A DNA stretch of 51,073 bases from Opitutaceae bacterium (GCA_025352845.1 JANXSC010000341.1:1-51073); one strand, 5' to 3'. Counted from the first letter of the stretch, positions 1-51,073 are shown. The notes: generated by a model not told the origin, from the sequence alone. Translations and numbers: made by a program.

Positions 1-41
1 GTTGAACGGTGAAAGTTGAAGGACACGCCGCCGTGCGAGAG

Positions 42-156
42 TAACAGGAAGTGAGGTCAGCCCGGTGCCTGCGGTGGCACGGGCGTCCCGCCCGTGGGCG
101 GAAACCCACGGGCAAGATGCCCGTGCCACTCCCAACGTTGACCTCACTTCCTGTTA
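42..156. mobile_element. MITE-like element A: perfect 18-bp terminal inverted repeats (including TA) enclosing a GTGG-type REP doublet
   Basis: TAACAGGAAGTGAGGTCA (42-59) is the exact reverse complement of TGACCTCACTTCCTGTTA (139-156). The inner inverted pair is GTGGCACGGGCGTCCCGCCCGTGGG (74-98) and CCCACGGGCAAGATGCCCGTGCCAC (105-129). No transposase is encoded. Confidence 0.75.
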
Positions 157-268
157 TACCAACGTCCCCTCGCTTTTTGACTGTAGGCCCGGCCGTTGGC
201 CGGGCTCAACCGGCCAACGGCCGGTTCTACAATCGGCCGATAGTCCAAAACCGAAGGGACGTTGGTAT
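156..268. mobile_element. MITE-like element B: imperfect ~27-bp terminal inverted repeats enclosing a GTAG-type REP doublet
   Basis: ATACCAACGTCCCCTCGCTTTTTGACT (156-182) pairs with AGTCCAAAACCGAAGGGACGTTGGTAT (242-268). The core is GTAGGCCCGGCCGTTGGCCGG-GCTCAA-CCGGCCAACGGCCGGTTCTAC (183-230). It abuts element A at the TA at 155-156. Confidence 0.7.
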
Positions 269-337
269 TACACCCCCACCACCCGCCAGCCAACTCCGCG
301 CTTGCGCGTGGCGGGGCGCATCCGGTTTTCTGGCGCG

Positions 338-2104
338 ATGCACGTCTCGTTCAACCTCGCCGCCGATCTTGAGGCGGCGCTCAAGGCCGCTGCGGTCCAA
401 GCCGGACTGGCGGAGGCCGCAGCCTTCACGCCCGAGGTGCGCACCGCCGAGCCGAAGCACGGCGACTTTCAGGCCAACGGCACGCTCGGCTTCGCCAAGG
501 CGCGCAAACTGAATCCGCGCGCGGTCGCCGAGCAGCTCGTCGCCGCGCTGCCCGTCAGCCTCCGCTCCGACTACGAAATCACCATCGCGGGGCCGGGGTT
601 CATCAATTTCACGCTCAAACCCGCCGCGCTGCTCGCGTGGTTGCGGACCTTCGCCACCGCAGCGCAACTCCGCGCCGGAGCCGCCGCCGCGCACGCGGGG
701 CAGACGTGGGTCGTGGATTACTCCTCGCCCAACACCGCAAAGCAAATGCACGTCGGCCACCTGCGCTCCGCCGTGATCGGCGAGGCGATTTGCCGGCTGC
801 TCGCCTTCACCGGCGCGCGTGTCATTCGCGACAATCACCTCGGCGACTGGGGCACGCAGTTCGGTAAACTCATCTACGGCTACAAGCGCTGGGCCGATCC
901 CGCCGCGATCGCCGCCGACGCCATCGAGGAACTCGAGCGGCTCTACAAACTCGGCCACAACGCCACGCCCGACGGTTCGCCCGAGCTCGAAGAGGCGCGC
1001 CGCGAACTCGTCGCGCTCCAAAACGGTGACGCAGAAAACGTCGCGCTCTGGAAAAAAATCTCCGAAGTCAGCCTCGCCGCCTTCCAGCAGATCTACGACC
1101 GGCTCGGGATCAAATTCGATCACCACCTCGGCGAGTCGTTCTACAACGACAAAGTCGAGCGCGTGTATCGCGAGCTGAAGGAAACCACGCCGCCCATCGC
1201 CGAGATCAGCGAGGGTGCGCTCGTGGTGTTTCATCCGGAGCATCCTCGTTTCAAGACGCAGCCCTTCCTCGTGCGCAAGGCCGACGGCGCGAGCAACTAC
1301 GCCTCCACCGATCTCGCGACGGCGCTCTATCGCGCCGAGCATTTCAAGGCCGATGGCATCGTGGTCGTAACGGACTTTCGCCAGGGCGATCACTTTGAGC
1401 AGTTGTTTCTCACCGTGAGAAAATGGTTCGCCGCAAAAAGCTACCGCGTGCCCGAGCTGCACCACGTCACCTTCGGCGCGGTGACGGGCGAAGATGGCAA
1501 GGCGCTCAAGACCCGCAGCGGCGACGTCATCCGACTGAAGGCCCTGCTCGACGAGGCCGTCGATCGCGCCTTCGCGATCGTGGCGGAAAAAAATCCCGAC
1601 CTGCCAGAGGCTGAGCGCCGGGAAATCGCGCGCAGCGTCGGCATCGGCGCGGTGCAATACGCCGACCTCGCGCAAAACCGCAGCAGCAACTACGTCTTCT
1701 CGTGGGACAAGATGCTCGCGCTCGACGGCAACACCGCGCCCTACCTGCTCTACGCCGTCGCGCGCATCCACTCGATTTTTCGGAAGGCCGGCATCGCGCC
1801 CACCGACGCCGCGGGCGAAGCCCTCGCGACCGCGCCCGAGACGCCCACCGAGATCATGCTCGCGCGGAGGCTGACGAAATTCCCCGACGCGCTTCGCCTC
1901 GCGGGCGAGACGCTACGGCCGCATTTTCTCTGCCTCTATCTTTTCGAGCTCGCGGGAGATTACAGTTCTTTCAACAACGCCGACAAAGTCCTCGTCGAGG
2001 ACGCCGTGCTCCGCGCGCGGCGCTTGTTGCTGTGCGCGCGCACCTTGCTCACGCTGGAGACGGGGCTGCACCTGCTCGGCCTCCGCACGCTCACGCGGAT
2101 GTGA
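338..2104 (+). CDS. argS: arginine--tRNA ligase
   Basis: Motifs HGDFQANG, AGPGFINF, VDYSSPNTAKQMHVGHLRS (HIGH-like), HLGDWGTQFG, KALKTRSG, DGNTAPYLLYA and a C-terminal Met. Start placed at ATG 338 because the longer ORF call runs through the repeats. Confidence 0.97.
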   Translation: MHVSFNLAADLEAALKAAAVQAGLAEAAAFTPEVRTAEPKHGDFQANGTLGFAKARKLNPRAVAEQLVAALPVSLRSDYEITIAGPGFINFTLKPAALLAWLRTFATAAQLRAGAAAAHAGQTWVVDYSSPNTAKQMHVGHLRSAVIGEAICRLLAFTGARVIRDNHLGDWGTQFGKLIYGYKRWADPAAIAADAIEELERLYKLGHNATPDGSPELEEARRELVALQNGDAENVALWKKISEVSLAAFQQIYDRLGIKFDHHLGESFYNDKVERVYRELKETTPPIAEISEGALVVFHPEHPRFKTQPFLVRKADGASNYASTDLATALYRAEHFKADGIVVVTDFRQGDHFEQLFLTVRKWFAAKSYRVPELHHVTFGAVTGEDGKALKTRSGDVIRLKALLDEAVDRAFAIVAEKNPDLPEAERREIARSVGIGAVQYADLAQNRSSNYVFSWDKMLALDGNTAPYLLYAVARIHSIFRKAGIAPTDAAGEALATAPETPTEIMLARRLTKFPDALRLAGETLRPHFLCLYLFELAGDYSSFNNADKVLVEDAVLRARRLLLCARTLLTLETGLHLLGLRTLTRM

Positions 2105-2155
2105 GGCGGAAATCACTCTTGCCGCTCGGAAACCGCGCGACCACCCTCCGCGCTC

Positions 2156-2905
2156 ATGGCCACGCAGGAAATCTATCTCCGCAACGCGACCGAGACCGAG
2201 GCCCGCGGCCCGTTTAACCCGCAACACGTGGCCGATCTCGCCGAGGCCGGGCAGGTGACCCCCGACACGTTGATCTACGATGCCGCCACCGAGCAATGGG
2301 TGGCGCTCAGCACGCAGCCGGAGCTGATGGTGATCGTTTTCCCCGAGCGGAAAAAGCTCACGCTCAAGGCCAAGGACATCACCACGCTGAACAAACCCTC
2401 GGACAGCGTGAAACCGATCTCGGTGGACGACATGGTGGCGGCGGCCGAGGGACTCACCGCCGACACCTACGGCAAACGAAATCCGGCCGCAGCCATGGCG
2501 CGCGCCGCGCGGATCGGGATGTGGGGCGCGACGCTCGCACTGGTGCTGGCGGCGGCCGGCGGCATCTTGCCCGGCGCAGCCGCGCTGATATCCGTGGAGA
2601 TGACCCAGTGGCTCGAAAATCCATTCGCCGTGATCGGCGCGATCGACCTGGTGCTCGCGGTGCTCCTCGGGTTGGGCATGACGAATCTCTATCCGCTGGT
2701 GCGTTTCCGCGCCGCGCTGGGTTTCGGCCTGATCGGAGTGATGCTTTACCTGCGGGGCGACACGGTCGCGCTGCTGCCGCTCGTGACGGGGTCGCTTGGG
2801 CTCTACCTTTGCACGGTGTTTGTGCATCTCATCCCGGCGCTCGTGGCCGCGCTCGCGGCCGCCGCAGGCATGGGCGTGCTCGCGTGGCATTTCATCTCGC
2901 CCTAA
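2156..2905 (+). CDS. membrane protein with N-terminal GYF_2 (DUF4339)-like domain
   Basis: IYLR...ARGPF...LAEAGQVTPDTLIY...W pattern followed by about 5 hydrophobic helices. Confidence 0.7.
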   Translation: MATQEIYLRNATETEARGPFNPQHVADLAEAGQVTPDTLIYDAATEQWVALSTQPELMVIVFPERKKLTLKAKDITTLNKPSDSVKPISVDDMVAAAEGLTADTYGKRNPAAAMARAARIGMWGATLALVLAAAGGILPGAAALISVEMTQWLENPFAVIGAIDLVLAVLLGLGMTNLYPLVRFRAALGFGLIGVMLYLRGDTVALLPLVTGSLGLYLCTVFVHLIPALVAALAAAAGMGVLAWHFISP

Positions 2906-2909
2906 GACC

Positions 2910-4403
2910 GTGGCTCAAGCCAGCACACCGATCCCAGCGCAAAAACTCCGGCTCATCGACCGCTGGCGGCGGCTGGTGCATATTTACGAGCGCGAGATCT
3001 GGCAGCCGGCGCACCTGAAAGATCGCACGCCCAAGGGCTGCACCTACGCGGTGCTGCGCGTGCTTTCCATCACGGTCACCGTCTTTATCGAGTCGCGGAT
3101 CGTGAGCCGCGCGGCGGCGCTGAGCTTCGGTTCGCTGCTAGGCATCGGCCCGCTGATCGCGATTGCGGTGCTGGTCGCCGGTTTCGCGCTCGGGAAAAAC
3201 GATCCAAACCTCGTCGCCGATGCGCTCAACCGCATGGTCAAGGTCGTCGCCCCGCAGATCGCGCAATACGAGACCCTCACCCAGACCTCAAACCAGGTGA
3301 ACCCGCAGCTGGTCGACGTGATCAACAAGATCATCGAGTCGTCGAAGTCGGGCTCGGCCGGGGCGCTGGGGATGTTTTCGCTGCTCGCCATCGTGCTGCT
3401 TCATTTCAGCTCGATCGAGGACACGTTTAACGACATCTGGGGCGTGCGCCAGGGCCGCTCCGTGCTGATGCGGATCGTGCTCTACTGGACGGTGCTCACG
3501 CTCGGCGCGGTGCTGTTTTTCTCCGCCGTGGCGCTGCTCGGCGCCGGCACTTTTTTCCACGTGTTCGACGAGAAACTTCCCGGCGAGGCGGGGAAGTTTC
3601 GCGCGCTCGGCTGGCTGATTCAGATTTTCTCCTTCTCGCTGCTCGCGGCGCTGCTCACGCTCTTCTACCGCGTGATCCCGAACACGCGCGTCTTCTGGAA
3701 AGCCGCGCTCATCGGCGGGCTCGTGGTCGGCGGGCTGCTGGTGCTGAACAACGTGGTGGCGTTTCTTTACCTGAAACGCGTTTACCTCGAGCGCAGTCTC
3801 TATGGTTCGCTGGCGCTGCCGCTCGTGATCATGTCGGGCCTCTTCATTTTCTGGCTGTGCGTCCTCACCGGCGGCATCGTGAGCTACGCGATCCAGAACG
3901 TGCATTTCCGCAACAGCCAGGCGGCGTGGGCCAACCTCACGGAGGCGATGCGCGAGCGGCTGGCGCTCGTGGTGTTCCTGACGATTTGCCGGCGCTTCAA
4001 CGAGTGCATGCCACCGATCTCGGTCTCGATGCTCGGCACGCTGCTCAAGGTGCCCGCGCAACTGCTCAACGAATGTCTCAACCGCCTCGTGAGCCTCCAG
4101 CTCGTGACCGCGCTGCGGCCGGACATGCACAGCGCCGCGACCGACTACCACTACCAACCGGCGCGCCCGCTGAACCGGATCACGCTCTACGATTTCAAGA
4201 CGCTCGACGACAACCTCGGCGAAGACTCCGTCGGCTCCACGCTCGAACGCATCGATCCGCTGGTGGCGCACTACACGGCGGCGCTGGCAAAACTCGGCGA
4301 GCAGGAATTTTTCCAGCAAACCGTCGAGCAATTGCTGGCGCAGCACCCGTTCGACGAATCGCGCCCGCCCTTTGCCTTTGGCGAGAAGCGCGGCGCGAAA
4401 TAG
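2910..4403 (+). CDS. YihY/virulence factor BrkB family membrane protein with C-terminal winged-helix-like extension
   Basis: RAAALSFGSLLGIGPL, IEDTFNDIWGV, YRVIPNTRV and LYGSLALPL motifs; C-terminal YQPARPLNRITL. GTG start at 2910 lies 4 bp after the upstream stop. Confidence 0.88.
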   Translation: MAQASTPIPAQKLRLIDRWRRLVHIYEREIWQPAHLKDRTPKGCTYAVLRVLSITVTVFIESRIVSRAAALSFGSLLGIGPLIAIAVLVAGFALGKNDPNLVADALNRMVKVVAPQIAQYETLTQTSNQVNPQLVDVINKIIESSKSGSAGALGMFSLLAIVLLHFSSIEDTFNDIWGVRQGRSVLMRIVLYWTVLTLGAVLFFSAVALLGAGTFFHVFDEKLPGEAGKFRALGWLIQIFSFSLLAALLTLFYRVIPNTRVFWKAALIGGLVVGGLLVLNNVVAFLYLKRVYLERSLYGSLALPLVIMSGLFIFWLCVLTGGIVSYAIQNVHFRNSQAAWANLTEAMRERLALVVFLTICRRFNECMPPISVSMLGTLLKVPAQLLNECLNRLVSLQLVTALRPDMHSAATDYHYQPARPLNRITLYDFKTLDDNLGEDSVGSTLERIDPLVAHYTAALAKLGEQEFFQQTVEQLLAQHPFDESRPPFAFGEKRGAK

Positions 4404-4522
4404 CGCAAAGAAGTGCAGTCCGATAGCGCTGCCGCGCGACTGCACGGGCCGCGCTGCGGCCGGGGCCCGAATTCGCCCTTGCCACCGGGCTCACCCGACC
4501 TAGCTTCCGACGTTTTCCCCCT

Positions 4523-6211
4523 ATGATTTCGTGGATCCAAAAATATTTTCAGCAACACTTTAAGGCGCTGTTCGCCGTGCTGCTCGGCGTCATCATCATC
4601 TCCTTCGTCTTCACGATCGGAGCCCCCGGCATCGGTCGCGCTGACCGGCGGACGATCGAACGGCCGTTTTTCGACTACAATCTGGCCCTCCAGTCGGACC
4701 AGCAGCGGCTCTTCGGCGACGCGGGCCTGAGCGCCACACTGCGCGTCGGACAGTTTGCCCAGTTGGAAAACGAGCAGATCCAGAATTACGCGTTCCAACG
4801 CGCCGCCACCCTCCACCTCGCCGATGCCTGGCACATTCCCGAGGCCACCAACGAGGAAATCAAAAAGCAGATCGAGACCCTGCGCATGTTTGCCGGTCCC
4901 GACGGGCAGTTCGATGCCAAGGCCTACGCTACTTTCCGCGACAACCTAAAGACCAATCCCCGCGGCCGCACCGAGGCCGACATCCGCCGCATCATCAGCG
5001 ACGATGTGCGGGCCGAAAAAGTCCAGGAGCTGCTCGCCGGTCCCGGCTACGTGCTCCCCGGCGAAATCAAACGCCAGTTGGTGCAGGCCGACACGTCGTG
5101 GGCCCTCGCCACCGCGAGCGCCGACTACACCGCCTTCAAGCCCGAGATCAAACCGACCGACGCCGAGCTCACGGCGTTTTTCGAGCAGTCGGGCGGGCGC
5201 TACGACATCCCGCCGCGCGTGGTCGTCAGCTACGTGGATTTTCCCGCGCTGAGCTATGTGAGCGAAATCAAGGTCGACGAGGCCGCCGTGCGCGCGTTCT
5301 ACGACGCGAACCCCTCGCGCTTTCCCAAGCCCGCCGATGCGCCGAAGCCCGTCCTCCCCTCGCCTCTCCTCACGCCCCCCGCCGCCGATCCGGCCGCCGA
5401 TTTTCTGGCAGTGCGCGCGCAGGTCGAGTCGACGCTGAAACTCGAAGGCGCAAAAAAGCGCGCCGCCAAGGCCGCCAGCGATCTCACGCTCGCGATCGAC
5501 GCGGCCAAGGCCAAGACGCCGGCGGCGATTGAAGAATTCCTCGCCAAGGAAAAATACCCGGTCAAGACCTTGCCGCCCTTCTCCCGCGAAGCCGCGCCGT
5601 TGGAGTTGAGCGGTTCGCCCGAGCTGGCCGCCGAGGCGTTTCGCCTCAATGCCGACCGCCTCGTCTCCGACGCCCTCACCACGCCCACCGGCGCGATCAT
5701 TCTTTTCTGGAAGGAAACGCAGGCGACACGGAAGCCGCTCTTCACCGAAGTCCGTGACAAGGTCGTCGCCGACTACACCGAGAGCGAGCGTCGCAAGCGC
5801 TTCGTCGAGCTCGGCAAATCCGTGAAGTCGCAGCTCGATGCCCGCCTCAAGGCCGGCGACACGATCGAAGCCGCCGCCGCGGCCGTCGCCACCACCTCCG
5901 GTCTCAAGATTGAGGCGAAGACGCTCGCCCCTTTCACCCTGCGCTCCCGCCCGCAGGACGCCGACTACACCGTCATCAGCACACTGGAGCGCTTGGAAAA
6001 AGGCCAGGTGTCCGACATGTCGATGGGCGCGGACAAGGGCATCTTCGTTTACGCCGTGGAGAAGAAGGCCCCGGACGTCACCGACGCCAACCCACAGTTC
6101 GCCGCGACGCGCAAACAAATCGCCAGCTACAGTGGTCGCGCCGGTGCCTCCGCTTACCTGTCTGAACTCGTCGAAAAGGAACTCAAGCGCTCCGAGCCCA
6201 AGGCCCCGTAA
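4523..6211 (+). CDS. SurA/PpiD-like periplasmic chaperone / peptidyl-prolyl isomerase
   Basis: N-terminal membrane anchor (LFAVLLGVIIISFVFTIG), GQFDAKAY, PTDAELTAFF and LEKGQVSD motifs typical of SurA_N/rotamase proteins. Confidence 0.8.
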   Translation: MISWIQKYFQQHFKALFAVLLGVIIISFVFTIGAPGIGRADRRTIERPFFDYNLALQSDQQRLFGDAGLSATLRVGQFAQLENEQIQNYAFQRAATLHLADAWHIPEATNEEIKKQIETLRMFAGPDGQFDAKAYATFRDNLKTNPRGRTEADIRRIISDDVRAEKVQELLAGPGYVLPGEIKRQLVQADTSWALATASADYTAFKPEIKPTDAELTAFFEQSGGRYDIPPRVVVSYVDFPALSYVSEIKVDEAAVRAFYDANPSRFPKPADAPKPVLPSPLLTPPAADPAADFLAVRAQVESTLKLEGAKKRAAKAASDLTLAIDAAKAKTPAAIEEFLAKEKYPVKTLPPFSREAAPLELSGSPELAAEAFRLNADRLVSDALTTPTGAIILFWKETQATRKPLFTEVRDKVVADYTESERRKRFVELGKSVKSQLDARLKAGDTIEAAAAAVATTSGLKIEAKTLAPFTLRSRPQDADYTVISTLERLEKGQVSDMSMGADKGIFVYAVEKKAPDVTDANPQFAATRKQIASYSGRAGASAYLSELVEKELKRSEPKAP

Positions 6212-6248
6212 TCAGCGCCACGCGCTCCGTCGCTCCGCCCCCATTCCG

Positions 6249-6285
6249 GCCCGTGCCGCCACCCGTGCAGCACGGGCTTTCCTTT
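6249..6285 (+). terminator. probable intrinsic terminator
   Basis: GCCCGTGC (6249-6256) and GCACGGGC (6270-6277) form a stem followed by TTTCCTTT, just after the 6211 stop. Confidence 0.55.
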
Positions 6286-6324
6286 GGCCCGGGAATCAAG
6301 CAGAAATTTCCCCGTTCTCCCCTA

Positions 6325-6573
6325 ATGCCCCTCCGGTTCTACGCCCCGCTCAAGATTCCCTGCCGCCTCTGCGGGCCGGGATTCGAGCACCCGCAGCCGC
6401 CGGCCGCTCTCGATCTCACCGCGTGTCCGAAATGCGGTCAGGCCGTCCGCCGTGGTGCGGCTCAACCCGTAAATTCCCCGAAACTTTCGGCCCCGCTTTC
6501 CGTCTCGCGCGCCAGACAGGCCGGTTTCACCGTTCTGAAACGCACCCCCGGGGGCGAGTATGAAAGACAGTAA
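6325..6573 (+). CDS. FmdB-family zinc ribbon protein
   Basis: MPLRFY...CRLC...F...CPKCG pattern, 82 aa. Confidence 0.75.
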   Translation: MPLRFYAPLKIPCRLCGPGFEHPQPPAALDLTACPKCGQAVRRGAAQPVNSPKLSAPLSVSRARQAGFTVLKRTPGGEYERQ

Positions 6574-6634
6574 CTTTCGCTCGCCCTCTGTGTTGTATCC
6601 CGCATACCCGGACCTACGCTTTTTCCATCACGTC

Positions 6635-8143
6635 ATGCCACGCTTAATCGCCCGCACCCTGCTCGCCCTCACCCTCAGCCTGCCCGCGTTTGGCCAGAAT
6701 CCCGCTCCGGCCCCCGCCGCCACCGGCAACGCCTTCTCGCTGGAGGACGCCATCGGCCTCGCGCTGAAGAAAAACTTTGATCTGCAGGTGCAGGCCTACG
6801 CCGTCGAAAACGCCAAGGATGCCATCGCGATTCAGGAAGCCGCCTTCGATCCCACGATCAATGCCGCACTGCGCCGTAACGTCTCCCAGTCCGCCTCAAC
6901 CACCAGCCGGCTCGACGGCACGGCGACCACCGGACCTCGCAGCGACAACACCTCGGCGACCTTCGGCGTCACGCTCCCGCGCCTCACCGCGACGAACGGC
7001 ACCGTCAGCCTTAATGCCAACCTCACGCGCGGCGTCACCAACTCGCTCAATTCGCTCATTAATCCGAGCTTTGGCAACGGCATCTCCGCGAATCTCACCC
7101 AACCTCTCCTCAATGGCGCCGGCCATCAGGCCGCCACCGCCGCCCGCGATCGCTCCAAGCTCGGCCTCACCATTGCCACCATCACCTACAAGAGCCGCGT
7201 CCTCACCGTCATCAGCGACACCGAAAACGCCTACCTCAACCTCGTCGCCGCGCGCGAAACCCTGCGCATCCGCCAGCTCACCTTCGACTACAACCAAAAG
7301 CTCTTCGAGGAAAACCAGGCCCGCCGCTCCACCGGCGTCGCCACCGATCTCGATGTGCTCTCCGCCGAAGTCGGCGTCGCCAACGCCCGCCGCGGCATCG
7401 TGCAGGCCGAGCAGAGCGTGGCCGACGCCGAGGACCGCCTGCTGAACCTGATCAACCTGCCGAACTTCGACGCGAAGGTCGGCCCCGTCGCCTTCAACGA
7501 GTATAAGGACGGCGCGCCCAACTTCGCCGCTTCTTACAAGCGCGCCCGCGAATATTACCCCGACACGCTCTCCACCGAGGAATCGATCAAGCAGCTCCAA
7601 ATCGATCTCGAAACCGCCAAGCGCAACCAGCTCCCCACCCTCGATCTCACCGCCGGCCTCGGCTACAGCGCGCGCACCACCAACGAGGGCTACCGCCAGG
7701 CCATCAGCAATCTCCCCAATGACCACGGCAACAACTGGAATCTCGGGCTCGCCTATTCGACGCCGTGGGGCCGGCACGCCGACAAGGCCCGCTACCGCAC
7801 CGCGCAGAGTTCGCTCTCCTCGCGCAAGGTCCAGTTGGAGCAACTGGAGCAGACCCTCCTCGTCAACGTCCGCTCCGCCGTGCGCGCCGTCGAGACCAAC
7901 CTGCAGGCCGTCGAGATCGCCGCCAAGGCGACCGAGCTGGCGCAGCGCCAATACGATCAACAGAAGGCGCGTTTCGACGCCGGCCTCTCCACCAGCCGCC
8001 TCGTCCTCCTCGCGCAGGATGATCTGGAAAACAACCGCTTTCAGGAATTGAGCGCCCGCCTGGCGCTGCGCCGCGCCGCCGCGGAACTCGGCCGCTTGGA
8101 AGGCTCGTCGCTCCAGCGCTTCCGTGTCCAGCTCCCGCAGTAA
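6635..8143 (+). CDS. TolC family outer membrane efflux protein
   Basis: Signal peptide, SLEDAIGLALKKNFDL, two OEP repeats (LPTLDLTAG; RFDAGLST). Confidence 0.92.
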   Translation: MPRLIARTLLALTLSLPAFGQNPAPAPAATGNAFSLEDAIGLALKKNFDLQVQAYAVENAKDAIAIQEAAFDPTINAALRRNVSQSASTTSRLDGTATTGPRSDNTSATFGVTLPRLTATNGTVSLNANLTRGVTNSLNSLINPSFGNGISANLTQPLLNGAGHQAATAARDRSKLGLTIATITYKSRVLTVISDTENAYLNLVAARETLRIRQLTFDYNQKLFEENQARRSTGVATDLDVLSAEVGVANARRGIVQAEQSVADAEDRLLNLINLPNFDAKVGPVAFNEYKDGAPNFAASYKRAREYYPDTLSTEESIKQLQIDLETAKRNQLPTLDLTAGLGYSARTTNEGYRQAISNLPNDHGNNWNLGLAYSTPWGRHADKARYRTAQSSLSSRKVQLEQLEQTLLVNVRSAVRAVETNLQAVEIAAKATELAQRQYDQQKARFDAGLSTSRLVLLAQDDLENNRFQELSARLALRRAAAELGRLEGSSLQRFRVQLPQ

Positions 8144-8225
8144 GCGGAGCCCGCTCCCGCCTCCATCCCTGCACGCGAGCGGAGGATTTTTTGTCCGGTG
8201 AGATTTGCCACGACGATGGCTTGAA

Positions 8226-8288
8226 CGTAGCGCGAAGCTTCCGCCCGCCTCTCAGTGCGCTGAACGCGGGCGGAAGCTCCCCGCTACG
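8226..8288. repeat. GTAG-type REP doublet (inverted pair)
   Basis: CGTAGCGCGAAGCTTCCGCCCGC ... GCGGGCGGAAGCTCCCCGCTACG, with 2 mismatches between arms; intergenic. Confidence 0.7.
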
Positions 8289-8333
8289 ATTGTCGTGCGT
8301 CACTTTTTTGGTCAGCGTCGCCCCCTATCGCCC

Positions 8334-8912
8334 ATGACCGCCGCCCTCCTCCTCCGCGCCCTCTTCTGGCTCTGGTTTCTCGGCGCGCTCGCCGCGGGCC
8401 ACTTTCTCCTGCTGCAACGCCTCCCGCCCGCCGCCATCCCGGCGGTGATCTTCGGCCTCGTCGCCGTGCTGCTGTCTGCACTGTTTCGCATCACCGCACT
8501 GCGCACTTGGATCATGACGCTCGATCTCCGCGCGCTCGTGCTCGTGCATCTCACGCGCTTCGTCGGGATTTATTTTCTCGTGCTCCACCAGCGCGGCGAA
8601 CTGCCCTACGCCTTCGCCGTTCCCGCCGGTATCGGCGACATCGCGGTCGCCGTCATGGCGCTGCCCGTGGCGTTCGCCCCGCTGGAGGCAGGCCCGCGCC
8701 GCCGCGTGATCGTGATTTGGAACACTGTCGGCCTCGTCGACATCCTCCTCGTAATCGCCAGCGCGGCGCGCATCAACCTCACCGCGCCCGGCGAACTCCG
8801 CGCGCTCACCCACCTTCCGCTCAGCCTGCTGCCGACGTTTCTCGTGCCGCTGATCATCGTGACGCACGTGATCCTCTACGTGCGCACCAAGCGCGGGCAG
8901 CCGCTATTTTGA
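8334..8912 (+). CDS. hypothetical integral membrane protein
   Basis: About 6 hydrophobic segments with LVLVHLTRFVG, FAVPAGIGDI, WNTVGLVD and PLSLLPTFLVP motifs. Its 3' end overlaps the convergent gene by 9 bp. Confidence 0.75.
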   Translation: MTAALLLRALFWLWFLGALAAGHFLLLQRLPPAAIPAVIFGLVAVLLSALFRITALRTWIMTLDLRALVLVHLTRFVGIYFLVLHQRGELPYAFAVPAGIGDIAVAVMALPVAFAPLEAGPRRRVIVIWNTVGLVDILLVIASAARINLTAPGELRALTHLPLSLLPTFLVPLIIVTHVILYVRTKRGQPLF

Positions 8913-11459
8913 GCGGAAAATTTCGCTCGCGACCACCTGTTCGAGCAGATCGCGGAACCGATAGTCGCCCGCCTTCGCCGCCGCGAGAATCCGATCCACC
9001 GCCGGCCGGTCCAGCGCCTCGATCCGCCGGCCGCACGCGTAGGTGAGCAGCCGCTCCGTCAGCATCCGCGCAAATTGATCCTTCCGGCCGGCGAGGATTT
9101 TTTTCAACTCCGCGAGATCCGCGAACCGCTGCCCGCCCGGCAGCTCGCCCGCGGTGTCAATCGCCCCGCCCTTCTCGTAGCGCGTGCGCAGCGCGCCAAT
9201 CGGATCGAAGCTCTCCAGCGCGAAACCCAGCGGATCGATCTTCCGGTGGCACTCGTAGCACGCCGGATTGTCGCGGTGCTTGGCGAGAATCTCGCGCATC
9301 GACTTCGCCCCGCGGATATCCGGATCGATCGGCGGCACGTTGTCGGGTGGCGGCGCAGGCGGCGTGCCGAGGATATTTTCCAGCACCCACACGCCGCGCG
9401 TCACAGGTGAGGTCTCGATACCGTTGGCGCTCACGGTCAGCACGCTCCCCTGTCCGAGCAAACCGCCGCGCAACGGCGTGTTGAATTTGATTCGTTGAAA
9501 CTCGTGGCCGCTCTCGCCCGGCACGGCGCTTTCCATCCCGTAGAGCCGCGCGAGCGGGCGATTGGCGAACGTGTAGTCCGCATCGAGAAAGCGCGCGATG
9601 CACTCGTTGCGGTCGATGAGATCACGCGTGAAGAGCTGCGTCTCGCGCTTCATCGCGGGTTGGAGATTCTGCGCGTAGTAGCGCGTGAACGTGCTGCGCT
9701 CCGGCGCCATGTCGCCGAGGCTCCGCAGATTCAGCCATGCATCGAGGAACCCCGTGATAAATGCTTCCGCGCGCGGGCTCGCCAGCAAGCGCCTCACCTG
9801 CGCGCGAAGCACCTCGGGCTTCGCTAGCTCGCCGCTGTCCGCGAGCCGGCGCAGTTCGGCGTCGGGTGTCGTGGACCAGAAAAAAAACGATAGCCGCGCC
9901 GCCAGCGCGTGCGGCGAGAGAGCGCGGTCGTTCGTCGGCGCGCCCTCGGGCTCGACGAGGTAGAGAAAAGCCGGCGAGCACAGCGCCGCCTTGAGTCCAT
10001 CCTTCAGCGCGTCGAACGCGCTCTTCCCCTGCTGCCGCCGGCCCTCGACCACCTGCATCAGCCGCTCCACTTCGTCGGCGCGCGCGGGACGCCGATAGGC
10101 ACGCGTGGCAAAATTTTCTAGAATCCCCCGCGTGCGCTCCGGCGCAAAGGGCTCCCCACCGAGCACCGTCTTCGCACCGGCCATCGGCCACGCGTCGAAG
10201 AACGGCCCGTGGATTTCCACCTCGTGAATCCGGATTTGCGGGATCTGGCCGTGCTGCAAAACGGCGAAGCGATGGGCAACGATGCCCGTCGCGCCGCGGA
10301 TCTCCGCCGGAAACAGTTTGTTGTATGTCCGCATCACCCGGGCATACGCGTTGCGCACGCTCAGCATCCCGTTGGGAAACGTGAAGCGCGGTGCGAACCC
10401 CTGGTCCAGCCACACGCGAAACGTGTGCCACTCCGGTTCGTCGTCCTTCAAAATCGCCTCGCCGAGCTGCGGCTCGATCGGCTGCGGCAGGTGCAATGCG
10501 CCCGCCTTCGCGTTGCCCGCCACCACGCCGAGGCGCAACGGCATCGAAAGATCCGTGCCAAAGAAACTGGGATCGTAGGGATTCCGGCGAAACTTCGCCT
10601 CGGCCTTCACGCGCACCTCGTAGAAACCGTCGGACGGCACGCCTTGCGTGAAGTTCAGCAATGGCCCGTAGGCCCCCTCGTGCTTGTCGGACAGCGTCGT
10701 TTCATAGAGGGCTAGGAAACGAAATCCGTTGGCCTCGCGATGCTGGCGCAGCTCGGGCTGCTGGCGAAAATCATCTGTGAACCGCCACGTTTGCTCGCGC
10801 GGGCGCTCCGTCTGCGCGAACGCTTTCTCGACGACCTGATCCGCCGCGTCGAGGTATTGCGCGAGCAGGTAGCCGGAGGTGCGCAACGTGTCGCCAAGGT
10901 TGTCCATGTGCAGCGCGGTCTGATCGCGCGGAAACCTCGTGGTCGGATCGAACATCAGCAGGTTGATCCCAAAAAGATCGCCGACGGTGTTGAGGTATTC
11001 GCGGCGGTTCAGCCGGCGGAGCACCGTCTGCCCGCCCGTGCTCGCCAGCCGCGCCTGTCCCTCGGCCACGAGCTGCGTAAGCCTGGCCACGACCTCGCGC
11101 ACGTCGCGGACATCGGGCTGCTTCTCCTTCGCCGGCGGCATCTCGCCAAGGTTCAGCTGATCGATGATGTCCTGCAGCTCGATCAGGGTGCCGGGTTTCT
11201 CGACGGACGCGGGCAACGTGTCGAAGCGCCGGTCGGCTTTTTGTTTCTCCGGGCCGTGGCACTTCACGCAGTAGGCCGTGAAAAATTCGCGCGCGGGATG
11301 GGGCGGCAGCTCGGCGGCGGACACGCCCGGCGCGAACAACGACACGAGGAACGCGAGCCAAGGCAAAGACGCCCGGTTGTAGAACCGGCCGTTGGCCGGT
11401 TGAGCCCGGCCAGCGGCCGGGCCTACATCACAAAAGATCCCCCGCATGGCCACGCTCAC
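8904..11459 (-). CDS. DUF1592/1588/1587/1595/1585 (PSD/PSCyt3) planctomycete-type cytochrome c protein
   Basis: Heme motifs CVKCH and CYECH; LRRLNRREY, LCSPAFLY, LAARLSFFFWS, TSPVTRGVWV, IDPLGFALESFD. The GTG start overlaps the upstream TGA; ATG 11447 is an alternative start. Confidence 0.9.
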   Translation of the reverse strand: MSVAMRGIFCDVGPAAGRAQPANGRFYNRASLPWLAFLVSLFAPGVSAAELPPHPAREFFTAYCVKCHGPEKQKADRRFDTLPASVEKPGTLIELQDIIDQLNLGEMPPAKEKQPDVRDVREVVARLTQLVAEGQARLASTGGQTVLRRLNRREYLNTVGDLFGINLLMFDPTTRFPRDQTALHMDNLGDTLRTSGYLLAQYLDAADQVVEKAFAQTERPREQTWRFTDDFRQQPELRQHREANGFRFLALYETTLSDKHEGAYGPLLNFTQGVPSDGFYEVRVKAEAKFRRNPYDPSFFGTDLSMPLRLGVVAGNAKAGALHLPQPIEPQLGEAILKDDEPEWHTFRVWLDQGFAPRFTFPNGMLSVRNAYARVMRTYNKLFPAEIRGATGIVAHRFAVLQHGQIPQIRIHEVEIHGPFFDAWPMAGAKTVLGGEPFAPERTRGILENFATRAYRRPARADEVERLMQVVEGRRQQGKSAFDALKDGLKAALCSPAFLYLVEPEGAPTNDRALSPHALAARLSFFFWSTTPDAELRRLADSGELAKPEVLRAQVRRLLASPRAEAFITGFLDAWLNLRSLGDMAPERSTFTRYYAQNLQPAMKRETQLFTRDLIDRNECIARFLDADYTFANRPLARLYGMESAVPGESGHEFQRIKFNTPLRGGLLGQGSVLTVSANGIETSPVTRGVWVLENILGTPPAPPPDNVPPIDPDIRGAKSMREILAKHRDNPACYECHRKIDPLGFALESFDPIGALRTRYEKGGAIDTAGELPGGQRFADLAELKKILAGRKDQFARMLTERLLTYACGRRIEALDRPAVDRILAAAKAGDYRFRDLLEQVVASEIFRSK
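11377..11428. repeat. GTAG REP doublet matching the core of element B, in inverted orientation, inside a CDS
   Basis: The reverse complement reads TGTAGGCCCGGCCGCTGGCCGGGCTCAACCGGCCAACGGCCGGTTCTACAA, one mismatch from 182-232. Confidence 0.9.
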
Positions 11460-12769
11460 GCCAGCTCCAACCCGCGCAGCGTGCCGGTGCTGAGCCCAAA
11501 GCGGCTGCTCTCCACGCCGAAACGCTGGAGCATGCTGAGGTAGAGATTGCAGAGCGGCACACGAGCGGCGCCCTTGGCGGGATACGCGCGGTGCTCGCCG
11601 TGTTTGTAGCCGCCGCCGGCGAAAATCATGGGAAGATTCGTGTTGGTGTGGGCATTGGCGTTGCCCATGCCGCTGCCGAAAAGCACCATCGTGTGGTCGA
11701 GCAGTTTTCCGTCGCCGTCTTCGATCGACTTCAGCTTGGCGATGAAACGTGCGAACTGCTCCATCTGGTATTTCTCCAGTTTCAGGAGTCCGTCGATGTT
11801 CTCCTGCACCTGGCCGTGATGCGAGAGGGCGTGATATTCCTTGCGCAGGCCCAGAGCCGAGGCCTCAAAGCCGCCTGCTATCTCCAGCGTGGCGATGCGC
11901 GTCGAGTCGGTCTGGATCGCGAGCGCGATCAGATCGTAGAGCACGGGCAGATCGGAAACGAAGCCGGTGTTCGGCGGCTCGGGCATGCCGGGCTTGGGCT
12001 TCGGCACATCGGCCCAGCGCCGGCCCAGCTCCATTTGTTTTTCCACGTCGCGCACCGAGGTGAAATATTCGTCGAGTTTTTCCTGGTCGCGCTTGCCGAG
12101 GCGGCGGTTGAGCGATTTGGCGTCGCCGTTCACCGCATCGAGAATCGAGCCCTGCAACGCAAACCGATCCGCAGAGCGCGCGCGGTCGTCATCGCTGTCG
12201 GTGATAAAAAGTTTTTGGAACAGCTCCCTCGGCCCCGGAATCGGCGGCACGCGCGTGCCGCTGCGGTTCCAGCTCATCATGCAACCGCCGTGCAGCCCAT
12301 CCTCCGAACCGATCGTGAGCGCGGGAAACCGGGTCGCACCACCGATGGTCTCTGCGGCGCGCTGGTCGAGCGTGAGGTTGCCCTCGGGCATGCCCTTCGC
12401 GTCCACCTGCTGGACGCCGCTCAGGTAGGCGTGAATCGCGAAGTGCCCGCCCTTGATCCCGTGATCGAGGCCGGAGAAGAGCGTGAAATCGTTTCGGTGC
12501 GGTGCCAGCGGCTGCAGGAGCGACGGCAAATCGTAGCCACGGCCGGTGTGTTTCGGGAAAAATTCCGGCTGATAAAACCCAAGCATGTTGCCGACGCAGA
12601 CCATGCGGGTCGGACGCTTCGCGCCGATGGCCGCGCCCGCCTTACCCGCGACACCCAGACCCGCGCCGAGCACGCGCGTCGACAACGACTCGAGCAACGG
12701 CAACGCCATCGACACCCCGGCGGCACGCAGGAAAAAGCGGCGGTTCACGACGTGGGGGGAGGTTGGCAT
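11456..12769 (-). CDS. DUF1552 (HXXSHH) protein, Tat-exported
   Basis: Tat signal VNRRFFLRAAG..ALPLLES, HALSHH motif, LLDHTMVLFGSGM, NLPMIFAGG. Confidence 0.92.
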   Translation of the reverse strand: MPTSPHVVNRRFFLRAAGVSMALPLLESLSTRVLGAGLGVAGKAGAAIGAKRPTRMVCVGNMLGFYQPEFFPKHTGRGYDLPSLLQPLAPHRNDFTLFSGLDHGIKGGHFAIHAYLSGVQQVDAKGMPEGNLTLDQRAAETIGGATRFPALTIGSEDGLHGGCMMSWNRSGTRVPPIPGPRELFQKLFITDSDDDRARSADRFALQGSILDAVNGDAKSLNRRLGKRDQEKLDEYFTSVRDVEKQMELGRRWADVPKPKPGMPEPPNTGFVSDLPVLYDLIALAIQTDSTRIATLEIAGGFEASALGLRKEYHALSHHGQVQENIDGLLKLEKYQMEQFARFIAKLKSIEDGDGKLLDHTMVLFGSGMGNANAHTNTNLPMIFAGGGYKHGEHRAYPAKGAARVPLCNLYLSMLQRFGVESSRFGLSTGTLRGLELA

Positions 12770-13061
12770 GGTGGGATGGTCGCGAGACGTTGCGGAGCGG
12801 ACAGGGTTTCTTTTTTTTCGAGGCCGGAAGAGCGGAGGACCGATTCAGCCGAGCCGCGCGATCAGATCGCGCAGGGTATCGGGTCCGCCGACGTTGCCCC
12901 GAAACACCACGTGGGCCAAGCACGGAAACCGGGTCGCGAGTCCGAGGGTGCAAATCAGCTTTGAGGTTTCTGGCATCCTCGCGGAGCGAGGCTTGATCGT
13001 AGCTCTGTCGCTCCGCGACTGCTCAAACCCTGATTTGCGCCCCGGCCTGAGCCGCCGCGCC

Positions 13062-15362
13062 CTACTGCAGCACCCGGAACATGCTCGTGTAGTCGTCCGT
13101 CCAGAGCGGGATGTTGTTGCGGGCGGCGGTCGGACTCGCGGCGCTGCGCACGGGATGGCGCGCCATGAACTCCTGATTCTTGCTGAGGATCATCCACGTC
13201 GAGGCGTAGAACCACCACGCGCCCTCCTCGTCGTCGTCGCTGCCGTCCTCGCTCTCGATTTGGTAAGCGGGGAAGCCGAAGGCGCGCGCGGCGTTTTCCA
13301 CCACGGGGCGCAAGTCGAGGTAGCGGTTGGAAATATTTATGAGGATAACGCCGTCGGGTTTCAGGTGGCGCTCGTAAATCTCGAAGGCCTCCTTCGTGAG
13401 CAGATGCACGGGCACGGCATCGCTGCTGAACGCGTCCATGATCAGGAAGTCGAGATTCTGCGGTGCCTCGCGCTCCATCGAGAGGCGGCCGTCGCCCATC
13501 ACGATGTCGATCTTCGCTTCGCTGGTCGCGAGGTAGCTGAAGGGTTTTTCCGCGACGCGCTTCACCTCGGGATCGATTTCGTAGATGCGGAGGTAGTCGC
13601 CGGGTTTACCGTAAGCGGCGATGGTGCCGACGCCGAGGCCGAGGAGACCGATGCGTTGGTTTTGCTGCCGCGGGAAATTGCGCAGCGCCAGGCTCAGCCC
13701 GCTGCGCGGCCCGAAATACGAGGTGATCATCCGCGCGCGGCCGGGGTCGGCAAACTGGATGCCGTGGGTGATCCGGCCGTGCTGCAAGAGATAGTAGTGC
13801 GAGTTGGGGTCTTCCTTGCTGTATTCCTGCACGGAGAGCACGCCGTAGAAATTGCGCACGCTCACCAGATTGCCGCTTGAGGTGTCGTGGATGTGCATGC
13901 CGAGCACGACGCCGAGCCCGGCCAAGCCTGCCCCGAGCAAGACGCAAGTGACGCGGTGCCAGTCGGCGGGCTGCGCGCTGCGGCGTCGGAGAAAAATGAG
14001 ACCCGCCACCACGAGGCCGGCGAGCAGCCACCACGGCCAGTGTCCGCCGACGAACAGGGCCGCGTTCCAATAGCGGTCCGCCACATCATGCGTCATGACG
14101 CCGTGGCGCAGCGCCCAGGCGACGCCGCGATCGAGGGCCTTGTCCGCGCCGTAGAGGCCGGCGAGCGTGAGCAGCGCGCCGAGGATTTGCCAGCGGCGCG
14201 CGCTGAGCGCGTCCTTCCCGCGCCACGTAATCACGAGCAGGAGCACCACGAGCAGCGCGAGGCTGAGGTGGAACTCATAGAAATTGTTGAACACCGCCGG
14301 CGCGACGAGCGCGACGAACAGCCCGCCCACCGCGCCGCCCGCCGCGATCATCAGGTAGAACGACGTGAGGTGCCGCGGGTCCGGCTTCAGCCGGTAGAGT
14401 TCGCCATGGCAAACCATGCAGCCGACGAAGAGCGTCGCCGAATAGATCACCACCTGCCGCACGATCGGCATATCGGTGCCCTCGAAGAGGGCGTAGCACA
14501 CCGCCACCATCGCGCCGATGAGAAGCAGCGTAAACCAGAAGCGGGAATACCAGCGCGGGCTGTCGAAACTGATGATGAACGTAAGCAGATACAGCGCGAG
14601 CGGCAGCACCCAGAGAAACGGGATGACCGCCACGTCCTGGCACATCTTGTTCGTCACCGCGAGGAGCAGCACCGAGGCGCACGCCGGCAGGCCGAGCCAG
14701 AAGAGGCGTTGCAATGCCGTCGGACGCGCGGACGCCGCGTCCGCCAAGTCAGTCGCCGTCGGCGCGGGCGTTTCCACTTCGGGCTGCCGCCACACGCGCC
14801 ACGCGCAAAATCCCGCGCACAGCGCATAGACGACAAGTCCCCACGACCAGAAGCGCGCCTGCTGTAAGCGCGTGAAATTCGTCTCGAAATAAAACGGGTA
14901 GCTAATCAGCGCGAGCAGCGAGCCGACATTCGACAGCGCATAGAGCCGGTAGGGCGAGACGCCGGGTGCGGTCCGGCGAAACCATTCCTGCATCAGCGGA
15001 CCCGTCGCGGAGAGCACGAGATACGGCAACCCGAGGCTCACCGTGAGCAGCGCCAGAATCTGCCACGCGGGATTACCGTCAGCCGTGGGCTTCCACGCAT
15101 CGCTCGGCGTGATCGGCAGCGAGGCGAGCGCCGCGATCAGCAACACGAAATGCACGAGCGCCTGCGTGCGCGGTTTCAGGTTCCGGCTGACGGTGTGCGC
15201 ATACGCGTAGCCACCGAGCAGCAGCATCTGAAAAAAAAGCATGCACGTCGTCCACACGCCCGGCCCGCCGCCGAACCACGGCAAAATGTATTTGCCGACG
15301 AGCGGCTGGACCTGAAACAGGAGAAAGGCTCCGGTGAAAATCGTGAGGGCAAAAGCGATCAT
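13062..15362 (-). CDS. multi-pass membrane protein fused to spermidine-synthase-like SAM-dependent domain
   Basis: AFLLFQVQPLVGKYILPWFGG and PYRLYALSNVGS in the membrane part; GLGVGT, YEIDPEV, GDGR, MDAFSSDAVPVHLLT and WTDDY in the C-terminal domain. Confidence 0.88.
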   Translation of the reverse strand: MIAFALTIFTGAFLLFQVQPLVGKYILPWFGGGPGVWTTCMLFFQMLLLGGYAYAHTVSRNLKPRTQALVHFVLLIAALASLPITPSDAWKPTADGNPAWQILALLTVSLGLPYLVLSATGPLMQEWFRRTAPGVSPYRLYALSNVGSLLALISYPFYFETNFTRLQQARFWSWGLVVYALCAGFCAWRVWRQPEVETPAPTATDLADAASARPTALQRLFWLGLPACASVLLLAVTNKMCQDVAVIPFLWVLPLALYLLTFIISFDSPRWYSRFWFTLLLIGAMVAVCYALFEGTDMPIVRQVVIYSATLFVGCMVCHGELYRLKPDPRHLTSFYLMIAAGGAVGGLFVALVAPAVFNNFYEFHLSLALLVVLLLVITWRGKDALSARRWQILGALLTLAGLYGADKALDRGVAWALRHGVMTHDVADRYWNAALFVGGHWPWWLLAGLVVAGLIFLRRRSAQPADWHRVTCVLLGAGLAGLGVVLGMHIHDTSSGNLVSVRNFYGVLSVQEYSKEDPNSHYYLLQHGRITHGIQFADPGRARMITSYFGPRSGLSLALRNFPRQQNQRIGLLGLGVGTIAAYGKPGDYLRIYEIDPEVKRVAEKPFSYLATSEAKIDIVMGDGRLSMEREAPQNLDFLIMDAFSSDAVPVHLLTKEAFEIYERHLKPDGVILINISNRYLDLRPVVENAARAFGFPAYQIESEDGSDDDEEGAWWFYASTWMILSKNQEFMARHPVRSAASPTAARNNIPLWTDDYTSMFRVLQ

Positions 15363-15578
15363 GAAAGGGGATGGTCAACATGCGCGGTGGTGCTCGCCAC
15401 TTGAAGCACAAAGGCGTCGGTGCCTACGCCGGCGAGCCGACTTTGAAAAACGACTTTGGCAACCGCCCCGCAGCACAATCATGTTGGATTCGGTTCGTCG
15501 GGTGCCTACGCGGAAGCACGTAGGCTCGCACCCGGATGCAGATTGCAGTTTGGAAACGCCCGCCCCCAGCTCCCATCC

Positions 15579-16487
15579 ATGCGCCTCCTGCCTGTCCTGC
15601 TGCTCACGTTCAACGCACTCGCCTTACCTGTCACGGCCAAGCCCCTTATTGGCGGCCCCAAGACGATCGCGGTCGACGCCAGCGGCACCGTGTCTGAAAC
15701 CGTAGCCTCCCCCATGATGGGCCAGGGCAGCTACGCCAAGGGTGCAACGAAAGTCGCTGTGCCGCTGATCGCCGTGGCGTTTGAAACCTCGGCGCAAGCC
15801 CGCATCAGCAGCGCCAGCCGGGAAACCACCACCACCAAGAACCTGGATCTGCGGCTGGCCGTGGACGACGCCGTGCTCAAGGGTATCGCCGCCGAGCTCC
15901 AGGCCATCGTCGAAAAAGATCTCGCCGCACAGGGTTTCGATATCCTGCCCAAGGAATCGATCGACACGGAGGCCCGCTGGCTCGGGATCGCAAAGGACGG
16001 CAAGGTGGGCGAGGACGTGAAGGACAACTTCATGTCGGGTTTCATGGGTAACGGCAGCATGAACCGTTGGTTCACGGCGGGCGATCGCCCGCTTTTCGGG
16101 ACTGGCGCGACCGGCGCACTCAGCGAGCTTTCTCCCCTGATCCGCACGGCGCGCGAACGCAAAATCTCCCTGCTCTTTTACCGATTTAAGGTGCAGTTCA
16201 CCGATCTCGAGGGGAAGAACGCCCTCGTGTTCACGTATGTGAAGGGGAAAAATGTCCTCCGCATGGTGAGCGCCGATGTCGCCGTGTTCACGCCCGAGCA
16301 CACGCTCGGCGGGATGATCAAGCTCACCGCCAATCTCACCGCGGGATCGGATTTTGTGCAGGAGCTGCAGGGCACGCCGGGACGTTACAAGGTCATCGCC
16401 GATCCGGCGAGGTTCAAGGCCGACAGCCTACTCCTGATTCAAGTGACATCCAAACAGTTTGCCCAGGCTCTCCGCAAAGCGCAGTAA
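15579..16487 (+). CDS. hypothetical secreted protein
   Basis: Signal peptide MRLLPVLLLTFNALALPVTA, protein-like composition and codon pattern; no family recognised. Confidence 0.75.
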   Translation: MRLLPVLLLTFNALALPVTAKPLIGGPKTIAVDASGTVSETVASPMMGQGSYAKGATKVAVPLIAVAFETSAQARISSASRETTTTKNLDLRLAVDDAVLKGIAAELQAIVEKDLAAQGFDILPKESIDTEARWLGIAKDGKVGEDVKDNFMSGFMGNGSMNRWFTAGDRPLFGTGATGALSELSPLIRTARERKISLLFYRFKVQFTDLEGKNALVFTYVKGKNVLRMVSADVAVFTPEHTLGGMIKLTANLTAGSDFVQELQGTPGRYKVIADPARFKADSLLLIQVTSKQFAQALRKAQ

Positions 16488-16495
16488 GCCTCTCC

Positions 16496-16520
16496 GCCGC
16501 GCCGTCACTTGCGGCTTTTT
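16496..16520 (+). terminator. possible weak intrinsic terminator
   Basis: GCCGC-10 nt-GCGGC followed by TTTTT, just after the 16487 stop. Confidence 0.35.
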
Positions 16521-16660
16521 CCAACTCGATTGATTTACTGGCGGCCCAACCGCGTGCGCCGCACATCGTGCGCTGTGGTGCTGTCCTATTCCCCGCGCGG
16601 CGACTTGAACGCACCGCTTGCGCGCCACGACCGCGCTTCATAATCAAAGAAAGTCAGCGG

Positions 16661-16876
16661 GTGAGCGGAGCCGAAAATAAAAACGCGCAATCGCTTCCCA
16701 TCTGGCCGCATATCGGCGCGCACCTGCTGCTGTTTCTCGGCGCCGCGACCCTCGGCATGACGCCCAAGCCGCATCTCAGCGAGATGGCGGGCATGATGCA
16801 TATGTTTCTGCCCATCGCCATCGCCGGCATCATCGCGCTCGGCTGCCTCGCGCGTTTTCTGGCGCGGTGGATCTAG
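16661..16876 (+). CDS. small two-helix membrane protein
   Basis: GTG start, 71 aa, two hydrophobic segments (IGAHLLLFLGAATLG; FLPIAIAGIIALGCLA). It fills the gap before the convergent sulfatase. Confidence 0.5.
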   Translation: MSGAENKNAQSLPIWPHIGAHLLLFLGAATLGMTPKPHLSEMAGMMHMFLPIAIAGIIALGCLARFLARWI

Positions 16877-16888
16877 ACCGGAAGCACC

Positions 16889-18793
16889 CTACTGTTTGGC
16901 GGCTTTTCGTTTGGCTCGCTTGGTGTCCGCCGCGGGCGCTGCCTCGGCGCCGAGATCGGCGCGGAGTTTTTCGAGGATGCGCGGGATGTAGGAGTCGTAG
17001 CGCACGTCGGGACTCCGGCCGGTGCCGGGGAGCGCGAGGATCGTGGCGCGGGCGAATGCGATCTTGGCGGTGCCGAGGGATTCGAGGGCGTGAAGCGCGG
17101 CGAGTGCGGTGAAGAGATCGTTTTTGGTCCAGTCGGCGAGGGCGAGGAGCACGGGCAACGCGGCGGCAAGATCAGTGGTGTTGCCGAACTGGCCGAGCGA
17201 TTCGGCGGCGGCAATGCGGACGTAGGGCGAGGTGTCGGCGAGCGTGGAATTCAGCACACCGCGCGACGCGGTTACGACGGCGGCACCTCTCATGCGGATG
17301 CCCATCACGCCCCAATAGCGGACGGCGCTGTCGGAATCGCCGAGCAGTTTCACGAGCGCGGGCGTGGCGTCGGGCTGGAGTGAGGACGCGAGTTCGGCCG
17401 CCGCGAAGATGCGCTCGTAGGGATACTGCGCGTCGTCGTGGCCGAAGTCATAGGGCGCGAGCGCGCCGGCGCGCGTGAGGCGCTCGCCCTCGGGCACGAA
17501 GCCGAGATCGCGGATGCGGCGCGAGTGGGCCTGTTGCGCGGCGCGGAGTTTTCCGAGGGTGGCACGGTGCGCGGGCGACGCGGCGAGGTTGTTCACCTCA
17601 TCGCGGTCGTTTTGCAGATCGTAGAGTTCCTCGGGGGTTTTCGGGGTCTGCCAAAAGATGCTCTGGGCGGGCGTGGTCTTTCCTTCGTCGTAGAGTTTTT
17701 TCCAGACGGCGGTGGTGGGCGTCTTGAATTGCGTGGAGACGTGCTGGCCCTGCGAGAGGTGCGGGAGGTAGTTGCGCAGGTAAACGAAGCGCCCGTCGGT
17801 CACGCTGCGGACGAGGTCGTAGCGCTCGTCCATGCGACCGCGGAAACCGTAAACGTAGGGCTGGGCGGGCGCGATGAACTGGCCGAGAAACGCGTGGCCC
17901 TGCATCCACACGGGCGGCGCGAGGCCGGCGAGGCTGCACATCGTGGGCGCGAAATCGGCGAAGCTCACGAGCCGGTCCGTCGTGCCGCCGTCGCGATAAT
18001 CAGCGGGGCGGAGGTCCTTAAATTTTTCCGGGATATGCACGAGCAACGGCACGTGGAGGCCAGAGTTGGAAGGCCAGCGTTTGCTGCGCGGCATGCCGGA
18101 GCCGTGATCGGCCCAGTAGAACACAATCGTGTCGGAGGCGAGTCCGTCGGCCTCGAGCTGCGCGAGGAGCGCGCCGGCGTCGGCATCGGCGGCGGTGACA
18201 CTGTCGTAGTAGAGCGCCCAGTCGCGGCGCACCTCGGGCGTGTCGGGATGATAGGCGGGCACACGGACCTTCGCGGGATCGTGAATCGGTTTCGCGCCGG
18301 GGCGCACGGTCTGGCTCTCGTGGCTCTTGAGGGAATTGAAGACGGCGAAGAACGGCTGGCCCGCCTTGCGGTTGCGCCAGTGCGCCTGACCGGAGGACTG
18401 ATCCCAAACCTCGCGGGTCTTCGCGAGGTTGTAGTCTTCCTTGGCGTTGTTGCCGGTGTAATAACCGGCCTCGCGCAGGAGCTGCGGGAACATTTTTTGG
18501 CCGGCGGGATACGCGACGAGGCTGCGCATGTGATCGCTGCCGGAAGACGGCGCGTGGATGCCGGATATGATCGTGGTGCGCGTGGGCGCGCAGACCGGCG
18601 CGGCCGCCCACGCGTGCGTGTAGCGCAGCGCGCGCTGCGCGAACTGGTCGATGTTAGGCGTCGTCGCGTAGGTGTCGCCGTAACATCCCATCTGCGTGCC
18701 GTGGTCCTCGCTGGAGATCCAGAGGATGTTGGGGCGGTCGGCGGCGAGGGCTGATACGACGATGAAAGAGGCGGAGAATAGATGACGGAGCAT
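16889..18793 (-). CDS. S1 sulfatase with C-terminal HEAT-like repeats
   Basis: Signal peptide, RPNILWISSED, Cys-type signature CAPTR, WADHG, RGRMDERYD, EELYDLQND; HEAT-like repeats LGDSDSAVRYW and LADTSPYVRIAAA. Confidence 0.93.
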   Translation of the reverse strand: MLRHLFSASFIVVSALAADRPNILWISSEDHGTQMGCYGDTYATTPNIDQFAQRALRYTHAWAAAPVCAPTRTTIISGIHAPSSGSDHMRSLVAYPAGQKMFPQLLREAGYYTGNNAKEDYNLAKTREVWDQSSGQAHWRNRKAGQPFFAVFNSLKSHESQTVRPGAKPIHDPAKVRVPAYHPDTPEVRRDWALYYDSVTAADADAGALLAQLEADGLASDTIVFYWADHGSGMPRSKRWPSNSGLHVPLLVHIPEKFKDLRPADYRDGGTTDRLVSFADFAPTMCSLAGLAPPVWMQGHAFLGQFIAPAQPYVYGFRGRMDERYDLVRSVTDGRFVYLRNYLPHLSQGQHVSTQFKTPTTAVWKKLYDEGKTTPAQSIFWQTPKTPEELYDLQNDRDEVNNLAASPAHRATLGKLRAAQQAHSRRIRDLGFVPEGERLTRAGALAPYDFGHDDAQYPYERIFAAAELASSLQPDATPALVKLLGDSDSAVRYWGVMGIRMRGAAVVTASRGVLNSTLADTSPYVRIAAAESLGQFGNTTDLAAALPVLLALADWTKNDLFTALAALHALESLGTAKIAFARATILALPGTGRSPDVRYDSYIPRILEKLRADLGAEAAPAADTKRAKRKAAKQ

Positions 18794-18812
18794 AGGCGGA
18801 AAAATGTCCGGC

Positions 18813-21800
18813 TCAGAACCGCCCGCGCACGCCGAGGGTCCAGACAGCGCCGAAGTTGTCTTTGTAGGCGATCGTGCCGGGGGCGTTGATGTAGGTCTCG
18901 AGGGCTTGGTTGAGGACGTTGCGGCAACTGAGCGTGAGTTCGTAGGTGCGGTTGAGTTTGAAACCGCCGCTGTAGTCGAACATCAGGCGCTCGCGCTCCC
19001 AGGTCGAATTCACGCCAAGCGCGGTGGCGCGTGCGGCCGTCCACGTGAAGCGGAGCTGCGAATTGAAGCGCGAGTTGCCGTAGCGCAGGCCGCCGTTGGC
19101 GGACTTGGAATTGATGTTCACGAGCTTCACGTCGGGCACGGTGTGCGAGACGGAGCCGAAGACGCTGAAGCCGCGCAGCCAGCCGGGGAGAAACACGAGC
19201 TGCTGGCTGTATTCCACATCGACGCCCTGGATGCGGCGCGTGGTGTCGGCGTTGGTGGCGCGGAAAAATTTGTAGCCGGTGAACTCGGGATCGTCGTCGT
19301 AGCCGGCCTCGGCGGCGGAGACGGGTGCGCTGAGCGTGCCGAGATTTTTCACGAAGAGCCGGTAGCCGGAGACGGTGATCGTGCCGGCAGGTTCGAGGTA
19401 ATACTGGGCGCTCAGGAAAAATTTGTCGGAGGTCTCGGGCTTCAGCTTGGCGTTGGGCAGCGTGACGCTTTGCGTCGCCTCGTTGATCGAGATGATGCCG
19501 GCGATGCTGTCGTAGTTGGGGCGGCCGATGGACTGCGAGGCGGCGGCTTGGAGGACGAGGCTCGGCGTGACGTTGTATTTCACGCCACCGCTGAAAAACG
19601 TGTTGTCGTAGCTGCCGTAGGTGGCGGGGCGCGCGCCGTTGCGATATTGGTAGACGACGTAGGGAATCGTGCCGGCGGTGTAGCCGGCGGCGCGCACGCC
19701 GGCGGCGGGCAAGACATCCATCGTGCGACCGATGGTGCGCGAGCGCTCCTGGCGCACGCCGAGGTTGAAACGGAAATCGCGCCAGCGCGTGTTGGCCTCG
19801 ACATAACCGGCGTCCACCTGCTCCTGCACCGAGCGCGGCGTGATGAAGGCGTTGGTGAAATTCGTGACGGTGTCGGGGACGAATTGCTCGGGCGATTTCT
19901 GGAAGAGCGAGGCCATCGCGTTGGAGTCGGGCCACGGGAGATACAGCGAGGCGATGTTGCCACCCTGCTTGGGATCGAAGTGGTGGCGGTCTTCGTCGAT
20001 GACGACGGTGGAGGGATCGGTTTGCGCGGCGAGCGTGCCGCGCGGGCCGACGAAGGTCCAACGCTGCGTGCCGCCCCACGTGTTGCCAAACGTGGTGAGG
20101 CGTGACTTCACGCCCGCAACGAAGAGCACCGGCTGGCCCGCGAGCGTGATTGTGCGCTTGGCGTCAAGGTAGCCGGTGAACACCTGACTCTGGCCGGAGC
20201 GTGCGCTGGAGATGACGTTGTTGGCGTTGAGATCGTCGCGACCCCAGTTCGCGATGTCGCCCCACGGGCGGCCGGAGAGCTGCGAGACGGTCCACTCGGA
20301 GGAGTGGGTGTTCGGGCGCTCGGCCAGCCAACTGATGCGCGTGAGGCGGAGATTGACGCTCTGGAAATATCCCTGCCGCAAATCCTCGTAGTGCGTGCGA
20401 CTGCGCGAATACCCGCCGCCGCCGGTGAGCGTGAGATCGCCGCGCTGCCACTCGAGCTTGCCGGAGTAGGTGGCGGTGTCGTTGCGCTTGTTGCGGTGGT
20501 TGCCGGCGGTTTCGAGGCGCGTGTTGGCGTTGGCGGCGGAGTTCGCGACTATCCGCGTGAGCGTGGAGGAGGGATCGATCTGCGCGAGGTTGGACGTGAA
20601 GCTGATGTTGCGCGCGACGAACTCGTCGCTGAGGTGCGAGCCGCTGATGCGCACGGAGGCGATGAGGTGTGGCGTGATTTTGTAGTCGAGGTTGGCGCCG
20701 ACGGACTCGCGCTCGATGACCTTCGGCGCATCCTTGAACGTGAGGCCGGTAATGACGGGGCCGCGCGCGGCGTTGGAAAAATCGTAGGCGTGCGTGACCT
20801 GCTCCTGTTCGCCGTAGATCGTGGAGGTGCCGACATTGAGCTGCACGCCGAGGCGGCCGCCAAAGACATCCGAGTAGCTCAGCGTGCCGCCGGGAAACGC
20901 GACGCGGCGGAGGGCGTTGGTCGGCGACGGCACGCGCTTGAGGGTCATATTGTATTCGTTGGCCGACACGGTGAACTGCGCGACGATCTCGCGGCCCTTG
21001 CGGTCGAACGCGGAGCGCGTGCGGAGGTTGATCGAGCCGGCGGGCGCGTCGGCATCCATGCGCGCGGTGAGGGTCTTGTTCACCTCGATGGCCTCGACGC
21101 TGTTGATGCTCGCCTGCTCGAACTCGAACTGCCGCGAATCGCCGCCGAAGCCGGCCGAGGCGGCGCTGGCCATCCTCATGCCGTCGACAGAGACGCCGAC
21201 GTATTTGGGATCGAGGCCGCCGATGCGGACGGCGCGGGCGTCGGACTGGTTGTAGTCGATGACGACGCCGGGCATATACTTCATGAACTCGCCGACGTTG
21301 CCGTTGGTGATGTCGCCAAAGTTGTCGGCGGCGATCACGTTCTTCACGTTCACGGCGGCGCGCTGCTCCATCACAGCCTTGGCGTTGCCCTCGCGCTCGG
21401 AGGAGACGACGAATTGCTCGAGCTTCACGATGGCGCTGGTGTTTTTCGCGGCGACGGAGTTCGCCGCACCGATGTTGCCGAGCGCGGGCGTCAGCTCGAA
21501 ATCTCGCGTCGCCGTCGCGCCCGGTGCGAGTTGGAGCTGCGCGGAGATCGGCTCGTAGCCGGTGTAGGTGACGCGGAGCGTCACGGCCCCCGCAGGCACG
21601 CCACCGAGGGAGAACGAGCCGTCGTCCGCAGAGTAGGTGGAGAAATTCGAGCCGACGACGACGACCTCGACGTTGCGGACGTATTCCTGCGTGGCGGGAT
21701 TGAAGACGCGGCCGACGATCGTGGCGGTGGCGTCGGCGGCGCTTGCCACGAGCGACGACAAGGTGAGCACCGCAAGCCAGACAAAGAGGCTCAACGCACG

Positions 21801-21833
21801 GCGCACGATCAGGGGAAGCAAATCAGCTTTCAT
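18813..21833 (-). CDS. TonB-dependent receptor with N-terminal carboxypeptidase-regulatory-like domain
   Basis: IVGRVFNPATQEY N-domain, plug NVGEFMKYMPGV and VEAIEVNKTLTARMDADAPAGSINL, PNAKLKPE, C-terminal GVRGRF. Start placed at ATG 21833. Confidence 0.92.
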   Translation of the reverse strand: MKADLLPLIVRRALSLFVWLAVLTLSSLVASAADATATIVGRVFNPATQEYVRNVEVVVVGSNFSTYSADDGSFSLGGVPAGAVTLRVTYTGYEPISAQLQLAPGATATRDFELTPALGNIGAANSVAAKNTSAIVKLEQFVVSSEREGNAKAVMEQRAAVNVKNVIAADNFGDITNGNVGEFMKYMPGVVIDYNQSDARAVRIGGLDPKYVGVSVDGMRMASAASAGFGGDSRQFEFEQASINSVEAIEVNKTLTARMDADAPAGSINLRTRSAFDRKGREIVAQFTVSANEYNMTLKRVPSPTNALRRVAFPGGTLSYSDVFGGRLGVQLNVGTSTIYGEQEQVTHAYDFSNAARGPVITGLTFKDAPKVIERESVGANLDYKITPHLIASVRISGSHLSDEFVARNISFTSNLAQIDPSSTLTRIVANSAANANTRLETAGNHRNKRNDTATYSGKLEWQRGDLTLTGGGGYSRSRTHYEDLRQGYFQSVNLRLTRISWLAERPNTHSSEWTVSQLSGRPWGDIANWGRDDLNANNVISSARSGQSQVFTGYLDAKRTITLAGQPVLFVAGVKSRLTTFGNTWGGTQRWTFVGPRGTLAAQTDPSTVVIDEDRHHFDPKQGGNIASLYLPWPDSNAMASLFQKSPEQFVPDTVTNFTNAFITPRSVQEQVDAGYVEANTRWRDFRFNLGVRQERSRTIGRTMDVLPAAGVRAAGYTAGTIPYVVYQYRNGARPATYGSYDNTFFSGGVKYNVTPSLVLQAAASQSIGRPNYDSIAGIISINEATQSVTLPNAKLKPETSDKFFLSAQYYLEPAGTITVSGYRLFVKNLGTLSAPVSAAEAGYDDDPEFTGYKFFRATNADTTRRIQGVDVEYSQQLVFLPGWLRGFSVFGSVSHTVPDVKLVNINSKSANGGLRYGNSRFNSQLRFTWTAARATALGVNSTWERERLMFDYSGGFKLNRTYELTLSCRNVLNQALETYINAPGTIAYKDNFGAVWTLGVRGRF

Positions 21834-22041
21834 CGGGAGCGGAGTTGAAATTTGCCAAGCGTGGTGGGGTTGATCGACGGAACCGCTCAACACCCGTCCT
21901 GGTAGGCGGACGCGCGTGAGCATGAAAATAAAAATGACTTCGGACGCGCCGGGCGAGGGATAATTCGGGGCGCGCTCCGCTGGGCGGGAAGCGCATCAAC
22001 GATGAGCATACCCGCGTCGGAACGACAGTTTGGCCGCTGTT

Positions 22042-22197
22042 CTCTCAGCGCGAGTCGAAAAGGGGCCCATGCTTGTCATTCTGAGCGCAGCGAAGAATCC
22101 AGCAGGACATTCGCACCTCTGAAAACGCCGCGTTGATCCCAGTGGATTCTTCGCTCCGCTCAGAATGACAGACCTTTTTTTTCGACGCCCTCTCAGC
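22042..22197. mobile_element. MITE-like composite C: imperfect TIRs with flanking direct repeats around a TGTCATTCTGAGC-type REP doublet
   Basis: GCGCGAGTCGAAAA (22048-22061) matches TTTTCGACGCCCTC (22179-22192) at 11/14 positions, with TCA on both flanks and CTCTCAGC repeated at 22042 and 22190. The core is TGTCATTCTGAGCGCAGCGAAGAATCC...GGATTCTTCGCTCCGCTCAGAATGACA (22074-22170). Confidence 0.6.
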
Positions 22198-22231
22198 CGA
22201 GGCGGGACGCCTCAGCCACGTTGCGGGCCGC

Positions 22232-23110
22232 TCAAAATTTCACCTGCGAGAGAAACTTCAGGCTCTGCGGAATCTGCGCCTCGGAGGAGGGCGACTCGTC
22301 CTCGATGAAATAATATTTCACGCCGGCTTTTTTCGCGGCGGCGAGAATCGAGGGCCAGTTCATCTGGCCGGTGCCGATGGCGACATCGTTGGCCACGTCG
22401 GTCTTGCCGGTAAGGAAACCCGTCGCGACGCCCTTCTTCAGATCCTTCAGGTGGATCAGTTTCCAACGGTCGGGATACTGCGCGAGGAGCTTCGCCGGAT
22501 CTTGGCCGGGGAAGACGACCCAGAGGATGTCCATCTCGAAGCTCACGGTTTTCGGATTCGTTTCCTTGATGAGAAAATCCATCAGCGTGCCGCCGGCATG
22601 CGGCTGAAACTCGAAGCCATGGCAGTGGTAGAAAAACTTCAGCCCGTGTTTCGCGAGGACTTCGCCGGCCTTGTTAAACGTCGCGACGATCTCGCGCGCC
22701 TGCGGTTCGTCGAGCGGCGCCTTGTGGTCGGCCCACGCGCAGCCGGCGAATTCGAGCCCGAGCGCCTTCGCCTCGGCGGCGACCTTCTCGGGCTCGTCCT
22801 TGAAACGCTTGTAGGGAAAGTGGCCGCTCACGGCCTTGATGCCGCGCTCGGCGAGGAGCTTGAGCAGCTGCTCGGGCGGGAGATTGTAGGTGCCGGCGAG
22901 CTCGGCGTATTTGATGCCGAAGCCCTTCACCGTATCGAGCGTCTTGGGCACACCGTTGGCGGTGAACTGCGCGCGCAGCGAATAAAGCTGGAGGCCGACC
23001 GGGCCCTTGAACGAGGCACCGGTGCCGACATCGGCAGCGGCGGCCGGAGCAACGGCAAACGCGAGCGCGAGCGGAGCGAAGAGAATGGCGGAGCGGAGGA
23101 GGTTTTTCAT
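22232..23110 (-). CDS. sugar phosphate isomerase/epimerase (AP_endonuc_2 / IolE-like TIM barrel), exported
   Basis: Signal peptide, GLQLYSLR, YHCHGFEF, FEMDILW, IHLKD, IGTG, YFIEDE. Confidence 0.88.
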   Translation of the reverse strand: MKNLLRSAILFAPLALAFAVAPAAAADVGTGASFKGPVGLQLYSLRAQFTANGVPKTLDTVKGFGIKYAELAGTYNLPPEQLLKLLAERGIKAVSGHFPYKRFKDEPEKVAAEAKALGLEFAGCAWADHKAPLDEPQAREIVATFNKAGEVLAKHGLKFFYHCHGFEFQPHAGGTLMDFLIKETNPKTVSFEMDILWVVFPGQDPAKLLAQYPDRWKLIHLKDLKKGVATGFLTGKTDVANDVAIGTGQMNWPSILAAAKKAGVKYYFIEDESPSSEAQIPQSLKFLSQVKF

Positions 23111-23165
23111 GGGGAAAGGAAAGTAGTGAATGGAAGACGGAAGTAACGCCGAGATAGAACGCCGA

Positions 23166-23633
23166 TCATTTCTTGGCCGCGGGCGCAGCCGTCGCCGCGG
23201 TATCAAGTTTGCACGACTGCCAAGCGAGGAAGCGCCACGCGCCTTTTTCCAGACGATACGCGGCGAGCACGCTGAGATAGAGTTCGTTGAACGGCGCGGT
23301 TTTTCCCAGCTGCACGCGGCAGCGCGCCGTCATCAGCACGAGGCCGGCCGCGACCTCGCGGAAATCGCGCTGCTCGTAGGTGACGGAGTGGTAGGCCGAT
23401 TTACCCGACGCAATCGCGGGCGCAAACGTGGCCTTGGTGTCCACCTTGCCGTTGGAGTGCACGTAGATCAGGTCGTCGGAAAACGCCGCAGCGAGCTTTG
23501 CCGGATCGGCGGAGATCATGGCGGCGACGCGCGCATCGTCGGCCGCGCGCCACGCGGCGGCGGGATCGGTTGCGGCGCGGAGGGGCGAGAGCGCGAGGGC
23601 AAAGACGGCGAGGGCGAAGAGGTGGGATTTCAT
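23166..23633 (-). CDS. DUF4440 / NTF2-like family protein
   Basis: Signal peptide, DDARVAAM, SDDLIYVHSNGKVDTK, WRFLAWQS. Confidence 0.85.
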   Translation of the reverse strand: MKSHLFALAVFALALSPLRAATDPAAAWRAADDARVAAMISADPAKLAAAFSDDLIYVHSNGKVDTKATFAPAIASGKSAYHSVTYEQRDFREVAAGLVLMTARCRVQLGKTAPFNELYLSVLAAYRLEKGAWRFLAWQSCKLDTAATAAPAAKK

Positions 23634-23799
23634 GGGGAGGTGAGATCGGAGCGAAACGGGAGATGTGGGCAGGGTAAAGGGTGAAGGTGGCCAAAGATCG
23701 ATGCCGCAACAAACTCGCCTTCCTCACCCTGCCCGCCAACAACGGCCTTGCGCGAAAATCGGCTCCACCCTGACATCGCGTGATGAACTCGACTGGAAA

Positions 23800-24363
23800 A
23801 TGAGTCTCCCTCGGCTGCAATTGCGAACCCTTCGGGTTGGGGACGAAGCGTCGTTCCGAAAAGCCGTCGCGGAATTCGCACGCGAAACTCCGCCGTGGCA
23901 GTTCGCATTTGATTTCAGCCATAGCACTGTTTTCGCCAATTACGTGAGGCAGCTGGAGCGATGCTCACATGGCATCGATGTGCCCGCGCACTTCGTGCCG
24001 AACACCTACTTTGTCGGTATCGTCGACGGTGCGGTGGTGGGACGAATCTCGCTCCGACATTTACTGAATGACTTCCTCGCGAAAGTCGGCGGCCACATCG
24101 GCTACGGCGTCATCCCCTCGCAACGCCGCCAGGGCTACGCCACCGATATGCTGCGTAACGCACTCCCCCTTTGCGCCGGTCTCGGAATCCGACGAGCCTT
24201 GATCACATGCGACGAGCACAACATCGGCTCGCGAAAAGTGATCGAGGCGTGCGGCGGAATTTTTGAAGGGATGATCGACGACCCTGAGTCCAATGGACGG
24301 AAACGGCGCTACTGGGTCGTTACGGCTGAGAACTATGTCTCGCCGCAGGATTTATTCCAGTAA
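23800..24363 (+). CDS. GNAT family N-acetyltransferase
   Basis: VGRISLRHLLN, GGHIGYGVIPSQRRQGYA (acetyl-CoA motif), LITCDEHNIGSRKVIEACGG. Confidence 0.92.
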   Translation: MSLPRLQLRTLRVGDEASFRKAVAEFARETPPWQFAFDFSHSTVFANYVRQLERCSHGIDVPAHFVPNTYFVGIVDGAVVGRISLRHLLNDFLAKVGGHIGYGVIPSQRRQGYATDMLRNALPLCAGLGIRRALITCDEHNIGSRKVIEACGGIFEGMIDDPESNGRKRRYWVVTAENYVSPQDLFQ

Positions 24364-24370
24364 ACCTCAC

Positions 24371-25849
<1,479 letters not shown>

Positions 25850-25929
25850 GAGAGTGGGAAGTTTGGGAAACCGGAAAAAACGGGAGGGTGAAAAACGCCG
25901 GAGGCGGAAAGATGGAACGAAAAACTCTC

Positions 25930-26025
25930 TGTCATTCTGAGCGGAGCGAAGAATCCACTTGGATATACGAAGCCGCAAAGCGCGTCGAAAGTCCTGCTGG
26001 ATTCTTTGCTCCGCTCAAAATGACA
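25930..26025. repeat. TGTCATTCTGAGC-type REP doublet, second copy, inverted relative to 22074-22170
   Basis: TGTCATTCTGAGCGGAGCGAAGAATCC...GGATTCTTTGCTCCGCTCAAAATGACA. Spacer ends (CCAGCAGGAC, AGTGGATTC) are shared with copy 1. Confidence 0.88.
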
Positions 26026-26051
26026 AACAGGGTTGAGGTCATGGTGCCGAG

Positions 26052-29000
26052 TCAGCGGTTAAACAAAAACGCCGGGTTGTTGATGATCGCCCACGCGAGG
26101 TCTTGCGCGCCGGTGAGCCGTTGGTCGGTGAGCTGATTCGTGCTCAGCGCGGCGTCGGCGCGGAGTTGCGCGAGCTTGGGATCGAGGGGCACCGGGAGTT
26201 CGGCGGTGGCGAGGGCGGTTTTGAACTGCTTTAGTTGCGGGTCCTCGGGCACGGGGAATTTGGCCTTCGCGAGCGCCTGCTGTTTCTTGAGCAGGCCGGT
26301 GTCGATGCTGCGGTAATGGACGGCAATCGTCTCGCGCTGCTCCGCCGCGCGCTCGACTGCGGGCGTTTTCAACGCAGCCACCACGGCCTCGGGCAGGCCC
26401 GGCTCAAGGGGTGCGGCCGAGGTCGTCGCCCAGAGCCGGAAGCGGCCGATGCCGAAGCCCTCGCGATACTGGTGCATGAGCTGGAAATTCAGCGTCGCGC
26501 CCTCGGCGCTGCCGATGGGCTCGGCGAGCGAGAAGCGCGCCGAGTGCGGCTCGCCGAATTTCGGGGACACCGCCCAGCCGTCCTTCGCGCCGTCTTCCTT
26601 GGTCGCGATGACGGTCTTCACCTCAAAATTTTTCTGGGAAAAATCCGCGCGCGCGTCGGTGAGCCTGGCCTCGGTCTGGTTGCGCTTGCCGGCCTTGTCG
26701 CTCCAGCGGAGGGAGAATTTCGTGAGCACGAAATTTCCCGCCATGCGCCCGGGGCCGAAAGCCGGCAGGCTGTCGTCGGGCAGCACCTCGATCATCACGC
26801 CGGTGATGCCCGCGAGGCTGGTCTCCACGGCGAGATCGTAGTTGAGGAAATTCGAGGCCGGGCCGGAGGCGAGGTAGGAGCCGTCGGGCTGCTTGGTGAG
26901 TTTGTTGAGGTTGGTGGCGTTGGCGGTCTTGGCTTCCAGCAAAGTCCACGCGGTGCCGAGGCGCGCGTCGTCGAGGCTCGCTTCCCATACGGCGATTTTC
27001 GGGGCGAGCGTCTCCTGGTAGGCGGCCAGCGTCTTGGTCTCGGCGGCGATTTTTTCCTCCCGCTTCTGCGTGGCCTCGGCGACCTGTGACGCGATCTCGC
27101 TGATGCGGGCGCCGACGGCGGACTTCGCAGCGGCAATGGCGGTGTCACGCGCCTGTTGCTTCTCCGCGTAAACGGGCGTCCACCACGCCTCCCGCTGCGC
27201 GAGCTCGGCGGCGAGACTCACGTTTTGCGTGCCGATGGTTTTCCATGACTCAAGCGTCGAATCGATCTCCTTCGCGGCGGCGTGGCGGTTGAGCGTGCGG
27301 AGGAAAATCTCGTCCACGAGCTTCCGGTCGTCGGTGATTTCCGCCGTGAGCTTCGCCAATTCGTTCTTCGGATCGTTGATCGCGCCGGAGACAGCGGGGC
27401 CGCTGAGGAGCGCCATGATCGAGCCGAGGCCGAGATCGCCGTTGCGTTCGCACTCGCAGGCAGACTCGCGCACAGGACGGCCGAGGCTCGCGAGCAGGCC
27501 GCCGGGCACATCGACCGCGGAATCGGGCAGCTGCGCGGCACGCACGCCGGGTTTCGCGCCGGGGAAATTTGGAATCGAGCCCGTGACGCGGAGCACGGAG
27601 TCGAATAAAACCTCGGCCGGCAGGCGGCGCGCCATCGCGTGCGAGTAGTTGGTGCGGTCGTCGGAGTTCCAGCGGTTCGTCGCGAGCGCGAGTTGGTAGG
27701 TGCGCGACTGCACAATCGTGCGCTGGAGCCGGCGCACGTCGAAACCGCCCTGCACAAAATCCTGCGTGAGCCACGCGAGCAGCTCGGGATTCGAGGGCGG
27801 ATTGCCCGCGCGGATGTCGTCGAGCGGATCGATGAGACCGACACCCATCATGTAACCCCACATGCGGTTCACGTAGCTGAGCGCGAAGTAGCGGTTGTCG
27901 GGCGAGGTCATCCACTCGGCGAGTTTCTCGCGGCGAGTGGCGGGATTTTGGATTTTCGATTTTGTATTTTCGATTTCGGCAGCGACCGCAGAGAGCTTGC
28001 CGAAGGCGACCGGCTTCGCGAGATACGGAAATTCCGGCGGTGTGATTTGCCCGGTGCGGTCGTGCTTCACCTCGCCCTCGGGCTTGTCGTAGGCGATCTC
28101 GTAGAGCGGCTTCGCGCCCTCGACCGCCGTGCCGCCGATCGTCTTGTTGCCGCTCTCGGGATCCTTTTTCAGGTCCACCTGCGCGAAGAACGCGGAGAGC
28201 TGGTAATATTGATCCTGCGTCCAGCGCTCGAAGGGATGGTCGTGGCACTTGTTGCAGTTGAAGCGCGTGGCGAGGAAGAGGTGCGTGGTGTTCTCCATCG
28301 TCTCCGCCGGCGTGCGGAGGACTTTGAAATAACTCGCCGCGGGATTCTCGCGGTTCGAGCCGGTCGCGGTGAGAATTTTTTTGGCGAACTGATCGTAGGG
28401 CGTGTTGGCCGCGATCTCCGTGCGAATCCATTCGCGGAAAAGTTTCGCGCCCTCCTCGCCGAGGAACTTGCGGTTCACCTGGAGCAGATCGGCCCACTTG
28501 TTCGCCCAGTGATCGACGTAGTCCGGCGAACCGATCAGGCGGTCGATCACGGCGTCGCGTTTCACGCGGGTCGGACTCGCATCGGCAAGAAACTCGCGCA
28601 CCTCAGGCGCGCTCGGCGGCAGGCCAGTGAGATCGAGATAGACGCGGCGGAGAAAATCCTCGTCGCTGCACAGGCCCGACGGGAGGATTTTCATGCGCTG
28701 CCACTTGGCCGCGACCAACTCATCGATCTTGTTCCACTTCTCCGGCTCGCTCCACGTGAAGCCCGAGCGATCGCCCATGACGGTGACGGTCGTCGCGGCG
28801 TAGTTGCCCTCGTAACGCGCGAGGACCGGTGCCTCGCCGCGGCGGCTGGTGCTGACGAGTCCGCCGCGCTCGGTCGTGGCGACATCCTGATTGCCCGACT
28901 CGATGAAACCCTCGGCCGTCACGTCGCGCTGCCGGCCGTCGGCATACGTGGCGATGATACGCATCTGCTGCTTCGCCCCGACGGCCTGCAAAACGGGATT

Positions 29001-29768
29001 CTGCGGCGTGACCTCGATTTTCGTGACGCGCGCCGCCGCGAGGTCGAGCTTCGCGCCATCGGCGATCCACGCGCGGAGGATGCGGTAATATTTGTCGTCG
29101 AACTTCGTCCGCTGCCCGCCCTCGTGCGGCACGGCGCCGGTGGCCTTGAGCAGCATCAGCGAATCGTCGGGCGAGGCGAAATTCACGCGGCGACCCGCGT
29201 GGTCATCGACGAGCGAGCGCACGTCGTAGATGGGATCGTAGCCGCGGAGCGAAAGCTTGAAACCGGCCTTGCCATCCTTCGCGCCGTGGCACGCGCCGGC
29301 GCTACAGCCGAGCTGCGCGATCACGGGATTCACGTCGCGGATGAAATCGACCTTCTGGTTCGGATCGTAGGCGACGACTTCGAGCGGGGCCTTCGCGGTT
29401 TTGCCCGCGAGTTTGACCGTGAGCTGAGTTTTACCATTGGCGACCGAACTCACCTGCCCTGCGGCCGTCACGGCCCCGACCGACGAAAGCTCGTAGGTGG
29501 CGAGCCGCGTGACATCCATTTTTCCCCCGTCCGCAAACGTCGCGGTCACGAGCAACTGCACCGCGTCGAACGCGCCCTGCAGTTTGATCGCAGCGGGGGC
29601 GACTTCGAGCGAAGCGATCGTCGCGCCCGCGGGCAGCGCCTCGGGCGCGACGAACGACATCGCAGGCGCGGGTGCCATCGCGGCGCGGGCAAAATTCGCG
29701 GAAATGATCGTCGCGAGCAACGCGGTGCCGAGCGAAAGCGAGCGGACCACAGGGCGAGAGAAATACAT
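26052..29768 (-). CDS. DUF1549/DUF1553 (PSCyt2/PSD1) protein with Ig-like domains and coiled coil
   Basis: Signal peptide, FIRDVNPV..CSAGACHG, DEDFLRRVYLDLTG, CNKCHDHPFERWTQ, VNRMWGYMMGVG, PSNPELL, RRLPAEVL, ACECER, DLAWAIINNPAFLFNR. Confidence 0.92.
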   Translation of the reverse strand: MYFSRPVVRSLSLGTALLATIISANFARAAMAPAPAMSFVAPEALPAGATIASLEVAPAAIKLQGAFDAVQLLVTATFADGGKMDVTRLATYELSSVGAVTAAGQVSSVANGKTQLTVKLAGKTAKAPLEVVAYDPNQKVDFIRDVNPVIAQLGCSAGACHGAKDGKAGFKLSLRGYDPIYDVRSLVDDHAGRRVNFASPDDSLMLLKATGAVPHEGGQRTKFDDKYYRILRAWIADGAKLDLAAARVTKIEVTPQNPVLQAVGAKQQMRIIATYADGRQRDVTAEGFIESGNQDVATTERGGLVSTSRRGEAPVLARYEGNYAATTVTVMGDRSGFTWSEPEKWNKIDELVAAKWQRMKILPSGLCSDEDFLRRVYLDLTGLPPSAPEVREFLADASPTRVKRDAVIDRLIGSPDYVDHWANKWADLLQVNRKFLGEEGAKLFREWIRTEIAANTPYDQFAKKILTATGSNRENPAASYFKVLRTPAETMENTTHLFLATRFNCNKCHDHPFERWTQDQYYQLSAFFAQVDLKKDPESGNKTIGGTAVEGAKPLYEIAYDKPEGEVKHDRTGQITPPEFPYLAKPVAFGKLSAVAAEIENTKSKIQNPATRREKLAEWMTSPDNRYFALSYVNRMWGYMMGVGLIDPLDDIRAGNPPSNPELLAWLTQDFVQGGFDVRRLQRTIVQSRTYQLALATNRWNSDDRTNYSHAMARRLPAEVLFDSVLRVTGSIPNFPGAKPGVRAAQLPDSAVDVPGGLLASLGRPVRESACECERNGDLGLGSIMALLSGPAVSGAINDPKNELAKLTAEITDDRKLVDEIFLRTLNRHAAAKEIDSTLESWKTIGTQNVSLAAELAQREAWWTPVYAEKQQARDTAIAAAKSAVGARISEIASQVAEATQKREEKIAAETKTLAAYQETLAPKIAVWEASLDDARLGTAWTLLEAKTANATNLNKLTKQPDGSYLASGPASNFLNYDLAVETSLAGITGVMIEVLPDDSLPAFGPGRMAGNFVLTKFSLRWSDKAGKRNQTEARLTDARADFSQKNFEVKTVIATKEDGAKDGWAVSPKFGEPHSARFSLAEPIGSAEGATLNFQLMHQYREGFGIGRFRLWATTSAAPLEPGLPEAVVAALKTPAVERAAEQRETIAVHYRSIDTGLLKKQQALAKAKFPVPEDPQLKQFKTALATAELPVPLDPKLAQLRADAALSTNQLTDQRLTGAQDLAWAIINNPAFLFNR
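27944..27978. repeat. AT-rich 7-bp tandem repeat (GATTTTS x5) inside a CDS
   Basis: GATTTTG GATTTTC GATTTTG TATTTTC GATTTCG; encodes EIENTKSKIQN on the minus strand. Confidence 0.8.
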
Positions 29769-29816
29769 GGCGAAATTGGCGAAGGCGCGCGTCGTGATGC
29801 GGAAAATTGCTTAGAA

Positions 29817-29875
29817 GTAGGACGGACTTCAGTCCGCCTTGGCGCGTGTCGAAGGCGGACTAAAGTCCGCCCTAC
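29817..29875. repeat. GTAG REP doublet overlapping the 3' end of the cytochrome-WD40 gene
   Basis: GTAGGACGGACTTCAGTCCGCC ... GGCGGACTAAAGTCCGCCCTAC; each arm has an internal hairpin. Confidence 0.85.
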
Positions 29876-31412
29876 CACCGAGCGGCACGGGCACGAACTC
29901 GTTCGCGATCCCACCATCGGCGGTGTTGATCAGACGCACGCGACCGTCTTCACCGGCGGCGGCGAGGGTCCGGCTGTCGGGTGCGAAGGCCAGCGCGTAG
30001 ATGCCGCCGGGCATCTTCACCTCGGAAAGCTGTTTCACCTCGGCCGTCGTGAAGCGCTCGATCTCGGCCTTCTCCTCCTTCGAGTAGCTGCTCGCGACTT
30101 TGTCGGCGTAGGCCTTCAGCAGCAGGTCGGGAATCGTGGAGTCGAATTCGCCGGTGTAGAGGCGGACGGCGCCGTGGCCGTTGTAGCTGCTGCCCGCGGC
30201 GATGAGTTTGCCGTCGCGGCTGTAGTCGACGGCGAAGATGCGGCCCTCCATCGCGGGGAATTTGCGGAGGAGGTTCGCGTTGTCGCCGATGCGGCGCTTC
30301 GTCTGGCGGAAGACTTGGTAAACCTGCGGCACGCCGTCGGCGCCGCCGATGAGCACCTCGTCGCGACCGGGCCGACGCGCGACCGCATGGAGTCCGCCGC
30401 GCAGCGCACCTGGCGTGATCGAGCTGATGTTGTCCACGAAGCGCTGCGTCTCGACTTCGGTGAGCTTCGTGCTCATGTCGCGGCCGACCGAGATGAGATG
30501 CGAACCATCGTTGCTAAAAACGGTGTCGAGCACCCAGTCGTTGTGCGAACCCTGCTGCAGCACGAACTCGCCCGTGGCCGCGGCAATCGCGCGCACGTTG
30601 TTGTCGGGGCAACCGAAGGCGACCAGCTTGCCGTCGGGCGACCAGCTCACGCCATACACGGTGTCGTAGCCGACGGGCACGGAGACAACGAGGGCGCGCT
30701 TTTCCACATTCCAAATCTGCACCTCGCCCATCCGCGCCGGCAGTCCGCCCGCGACCGCAAGCCGCGTGCCGTCGGGCGAAAACCGCACCGACTCAATCCG
30801 CTCCGAAAGCCCGATCAGTCGCGCCACGATCCCCGAGCCGTCGGCGTGATGCAGCAGCACCTCGTGAAACCCGGCAACCGCGAGGAGCTTTCCATCGGGC
30901 GAAAAATCAAGCGACGTGACCACGGGCGGCCGCTGGTAGATTGGCGGATGGTCGGCGTCGAAATGCTGCACGGCGTTCTTCGGCGTGTCGTCCGTCGCGC
31001 CCTGCGCGATCCATTTTGCGATAAGCGCGACGTCTTCGGCCGCAAGCGACGATTTGTTTTTTGGCATCTCGGCCTCACCGTCCTTCACCGTGATCGACGC
31101 GATAAGGAGGCTGGCGTCGGGTTTGCCCGGCACGACGGCCTTGTCGCCGCTATCGCCACCCGCAAGCAGCCGCGCGAAATCGGTCATCACATAGCCGCCT
31201 TTGTCGCGGGCGGGCTGGTGGCAGCCTAGGCAATTGGCCTGAAACACCGGCCGAATCTGCCTCCAGTAACTAATCGGTGCATTCGGATCGACGACCTCTT
31301 CCTTCTTCGGCGGCGCGGCGGCGAAAACCGCCAGTGGCAAAAACAAACAGAACGCCCGCGCCAAGCAAACGCGGAGCAAGTCGGAAACCGAGGTAAGAAG
31401 GGGCGCACGCAC
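29829..31412 (-). CDS. planctomycete cytochrome c (PSCyt1) + WD40 repeat protein
   Basis: ISYWRQIRPVFQANCLGCH, VVPGKPDASLL, MPK...WIAQGA, then WD40 repeats (FSPDGKLLA, WSPDGKLVAFG, HNDWV). The start is uncertain; GTG 31412 was chosen. Confidence 0.88.
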   Translation of the reverse strand: MRAPLLTSVSDLLRVCLARAFCLFLPLAVFAAAPPKKEEVVDPNAPISYWRQIRPVFQANCLGCHQPARDKGGYVMTDFARLLAGGDSGDKAVVPGKPDASLLIASITVKDGEAEMPKNKSSLAAEDVALIAKWIAQGATDDTPKNAVQHFDADHPPIYQRPPVVTSLDFSPDGKLLAVAGFHEVLLHHADGSGIVARLIGLSERIESVRFSPDGTRLAVAGGLPARMGEVQIWNVEKRALVVSVPVGYDTVYGVSWSPDGKLVAFGCPDNNVRAIAAATGEFVLQQGSHNDWVLDTVFSNDGSHLISVGRDMSTKLTEVETQRFVDNISSITPGALRGGLHAVARRPGRDEVLIGGADGVPQVYQVFRQTKRRIGDNANLLRKFPAMEGRIFAVDYSRDGKLIAAGSSYNGHGAVRLYTGEFDSTIPDLLLKAYADKVASSYSKEEKAEIERFTTAEVKQLSEVKMPGGIYALAFAPDSRTLAAAGEDGRVRLINTADGGIANEFVPVPLGGRADFSPPSTRAKAD

Positions 31413-31579
31413 CGGAGGATACAAGCTGAGCGCGAGCGAAGAACGGTCAATGCGATTTTCCAGCGATGCGAACTGCGAATCGCCGCGGCGATTCGCGAGA
31501 TAAGAATGGATAAAGGCCCGGCAGAGAGCTGGAGTGTCGCAGAACTCCGGCACCTCAAACGCCTCCTTCGCTCCCCACC

Positions 31580-32281
31580 ATGACGATTCGCAACAACCAA
31601 AACACGCCGGCATTCCCCTGGGACAAGTTCATCGACGCGATCAACAAGACCCACGGCATCGGTGTCCCCGCGCCGGCCTACCGCGATTTCGTCAAATTGC
31701 ATGTGCAGGCCATGGGCTCGGAGGGCATGGACTGGCACGTGCACACCATGCGCATGGCGGGCGGGATGGTGATGGAGGGCTACAACTTCCTTTCGTGGCA
31801 CCGCCGGTTCGTCCTCAAAATGGAGCAGCGCCTCCAGGCGATTCACCCCGAGCTCTACATCCCGTATTGGAACGCCGTGGCCGACCGCGCCATTCCGGCG
31901 GCACTGCAGGACAAGAAACTTTTGAAGAGCTGGGGCGTGACCCGCGGCAAATGGAATCCGAATCAACTGGCCTCGCCCGCCGACCTGGCCGCGTTGGACG
32001 GCATCGCCACCTTCAAAACATTCCAGCGGGTATTGGAAGGGGCGATCCACGGCGGAGTGCATATGGCCGTCGGCGGCGACTTGGCCGGGGCTTCCTCACC
32101 CAGCGACCCGCTCTTTTGGCTTCACCACGCCAACATCGACCGCATTTGGGCCACGTGGCAGCGCACCCATAAAAAAGCCGGACCGCCCAACCCCGGCGAC
32201 GTGCTCCAACCGTTGCCGCTCTTCGGCGTCACCGTCGCGAGCGTGCAGGACGTCTCGAAGCTCGGCTACAAATACGCCTGA
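31580..32281 (+). CDS. tyrosinase / type-3 copper protein
   Basis: CuA H41...H53/H55...FLSWH(74)RR, IPYWN, CuB LEGAIHGGVH and SPSDPLFWLHHANIDRIWATWQ, C-terminal LGYKY. Confidence 0.92.
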   Translation: MTIRNNQNTPAFPWDKFIDAINKTHGIGVPAPAYRDFVKLHVQAMGSEGMDWHVHTMRMAGGMVMEGYNFLSWHRRFVLKMEQRLQAIHPELYIPYWNAVADRAIPAALQDKKLLKSWGVTRGKWNPNQLASPADLAALDGIATFKTFQRVLEGAIHGGVHMAVGGDLAGASSPSDPLFWLHHANIDRIWATWQRTHKKAGPPNPGDVLQPLPLFGVTVASVQDVSKLGYKYA

Positions 32282-32303
32282 GCCAGCGGTTCCCGAGTCA
32301 GGG

Positions 32304-32333
32304 CGCGGACTCCGCAACGCCCCGCAGTCCGCG
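32304..32333. terminator. hairpin between convergent genes
   Basis: 8-bp stem CGCGGACT / AGTCCGCG between the tyrosinase and CoA transferase stops; no clear U-tract. Confidence 0.4.
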
Positions 32334-32336
32334 GAT

Positions 32337-33602
32337 CTAAAACCCACTCTGCGTTTTCTCCGTCCGCAAAGTGTCCTCCACCACGATGCCGTCGGCGATC
32401 AGTTTTGCACAGGCTGACTCGTCGAGGCCGAGTTCACCGAGGATCGCGCGGTTGTGCTCGCCGAGGCGCGGGGCGGGCGTGCGGATCGAGCCGGGGGTGC
32501 CGGCCAGGCGCGGGACGACGTGGTGCATCGGGAGCGCGCCGATCTCGGCGTCGGGATAGTCGGCGACGACCTCGCGCGCGATCACGTGCGGATCGGCGAG
32601 GATTTGCGCGATGTCGTTGATGGGGCCGACGGTCACCTCGGCGTGCTCGAAGAACGCGACGTTCTCCGCCTGCGTGCGCGCGGCGATGAACGCGCCGATG
32701 ATCGCATCGAGGTCGGCGGCGTGCTGGAGCCGCGCGGCGTTGGTGCGGTAGCGCGGGTCGTCGATCAGGTCCGCGCGGCCGATGGCGCGGAAGAGGCGCT
32801 CGGCCATTTTTTGCGTCGAGCCCGAGACGGCGACGTAGCGGCCGTCACTACAGAGGTAGGTGTTGCGCGGCGCGGAATTCCCGGAGCGACTGCCGGTGCG
32901 TTTTTTTGTTTTGCCTGTGAGCCGATAGTTCGCGGCCTGCGGGCTGAGGATCGCGAAGAGCGGATCGAGCAGCGGGAGATCGATGACCTGGCCGCGGCCG
33001 CCGTTGTGCTCCACCTCGCGCAACGCGATCATCACGGCCGATGCGCCGTAGAGTCCCGCCACACCGTCGGCGAGATACATCGGCGGGAGCACGGGCTCGC
33101 GATCGGCGAAGCCGTTGATCGCAGCGAAACCGGACGCACCCTCGATCACCGTGCCAAAGCCGGGGCGCTGCGCATACGGGCCGTCCTGACCCCAGCCGGA
33201 GATGCGCGCGATCACGAGGCGCGGGTTGTGCTGGTGAAGGACGTCGGGGCCGAGGCCCATTTTTTCGAGCACGCCGGGGCGGAAGCTCTCGATGAAAATC
33301 GCCGCACTCGGCAGCAGCCGGAGCAACAGCTCGCGCGCCTCGGGCCGGCGCAACTCGAGGCAGAGGCTCTTTTTGTTGCGGGAATAAATTTTCCAATGCG
33401 TCGACACGCCCGCCGTCTGCCAGTCGCGGAGCGAGTCGCCGCCGGGCGGCTCGACCTTGATCACCTCGGCGCCGAAATCGCCGAGGATTTGGGTGAGGAC
33501 ATTGCCCGCGAAGAGCCGCGAGAGATCGAGCACGCGCAGGCCGGTGAGCGGGCCGCGCGCGGCCGGCGTGTAGTCGCGTTGTTTCAATTGCGAGGGCGGC
33601 AT
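32337..33602 (-). CDS. family III CoA transferase (CaiB/BaiF)
   Basis: GPLTGLRVLDLSRLFAG, LGDFGAEVIKVEPPGGD, RNKKSLCLEL, ESFRPGVLEKMGLG, ISGWGQDGPY, LADGVAG (catalytic Asp), APRLGEHN. Confidence 0.95.
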   Translation of the reverse strand: MPPSQLKQRDYTPAARGPLTGLRVLDLSRLFAGNVLTQILGDFGAEVIKVEPPGGDSLRDWQTAGVSTHWKIYSRNKKSLCLELRRPEARELLLRLLPSAAIFIESFRPGVLEKMGLGPDVLHQHNPRLVIARISGWGQDGPYAQRPGFGTVIEGASGFAAINGFADREPVLPPMYLADGVAGLYGASAVMIALREVEHNGGRGQVIDLPLLDPLFAILSPQAANYRLTGKTKKRTGSRSGNSAPRNTYLCSDGRYVAVSGSTQKMAERLFRAIGRADLIDDPRYRTNAARLQHAADLDAIIGAFIAARTQAENVAFFEHAEVTVGPINDIAQILADPHVIAREVVADYPDAEIGALPMHHVVPRLAGTPGSIRTPAPRLGEHNRAILGELGLDESACAKLIADGIVVEDTLRTEKTQSGF

Positions 33603-33633
33603 CGGGAATATTTTCGCGGCGCGCAGCCACTCA

Positions 33634-34500
33634 TCACGGCGCCGGTGCGATCGCGGCGAGCGCCTCGGCGCGGCGCAGGAACGGCGGGTCGATCATTTTG
33701 CCATCGACGAGAAACGCACCGAGGCCCTTGGCCTTCGCGTCGCGCGCGGCGGCGACAATGCGGTGCGCCTGCGCGAGATCGTCGGCGCTCGGGCGAAAGA
33801 CGTCGTTCGCGAGCGCGATTTGACTCGGGTGCAGGCAGGTTTTCCCGAGGAAACCGAGGCGCTTCGCGGCCAGCGCCTCGCGGCGGTAGCCCTCGGCATC
33901 CTTCACCGCGCCGAAGCCGGTGTCGCAGGCCCAAAGGCCCGCCTCGCCCGCGGCGAGGCGCACGGCGAGCTGCACGTGGTGCACGGCCGCCGCATCCATG
34001 CGGTCGATGCCGAGCGGCTCGAAGAGATCGCCGAGACCGAGCTGCAAACCCGCGACGCGCGGATCGGCGCGCGCGATCTCACCGGCGGCGCGGAGGCCGC
34101 GCGGCGATTCGATGTTGGCGAGAATCCGGATCGGCGACGCGAGGTCGCGCGCGGCTTCGAGCGGCGCGAGCGCGGCGGCGACGACACGGATGTCGTCGGC
34201 CGACTCGACCTTCGGCACGTTGAGGAAATCGAGGCGCGGCACGACGACGGTTGCGAGGTCGGCGGCGAAATGCGGAGAGTCGATGGCGTTGACGCGCACG
34301 ATCAGAATTTTTCGCGACGTGGCGAACGCGGGCGAGGCGAGTGCGCGGCCGACGAGTTCGCGCGCCTCGGCCTTGCGCTCCTCGGCGACGGCGTCCTCGA
34401 GATCGAAGGAGATGCCGTCGGCGTCGCCAGCGAGCGCCTTCGCGAAAAATTCCGGGCGCGTGCCCGGCACGAAGAGTTTGCTGCGGAGAAGCGGCGTCAT
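33634..34500 (-). CDS. CitE-like CoA-ester lyase (HpcH/HpaI aldolase/citrate lyase family)
   Basis: RSKLFVPG, FDLEDAV, VRVN, PKVES, IESPRG, GLGDL, GFLGKTCLHPSQI, VDGKMIDPP. Confidence 0.93.
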   Translation of the reverse strand: MTPLLRSKLFVPGTRPEFFAKALAGDADGISFDLEDAVAEERKAEARELVGRALASPAFATSRKILIVRVNAIDSPHFAADLATVVVPRLDFLNVPKVESADDIRVVAAALAPLEAARDLASPIRILANIESPRGLRAAGEIARADPRVAGLQLGLGDLFEPLGIDRMDAAAVHHVQLAVRLAAGEAGLWACDTGFGAVKDAEGYRREALAAKRLGFLGKTCLHPSQIALANDVFRPSADDLAQAHRIVAAARDAKAKGLGAFLVDGKMIDPPFLRRAEALAAIAPAP

Positions 34501-34509
34501 GGTTTCACG

Positions 34510-36666
34510 TCACGAAGCATCGACGACGCAGCGGAAGCCAAGCATGCCGCTGCGATCCTTGCACGGGGCCATGAGCAGATATTTGCCGTGCTGATCGAGT
34601 TGCCAAGCCTGCGGAAAATACCAGTGCGAGGTCTGCGGCCGGTAGGCGCTGCCGCCGCGCAGGATCGCGGCGCGCGTGTGATCGTCGGTGAACTCGTCCG
34701 TCCACTGCCAGACGTTGCCGACGAGATCCCTCACGCCGAACGGACTCGCGCCCGCGGGGTGCGCATCGACGTCGTCGGGAGGGAGGAGCGTGCGGCCGGT
34801 ATTAGGCGCGGGCATCGCGGCGGGATTCCACTCGTTGCCCCACGGGTAGAGGCGGCCGTCGCGGCCCTGCGCGGCATACTGCCATTCCCACTCGTGCGGC
34901 AGCCGTTTGCCGGCCCACGCGGCGTAGGCGCGCGCATCCTCGAGCGAGACCCACGTGACGGGTTTCTTCTCCCAGCCGCGCGGTGGCGCGCCGTCTTTCC
35001 AGTCGCGGAGAAAATGGTGAACGTCCTTCGGATGATAGCGTGTGGCGGCGAGAAATTTTTTGAAATCCGAGTTGGTGACCGGGTAGCGATCGATGTGAAA
35101 CGGCTTCATCGCCATGCGGTGCAGGTGCGAGCGACGCGGGGAATTTTCCCACGGGTATTGCACGTCTAGCCCGGCCCACGAGTAGCCTTCGATCTCGATG
35201 CCGGTGACCTTGAACTCGAACGTGCCGGCGGGAATCTTCACCATGCCGGCAGACACCTTCGCCTTCGGCTTCGTCGGGGCGATGGGGACGAGCTGTTGCG
35301 GGAGCGATTCCCAAACGTTGGAAAAATTTCCGAGCGGTTTCGCGGTCAGCTTGCGCCGCAGTTGCAGGAATTTCGCGAGTCCGGCGGGATTCGCTCCGCG
35401 CTCGAACGCGAGCACCGCGCCGAAACCCCGCGCTTCAAGTGCGCACGCGAGCGTCGCCTGACCATCGACGATGCGCGGCTGAATCTCCGCGCCCTGCCAC
35501 GCATCGTAGTAGCGACGGCCCGCGGCATGGGCGACGACGAGTTGATCGCCGACGAGGTCGTATTCGTTGCGGTTCACGATCGTCCAGAGTGTCGTGTCTC
35601 GGCCCGGAAACATCGTGGAAAAAACGCCCGGCTGGAGCGTGTGCGCGTAGGGCTCCCACTCGGCGCTGACGAGCAGGTCGGCGAACTGCCGGAAGACGTG
35701 CGTGATACGGCGCAGCGTCTCGCCGGCGCGCGGCGTGAACTGGTTCCAGACGCCCCAGACATTTTCCCACGCGACGTAGCCGATGCCGTTGAAGAAAATG
35801 AAATGGAAATCGTCGGTGCGGTCGCGCGCCCAGCGATTCTCGATGTTGATCAGGTGGCGCGGCTCGAGCCACTTCAACTTGCTCACGGCGGGCACGCCCT
35901 CGGTCGGCACGCGCTTGCTCCAGCTCTGGAGATTCCACATCAGGCCCTCGTCGGCGAGCGGCACGCCCTCCGGCTGGAACACGAGCGGGTGACCGATCTT
36001 TTCCGCGGCGTCGAGAAAGGCGCGGGGCACGCCGCTGTAGGTGTCGCCGTTCACGCCGTCGGCTCCGACCTCCTTCGCCAGCCGCACGACGGCGTCCCAG
36101 TCGGTCGTGCCGGTCGGCCGCGTGCCGTTGTCCCACGGCATGGTCGGGAGGAACACGCGCACGCCACGCCGGTGGAAATCCGCGACCGCCTGCTTCAGAC
36201 CCTCAAGACCGCCGGGGAGATCGCCCGCGAGCGCGGTCTGGTTGCGGTCGTCAATGCCGATGTTCGGATAGACATACCAGATGAGCACGCTGTCGATGCC
36301 GCCGTAGCGCCGCTCAAGGTCGTCGAGATATTTATCGACCGTATATTTCCCCGCGACCGGATCGTAGAAAAACCGATCCTCGACCATCATCTGCGTGTGG
36401 ACGAAGTTGCACTGCGCCCACTGAAATTCCGGGCGCGCGTAGATCGCGCCGTCGTAGCCCATGCGGATCAGGTGCTCTTGACGCCACTCGCGGTAGTCGC
36501 GCCGCCACACCGCGGCCGAGCGGTTCACGTCCTGCTGCCACTGCCCGATGGTCTGCAACGGCCAGCCGGGCATGCCGACCGGGAGCGGGAGGTAGGGGCC
36601 GTTGCGGGCGTGCGAGAGCTGGAAATCGACGGGGCGGGAGGCGGGAGCGTGCTGGGGTTTGCTCAT
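34510..36666 (-). CDS. putative TIM-barrel (glycosidase-like) domain fused to C-terminal FGE-sulfatase (SUMF1-fold) domain
   Basis: C-terminal IDRYPVTN, PVTWVSLEDARAYAAWAGKRLPHEWEWQYAAQG, SPFGVRDLVGNVWQW, ILRGGS, GFRC. N-terminal GGIDSVLIW, FHRRGVRVFLPTMPWD, GADGVNGDT, FQPE. Confidence 0.8.
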   Translation of the reverse strand: MSKPQHAPASRPVDFQLSHARNGPYLPLPVGMPGWPLQTIGQWQQDVNRSAAVWRRDYREWRQEHLIRMGYDGAIYARPEFQWAQCNFVHTQMMVEDRFFYDPVAGKYTVDKYLDDLERRYGGIDSVLIWYVYPNIGIDDRNQTALAGDLPGGLEGLKQAVADFHRRGVRVFLPTMPWDNGTRPTGTTDWDAVVRLAKEVGADGVNGDTYSGVPRAFLDAAEKIGHPLVFQPEGVPLADEGLMWNLQSWSKRVPTEGVPAVSKLKWLEPRHLINIENRWARDRTDDFHFIFFNGIGYVAWENVWGVWNQFTPRAGETLRRITHVFRQFADLLVSAEWEPYAHTLQPGVFSTMFPGRDTTLWTIVNRNEYDLVGDQLVVAHAAGRRYYDAWQGAEIQPRIVDGQATLACALEARGFGAVLAFERGANPAGLAKFLQLRRKLTAKPLGNFSNVWESLPQQLVPIAPTKPKAKVSAGMVKIPAGTFEFKVTGIEIEGYSWAGLDVQYPWENSPRRSHLHRMAMKPFHIDRYPVTNSDFKKFLAATRYHPKDVHHFLRDWKDGAPPRGWEKKPVTWVSLEDARAYAAWAGKRLPHEWEWQYAAQGRDGRLYPWGNEWNPAAMPAPNTGRTLLPPDDVDAHPAGASPFGVRDLVGNVWQWTDEFTDDHTRAAILRGGSAYRPQTSHWYFPQAWQLDQHGKYLLMAPCKDRSGMLGFRCVVDAS

Positions 36667-36692
36667 GGCGGGGAAATTATCGCTTTGGCGGC

Positions 36693-36704
36693 GCAAACGT
36701 TTGC
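36693..36704. promoter_or_regulatory. LacI-family operator O1
   Basis: Perfect palindrome GCAAACGTTTGC with central CG, between the divergent 36666 and 36749 starts. Confidence 0.85.
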
Positions 36705-36748
36705 TTTCGATTTTTGCGTTGTCTATGCAAATCGGGCCGCGCCGCCCC

Positions 36749-37753
36749 ATGAAGAAAATTTCCAGTCTGGTCGATGTGGCCCGCCGGGCCAAGGTGAACA
36801 TCTCGACGGTCTCGCGCACGATCAACCAGACCGGCAAAATCGGCGCCGCGACGCAGGCGCGAGTGCAAAAGGCCATGCGCGAGCTCGGCTACAAGCCGAA
36901 CCGCGTGGCGCGCCGCCTCCGCACCAGTCAGGGCACGAGCCATCTGCTCGGGCTGATCATCCCGAACATCCAGAATATTTTCTTCGCCGATCTCGCGCGC
37001 GGCGTCGAGGACGTGGCGTATCGCAACAACTTCGCCGTGCTGCTCTGCAACTACGATGAGGACGAGGCGAAGGAGCGGTTCTACCTCGACGTGATGCAGG
37101 CGGAATCGGTGGACGGAATTATTCTGCCGCCGATTCACGAGCACGATCCGGCGGTGCTGCAGGTCGTGCGCAACGGCACGCCGGTCGTGTGCGTCGATCG
37201 CATTTTGTCCGCTGGCGATTTGGACAAAGTGGAGGTGGACAACCACACGGGCGCGCTGAAGGCGGTGGAACACATCATCGCGCAGGGCCACCGGCGCATC
37301 GGCCTGATCGGCGGACCGGCGGATTCCTCGACGGGCCGCGAACGCTATCGCGGTTACAAGGACGCGCACGCGCAGGCCAGTCTCACGGTGAAAGCGGACC
37401 TCGTGCGCTTCGGCGACTTCAAGCAGGAGAGCGGCCGCCTGCTCGCGCACGAACTGCTCGCGCTGTCGAATCCACCGACGGCGCTGTTTGTGTGCAACGG
37501 CCTGATGATGGCCGGCGCGCTCGAAGCCATCGCCGCGCTCCGGCTGAAGGTGCCCAAGCAAGTCGGCATCGTCGGCTTCGACGACCTGCCGCTCGCAGAT
37601 GTGTTCAACCCGCCGCTGACCATCGTGCGCCAGCCCGCTTACGAGGTGGGACGATGCGCGGCGGAGTTGTTGCTGAAACGCATCGAGGATCCGGCACGGC
37701 CAATGACGAGCCTGAAGCTCCTGCCCGAGCTCGTGATTCGGAAATCGTGCTAA
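36749..37753 (+). CDS. LacI family transcriptional regulator
   Basis: SLVDVARRAKVNISTVSRTIN HTH, LGYKPNRVARRL hinge, VDGIIL, GHRRIGLIGG, VGFDD, PPLTIVRQP. Confidence 0.97.
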   Translation: MKKISSLVDVARRAKVNISTVSRTINQTGKIGAATQARVQKAMRELGYKPNRVARRLRTSQGTSHLLGLIIPNIQNIFFADLARGVEDVAYRNNFAVLLCNYDEDEAKERFYLDVMQAESVDGIILPPIHEHDPAVLQVVRNGTPVVCVDRILSAGDLDKVEVDNHTGALKAVEHIIAQGHRRIGLIGGPADSSTGRERYRGYKDAHAQASLTVKADLVRFGDFKQESGRLLAHELLALSNPPTALFVCNGLMMAGALEAIAALRLKVPKQVGIVGFDDLPLADVFNPPLTIVRQPAYEVGRCAAELLLKRIEDPARPMTSLKLLPELVIRKSC

Positions 37754-37806
37754 TCGCAACACGGCCCGAGTTGCACGCCGGAGGATTCGCTTGACGGAAA
37801 GGGCAG

Positions 37807-37818
37807 GCAAACGTTTGC
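37807..37818. promoter_or_regulatory. LacI-family operator O2
   Basis: GCAAACGTTTGC 10 bp downstream of a -35-like TTGACG (37791-37796) and upstream of the ribokinase. Confidence 0.85.
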
Positions 37819-37874
37819 ATCCGCGCGCGCCGGTTTCACTGCTCCGACGCGCTGCGCCCGCCTTTTTCGCTTTC

Positions 37875-38834
37875 ATGGCCTCTTCCCCCCACGTCGTCAT
37901 CGTCGGCAGCATCATGCACGATCTGACCTTGGTGTGCGCCGAATTTCCGCGCAGCGGCCAGACGATCGTGGGCCGGCTGCGCAGCGGTCTCGGCGGCAAG
38001 GGCTCCAATCAGGCGATCGCGTGCGGGCGTCTCGGCGTGCCAACTTGTTTCGTCGGTGCGATGGGCCGCGATGCCTTCGCCGCGGAAGCAAACGGGTTCT
38101 ATCGCCGCGAAAAAATCGGCTGCCGGCTCGCGCAAAAATCCGGCCGGCCCACCGGCACCGCAGTGATCACACTGAACCGTCGCGGGGAAAATCAAATTGT
38201 GATCGAGCCCGGCGCCAACGATTACCTCGCGCCAGGCGATGTGTCCGCGGCGTTGCTGACGCGCGCCAAAGTGGTCGTCACGCAGTTGGAATCGAATCTC
38301 GCGACGACCGCGCACGTGCTGCGCGTGGCGTACGCGGCGAGGGTGACGACGATTCTGAATCCCGCGCCGATGCGCGCGGATTTCGATCCGCGATTGTTGC
38401 AGCACGTGCACATTCTCATCCCGAACGAGAGTGAGTTCGTCGCGCTCGTGCGGACGCTGCCCGGAATTCGGCGACGCGGATTTTCCGAACGCGCGCTGCA
38501 CGCGATGAAGGGCGACGCGTTGCACGCGCTGTGCAGGAAATTTGGCGTGCCGACGCTCATCGTCACGCTCGGCGCGCGCGGGTGTTTTATTTCGGAGCGG
38601 ACCGGCCACGCGTTCGTGCCGGCGCATCGCGACATCGCGGTCGTGGACACGACAGGCGCAGGCGACGCGTTCTGCGGCGGATTTGCGGCCGGGCTCGTGC
38701 GGCACGAAGGAAACATCGTCGAAGCCGCGCGGCTCGGAACCGCAGTGGCGGCACTGTCGATCACGAAGCCCGGCGCCGCGCCCGCGATGCCGGCGCTGCG
38801 AGAGCTGCGACGCTTCCTCCGTTCCCGCGCCTAG
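37875..38834 (+). CDS. rbsK: ribokinase (PfkB family)
   Basis: GGKGSNQA, GENQIVIEPGAN, TQLE, LNPAP, PNESE, IVTLGARG, VDTTGAGDAFCG. Confidence 0.85.
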   Translation: MASSPHVVIVGSIMHDLTLVCAEFPRSGQTIVGRLRSGLGGKGSNQAIACGRLGVPTCFVGAMGRDAFAAEANGFYRREKIGCRLAQKSGRPTGTAVITLNRRGENQIVIEPGANDYLAPGDVSAALLTRAKVVVTQLESNLATTAHVLRVAYAARVTTILNPAPMRADFDPRLLQHVHILIPNESEFVALVRTLPGIRRRGFSERALHAMKGDALHALCRKFGVPTLIVTLGARGCFISERTGHAFVPAHRDIAVVDTTGAGDAFCGGFAAGLVRHEGNIVEAARLGTAVAALSITKPGAAPAMPALRELRRFLRSRA

Positions 38835-40711
38835 CCGGACGCGAGTTGCAACCACGTCAGGCGCCACGCTCCGTCTTCGCGCCCGCCGGCTTCGTAGTAG
38901 GGCGCAAACGTGAGCGGCGCGCGGTAGCCGAGCTTGAGGTGCACTGAAGGCGCCTCGCTTCCGGCCGCCGGCGCGAGGACTTCAAGCAAGGTCGATTCGC
39001 TTTCCGCGGGCAGACGAATCGTCTCCTCGGTTTTGAAGCCGTCGATCAGCGTCGTCGCATACACGAGCGGGCCGCGCGTGATCGCGGTGTAATCAAAGCG
39101 GAGCACTTCCTGCGCGACCGTGGAGCCATCCGGCGCGCGCGATTCCTGGACGTTGCGATTCGTGCGCCGGTGGAGGCGCGGCGACATCGGAAATTTCAGC
39201 GTGACGACATCGCCGGCCTGCCACACGCGATCGAGCACCGCGTAGGAATTCGGCACCGCAGCCGCGCCCACGTCGATGCCGTTCACCAGGATTGTCGCTC
39301 CGTCCGCCCACGCGGGGATGCGCACGCGCACGGCGAATTGCGCGCTGCGTTCGGGTCGCACGACGAGGCGAATCTCGCCGTCGAACGGGTAGCGCGTGTG
39401 CTGCTCCAAGTTTACCAGCCCCGCTTTCTCCGTCGGCACCGCGGCACGGCCCGGGCTGTAGAGATTGACCGCGATGTCCCCGTCGGCCGTGACGCCGTAG
39501 GCGACGGCGGGCAATTCCTCAAGCGCACACGGTCCGCTCGATTTGCAGCAGCGCCAATAGGTCGTGAACACGCGGCGGCCATTCGGGAACGAGTAGTAAC
39601 ACCAGTTATCGCCCGCCGGTGCCTGCGCGCCGAGGAGATCGTTATAGGCGGACTTTTCGATCTCGTCGGCGTATTTTGCCTCGCCGGTGATCGCGAGGAG
39701 TTCGCGGTTGAGTTGGATCCAAGAAAACGTGGAGCACGTCTCGACATAGCCGTGCGGGCTGAAGACGCCGGGCGGGTTGAACACCTCGCGCGAGCGGTGC
39801 GCGACGCCGCCCCACGGGCCGCCGCCGAGCGTGAGGTGATGATCGCGGATGCTCGCCCAAATTTTTTCGACCGCCTGCAGGTAGCGCGGATCGTCCGTCG
39901 CGCGGTGCAGCTTCGCGAGGCCGACGAGATTCCAACACAGCTGGTAGGCCTTGCCCGTGGCGACGAACGCCGCGTCCGTGCCCGCGAGCAGTTGCGGCAA
40001 CAACTCGAGCGCGGGAGCTTCGCTCGCCTGGCGGACAATCAGCTCGGCCAGTTCGAGGTATTTCCTTTCGCCCGTTGCCGAAAACAGTTCGACCGCCGGA
40101 TCGAGCAGCACCGTCGCGGAGAGGCCATGGTGATTGCCGAGCGTGGTGATTGCGATGCCGCCTTCTGTCAGCGTCCGCCAGCAGAGGTCGCCGATGCGGC
40201 GGGCGGCTGCGAGGTAGCGCGGCTCGGCGAGCGCGCGGGCCGACTCCAGCAGGCCGAGGATCAGGTAGCTGTGAACCCAGATGTCCCACGTGCGCACCGC
40301 CGGTGCCCCGTCCCACGTGCCCGGCGCGGGGCCGCGCCGGCACATGAAGCGCCGCTCGGGCGCGTAGGTGCCGAGATAACCGTCGGCGTCCTGCACGCTC
40401 ACCAGAAAATCCGCGACCCGGCGCACGCTCGCAGCCAGCGTGGCATCACTCGTGGCGCGCACCGCCCGCGCGGCGGCGCAGAGCCACTTGCCCGCGTGTT
40501 CTCCATACCAGTCGCCCTCGTGGTTGTGCGCGGTGCACTGCGGATGAAACAACGCGATGGCCGGGCTGCGCTCGTCGGCGATGAAGCGCGCGAGATGCGT
40601 CGCGCGGCTCGCGTCGATCGCCCGGCCGAGGAGCCCGCCCAAGCGGGCCGGGCTGGCGGAAGGGAATTGCATCGGACGCGCCATGCGAGGCGCAAAATCG
40701 GTAGGCGACAT
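38831..40711 (-). CDS. glycoside hydrolase family 127 (beta-L-arabinofuranosidase-like Cys glycosidase)
   Basis: WYGEHAGKW, QDADGYLG, GKAY, Zn/Cys motifs VETC and RCC, YADEIEKSAYN, VNLY, YPFDG, VRIPAW, RGPLVY. Start uncertain (40711, 40684 or 40672); no clear signal peptide. Confidence 0.9.
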   Translation of the reverse strand: MSPTDFAPRMARPMQFPSASPARLGGLLGRAIDASRATHLARFIADERSPAIALFHPQCTAHNHEGDWYGEHAGKWLCAAARAVRATSDATLAASVRRVADFLVSVQDADGYLGTYAPERRFMCRRGPAPGTWDGAPAVRTWDIWVHSYLILGLLESARALAEPRYLAAARRIGDLCWRTLTEGGIAITTLGNHHGLSATVLLDPAVELFSATGERKYLELAELIVRQASEAPALELLPQLLAGTDAAFVATGKAYQLCWNLVGLAKLHRATDDPRYLQAVEKIWASIRDHHLTLGGGPWGGVAHRSREVFNPPGVFSPHGYVETCSTFSWIQLNRELLAITGEAKYADEIEKSAYNDLLGAQAPAGDNWCYYSFPNGRRVFTTYWRCCKSSGPCALEELPAVAYGVTADGDIAVNLYSPGRAAVPTEKAGLVNLEQHTRYPFDGEIRLVVRPERSAQFAVRVRIPAWADGATILVNGIDVGAAAVPNSYAVLDRVWQAGDVVTLKFPMSPRLHRRTNRNVQESRAPDGSTVAQEVLRFDYTAITRGPLVYATTLIDGFKTEETIRLPAESESTLLEVLAPAAGSEAPSVHLKLGYRAPLTFAPYYEAGGREDGAWRLTWLQLASG

Positions 40712-40751
40712 TTGCGTTGACACAATCAGCAAAACAAAAACGGTCATTCAT

Positions 40752-40763
40752 GCAAACGTTTGC
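40752..40763. promoter_or_regulatory. LacI-family operator O3
   Basis: GCAAACGTTTGC between the divergent GH127 and TBDR genes. A degenerate adjacent site (TAAATCGCTTGC) and TTGACA at 40717-40722 are nearby. Confidence 0.85.
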
Positions 40764-40840
40764 TTAAATCGCTTGCGCCTCCCCGTTCCCCCAGCCCGCT
40801 CCGGGTTCACGCGCCTCCCCACCCCGTTTTTTCCCAACCC

Positions 40841-42994
40841 ATGAAAACAACCCTCGCCCGCCTCGCCTTCGCCGCAGCGTTCCCCGTCGTGCTGCTTTTG
40901 CTCGCGTCCCCGTGTCTCGCCCAGCAGGCCCCGGCCGCCAGCGCCAAGGACGAAGCCGTGCAGCTCGACAAGTTCACCGTCACGACCGGCTTCCGCTCGC
41001 CCAAGACCATCGATCAGATTCCTGGCGCGGTGAAACTCATCTCCCCGCAGGAAATCTCCGACACGCTGCTCCTGACCGATGACGCCACCGCCGTGCTGTC
41101 GCGCACGATTCCGGGCTACGCTGAGGCGACGCAGCAGATGCAGAACACCGGCGAGACGCTGCGCGGCCGTGTCGCGCTGCGACTGTTCGACGGCATCTCG
41201 CAGACGACGCCGCTGCGCGAGGCGAGCCGCAACGCCACCTTCGCCGACATGGGCGTCATCGAGCGCATCGAGGTGATCAACGGCCCCTCGGCCGCCGAGG
41301 GCATCGGCGCGGCGGGCGGTATCATCAACTACATTTCCAAGAGCCCGACCAAGGAGGGCAGCGAAGCGACCGTGACCTCGCGCTTCTCCACTCAGGGAGG
41401 CAGCAGGACCGACAGTTGGAAAGTCGGGCTCAACTACGCCAACAAACAGGGCCCCACCGACGTGTTTCTCGCCACGGCCTTCGTCAACCGCAACATGGCC
41501 AAGGATGCTCACGATCGCCTGATCGGCATGGGCCAGAGCGGCAGCACGATGGACACCGAGGAGAAAAATCTGTTTATCAAGCTCGGCCACAACTTCGGCG
41601 ACCGCGGCGCGCAGCGAGTCGGCCTCACGATCAGCCGCTTCGCCCTCGCCGGCAAATCGAACTTCAGCGCGTTTCCCGGCGACCGCGCGAAAGGCATCAC
41701 CGATACTTCAATTCACAAGCAGCCCCCGGGCGCGAAGTCGGAGTTCAACGAGTTCAACCAATACGCGCTGTCCTACAAGCATTCGGAGCTGCTCGGCGGC
41801 ACCCTGAACGTGCAGGCTTACAAATCGAGTCAGGCGATGCGCTTCCTCGCCGACCCCACCGATCCGGCGAAACAGGATCCGCTCATCGCTCCGCTCGGCA
41901 CGCTGATTGATCAGTCCGAGGTCAACTCGCAGAAGAAGGGTATCCGCAGCTCTTGGTCGCGCAACCGCCTCTTCGATGTCGAGGGCTTGGACCTTAATGC
42001 CGGCTACGATCACCTGAGGGAAACCGCGCAACAACGCCTCGCGCTCACCAACCGCATCTGGGTGCCGCCGATGGAATACACCAGCCACGCGCCGTTCGCG
42101 CAGGTCTCCTACAACCAAGGCCCGCTCACGGTCAGCGGCGGCATCCGCCACGAAGACGGCAAGCTCCACGTGGACAGCTATACGACGACTTATTTCAACA
42201 ACCGCGTCCTGGTGAACGGCGGCGAACTGAACTACAAATCGAACCTCCCGAACGTCGGCGCCATCTGGCGGCTGCCGCAGGGCTGGTCGGTGTTCGGTTC
42301 GTATAGCAAAGGCTTCACGTTGCCGAACGTCGGCATTCCGCTGCGGAACATCAACGTCCCCGGCAAATCCGTCTCCGGCATCATCGATTTGCAGGCCGTG
42401 ATTGTGGACAACAAGGAGGCCGGCTTCGCGTGGCGCGGCAAGGGCGCGAGCTTCAGCGCCTCGATCTATCGCTCCTACTCCAAGCTAGGTTCGTCGCTCA
42501 CGGTCAGCCCGATCACACGCGACTTCATCTTGCAGCGCCGGCCGGTCCAGGTCCAGGGCGGCGAGGCGAACGCCGAATACACGGTGAGCAAGACCCTCAA
42601 ACTTAACGCGCTCTACTCCCACATGGAGGGCAAGACCGTCGCCGTCGAGGGTGGCCCGCTCGTCAATCAACAGGGCGTGGCCAACATCAGCCCCGACAAG
42701 TTCGGCTCCTCGCTGACGTGGCGCTACGACGACAAGGCCACGCTCACCCTCGGCGAGACCACGCTCTTCGGCCGCGAGATCAACGTCGGCAAGGGCAATT
42801 TCGAGAAGACCCGCGGCTACACGCTGTTCAACCTCAGCACCACCTACGAGACGAAATGGGGCAACTTCTCCCTCGGCATCGAGAACCTGCTCGACCGCTA
42901 CTACATCCTCACGTGGGCGCAGATTGATCAGTTCCAGAATTATTTCGCAGGCCGCGGCCGGACGTTCACGGTCACGCACTCGATCAAGTTCTAA
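40841..42994 (+). CDS. TonB-dependent receptor, IutA/siderophore-receptor-like
   Basis: Signal peptide, TonB-box-like FTVTT, plug TLRGRVALRLFDGISQTTPLR...IERIEVINGPSA.EGIGAAGGIINYISK, C-terminal GIENLLDRYY...GRGRTFTVTHSIKF; 717 aa. Confidence 0.92.
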   Translation: MKTTLARLAFAAAFPVVLLLLASPCLAQQAPAASAKDEAVQLDKFTVTTGFRSPKTIDQIPGAVKLISPQEISDTLLLTDDATAVLSRTIPGYAEATQQMQNTGETLRGRVALRLFDGISQTTPLREASRNATFADMGVIERIEVINGPSAAEGIGAAGGIINYISKSPTKEGSEATVTSRFSTQGGSRTDSWKVGLNYANKQGPTDVFLATAFVNRNMAKDAHDRLIGMGQSGSTMDTEEKNLFIKLGHNFGDRGAQRVGLTISRFALAGKSNFSAFPGDRAKGITDTSIHKQPPGAKSEFNEFNQYALSYKHSELLGGTLNVQAYKSSQAMRFLADPTDPAKQDPLIAPLGTLIDQSEVNSQKKGIRSSWSRNRLFDVEGLDLNAGYDHLRETAQQRLALTNRIWVPPMEYTSHAPFAQVSYNQGPLTVSGGIRHEDGKLHVDSYTTTYFNNRVLVNGGELNYKSNLPNVGAIWRLPQGWSVFGSYSKGFTLPNVGIPLRNINVPGKSVSGIIDLQAVIVDNKEAGFAWRGKGASFSASIYRSYSKLGSSLTVSPITRDFILQRRPVQVQGGEANAEYTVSKTLKLNALYSHMEGKTVAVEGGPLVNQQGVANISPDKFGSSLTWRYDDKATLTLGETTLFGREINVGKGNFEKTRGYTLFNLSTTYETKWGNFSLGIENLLDRYYILTWAQIDQFQNYFAGRGRTFTVTHSIKF

Positions 42995-43030
42995 GCCCGC
43001 TTCGTCTCGATCGAGTTCCGCGCTCCCCTC

Positions 43031-45445
43031 ATGCTGCGACTTTGCGCGAGCGTGCTGGTGGGCGCGCTACTGGTCCTGTTCGCCGGGGCGGCACGCGCGG
43101 AGAATCTCGTGGCCGTCCGGGACGGCGCGCTGCCCGCGCCGCCCGGCTCCGCGGCGATCACATTGCTGGTCGCCGCCGACCAGCCGCTCGCCGTGCGCGA
43201 CGGCACCGTGTGGCGCTACGATCACTTCGCGCAGCAATGGACGAAGGCAGACGCCGGCTCCACCGATCGCGTCGTGCGCGGCGCAATCGCGCACGGCGCG
43301 CGACCATGGTTCCTCACTGGTCCCGCGGGAAACAACCTCGTTGATCGGATCGAAGCGTATGCGGGGGCGGACGGCGTGCGTCTCGCGACTCCGCCGCCGC
43401 TACCCTCGCCGCTCGTTTCGGCGCAGGGCGCCGTGCTCGGCAATGTTTTGTATGTGGGCGGCGTCGATGCGCGCGGCGCGGCGCACTGGTGGTCGCTCGC
43501 TTTGTCCGCAGAACCGGCGCAGTGGAAAATTCTGCCCGCGTGGGCCGCGCCGGCGCGCCGCGTCAGCGCCATCGTCGCTCTCGACTCCTCGCTCGTGCTC
43601 GCGACACCAACCGCCGCCGGCACGGCCGACGAACTCTGGCGTTGGACGGCGGCCGAAGGCTGGCGGCTGAGAGCCACACTCCCCGGCACCGTCGTCGACG
43701 GCGCGGCGCGTGCCGTCGGCCAGGCGCACGCGTTGTTTCTCGTGCGACTGCCGGCCGATTCTTCGACCGGACCGCGCGTGCAGCTCCACACATTCCACAC
43801 GATTACCGCGGCAACCAGCCCGCAGGGCACGGCGCTGCCGGGTGACGCCGTGCTCGGCACCGGCTGGCGCAACGGCCTCCTTTGGCTGGCTCCCGACGCC
43901 TCGCTCCACTCGGCGGAAATCCTCGGCAACAAACAACTGCTGCGCCCGCTCGACTGGGTGATGATCGTAGCCTACCTCGTGGGCATCGCCGCGATCGGCG
44001 TTTACTGCTATCGCAAGGAAAAGAAGCAATCGACCTCGGACTTCTTTGTCGGCGGTCGCTCGATTCCCTTCTGGGCCGCCGGCATCAGCCTCTACGCGTC
44101 CAACTCGAGTTCGATCGGCTACATCGCGACCACGGCAAAATCCTTCGCGACCAACTGGCAGTATTTTCTCGGCAACGTGACCAACGTCTTCGCGCTGGTC
44201 TTCGTCGCCATCTGGATCGTGCCGTTGCTGCGGCGGCTCGAACTGACATCCGTCTTCGACTACCTTGACCAGCGCTTCCATCACTCGGTGCGGCTGGCGG
44301 CGAGCGGCATGTGCATCTTGATGCACCTCGGCGGCCGCATGAGCGTGATCCTGTTTCTGCCGTCGCTCGCGATCTCGACGGTCACCGGGCTCGATGTCGT
44401 CTGGAGCATCCTGATGATGGGCGGCGTCACGATTGGCTATACCGCGCTGGGCGGAATGCGCGCAGTGATCTGGACGGATGTCGCGCAGGTAATCGTGAAA
44501 TTCGGCGGACTTTTTTTCGCGCTCGGTTTTATCATTCTCGCGCTCAAGGGCGGCACGGGGGAATTCGTCGCCGTGGCCGCCGCCGGTGAAAAGACGAAGA
44601 TGTTCGACTGGAGCTTCGACCTCACGAAGGCGACCGTGTGGGGTTTTATTTTTCTCCAACTGATGGAAACGGTGCTGACCTTCCCGAAAGATCAGGTGCT
44701 GATGCAGCGGGTCTTCGCCACGAAGTCGGAAAAGGAAGCGAGCCGCTCGATTTGGGTTTTTGCCGTGATCGTCCTGCCCGGCAGCCTGATCCTCTACCTC
44801 ATCGGCACGGGGCTCTACGTTTACTACCACAGTTTCCCCGAACGGATGAACCCGCTGCTGCCGACCGACGCCACGCTGCCGCTCTTCATCGCCTCGGAAT
44901 TGCCCGCGGGCGTCACCGGCCTCGTGCTCGCGGGGCTTTTCTCGGCCGCGATGGGCACGCTCTCGAGCATCCTCAACAGCGTGGCGACGATGGTCTCGGT
45001 CGATTTCTACGAAAGCCTCGCGAAGAAACCGAGCCAGAAGGTCAGTATTCGGATCGCCGAGTGGGTGACGGTGATCGCGGGTCTCATCGGCATCGGGCTC
45101 GCGGTGCTGCTCTCGCGGTTCAACATCAGCTCGTTCCTCGACGTGGCGATCGAGTTTGCCGGGCTGTTCGGCGGCGCGTTCGGCGGCGCCTACACGCTCG
45201 GCATGATGACGCGCCGCGCCAACTGGCAGGGCGTGCTCATCGGGATGGGCGTGAGCTTCGTGGGCACCTTCGCCGTGTGGTCACAACACCTCGTGCACCC
45301 GTTTCTCTACCTCGGCATTTCGGTGCTCATCTCGATCGTGGTGGGCTATGCGGCCAGTTATTTTTTCCCGCCGCCGCCGGCTGAGTCGCTGCACGGCCTG
45401 ACGATTCTCTCTCCGAAAAAATCGCCGGCACTCAGCGCGGCCTGA
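43031..45445 (+). CDS. sodium:solute symporter with N-terminal Kelch-like beta-propeller
   Basis: Signal peptide plus ~290 aa with Kelch-like PPLPSPL...LYVGG and WKILPAW; then LDWVMIVAYL, DFFVGGRSIPFWAAGIS, YTALGGMRAVIWTD, DQVLMQR and AGLFSAAMGTLSS. Confidence 0.92.
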   Translation: MLRLCASVLVGALLVLFAGAARAENLVAVRDGALPAPPGSAAITLLVAADQPLAVRDGTVWRYDHFAQQWTKADAGSTDRVVRGAIAHGARPWFLTGPAGNNLVDRIEAYAGADGVRLATPPPLPSPLVSAQGAVLGNVLYVGGVDARGAAHWWSLALSAEPAQWKILPAWAAPARRVSAIVALDSSLVLATPTAAGTADELWRWTAAEGWRLRATLPGTVVDGAARAVGQAHALFLVRLPADSSTGPRVQLHTFHTITAATSPQGTALPGDAVLGTGWRNGLLWLAPDASLHSAEILGNKQLLRPLDWVMIVAYLVGIAAIGVYCYRKEKKQSTSDFFVGGRSIPFWAAGISLYASNSSSIGYIATTAKSFATNWQYFLGNVTNVFALVFVAIWIVPLLRRLELTSVFDYLDQRFHHSVRLAASGMCILMHLGGRMSVILFLPSLAISTVTGLDVVWSILMMGGVTIGYTALGGMRAVIWTDVAQVIVKFGGLFFALGFIILALKGGTGEFVAVAAAGEKTKMFDWSFDLTKATVWGFIFLQLMETVLTFPKDQVLMQRVFATKSEKEASRSIWVFAVIVLPGSLILYLIGTGLYVYYHSFPERMNPLLPTDATLPLFIASELPAGVTGLVLAGLFSAAMGTLSSILNSVATMVSVDFYESLAKKPSQKVSIRIAEWVTVIAGLIGIGLAVLLSRFNISSFLDVAIEFAGLFGGAFGGAYTLGMMTRRANWQGVLIGMGVSFVGTFAVWSQHLVHPFLYLGISVLISIVVGYAASYFFPPPPAESLHGLTILSPKKSPALSAA

Positions 45446-46351
45446 TTACTTCCCAAGCTGCGCGAAGACGGCTTGGATACCCTCGGCGAACGCCGGCCGC
45501 CACACGTCCCAGTTGTGCCCACCATCGAGCACGCGCAGTTGCGCCGTGATCCCCTTCACGCGGCGCACGCGGTTGTAGAGCGTGTGCGCCTCGTAATCGA
45601 GATCGTGCGCGGCCTCGCGCGGATCGGCGAGCGCCTGCTCGTCGTCGCCCACGGCGATGAACATCACCAGCGGCAAGCCGCGCGCCTCGAAGGCCGGAAT
45701 CAGCGCCGGATAATTTTTCGCCGCGTAGATCGCGTCGTCGAAAAGTTTTTCGCCCCGCCCAAACGCCCCGAACTCCCGCGTGCTCGATCCTCGCGGCGGC
45801 AGCGGCACGTAAACCGCCGGGCTGAGCACAATCGCCGCGCCAAACAATTCCGGGTGCGCCAGCGCGAATCGGATCGCGCCGTAGCCGCCCATCGAAAAGC
45901 CCGCCACGATCCGCCCGCCACGATCTGTGCGCGTGCGGTAGGTCGCATCGACATGCGTGACGAAATCGGTCGTGAAGGCCGTTTCGATTTTCTCTCCCTC
46001 CGGCAATTCCCCCGAACCGCCGAATTGCGAATCGACATAGTAGCCCGCCCGACGGCTCGCCGGCGCATCCGGCATGATCGCGACGAGCGGCGGAATTTTC
46101 CCACTCGCGATCAATCGATCGAGTTCCGGCTGGATCGCGGCCCAGTCCTTCATGCCGCCGCCCCGGCCGTGCAGCAGGTAGATCGCCGGCAGGCCGGTCG
46201 TTTTCGTCTCATCCGCTCCCGGCGGCAGGTAGAGTTGGTAGGCAATCTCCTGCCCCAGCGTCGCAGAAAAAACTTTCCGCGCCAGCATCGTCCCCTCGGC
46301 GGCGACACTCGCCAGCGCCAGTGAGAAAAACGCCGCGACCGCGCGCTTCAT
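45446..46351 (-). CDS. secreted alpha/beta-hydrolase esterase (CE1/Fes-like)
   Basis: Signal peptide [32 protein letters not shown], nucleophile GFSMGG, VGDD, GGHNWDVW. ATGA overlap with the upstream RND stop. Confidence 0.88.
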   Translation of the reverse strand: MKRAVAAFFSLALASVAAEGTMLARKVFSATLGQEIAYQLYLPPGADETKTTGLPAIYLLHGRGGGMKDWAAIQPELDRLIASGKIPPLVAIMPDAPASRRAGYYVDSQFGGSGELPEGEKIETAFTTDFVTHVDATYRTRTDRGGRIVAGFSMGGYGAIRFALAHPELFGAAIVLSPAVYVPLPPRGSSTREFGAFGRGEKLFDDAIYAAKNYPALIPAFEARGLPLVMFIAVGDDEQALADPREAAHDLDYEAHTLYNRVRRVKGITAQLRVLDGGHNWDVWRPAFAEGIQAVFAQLGK

Positions 46352-49300
46352 GGCGACCCTGCCGCGCTGCGCGCGCCCCGGAGGCCCGCCCCCCACAGCC
46401 GCAGCCGATCCAGCCAGAGGTAAACCACCGGCACCGTGTAGAGCGTGAGGAGCTGGCTCACGGCCAGCCCGCCCACAATCGCGAGACCGAGGGGCTGGCG
46501 CATCTCGACGCCCTCGCCGGTCGCGAGCACGAGCGGCAGCGCGCCGAGGAGCGCGGCAAAATTCGTCATCAGGATCGGGCGCAGGCGGAGTTGCGCGGCC
46601 TCGTAGATCGCGGCGCGCGCGGTCACGCCGTCGCTGCGCTCCCGCGCAATCGCGAAGTCGATCATGAGGATCGCGTTCTTCATCACGATGCCGATGAGGA
46701 GAAACAATCCGAGCAAGGCAATGAGCGAAAATTCCGTGTTGGTCAGCCGCAGCGCCAGCAACGCGCCGAGGCCGGCCGAGGGCAGCGTCGAGAGAATCGT
46801 GATCGGATGCACGAGGCTTTCGTAGAGGATGCCGAGCACGAGATAGACCGTCACCAGCACGCCGAGGATTAGCAGCGGCTGCGTCTGGATGCTCGTCTGG
46901 AACGAGCTCATCGAGCCCGAGAGCCGCGCCTGCACCTCCGTGGGCAGCATGATTTTCGCGAGCGCCCCCTCGATCGCAGCGAGGCCCTCCTCGAGCGACA
47001 CGTCTTTCGCGAGCGCGAAGCCCACGTTCTCCGAGGCGAACTGGCTGCGGTGCCGCACGCGGTCCTCGGTCTGCGCATATTTGTAGCTCGTGAAAGCCGA
47101 CAGCGGCACGCGCGTGCCGTTGGCCCCGATGACCTGCACCTTTTCCAGCACGGCGGGGTCCGAGGTGTATTGCGGCTCCAGCTCCATAATCACGCGATAC
47201 TGGTTCAGGCGGTCGTAGAGCGTCGCGACCTGCCGCTGGCTGAACGAGCTGTTCAGCACCTGCGAAACCATCTGCATGTCGACGCCGAGCCGCCGTGCCG
47301 CCTCGCGATCGATCGTGAGCCGCAGGGCCTGCGCACCGGCCTCGGAGCGGGTGTCGACATCGGTGAGCTCGGGCAGGTCCTGCATCGCCTCGCCGATCTT
47401 CGGCATCCATTTGCGAATGAGATCGAGTTCGCCCGCCATGATCGAGAGATCGTAGGAGGTGGAGTCCGACATGCGCGGGCCGTCGAGGTCCTGCGCGCCG
47501 AAAAGGTAGAGCGCGCTGCCCGCCATCGGCGGCGTGGCGAGGCGCAGGCGGTTGATCACCTCGGTGGCCGAAACCTTGCGCTCGGCGAGCGGCTTCAGGC
47601 GGATCGTGAAGCGCGCGTTGTTCGTGCCCGAGGTGCCGCCGGAGGTGCCGATCACGTCCTGCACGGCCGGGTCCGCCATAATCAGCCGGCGGTAGATTTC
47701 GATCTTCGGCTGCATGACCTGGTAGGAAAACGCATCGTCGCCGCGCGCGAAGCCGTTGAGGGTGCCCGTGTCCTGCGTCGGGAGAAAGCCCTTCGGAATC
47801 TTGATGTAGAGCGAGACGTTGAGCGCGATGGTGCCGATCAGGATGATGAGCGTGAGCGTGGCGTGCTGCAGCACCCAGCCGAGCGAGCGCGCGTAGGTGG
47901 CCTTCACGGCCTCGAAGCCCCGCTCGGTCAGTTGGCGGAATTTGCCGTCGGACAGGTGGTGCGCCGGCTTCAGCCAGCGTGCGCAGAGGCTCGGCACGAG
48001 TGTGAGCGAGACGGCGAGCGACACCATCATTGCGATCACGAGCGTGATGGAAAACTCGCGAAACAGCCGCTCCACCAGTCCGCCCATGAACAAAATCGAG
48101 ACGAACACCGCGACGAGCGAGAGATTCATCGCCAGCAGGGTGAAGCCCACCTCGCCCGAGCCAAGCAGGGTCGCGCGCAACGGCGACAGTCCGCGCTCGA
48201 TGTGCCGCGAGATGTTTTCCATCACGACGATCGCATCATCCACCACGAGGCCGGCCGCGACGATCAGCGCCATCAACGAGAGGTTGTTCAGCGAGAACCC
48301 CAGCAGATACATGAACGAAAACGTGCCGATGACCGACACCGGGATCGCGAGGCACGGGATCAGCGCGGCGCGCGGGTTGCCGAGAAAAAGAAACACCACC
48401 AGCATCACGAGGGCCGCGGCGATGAGGAGCGTCTTCTGCGATTCATGCAGCGTCGCGCGAATGCCCGGCGAGCGATCCATCACGACGGCGAGGTCGGCGT
48501 CGGCGGGGAGCAGCGCGCGGAGGCCCGGGAGCTGGGCGTTGATGGCGTCGATGACCTCGATGATGTTCGCGCCCGGCTGGCGGCTGATCATCAGGAGCAC
48601 GGCGGCGCGGTCGTTGTGAAAGCCCATGCTGTAGCGGTCCTCGACAGAGTCGGAGACCTTCGCCACGTCGCCGAGCCGCACCGGCGCGCCATCGCGGTAG
48701 CGGATCACGAGCGGCAAGTATTCCTCGGCGCGGCGGAGCTGGTTGCTCACCTGCACCTCCCACTGGCGCGGGCCATCCTCGACCGTGCCGCGGGGCCGGA
48801 TGGAATTGGTCGCGGCGATCGCGCGGCGCACCTCGTCGAGCGAGATGCCGTGGTGCGCGAGCGCGTGGGGATTGAGCTGCACGCGCACGGCGGGCAGGGA
48901 ACTGCCGCCCGTCTGCACCTCGCCCACGCCGACGATTTGGGAAATTTTTTGCCCGAGGATCGTCGCGGCGATATCGTAGAGCGCGCCCGGCGCGAGGTTC
49001 GGGGAGCTGAGCGCGAGCGCCATAATCGGCGCGGCGGCGGGATTGGATTTGCGGAAGGTGGGGTTGCCCGGCATGCCGGCGGGCAGCTCGCCGCGCGCGG
49101 CGTTAATCGCGGCCTGCACATCGCGCGCCGCGGCGTTGAGATCGCGGCCAATCGCGAACTCCAGCTGGATGCTCGTGGCGCCCTGCCGGTTGTCGGAGGA
49201 GATGCCGGTGACACCGGAGATGCTGCCCATCGCGCGCTCAAGCGGCGCCGCGACGGTCGTCGCCATCGTCTCCGGGCTCGCGCCCGGCAAGGAGGCGCTG

Positions 49301-49440
49301 ATGCGAATCGTGGGGAAATCCACCTGCGGCAGCGGCGCGACCGGCAGCAGCCCGTAAGAGAGCGCGCCGAGCAACACGAGCGCCACCGCGATCAGGCTGC
49401 TCGCCACGGGGCGGCGGACAAACGGACGCGAGAGGTTCAT
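46348..49440 (-). CDS. mdtC: RND efflux permease, MdtC-like
   Basis: [88 protein letters not shown]. Confidence 0.9.
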
Positions 49441-51073
49441 CCCGCCAAGCTCTCCGCCGGTTTCCCGCCGGCCACGGCGACCGGCGCCCGGCGCGGCTTG
49501 GTCCGCGACGCGAGCCGGTCGAAAAACAAATAGACCACGGGCGTCGTGAACAGCGTGAGCACCTGGCTCACGAGCAGACCGCCCACCATCACGAGGCCGA
49601 GCGGTTGGCGCAGCTCGGCGCCCGAGCCGGTTGACAGCATCAGCGGCAGCGCACCGAAGAGCGCCGCGAGGGTCGTCATCAAAATCGGGCGGAAGCGCAG
49701 CAGCGCCGCCTGCTTGATTGCGTCGCGCGGCGAGAGCTTGTCGCGCCGCGTCGCCTCCAGCGCGAAGTCCACCATCATGATGCCGTTCTTTTTCACCAAA
49801 CCGATCAGCAGCACGATGCCGATGATCGCGATCATGTCCAGGGGCCGGCCGGTGATCCAGAGGGCGAGCAACGCGCCGACGGTGGCAGAGGGCAGCGTCG
49901 AGAGAATCGTGATCGGGTGGATGCTGCTCTCGTAGAGGATGCCGAGCACGATATACATCGTGACGACGGCCGCGAGGACGAGCAGCAGCGTGCTGCCGAG
50001 CGACGCGCGAAACGCGTGCGCCGCGCCCTGAAAGCGCAGCTCGATCGCGGGCGGCACGCCGAGTTCGCCGGCCGCACGCTCGATCGCCGCGACCGCGTCA
50101 CCCAGCGAGCGGCCCGCCGCGAGGTTGAACGAGATCGTCACCGCGGGGAACTGGCCGACGTGGTTGATCAGGAGCGTCGTCGGCCGTTCGGACACGCGCG
50201 CCACGCTCGACAGGGGAATCGGTTTCCCCGTGCGCGTGCGCACGAAGATGCTCGTGAGCGCCTGCGGCCCGACCGCGAGACGCGGATCGACCTCGAGCAC
50301 GACGCGATACTGGCTCGCCTGCGTGAAGAGCGTGGAAATCTGCCGCTGCCCAAACGCGCTGTAGAGCGCATCGTCGATGTCCGCCACCGTCACGCCGAGC
50401 CGGCTCGCGGCGTCGCGGTCGATTTCAAGGAAGGCCTGGAGACCCTCGTTCTGCAGATCGCTCGCGACGTCGGCCAGCGCCGGCAAATCCTGCAGGTGCG
50501 CGACGAGTTCCGGCACCCATTCGTGCAGCAATTTCTCGTCGGGGCTCGTGAGGGTGAACTGAAACTGCGTGCGGCTGACGCGGTCCTCGATCGTGAGCTC
50601 CTGCACGGGCTGGAGGAAGAGCGCGATGCCCGTGACCTCGCGCGCCCGCTCGCGCATCCGGTCGATGATCGCAAACGCGTTGTCGCGCCGCTCGCCGTGG
50701 GGCTTGAGGTTGATGAGCATGCGCCCGCTGTTAAGCGTGGCGTTGGTGCCGTCCACGCCGATGAACGACGAGAGGCTCGACACCGCGGGATCCTCCAGGA
50801 TTTTCGCCGCCAGCGCCTGCTGCCGCTCCGCCATCGCGGCAAACGAGATCGACTGCGGCGCCTCGGTGACGGCCTGAATCGCGGCGTTGTCCTGCAGCGG
50901 AAAAAATCCCTTCGGCACCACGAGGTAGAGCGCCGCCGTGAGCGCCATCGTGCCGACCGTGACGGCGAGCGTGAGACGCTGGTGCTCGAGCACCCAGTCG
51001 AGCATCGTGCCGTAGCGCGCGATCACCGCGTCGAGGAAACCCGGCTGGCCGTGCGCGGGCGCGGACGTCTCGG
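49437..51073 (-). CDS. mdtB: RND efflux permease, MdtB-like (5' part beyond window)
   Basis: [63 protein letters not shown] overlap with the mdtC-like gene; the ORF is open at the window edge. Confidence 0.88.

What the first reader, a model, noticed from the sequence alone, without database searches (positions are those of the whole stretch)
32337..45445. Candidate undescribed catabolic system: LacI regulon joining furanosidases, ribokinase, CoA-transferase/CitE lyase and an IutA-like importer
Seen: eight genes in five apparent transcription units, each preceded by the same perfect operator: [GH-like/FGE fusion, CitE, CaiB], [LacI], [ribokinase], [GH127] and [TBDR, Kelch-SSS]. Known: family III CoA transferase + CitE-type lyase pairs activate and retro-Claisen-cleave 3-hydroxy-3-carboxy acids (citryl-, citramalyl-, malyl-CoA). 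GH127 cleaves 1,2-cis furanosides, and IutA-type receptors take up citrate-based ligands. Inference: the locus imports a pentofuranoside (probably riboside) of a citrate-like acid, hydrolyses it, phosphorylates the sugar and cleaves the aglycone. From memory and needing verification: ribocitrin (ribosylated homocitrate) is a natural precedent, and actinobacterial clusters combine ribokinase/CaiB/CitE with ADP-ribosylglycohydrolases, which GH127 may replace here. An alternative substrate is a branched carboxy-sugar such as aceric acid, but no dehydrogenase is present.
Basis: partly seen in the sequence, partly recalled or inferred. Interest (0 to 1): 0.85.

Follow-up and report, generated by a model that had tools for sequence, protein, structure and literature searches.

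The report
Ribocitrin-type riboside scavenging regulon
Nine neighbouring genes, eight of them next to three copies of one repressor-type palindrome and found together in two bacterial phyla, likely import a ribose-decorated citrate-like acid (best candidate: the Streptomyces product ribocitrin), likely cut off the riboses with two unstudied sugar-cleaving enzymes and likely split the acid into central metabolites, an untested route that I did not find in print.

Summary
Observation confirmed, with two corrections. There are three operator copies (GCAAACGTTTGC), two of them shared by divergent units, and a ninth gene, a secreted esterase, belongs to the system.

The operator is footprinted: 76 copies in 24 LacI-type loci, none inside a matched gene, and none in 54 LysR-type loci. 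Co-conservation holds from independent seeds: 12 of 12 CitE and 11 of 11 GH127 orthologues lie in the cluster.

GH127 keeps its Zn-Cys centre but has changed three of four arabinose-binding residues. The FGE fusion carries an amylase-like barrel.

Citrate-type transporters, a lactonase-like enzyme and, beside ARH operons, citrate lyase CitD-E/CitF point to a citrate-type aglycone. Best reading (0.65): catabolism of alpha-ribosides of such an acid; ribocitrin itself about 0.35. Nothing is assayed and the esterase is unexplained.

This scan already noted the fusion gene (e1-5280979) and an ARH version with the same ribocitrin reading (e1-9818490) on other DNA.

The parts
32337..33602 (-). Family III CoA-transferase (CaiB type A); predicted to activate the tricarboxylic acid
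   Evidence: PF02515 E=6.5e-116; nearest solved structure succinate-HMG CoA-transferase, E=2e-62, catalytic-Asp motif aligned; 74% to the CoA-transferase of a Methylobacterium 2-HCT/CitE operon
33634..34500 (-). CitE-superfamily acyl-CoA C-C lyase; predicted to give acetyl-CoA plus a 2-oxoacid
   Evidence: PF03328; TIGR01588 197 bits, below cut-off 443; D33, E35, D36, R69, E131, D158 in 56 of 56 and D271 in 55 of 56 relatives; roles from passages of PMC3832036
34510..36666 (-). Unclassified glycoside-hydrolase-like (beta/alpha)8 barrel plus beta-sandwich (about res 50-420) fused to an FGE-fold domain without the Cys pair; no signal peptide; predicted alpha-ribosidase
   Evidence: AF2 pLDDT 94.7 and 94.1; VIA-align Z 20.6 (5opq, rmsd 3.8, 324 aligned) and 20.2 (1izj, rmsd 3.9, 351 aligned); D208, E233, R278 in 79 of 79; PF03781
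36693..36704 (.). Operator 1, GCAAACGTTTGC, 26 nt before the FGE-fusion ATG and 44 nt before the LacI ATG
36749..37753 (+). LacI-family repressor; predicted to bind the operator
   Evidence: PF00356/PF13377; nearest models CytR, RbsR, PurR, all below cut-off
37807..37818 (.). Operator 2, 56 nt before the ribokinase ATG
37875..38834 (+). Ribokinase-type PfkB kinase, the only match at E<=1e-15 in this genome
   Evidence: TIGR02152 252 bits, cut-off 300; 16 of 17 PDB hits at E<=1e-20 are named ribokinase; genome tblastn
38831..40684 (-). GH127-fold Zn/Cys glycosidase with a changed sugar pocket; no signal peptide; predicted alpha-ribofuranosidase
   Evidence: PF07944/PF20736; E300, E315, C317, C379, C380, W133, W136, K245, Q248 in 64 of 64; swapped for ARH in 7 of 80 loci
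40752..40763 (.). Operator 3, 67 nt before the GH127 ATG and 77 nt before the TBDR ATG
40841..42994 (+). TonB-dependent receptor of the wider IutA/RhtA group
   Evidence: PF00593/PF07715; RhtA model 132 bits against cut-off 1100; 24% to IutA, 33% to a Pantoea receptor in a siderophore-uptake operon
43031..45445 (+). Sodium:solute symporter with a signal-like N-terminus and a weakly NanM-like domain
   Evidence: PF00474; nearest solved chain 5nv9, E=1e-67 (its name SiaT is recalled); NANM below cut-off
45446..46351 (-).
   Evidence: PF00756 E=1.8e-27; hydrophobic N-terminus; in 10 of 80 loci, never with the beta-lactamase-fold hydrolase found in 51

Best explanation
The locus is a conserved, operator-marked gene set that likely scavenges alpha-D-ribofuranosides of a citrate-type acid, with ribocitrin, the tririboside of (S)-homocitrate, as the best named candidate. 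Inferred steps: the TBDR brings the compound into the periplasm. The secreted esterase would remove an acyl group or open a lactone. The symporter would carry the anionic glycoside inside. Two cytoplasmic glycosidases, the amylase-like FGE fusion and the GH127, would cut different ribosyl bonds. Ribokinase would make ribose-5-phosphate. CaiB would form the acyl-CoA, and the CitE lyase would split it to acetyl-CoA plus a 2-oxoacid (2-oxoglutarate if homocitrate). LacI likely senses ribose or the riboside. Shown here: genes, folds, conserved catalytic residues, operator footprint and gene swaps. Not shown: any activity, binding, transcript or substrate. Odds: 0.65 for this class of substrate, about 0.35 for ribocitrin or a close congener.
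For: SUGAR IS RIBOSE. (a) A PfkB kinase hit in 71 of 80 loci; both types tested score best as ribokinase. (b) GH127 and ARH: 65 GH127 only, 7 ARH only, 0 both, 8 neither on truncated contigs. Five ARH genomes have no GH127 match above 31%; the ARH330 orthologue is in 0 of 28 GH127-type genomes. In L002 and L112 the operator stands before the ARH. ARH cleaving alpha-ribosyl bonds is established knowledge. (c) HypBA1 binds its sugar with R273, H194, H142, Y145 (passage, PMC10850190), and H142 binds O5 (passage, PMC10728902). Here three of these are Q248, W133, W136 in 64 of 64, with the Zn-Cys centre intact. (d) Two more distant FGE fusions without CitE still sit beside a ribokinase-like kinase (L089, L091). 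ACID IS CITRATE-LIKE. (e) L100 carries a 2-hydroxycarboxylate transporter and a sugar ABC system among five operators; L062 has TctC between CitE and CaiB. (f) The same CitE clade (100/99 support) forms sugar-free modules with CaiB type A or B plus TctC or 2-HCT, and in 4 of 7 a lactonase-like Amidohydro_2. Homocitrate forms a gamma-lactone, citrate cannot (own knowledge). (g) ARH330-seeded metagenome loci: 13 of 27 with at least 3 kb downstream carry CitF, next to a CitD-CitE fusion. Ensifer joins two ARH with CaiB (54%) and a different CitE clade. (h) CitE-family lyases cleave (3S)-citryl-, (S)-citramalyl- and (S)-malyl-CoA (passages, PMC6689899). By CIP priorities (my reasoning) (S)-homocitrate has that same geometry; the (R) form of lysine synthesis (recalled) does not. 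(i) Two to four glycosidases per cluster fit three ribosyl bonds.
Against: No activity, binding or RNA data. A secreted serine hydrolase is nearly core (61 of 80 loci), yet ribocitrin as described to me has no ester. PhyH (12), ThuA-cytochrome c (14), sulfatase (4) and GH13-like (4) accessory genes are unexplained. The CitE clade also occurs with amidase plus isochorismatase (L171) and with TauD, aconitase-family and ICL-family genes (L174), so it may serve other acids. A CitE-family enzyme cleaves (R)-HMG-CoA and CaiB's nearest structure is an HMG CoA-transferase. 14 of 27 long ARH loci lack CitF nearby, and the Nonomuraea, Mycolicibacterium and Deinococcus ARH+ribokinase clusters show no CaiB/CitE. 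The kinase is below the ribokinase cut-off. Only the best 80 of 422 stretches were examined, and kin are not independent. Ribocitrin appears in just 2 papers of the library, both tentative LC-MS calls; its alpha linkages are recalled, not read.
Confidence: 0.65

Rival explanations
1. The substrate is a riboside or oligoriboside whose acid part is ester-linked or is another 3-hydroxy acid (HMG, citramalate, itatartarate, a hydroxycitrate or isocitrate isomer). The esterase releases the acid and the glycosidases act on a different aglycone.
For: Near-core secreted esterase; CaiB nearest to succinate-HMG CoA-transferase; (R)-HMG-CoA lyase activity within the CitE family; varied partners of the CitE clade; in L100 a sugar ABC system and an acid transporter sit in the same regulon.
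Against: Most loci have a single symporter, suggesting one imported molecule. CitF at or near its cut-off beside ARH operons and a citrate:cation symporter point to a 2-hydroxy-tricarboxylate.
Confidence: 0.17
2. The system salvages NAD- or ATP-derived alpha-ribosyl compounds (PAR fragments, ribosyl-adenosine, the phosphoribosyl-dephospho-CoA group of citrate lyase), and the CoA genes handle a linked acyl group.
For: ARH substitution; CitD-E/CitF adjacency; these compounds carry alpha-1''-2' ribosyl bonds (recalled).
Against: No nucleoside hydrolase, Nudix or phosphatase family recurs in the 80 loci. Tricarboxylate transporters and the lactonase-like gene have no role in this model. [quoted passage not shown]
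Confidence: 0.08
3. It is an ordinary plant-glycan locus for beta-L-arabinofuranosides (extensin, arabinan) or RG-II aceric acid, with the CoA pair cleaving a branched carboxy-sugar.
For: GH127 Pfam match and intact catalytic centre; AcerHdlse model hit at 122 bits.
Against: AcerHdlse cut-off is 950. Three of four arabinose-binding residues differ. No arabinose isomerase, ribulokinase or sugar dehydrogenase family recurs. ARH can replace the GH127. Aceric acid is 5-deoxy (recalled), so a C5 kinase has no site.
Confidence: 0.05
4. The locus pirates a citrate-based, ribosylated metallophore for its metal, with carbon use secondary.
For: TBDR relatives at 33% lie in siderophore-uptake operons and IutA is a full-length match.
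Against: Control is by LacI or LysR sugar/acid regulators. No iron-siderophore ABC or reductase family recurs. A full catabolic set is present.
Confidence: 0.05

Closest known systems
GH127 beta-L-arabinofuranosidase HypBA1 (3WKW), the Bacteroides GH127 6EX6, and aceric acid hydrolase (5MQO as BT1003 is recalled)
   Same: Fold and Zn-Glu-Cys3 centre with Cys nucleophile and Glu acid/base; retaining cleavage of a 1,2-cis furanoside expected.
   Different: H142, Y145, R273 and H270 positions are W, W, Q, K in 64 of 64; partner is a ribokinase; interchangeable with ARH.
GH13 / GH27 / GH36 (beta/alpha)8 alpha-glycosidases and the 3,6-anhydro-D-galactosidase 5OPQ
   Same: Barrel plus beta-sandwich, Z 17-21; invariant Asp after strand 4 and Glu after strand 5.
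   Different: 6-16% identity; no Pfam glycosidase match; the GH13 region-IV His-Asp is not evident (ENRW instead); fused to an FGE fold.
Itaconate/citramalate degradation (CoA-transferase, hydratase, (S)-citramalyl-CoA lyase RipC/PA0883/Rv2498c) and malyl-CoA lyases
   Same: CoA-transferase plus CitE-family lyase logic; catalytic residues kept.
   Different: No hydratase, so the acid arrives hydroxylated; lyase is below the RipC cut-off (164 vs 375); tied to glycosidases.
Citrate lyase CitDEF
   Same: Same C-C cleavage; CitD-E fusion plus CitF sit behind homologous ARH operons.
   Different: The window has no CitD or CitF and uses a family III transferase.
Uncharacterised tandem ARH clusters (S. 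coelicolor SCO2028-2031; Nonomuraea L085; Ensifer L102; scan finding e1-9818490)
   Same: ARH with ribokinase and/or CaiB-CitE under LacI; ARH subtypes homologous to those replacing GH127 here, tested for L085 and L102.
   Different: ABC importer in place of TBDR+SSS, ARH in place of GH127 and usually of the FGE fusion. The SCO proteins are called uncharacterised DraG homologues (passages, PMC5087735); their sequences were not compared.

Membership tests
GH127 | (alpha/alpha)6 catalytic and middle domains above Pfam cut-off | tested here: met
   PF07944 139 bits, PF20736 82 bits
GH127 | Zn-Glu-Cys3 centre, Cys nucleophile, Glu acid/base | tested here: met
   E300, E315, C317, C379, C380 in 64 of 64; sequence alignment to HypBA1
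HypBA1-type beta-L-arabinofuranosidase | Sugar pocket H142, Y145, H194, R273 | tested here: not met
   W133, W136, Q248; only a His near 194 is kept; local alignment is low-identity
GH13 alpha-amylase family | (beta/alpha)8 barrel plus C-terminal beta-sandwich | tested here: met
   Z 20.2, rmsd 3.9, 351 aligned to 1izj
GH13 alpha-amylase family | Asp/Glu/Asp triad and family profile match | tested here: inconclusive
   D208 and E233 placed after strands 4 and 5 by DSSP and motif, not by residue-level superposition; third Asp not evident; no PF00128 hit
Formylglycine-generating enzyme | FGE fold | tested here: met
   PF03781; Z 21-23
Formylglycine-generating enzyme | Copper-binding Cys pair (recalled) | tested here: not met
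   A single Cys702, kept in 24 of 79
Ribokinase | Best family match and ribose-site motifs | tested here: inconclusive
   Best match TIGR02152 but 252 < 300; motifs align with solved ribokinases
Citrate lyase CitDEF | ACP and alpha subunits; citE equivalog score | tested here: not met
   No CitD/CitF in the locus; 197 < 443
CitE-superfamily acyl-CoA lyase | Arg, Mg-binding Glu/Asp and lid Asp | tested here: met
   R69, E131, D158, D271
Family III CoA-transferase | PF02515 and catalytic Asp | tested here: met
LacI regulon | Palindrome with central CG conserved upstream of member genes wherever the orthologous LacI occurs | tested here: met
   24 of 24 LacI loci, 0 of 54 LysR loci; 21 of 24 genome-wide copies in five genomes lie in the cluster
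LacI regulon | Direct binding and inducer response | not testable with these tools
   needs EMSA/DSF
IutA aerobactin receptor | Orthology and linkage to siderophore synthesis or uptake genes | tested here: not met
   24% identity, 132 vs 1100 bits for RhtA, no such neighbours
Ribocitrin catabolic pathway (undescribed) | Turnover of ribocitrin and (S)-homocitrate | not testable with these tools
   no assay

The most novel reading that the evidence does not exclude
A widespread, undescribed pathway eats ribocitrin-type alpha-ribosides of (S)-homocitrate. It has been built several times from non-homologous parts: GH127 plus a new amylase-like family or up to four ARH paralogues; two CaiB types or CitF; LacI or LysR; TBDR-SSS or ABC. 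This would give the first alpha-ribofuranosidases among GH127 and barrel glycosidases, a small-molecule role for many orphan bacterial 'ADP-ribosylhydrolases', and an (S)-homocitryl-CoA lyase, and would imply that ribosylated tricarboxylates are a common, overlooked carbon pool.
Probability: 0.4. Interest if true: 0.85.

Novelty: new variant of a known kind. Interest (0 to 1): 0.72.

Why it matters
It turns several orphan families into testable enzymes at once: an unclassified glycosidase-like family (2591 representatives at E<=0.001) now labelled SUMF1/EgtB/PvdO, a GH127 subfamily with a new pocket, tandem ARH genes so far studied as protein or nucleic-acid de-ADP-ribosylases, and a CitE clade. 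It also predicts an ecological fate for ribocitrin, whose biosynthesis is not established. Cultured non-pathogenic carriers exist.

Tried and rejected
Generic repeat finding showed only GC-rich noise; composition is flat. The sigma-70 scan found 0 promoters, and 21 terminator-like sites against 13.3 +/- 4.6 in shuffles, so transcription units could not be mapped. No RNA holder was listed. A class-wide sample found the CitE orthologue in 0 of 150 other genomes at E<=1e-60; the family sample found it in 12 of 250, so the system is patchy. The whole-protein fold search was dominated by the FGE domain, so the N-terminal part was folded alone. No solved IutA-type structure matched the TBDR. No ARH family match in the window's own genome, 91% complete. 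The Nonomuraea record could not be searched whole and the protein Atlas gave no result, so actinobacterial CaiB/CitE linkage and an Atlas name remain open. Paper searches: ribofuranosidase 0; GH127+ribokinase 0; ribokinase/CoA transferase/citrate lyase/ARH 8, ARH+ribokinase+operon 4, homocitrate catabolism 7, ARH+citrate lyase 4, none on this system by title and abstract start; one Caulobacter paper was read as passages and is unrelated. Met at the ribokinase N14 position (numbering and role recalled) as a sign of deoxyribose was rejected, because the top solved ribokinases have Met there too. Chance adjacency of the tyrosinase gene: 1 of 80 loci, so it is not a part. No supplements were read, and most subscription papers are not in the library.


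Full report
OBSERVATION. The palindrome GCAAACGTTTGC occurs at 36693, 37807 and 40752: three sites, the first between the FGE-fusion and LacI starts, the third between the GH127 and TBDR starts. Markov models expect 0.0007-0.002 copies in 13.1 kb; the genome has five in all, the other two inside frames I read as transposase-like. A ninth gene, a secreted alpha/beta esterase at 45446-46351, abuts the symporter tail to tail. The host is an Opitutaceae-like verrucomicrobium by its nearest relatives.

OPERATOR. In 24 loci with the LacI orthologue at 70% or more (some from the same genomes) there are 76 perfect copies, none inside a matched gene and each upstream of a member gene. The 54 LysR-type loci (1.1 Mb) have none. 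In five whole genomes 21 of 24 copies lie in the cluster, against 1 for the reversed control. The site follows rearranged genes and stands before the ARH where that replaces GH127. Binding is inferred.

CO-CONSERVATION. The fusion protein found 422 stretches in GTDB genomes; I examined the best 80. At E<=1e-6 they held a PfkB kinase in 71, the TBDR 66, CaiB 65, GH127 65, the symporter 63, CitE 58, LacI 16; many loci are cut by contig ends. Independent seeds in 250 family genomes: all 12 CitE orthologues lie within 1.6 kb of the fusion gene, and all 11 GH127 matches at 58% or more lie in the cluster. The system is patchy: 0 of 150 in a class-wide sample. Pseudomonadota use LysR, another CaiB type (about 29% to the window's), another ribokinase and a beta-lactamase-fold hydrolase in place of the esterase.

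THE SUGAR. GH127 and ARH never co-occur in the 80 loci (65, 7, 0 both, 8 neither), and genome-wide checks agree. The GH127 keeps E300, E315, C317, C379 and C380, but has W133, W136, K245 and Q248 where HypBA1 has H142, Y145, H270 and R273, in 64 of 64 relatives. The HypBA1 roles come from passages of PMC10850190 and PMC10728902. H142 binds O5, and D-ribose differs from L-arabinose at C3 and C4 while sharing the 1,2-cis geometry (own reasoning). The N-terminal part of the fusion folds confidently into a barrel plus sandwich like GH13, GH27 and GH36 enzymes (Z up to 20.6), with invariant D208 and E233 after strands 4 and 5. That suggests a retaining alpha-glycosidase; the FGE domain lacks the Cys pair. 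Of four more distant fusions without CitE, two keep a ribokinase-like neighbour and two do not. Neither glycosidase has a hydrophobic N-terminus; the TBDR, symporter and esterase do.

THE ACID. CitE keeps all catalytic residues named in passages of PMC3832036. Its clade (100/99; 43 rows chosen by me from the loci held, long-branch warning at the root) includes sugar-free modules in Methylobacterium, Roseomonas, Pseudoroseomonas, Cupriavidus, Caballeronia, Variovorax and Paraburkholderia. These have either CaiB type, TctC or a citrate:cation symporter in five, a lactonase-like amidohydrolase in four, and in two a LysR 52% identical to that of the riboside clusters. The same transporter types appear inside riboside clusters (L100, L062). 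Seeding on ARH330 gave 63 metagenome loci, mostly ABC importer plus four tandem ARH plus serine hydrolase; 13 of the 27 with 3 kb downstream carry CitF beside a CitD-CitE fusion, and 14 do not. Ensifer has LacI, ABC, two ARH, CaiB and CitE. Three separately placed lyase groups beside ribosidase candidates make a citrate-type aglycone likely.

CANDIDATE. Ribocitrin is a tririboside of (S)-homocitric acid with unknown biosynthesis, tentatively detected in freshwater Streptomyces (passages, PMC12381216 and PMC13136089). Its alpha-1,2 and alpha-1,3 linkages are recalled. It fits multiple glycosidases, the lactonase-like gene and the (S) preference of CitE-family lyases (passages, PMC6689899). Against it: the near-core esterase, the PhyH, ThuA-cytochrome c, sulfatase and GH13-like extras, other partners of the CitE clade, (R)-HMG-CoA cleavage in the family, and ARH+ribokinase clusters without acid genes. 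I give 0.65 to the class and about 0.35 to ribocitrin or a close congener.

COMPARISON AND NOVELTY. It works like a glycoside-scavenging operon joined to an itaconate-type CoA-transferase/lyase pair, but is not a member of the arabinan, RG-II, itaconate or CitDEF systems by the features tested. I found no description in ten paper searches, most seen only as listings with abstract starts. S. coelicolor SCO2028-2030 are called uncharacterised (passages, PMC5087735), and two were inactive on U-ADPr (passages, PMC13036486); PMC5036795 and PMC3751524 passages were irrelevant. No supplements were read. This scan noted the fusion gene and an ARH version with the ribocitrin reading on other genomes; these are unchecked AI notes, not support.

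VERDICT. Real, conserved and undescribed as far as searched; mechanism inferred. New variant of a known kind; interest 0.72.

Noticed in passing
window 31580-32281 (+): Stand-alone 233-aa tyrosinase-domain gene (PF00264) converging on CaiB; a homologue in only 1 of 80 related loci.
   Followed up: partly
window 46348-51026 (-): RND efflux genes (MdtBC-like by eye); the esterase ATG overlaps the stop of the last one, so here it may be co-transcribed with the pump rather than the regulon. L097 has the same upstream gene.
   Followed up: partly
window 24374-31613 (-): Planctomycete-type cytochrome c/WD40 and DUF1549/DUF1553 genes, with a 22-bp perfect palindrome at 31475-31496.
   Followed up: no
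L115:10986-13773 and 12 more metagenome loci: CitD-CitE fusion plus CitF directly behind four tandem ARH genes; no CitC/G/X seen by eye nearby.
   Followed up: partly
L175:6047-11064, L176:6032-9919, L103:5675-11177, L173:5095-9556: Sugar-free LysR-CitE-CaiB-lactonase-like modules with carboxylate transporters: a candidate free homocitrate(-lactone) catabolic operon.
   Followed up: partly
L174:4632-10561: CaiB, TauD dioxygenase, CitE, aconitase-family and ICL/PEP-mutase genes in one Paraburkholderia cluster; substrate unknown.
   Followed up: partly
L070:12135-14975 and 13 more loci: ThuA-cytochrome c fusion of about 950 aa inserted between the FGE fusion and GH127; PhyH dioxygenase in 12 loci.
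   Followed up: no
G000:C407:4656-6017: The window's genome has a 2-hydroxycarboxylate transporter 63% identical to that inside the L100 regulon, on another contig and without a perfect operator.
   Followed up: partly
L012:9995-14008: FGE fusion and GH127 frames are each split in this MAG, by assembly error or decay.
   Followed up: no
L089:7357-15000, L091:6884-11200: More distant FGE fusions beside a ribokinase-like kinase and a ureide-permease-family transporter, without CoA genes.
   Followed up: partly
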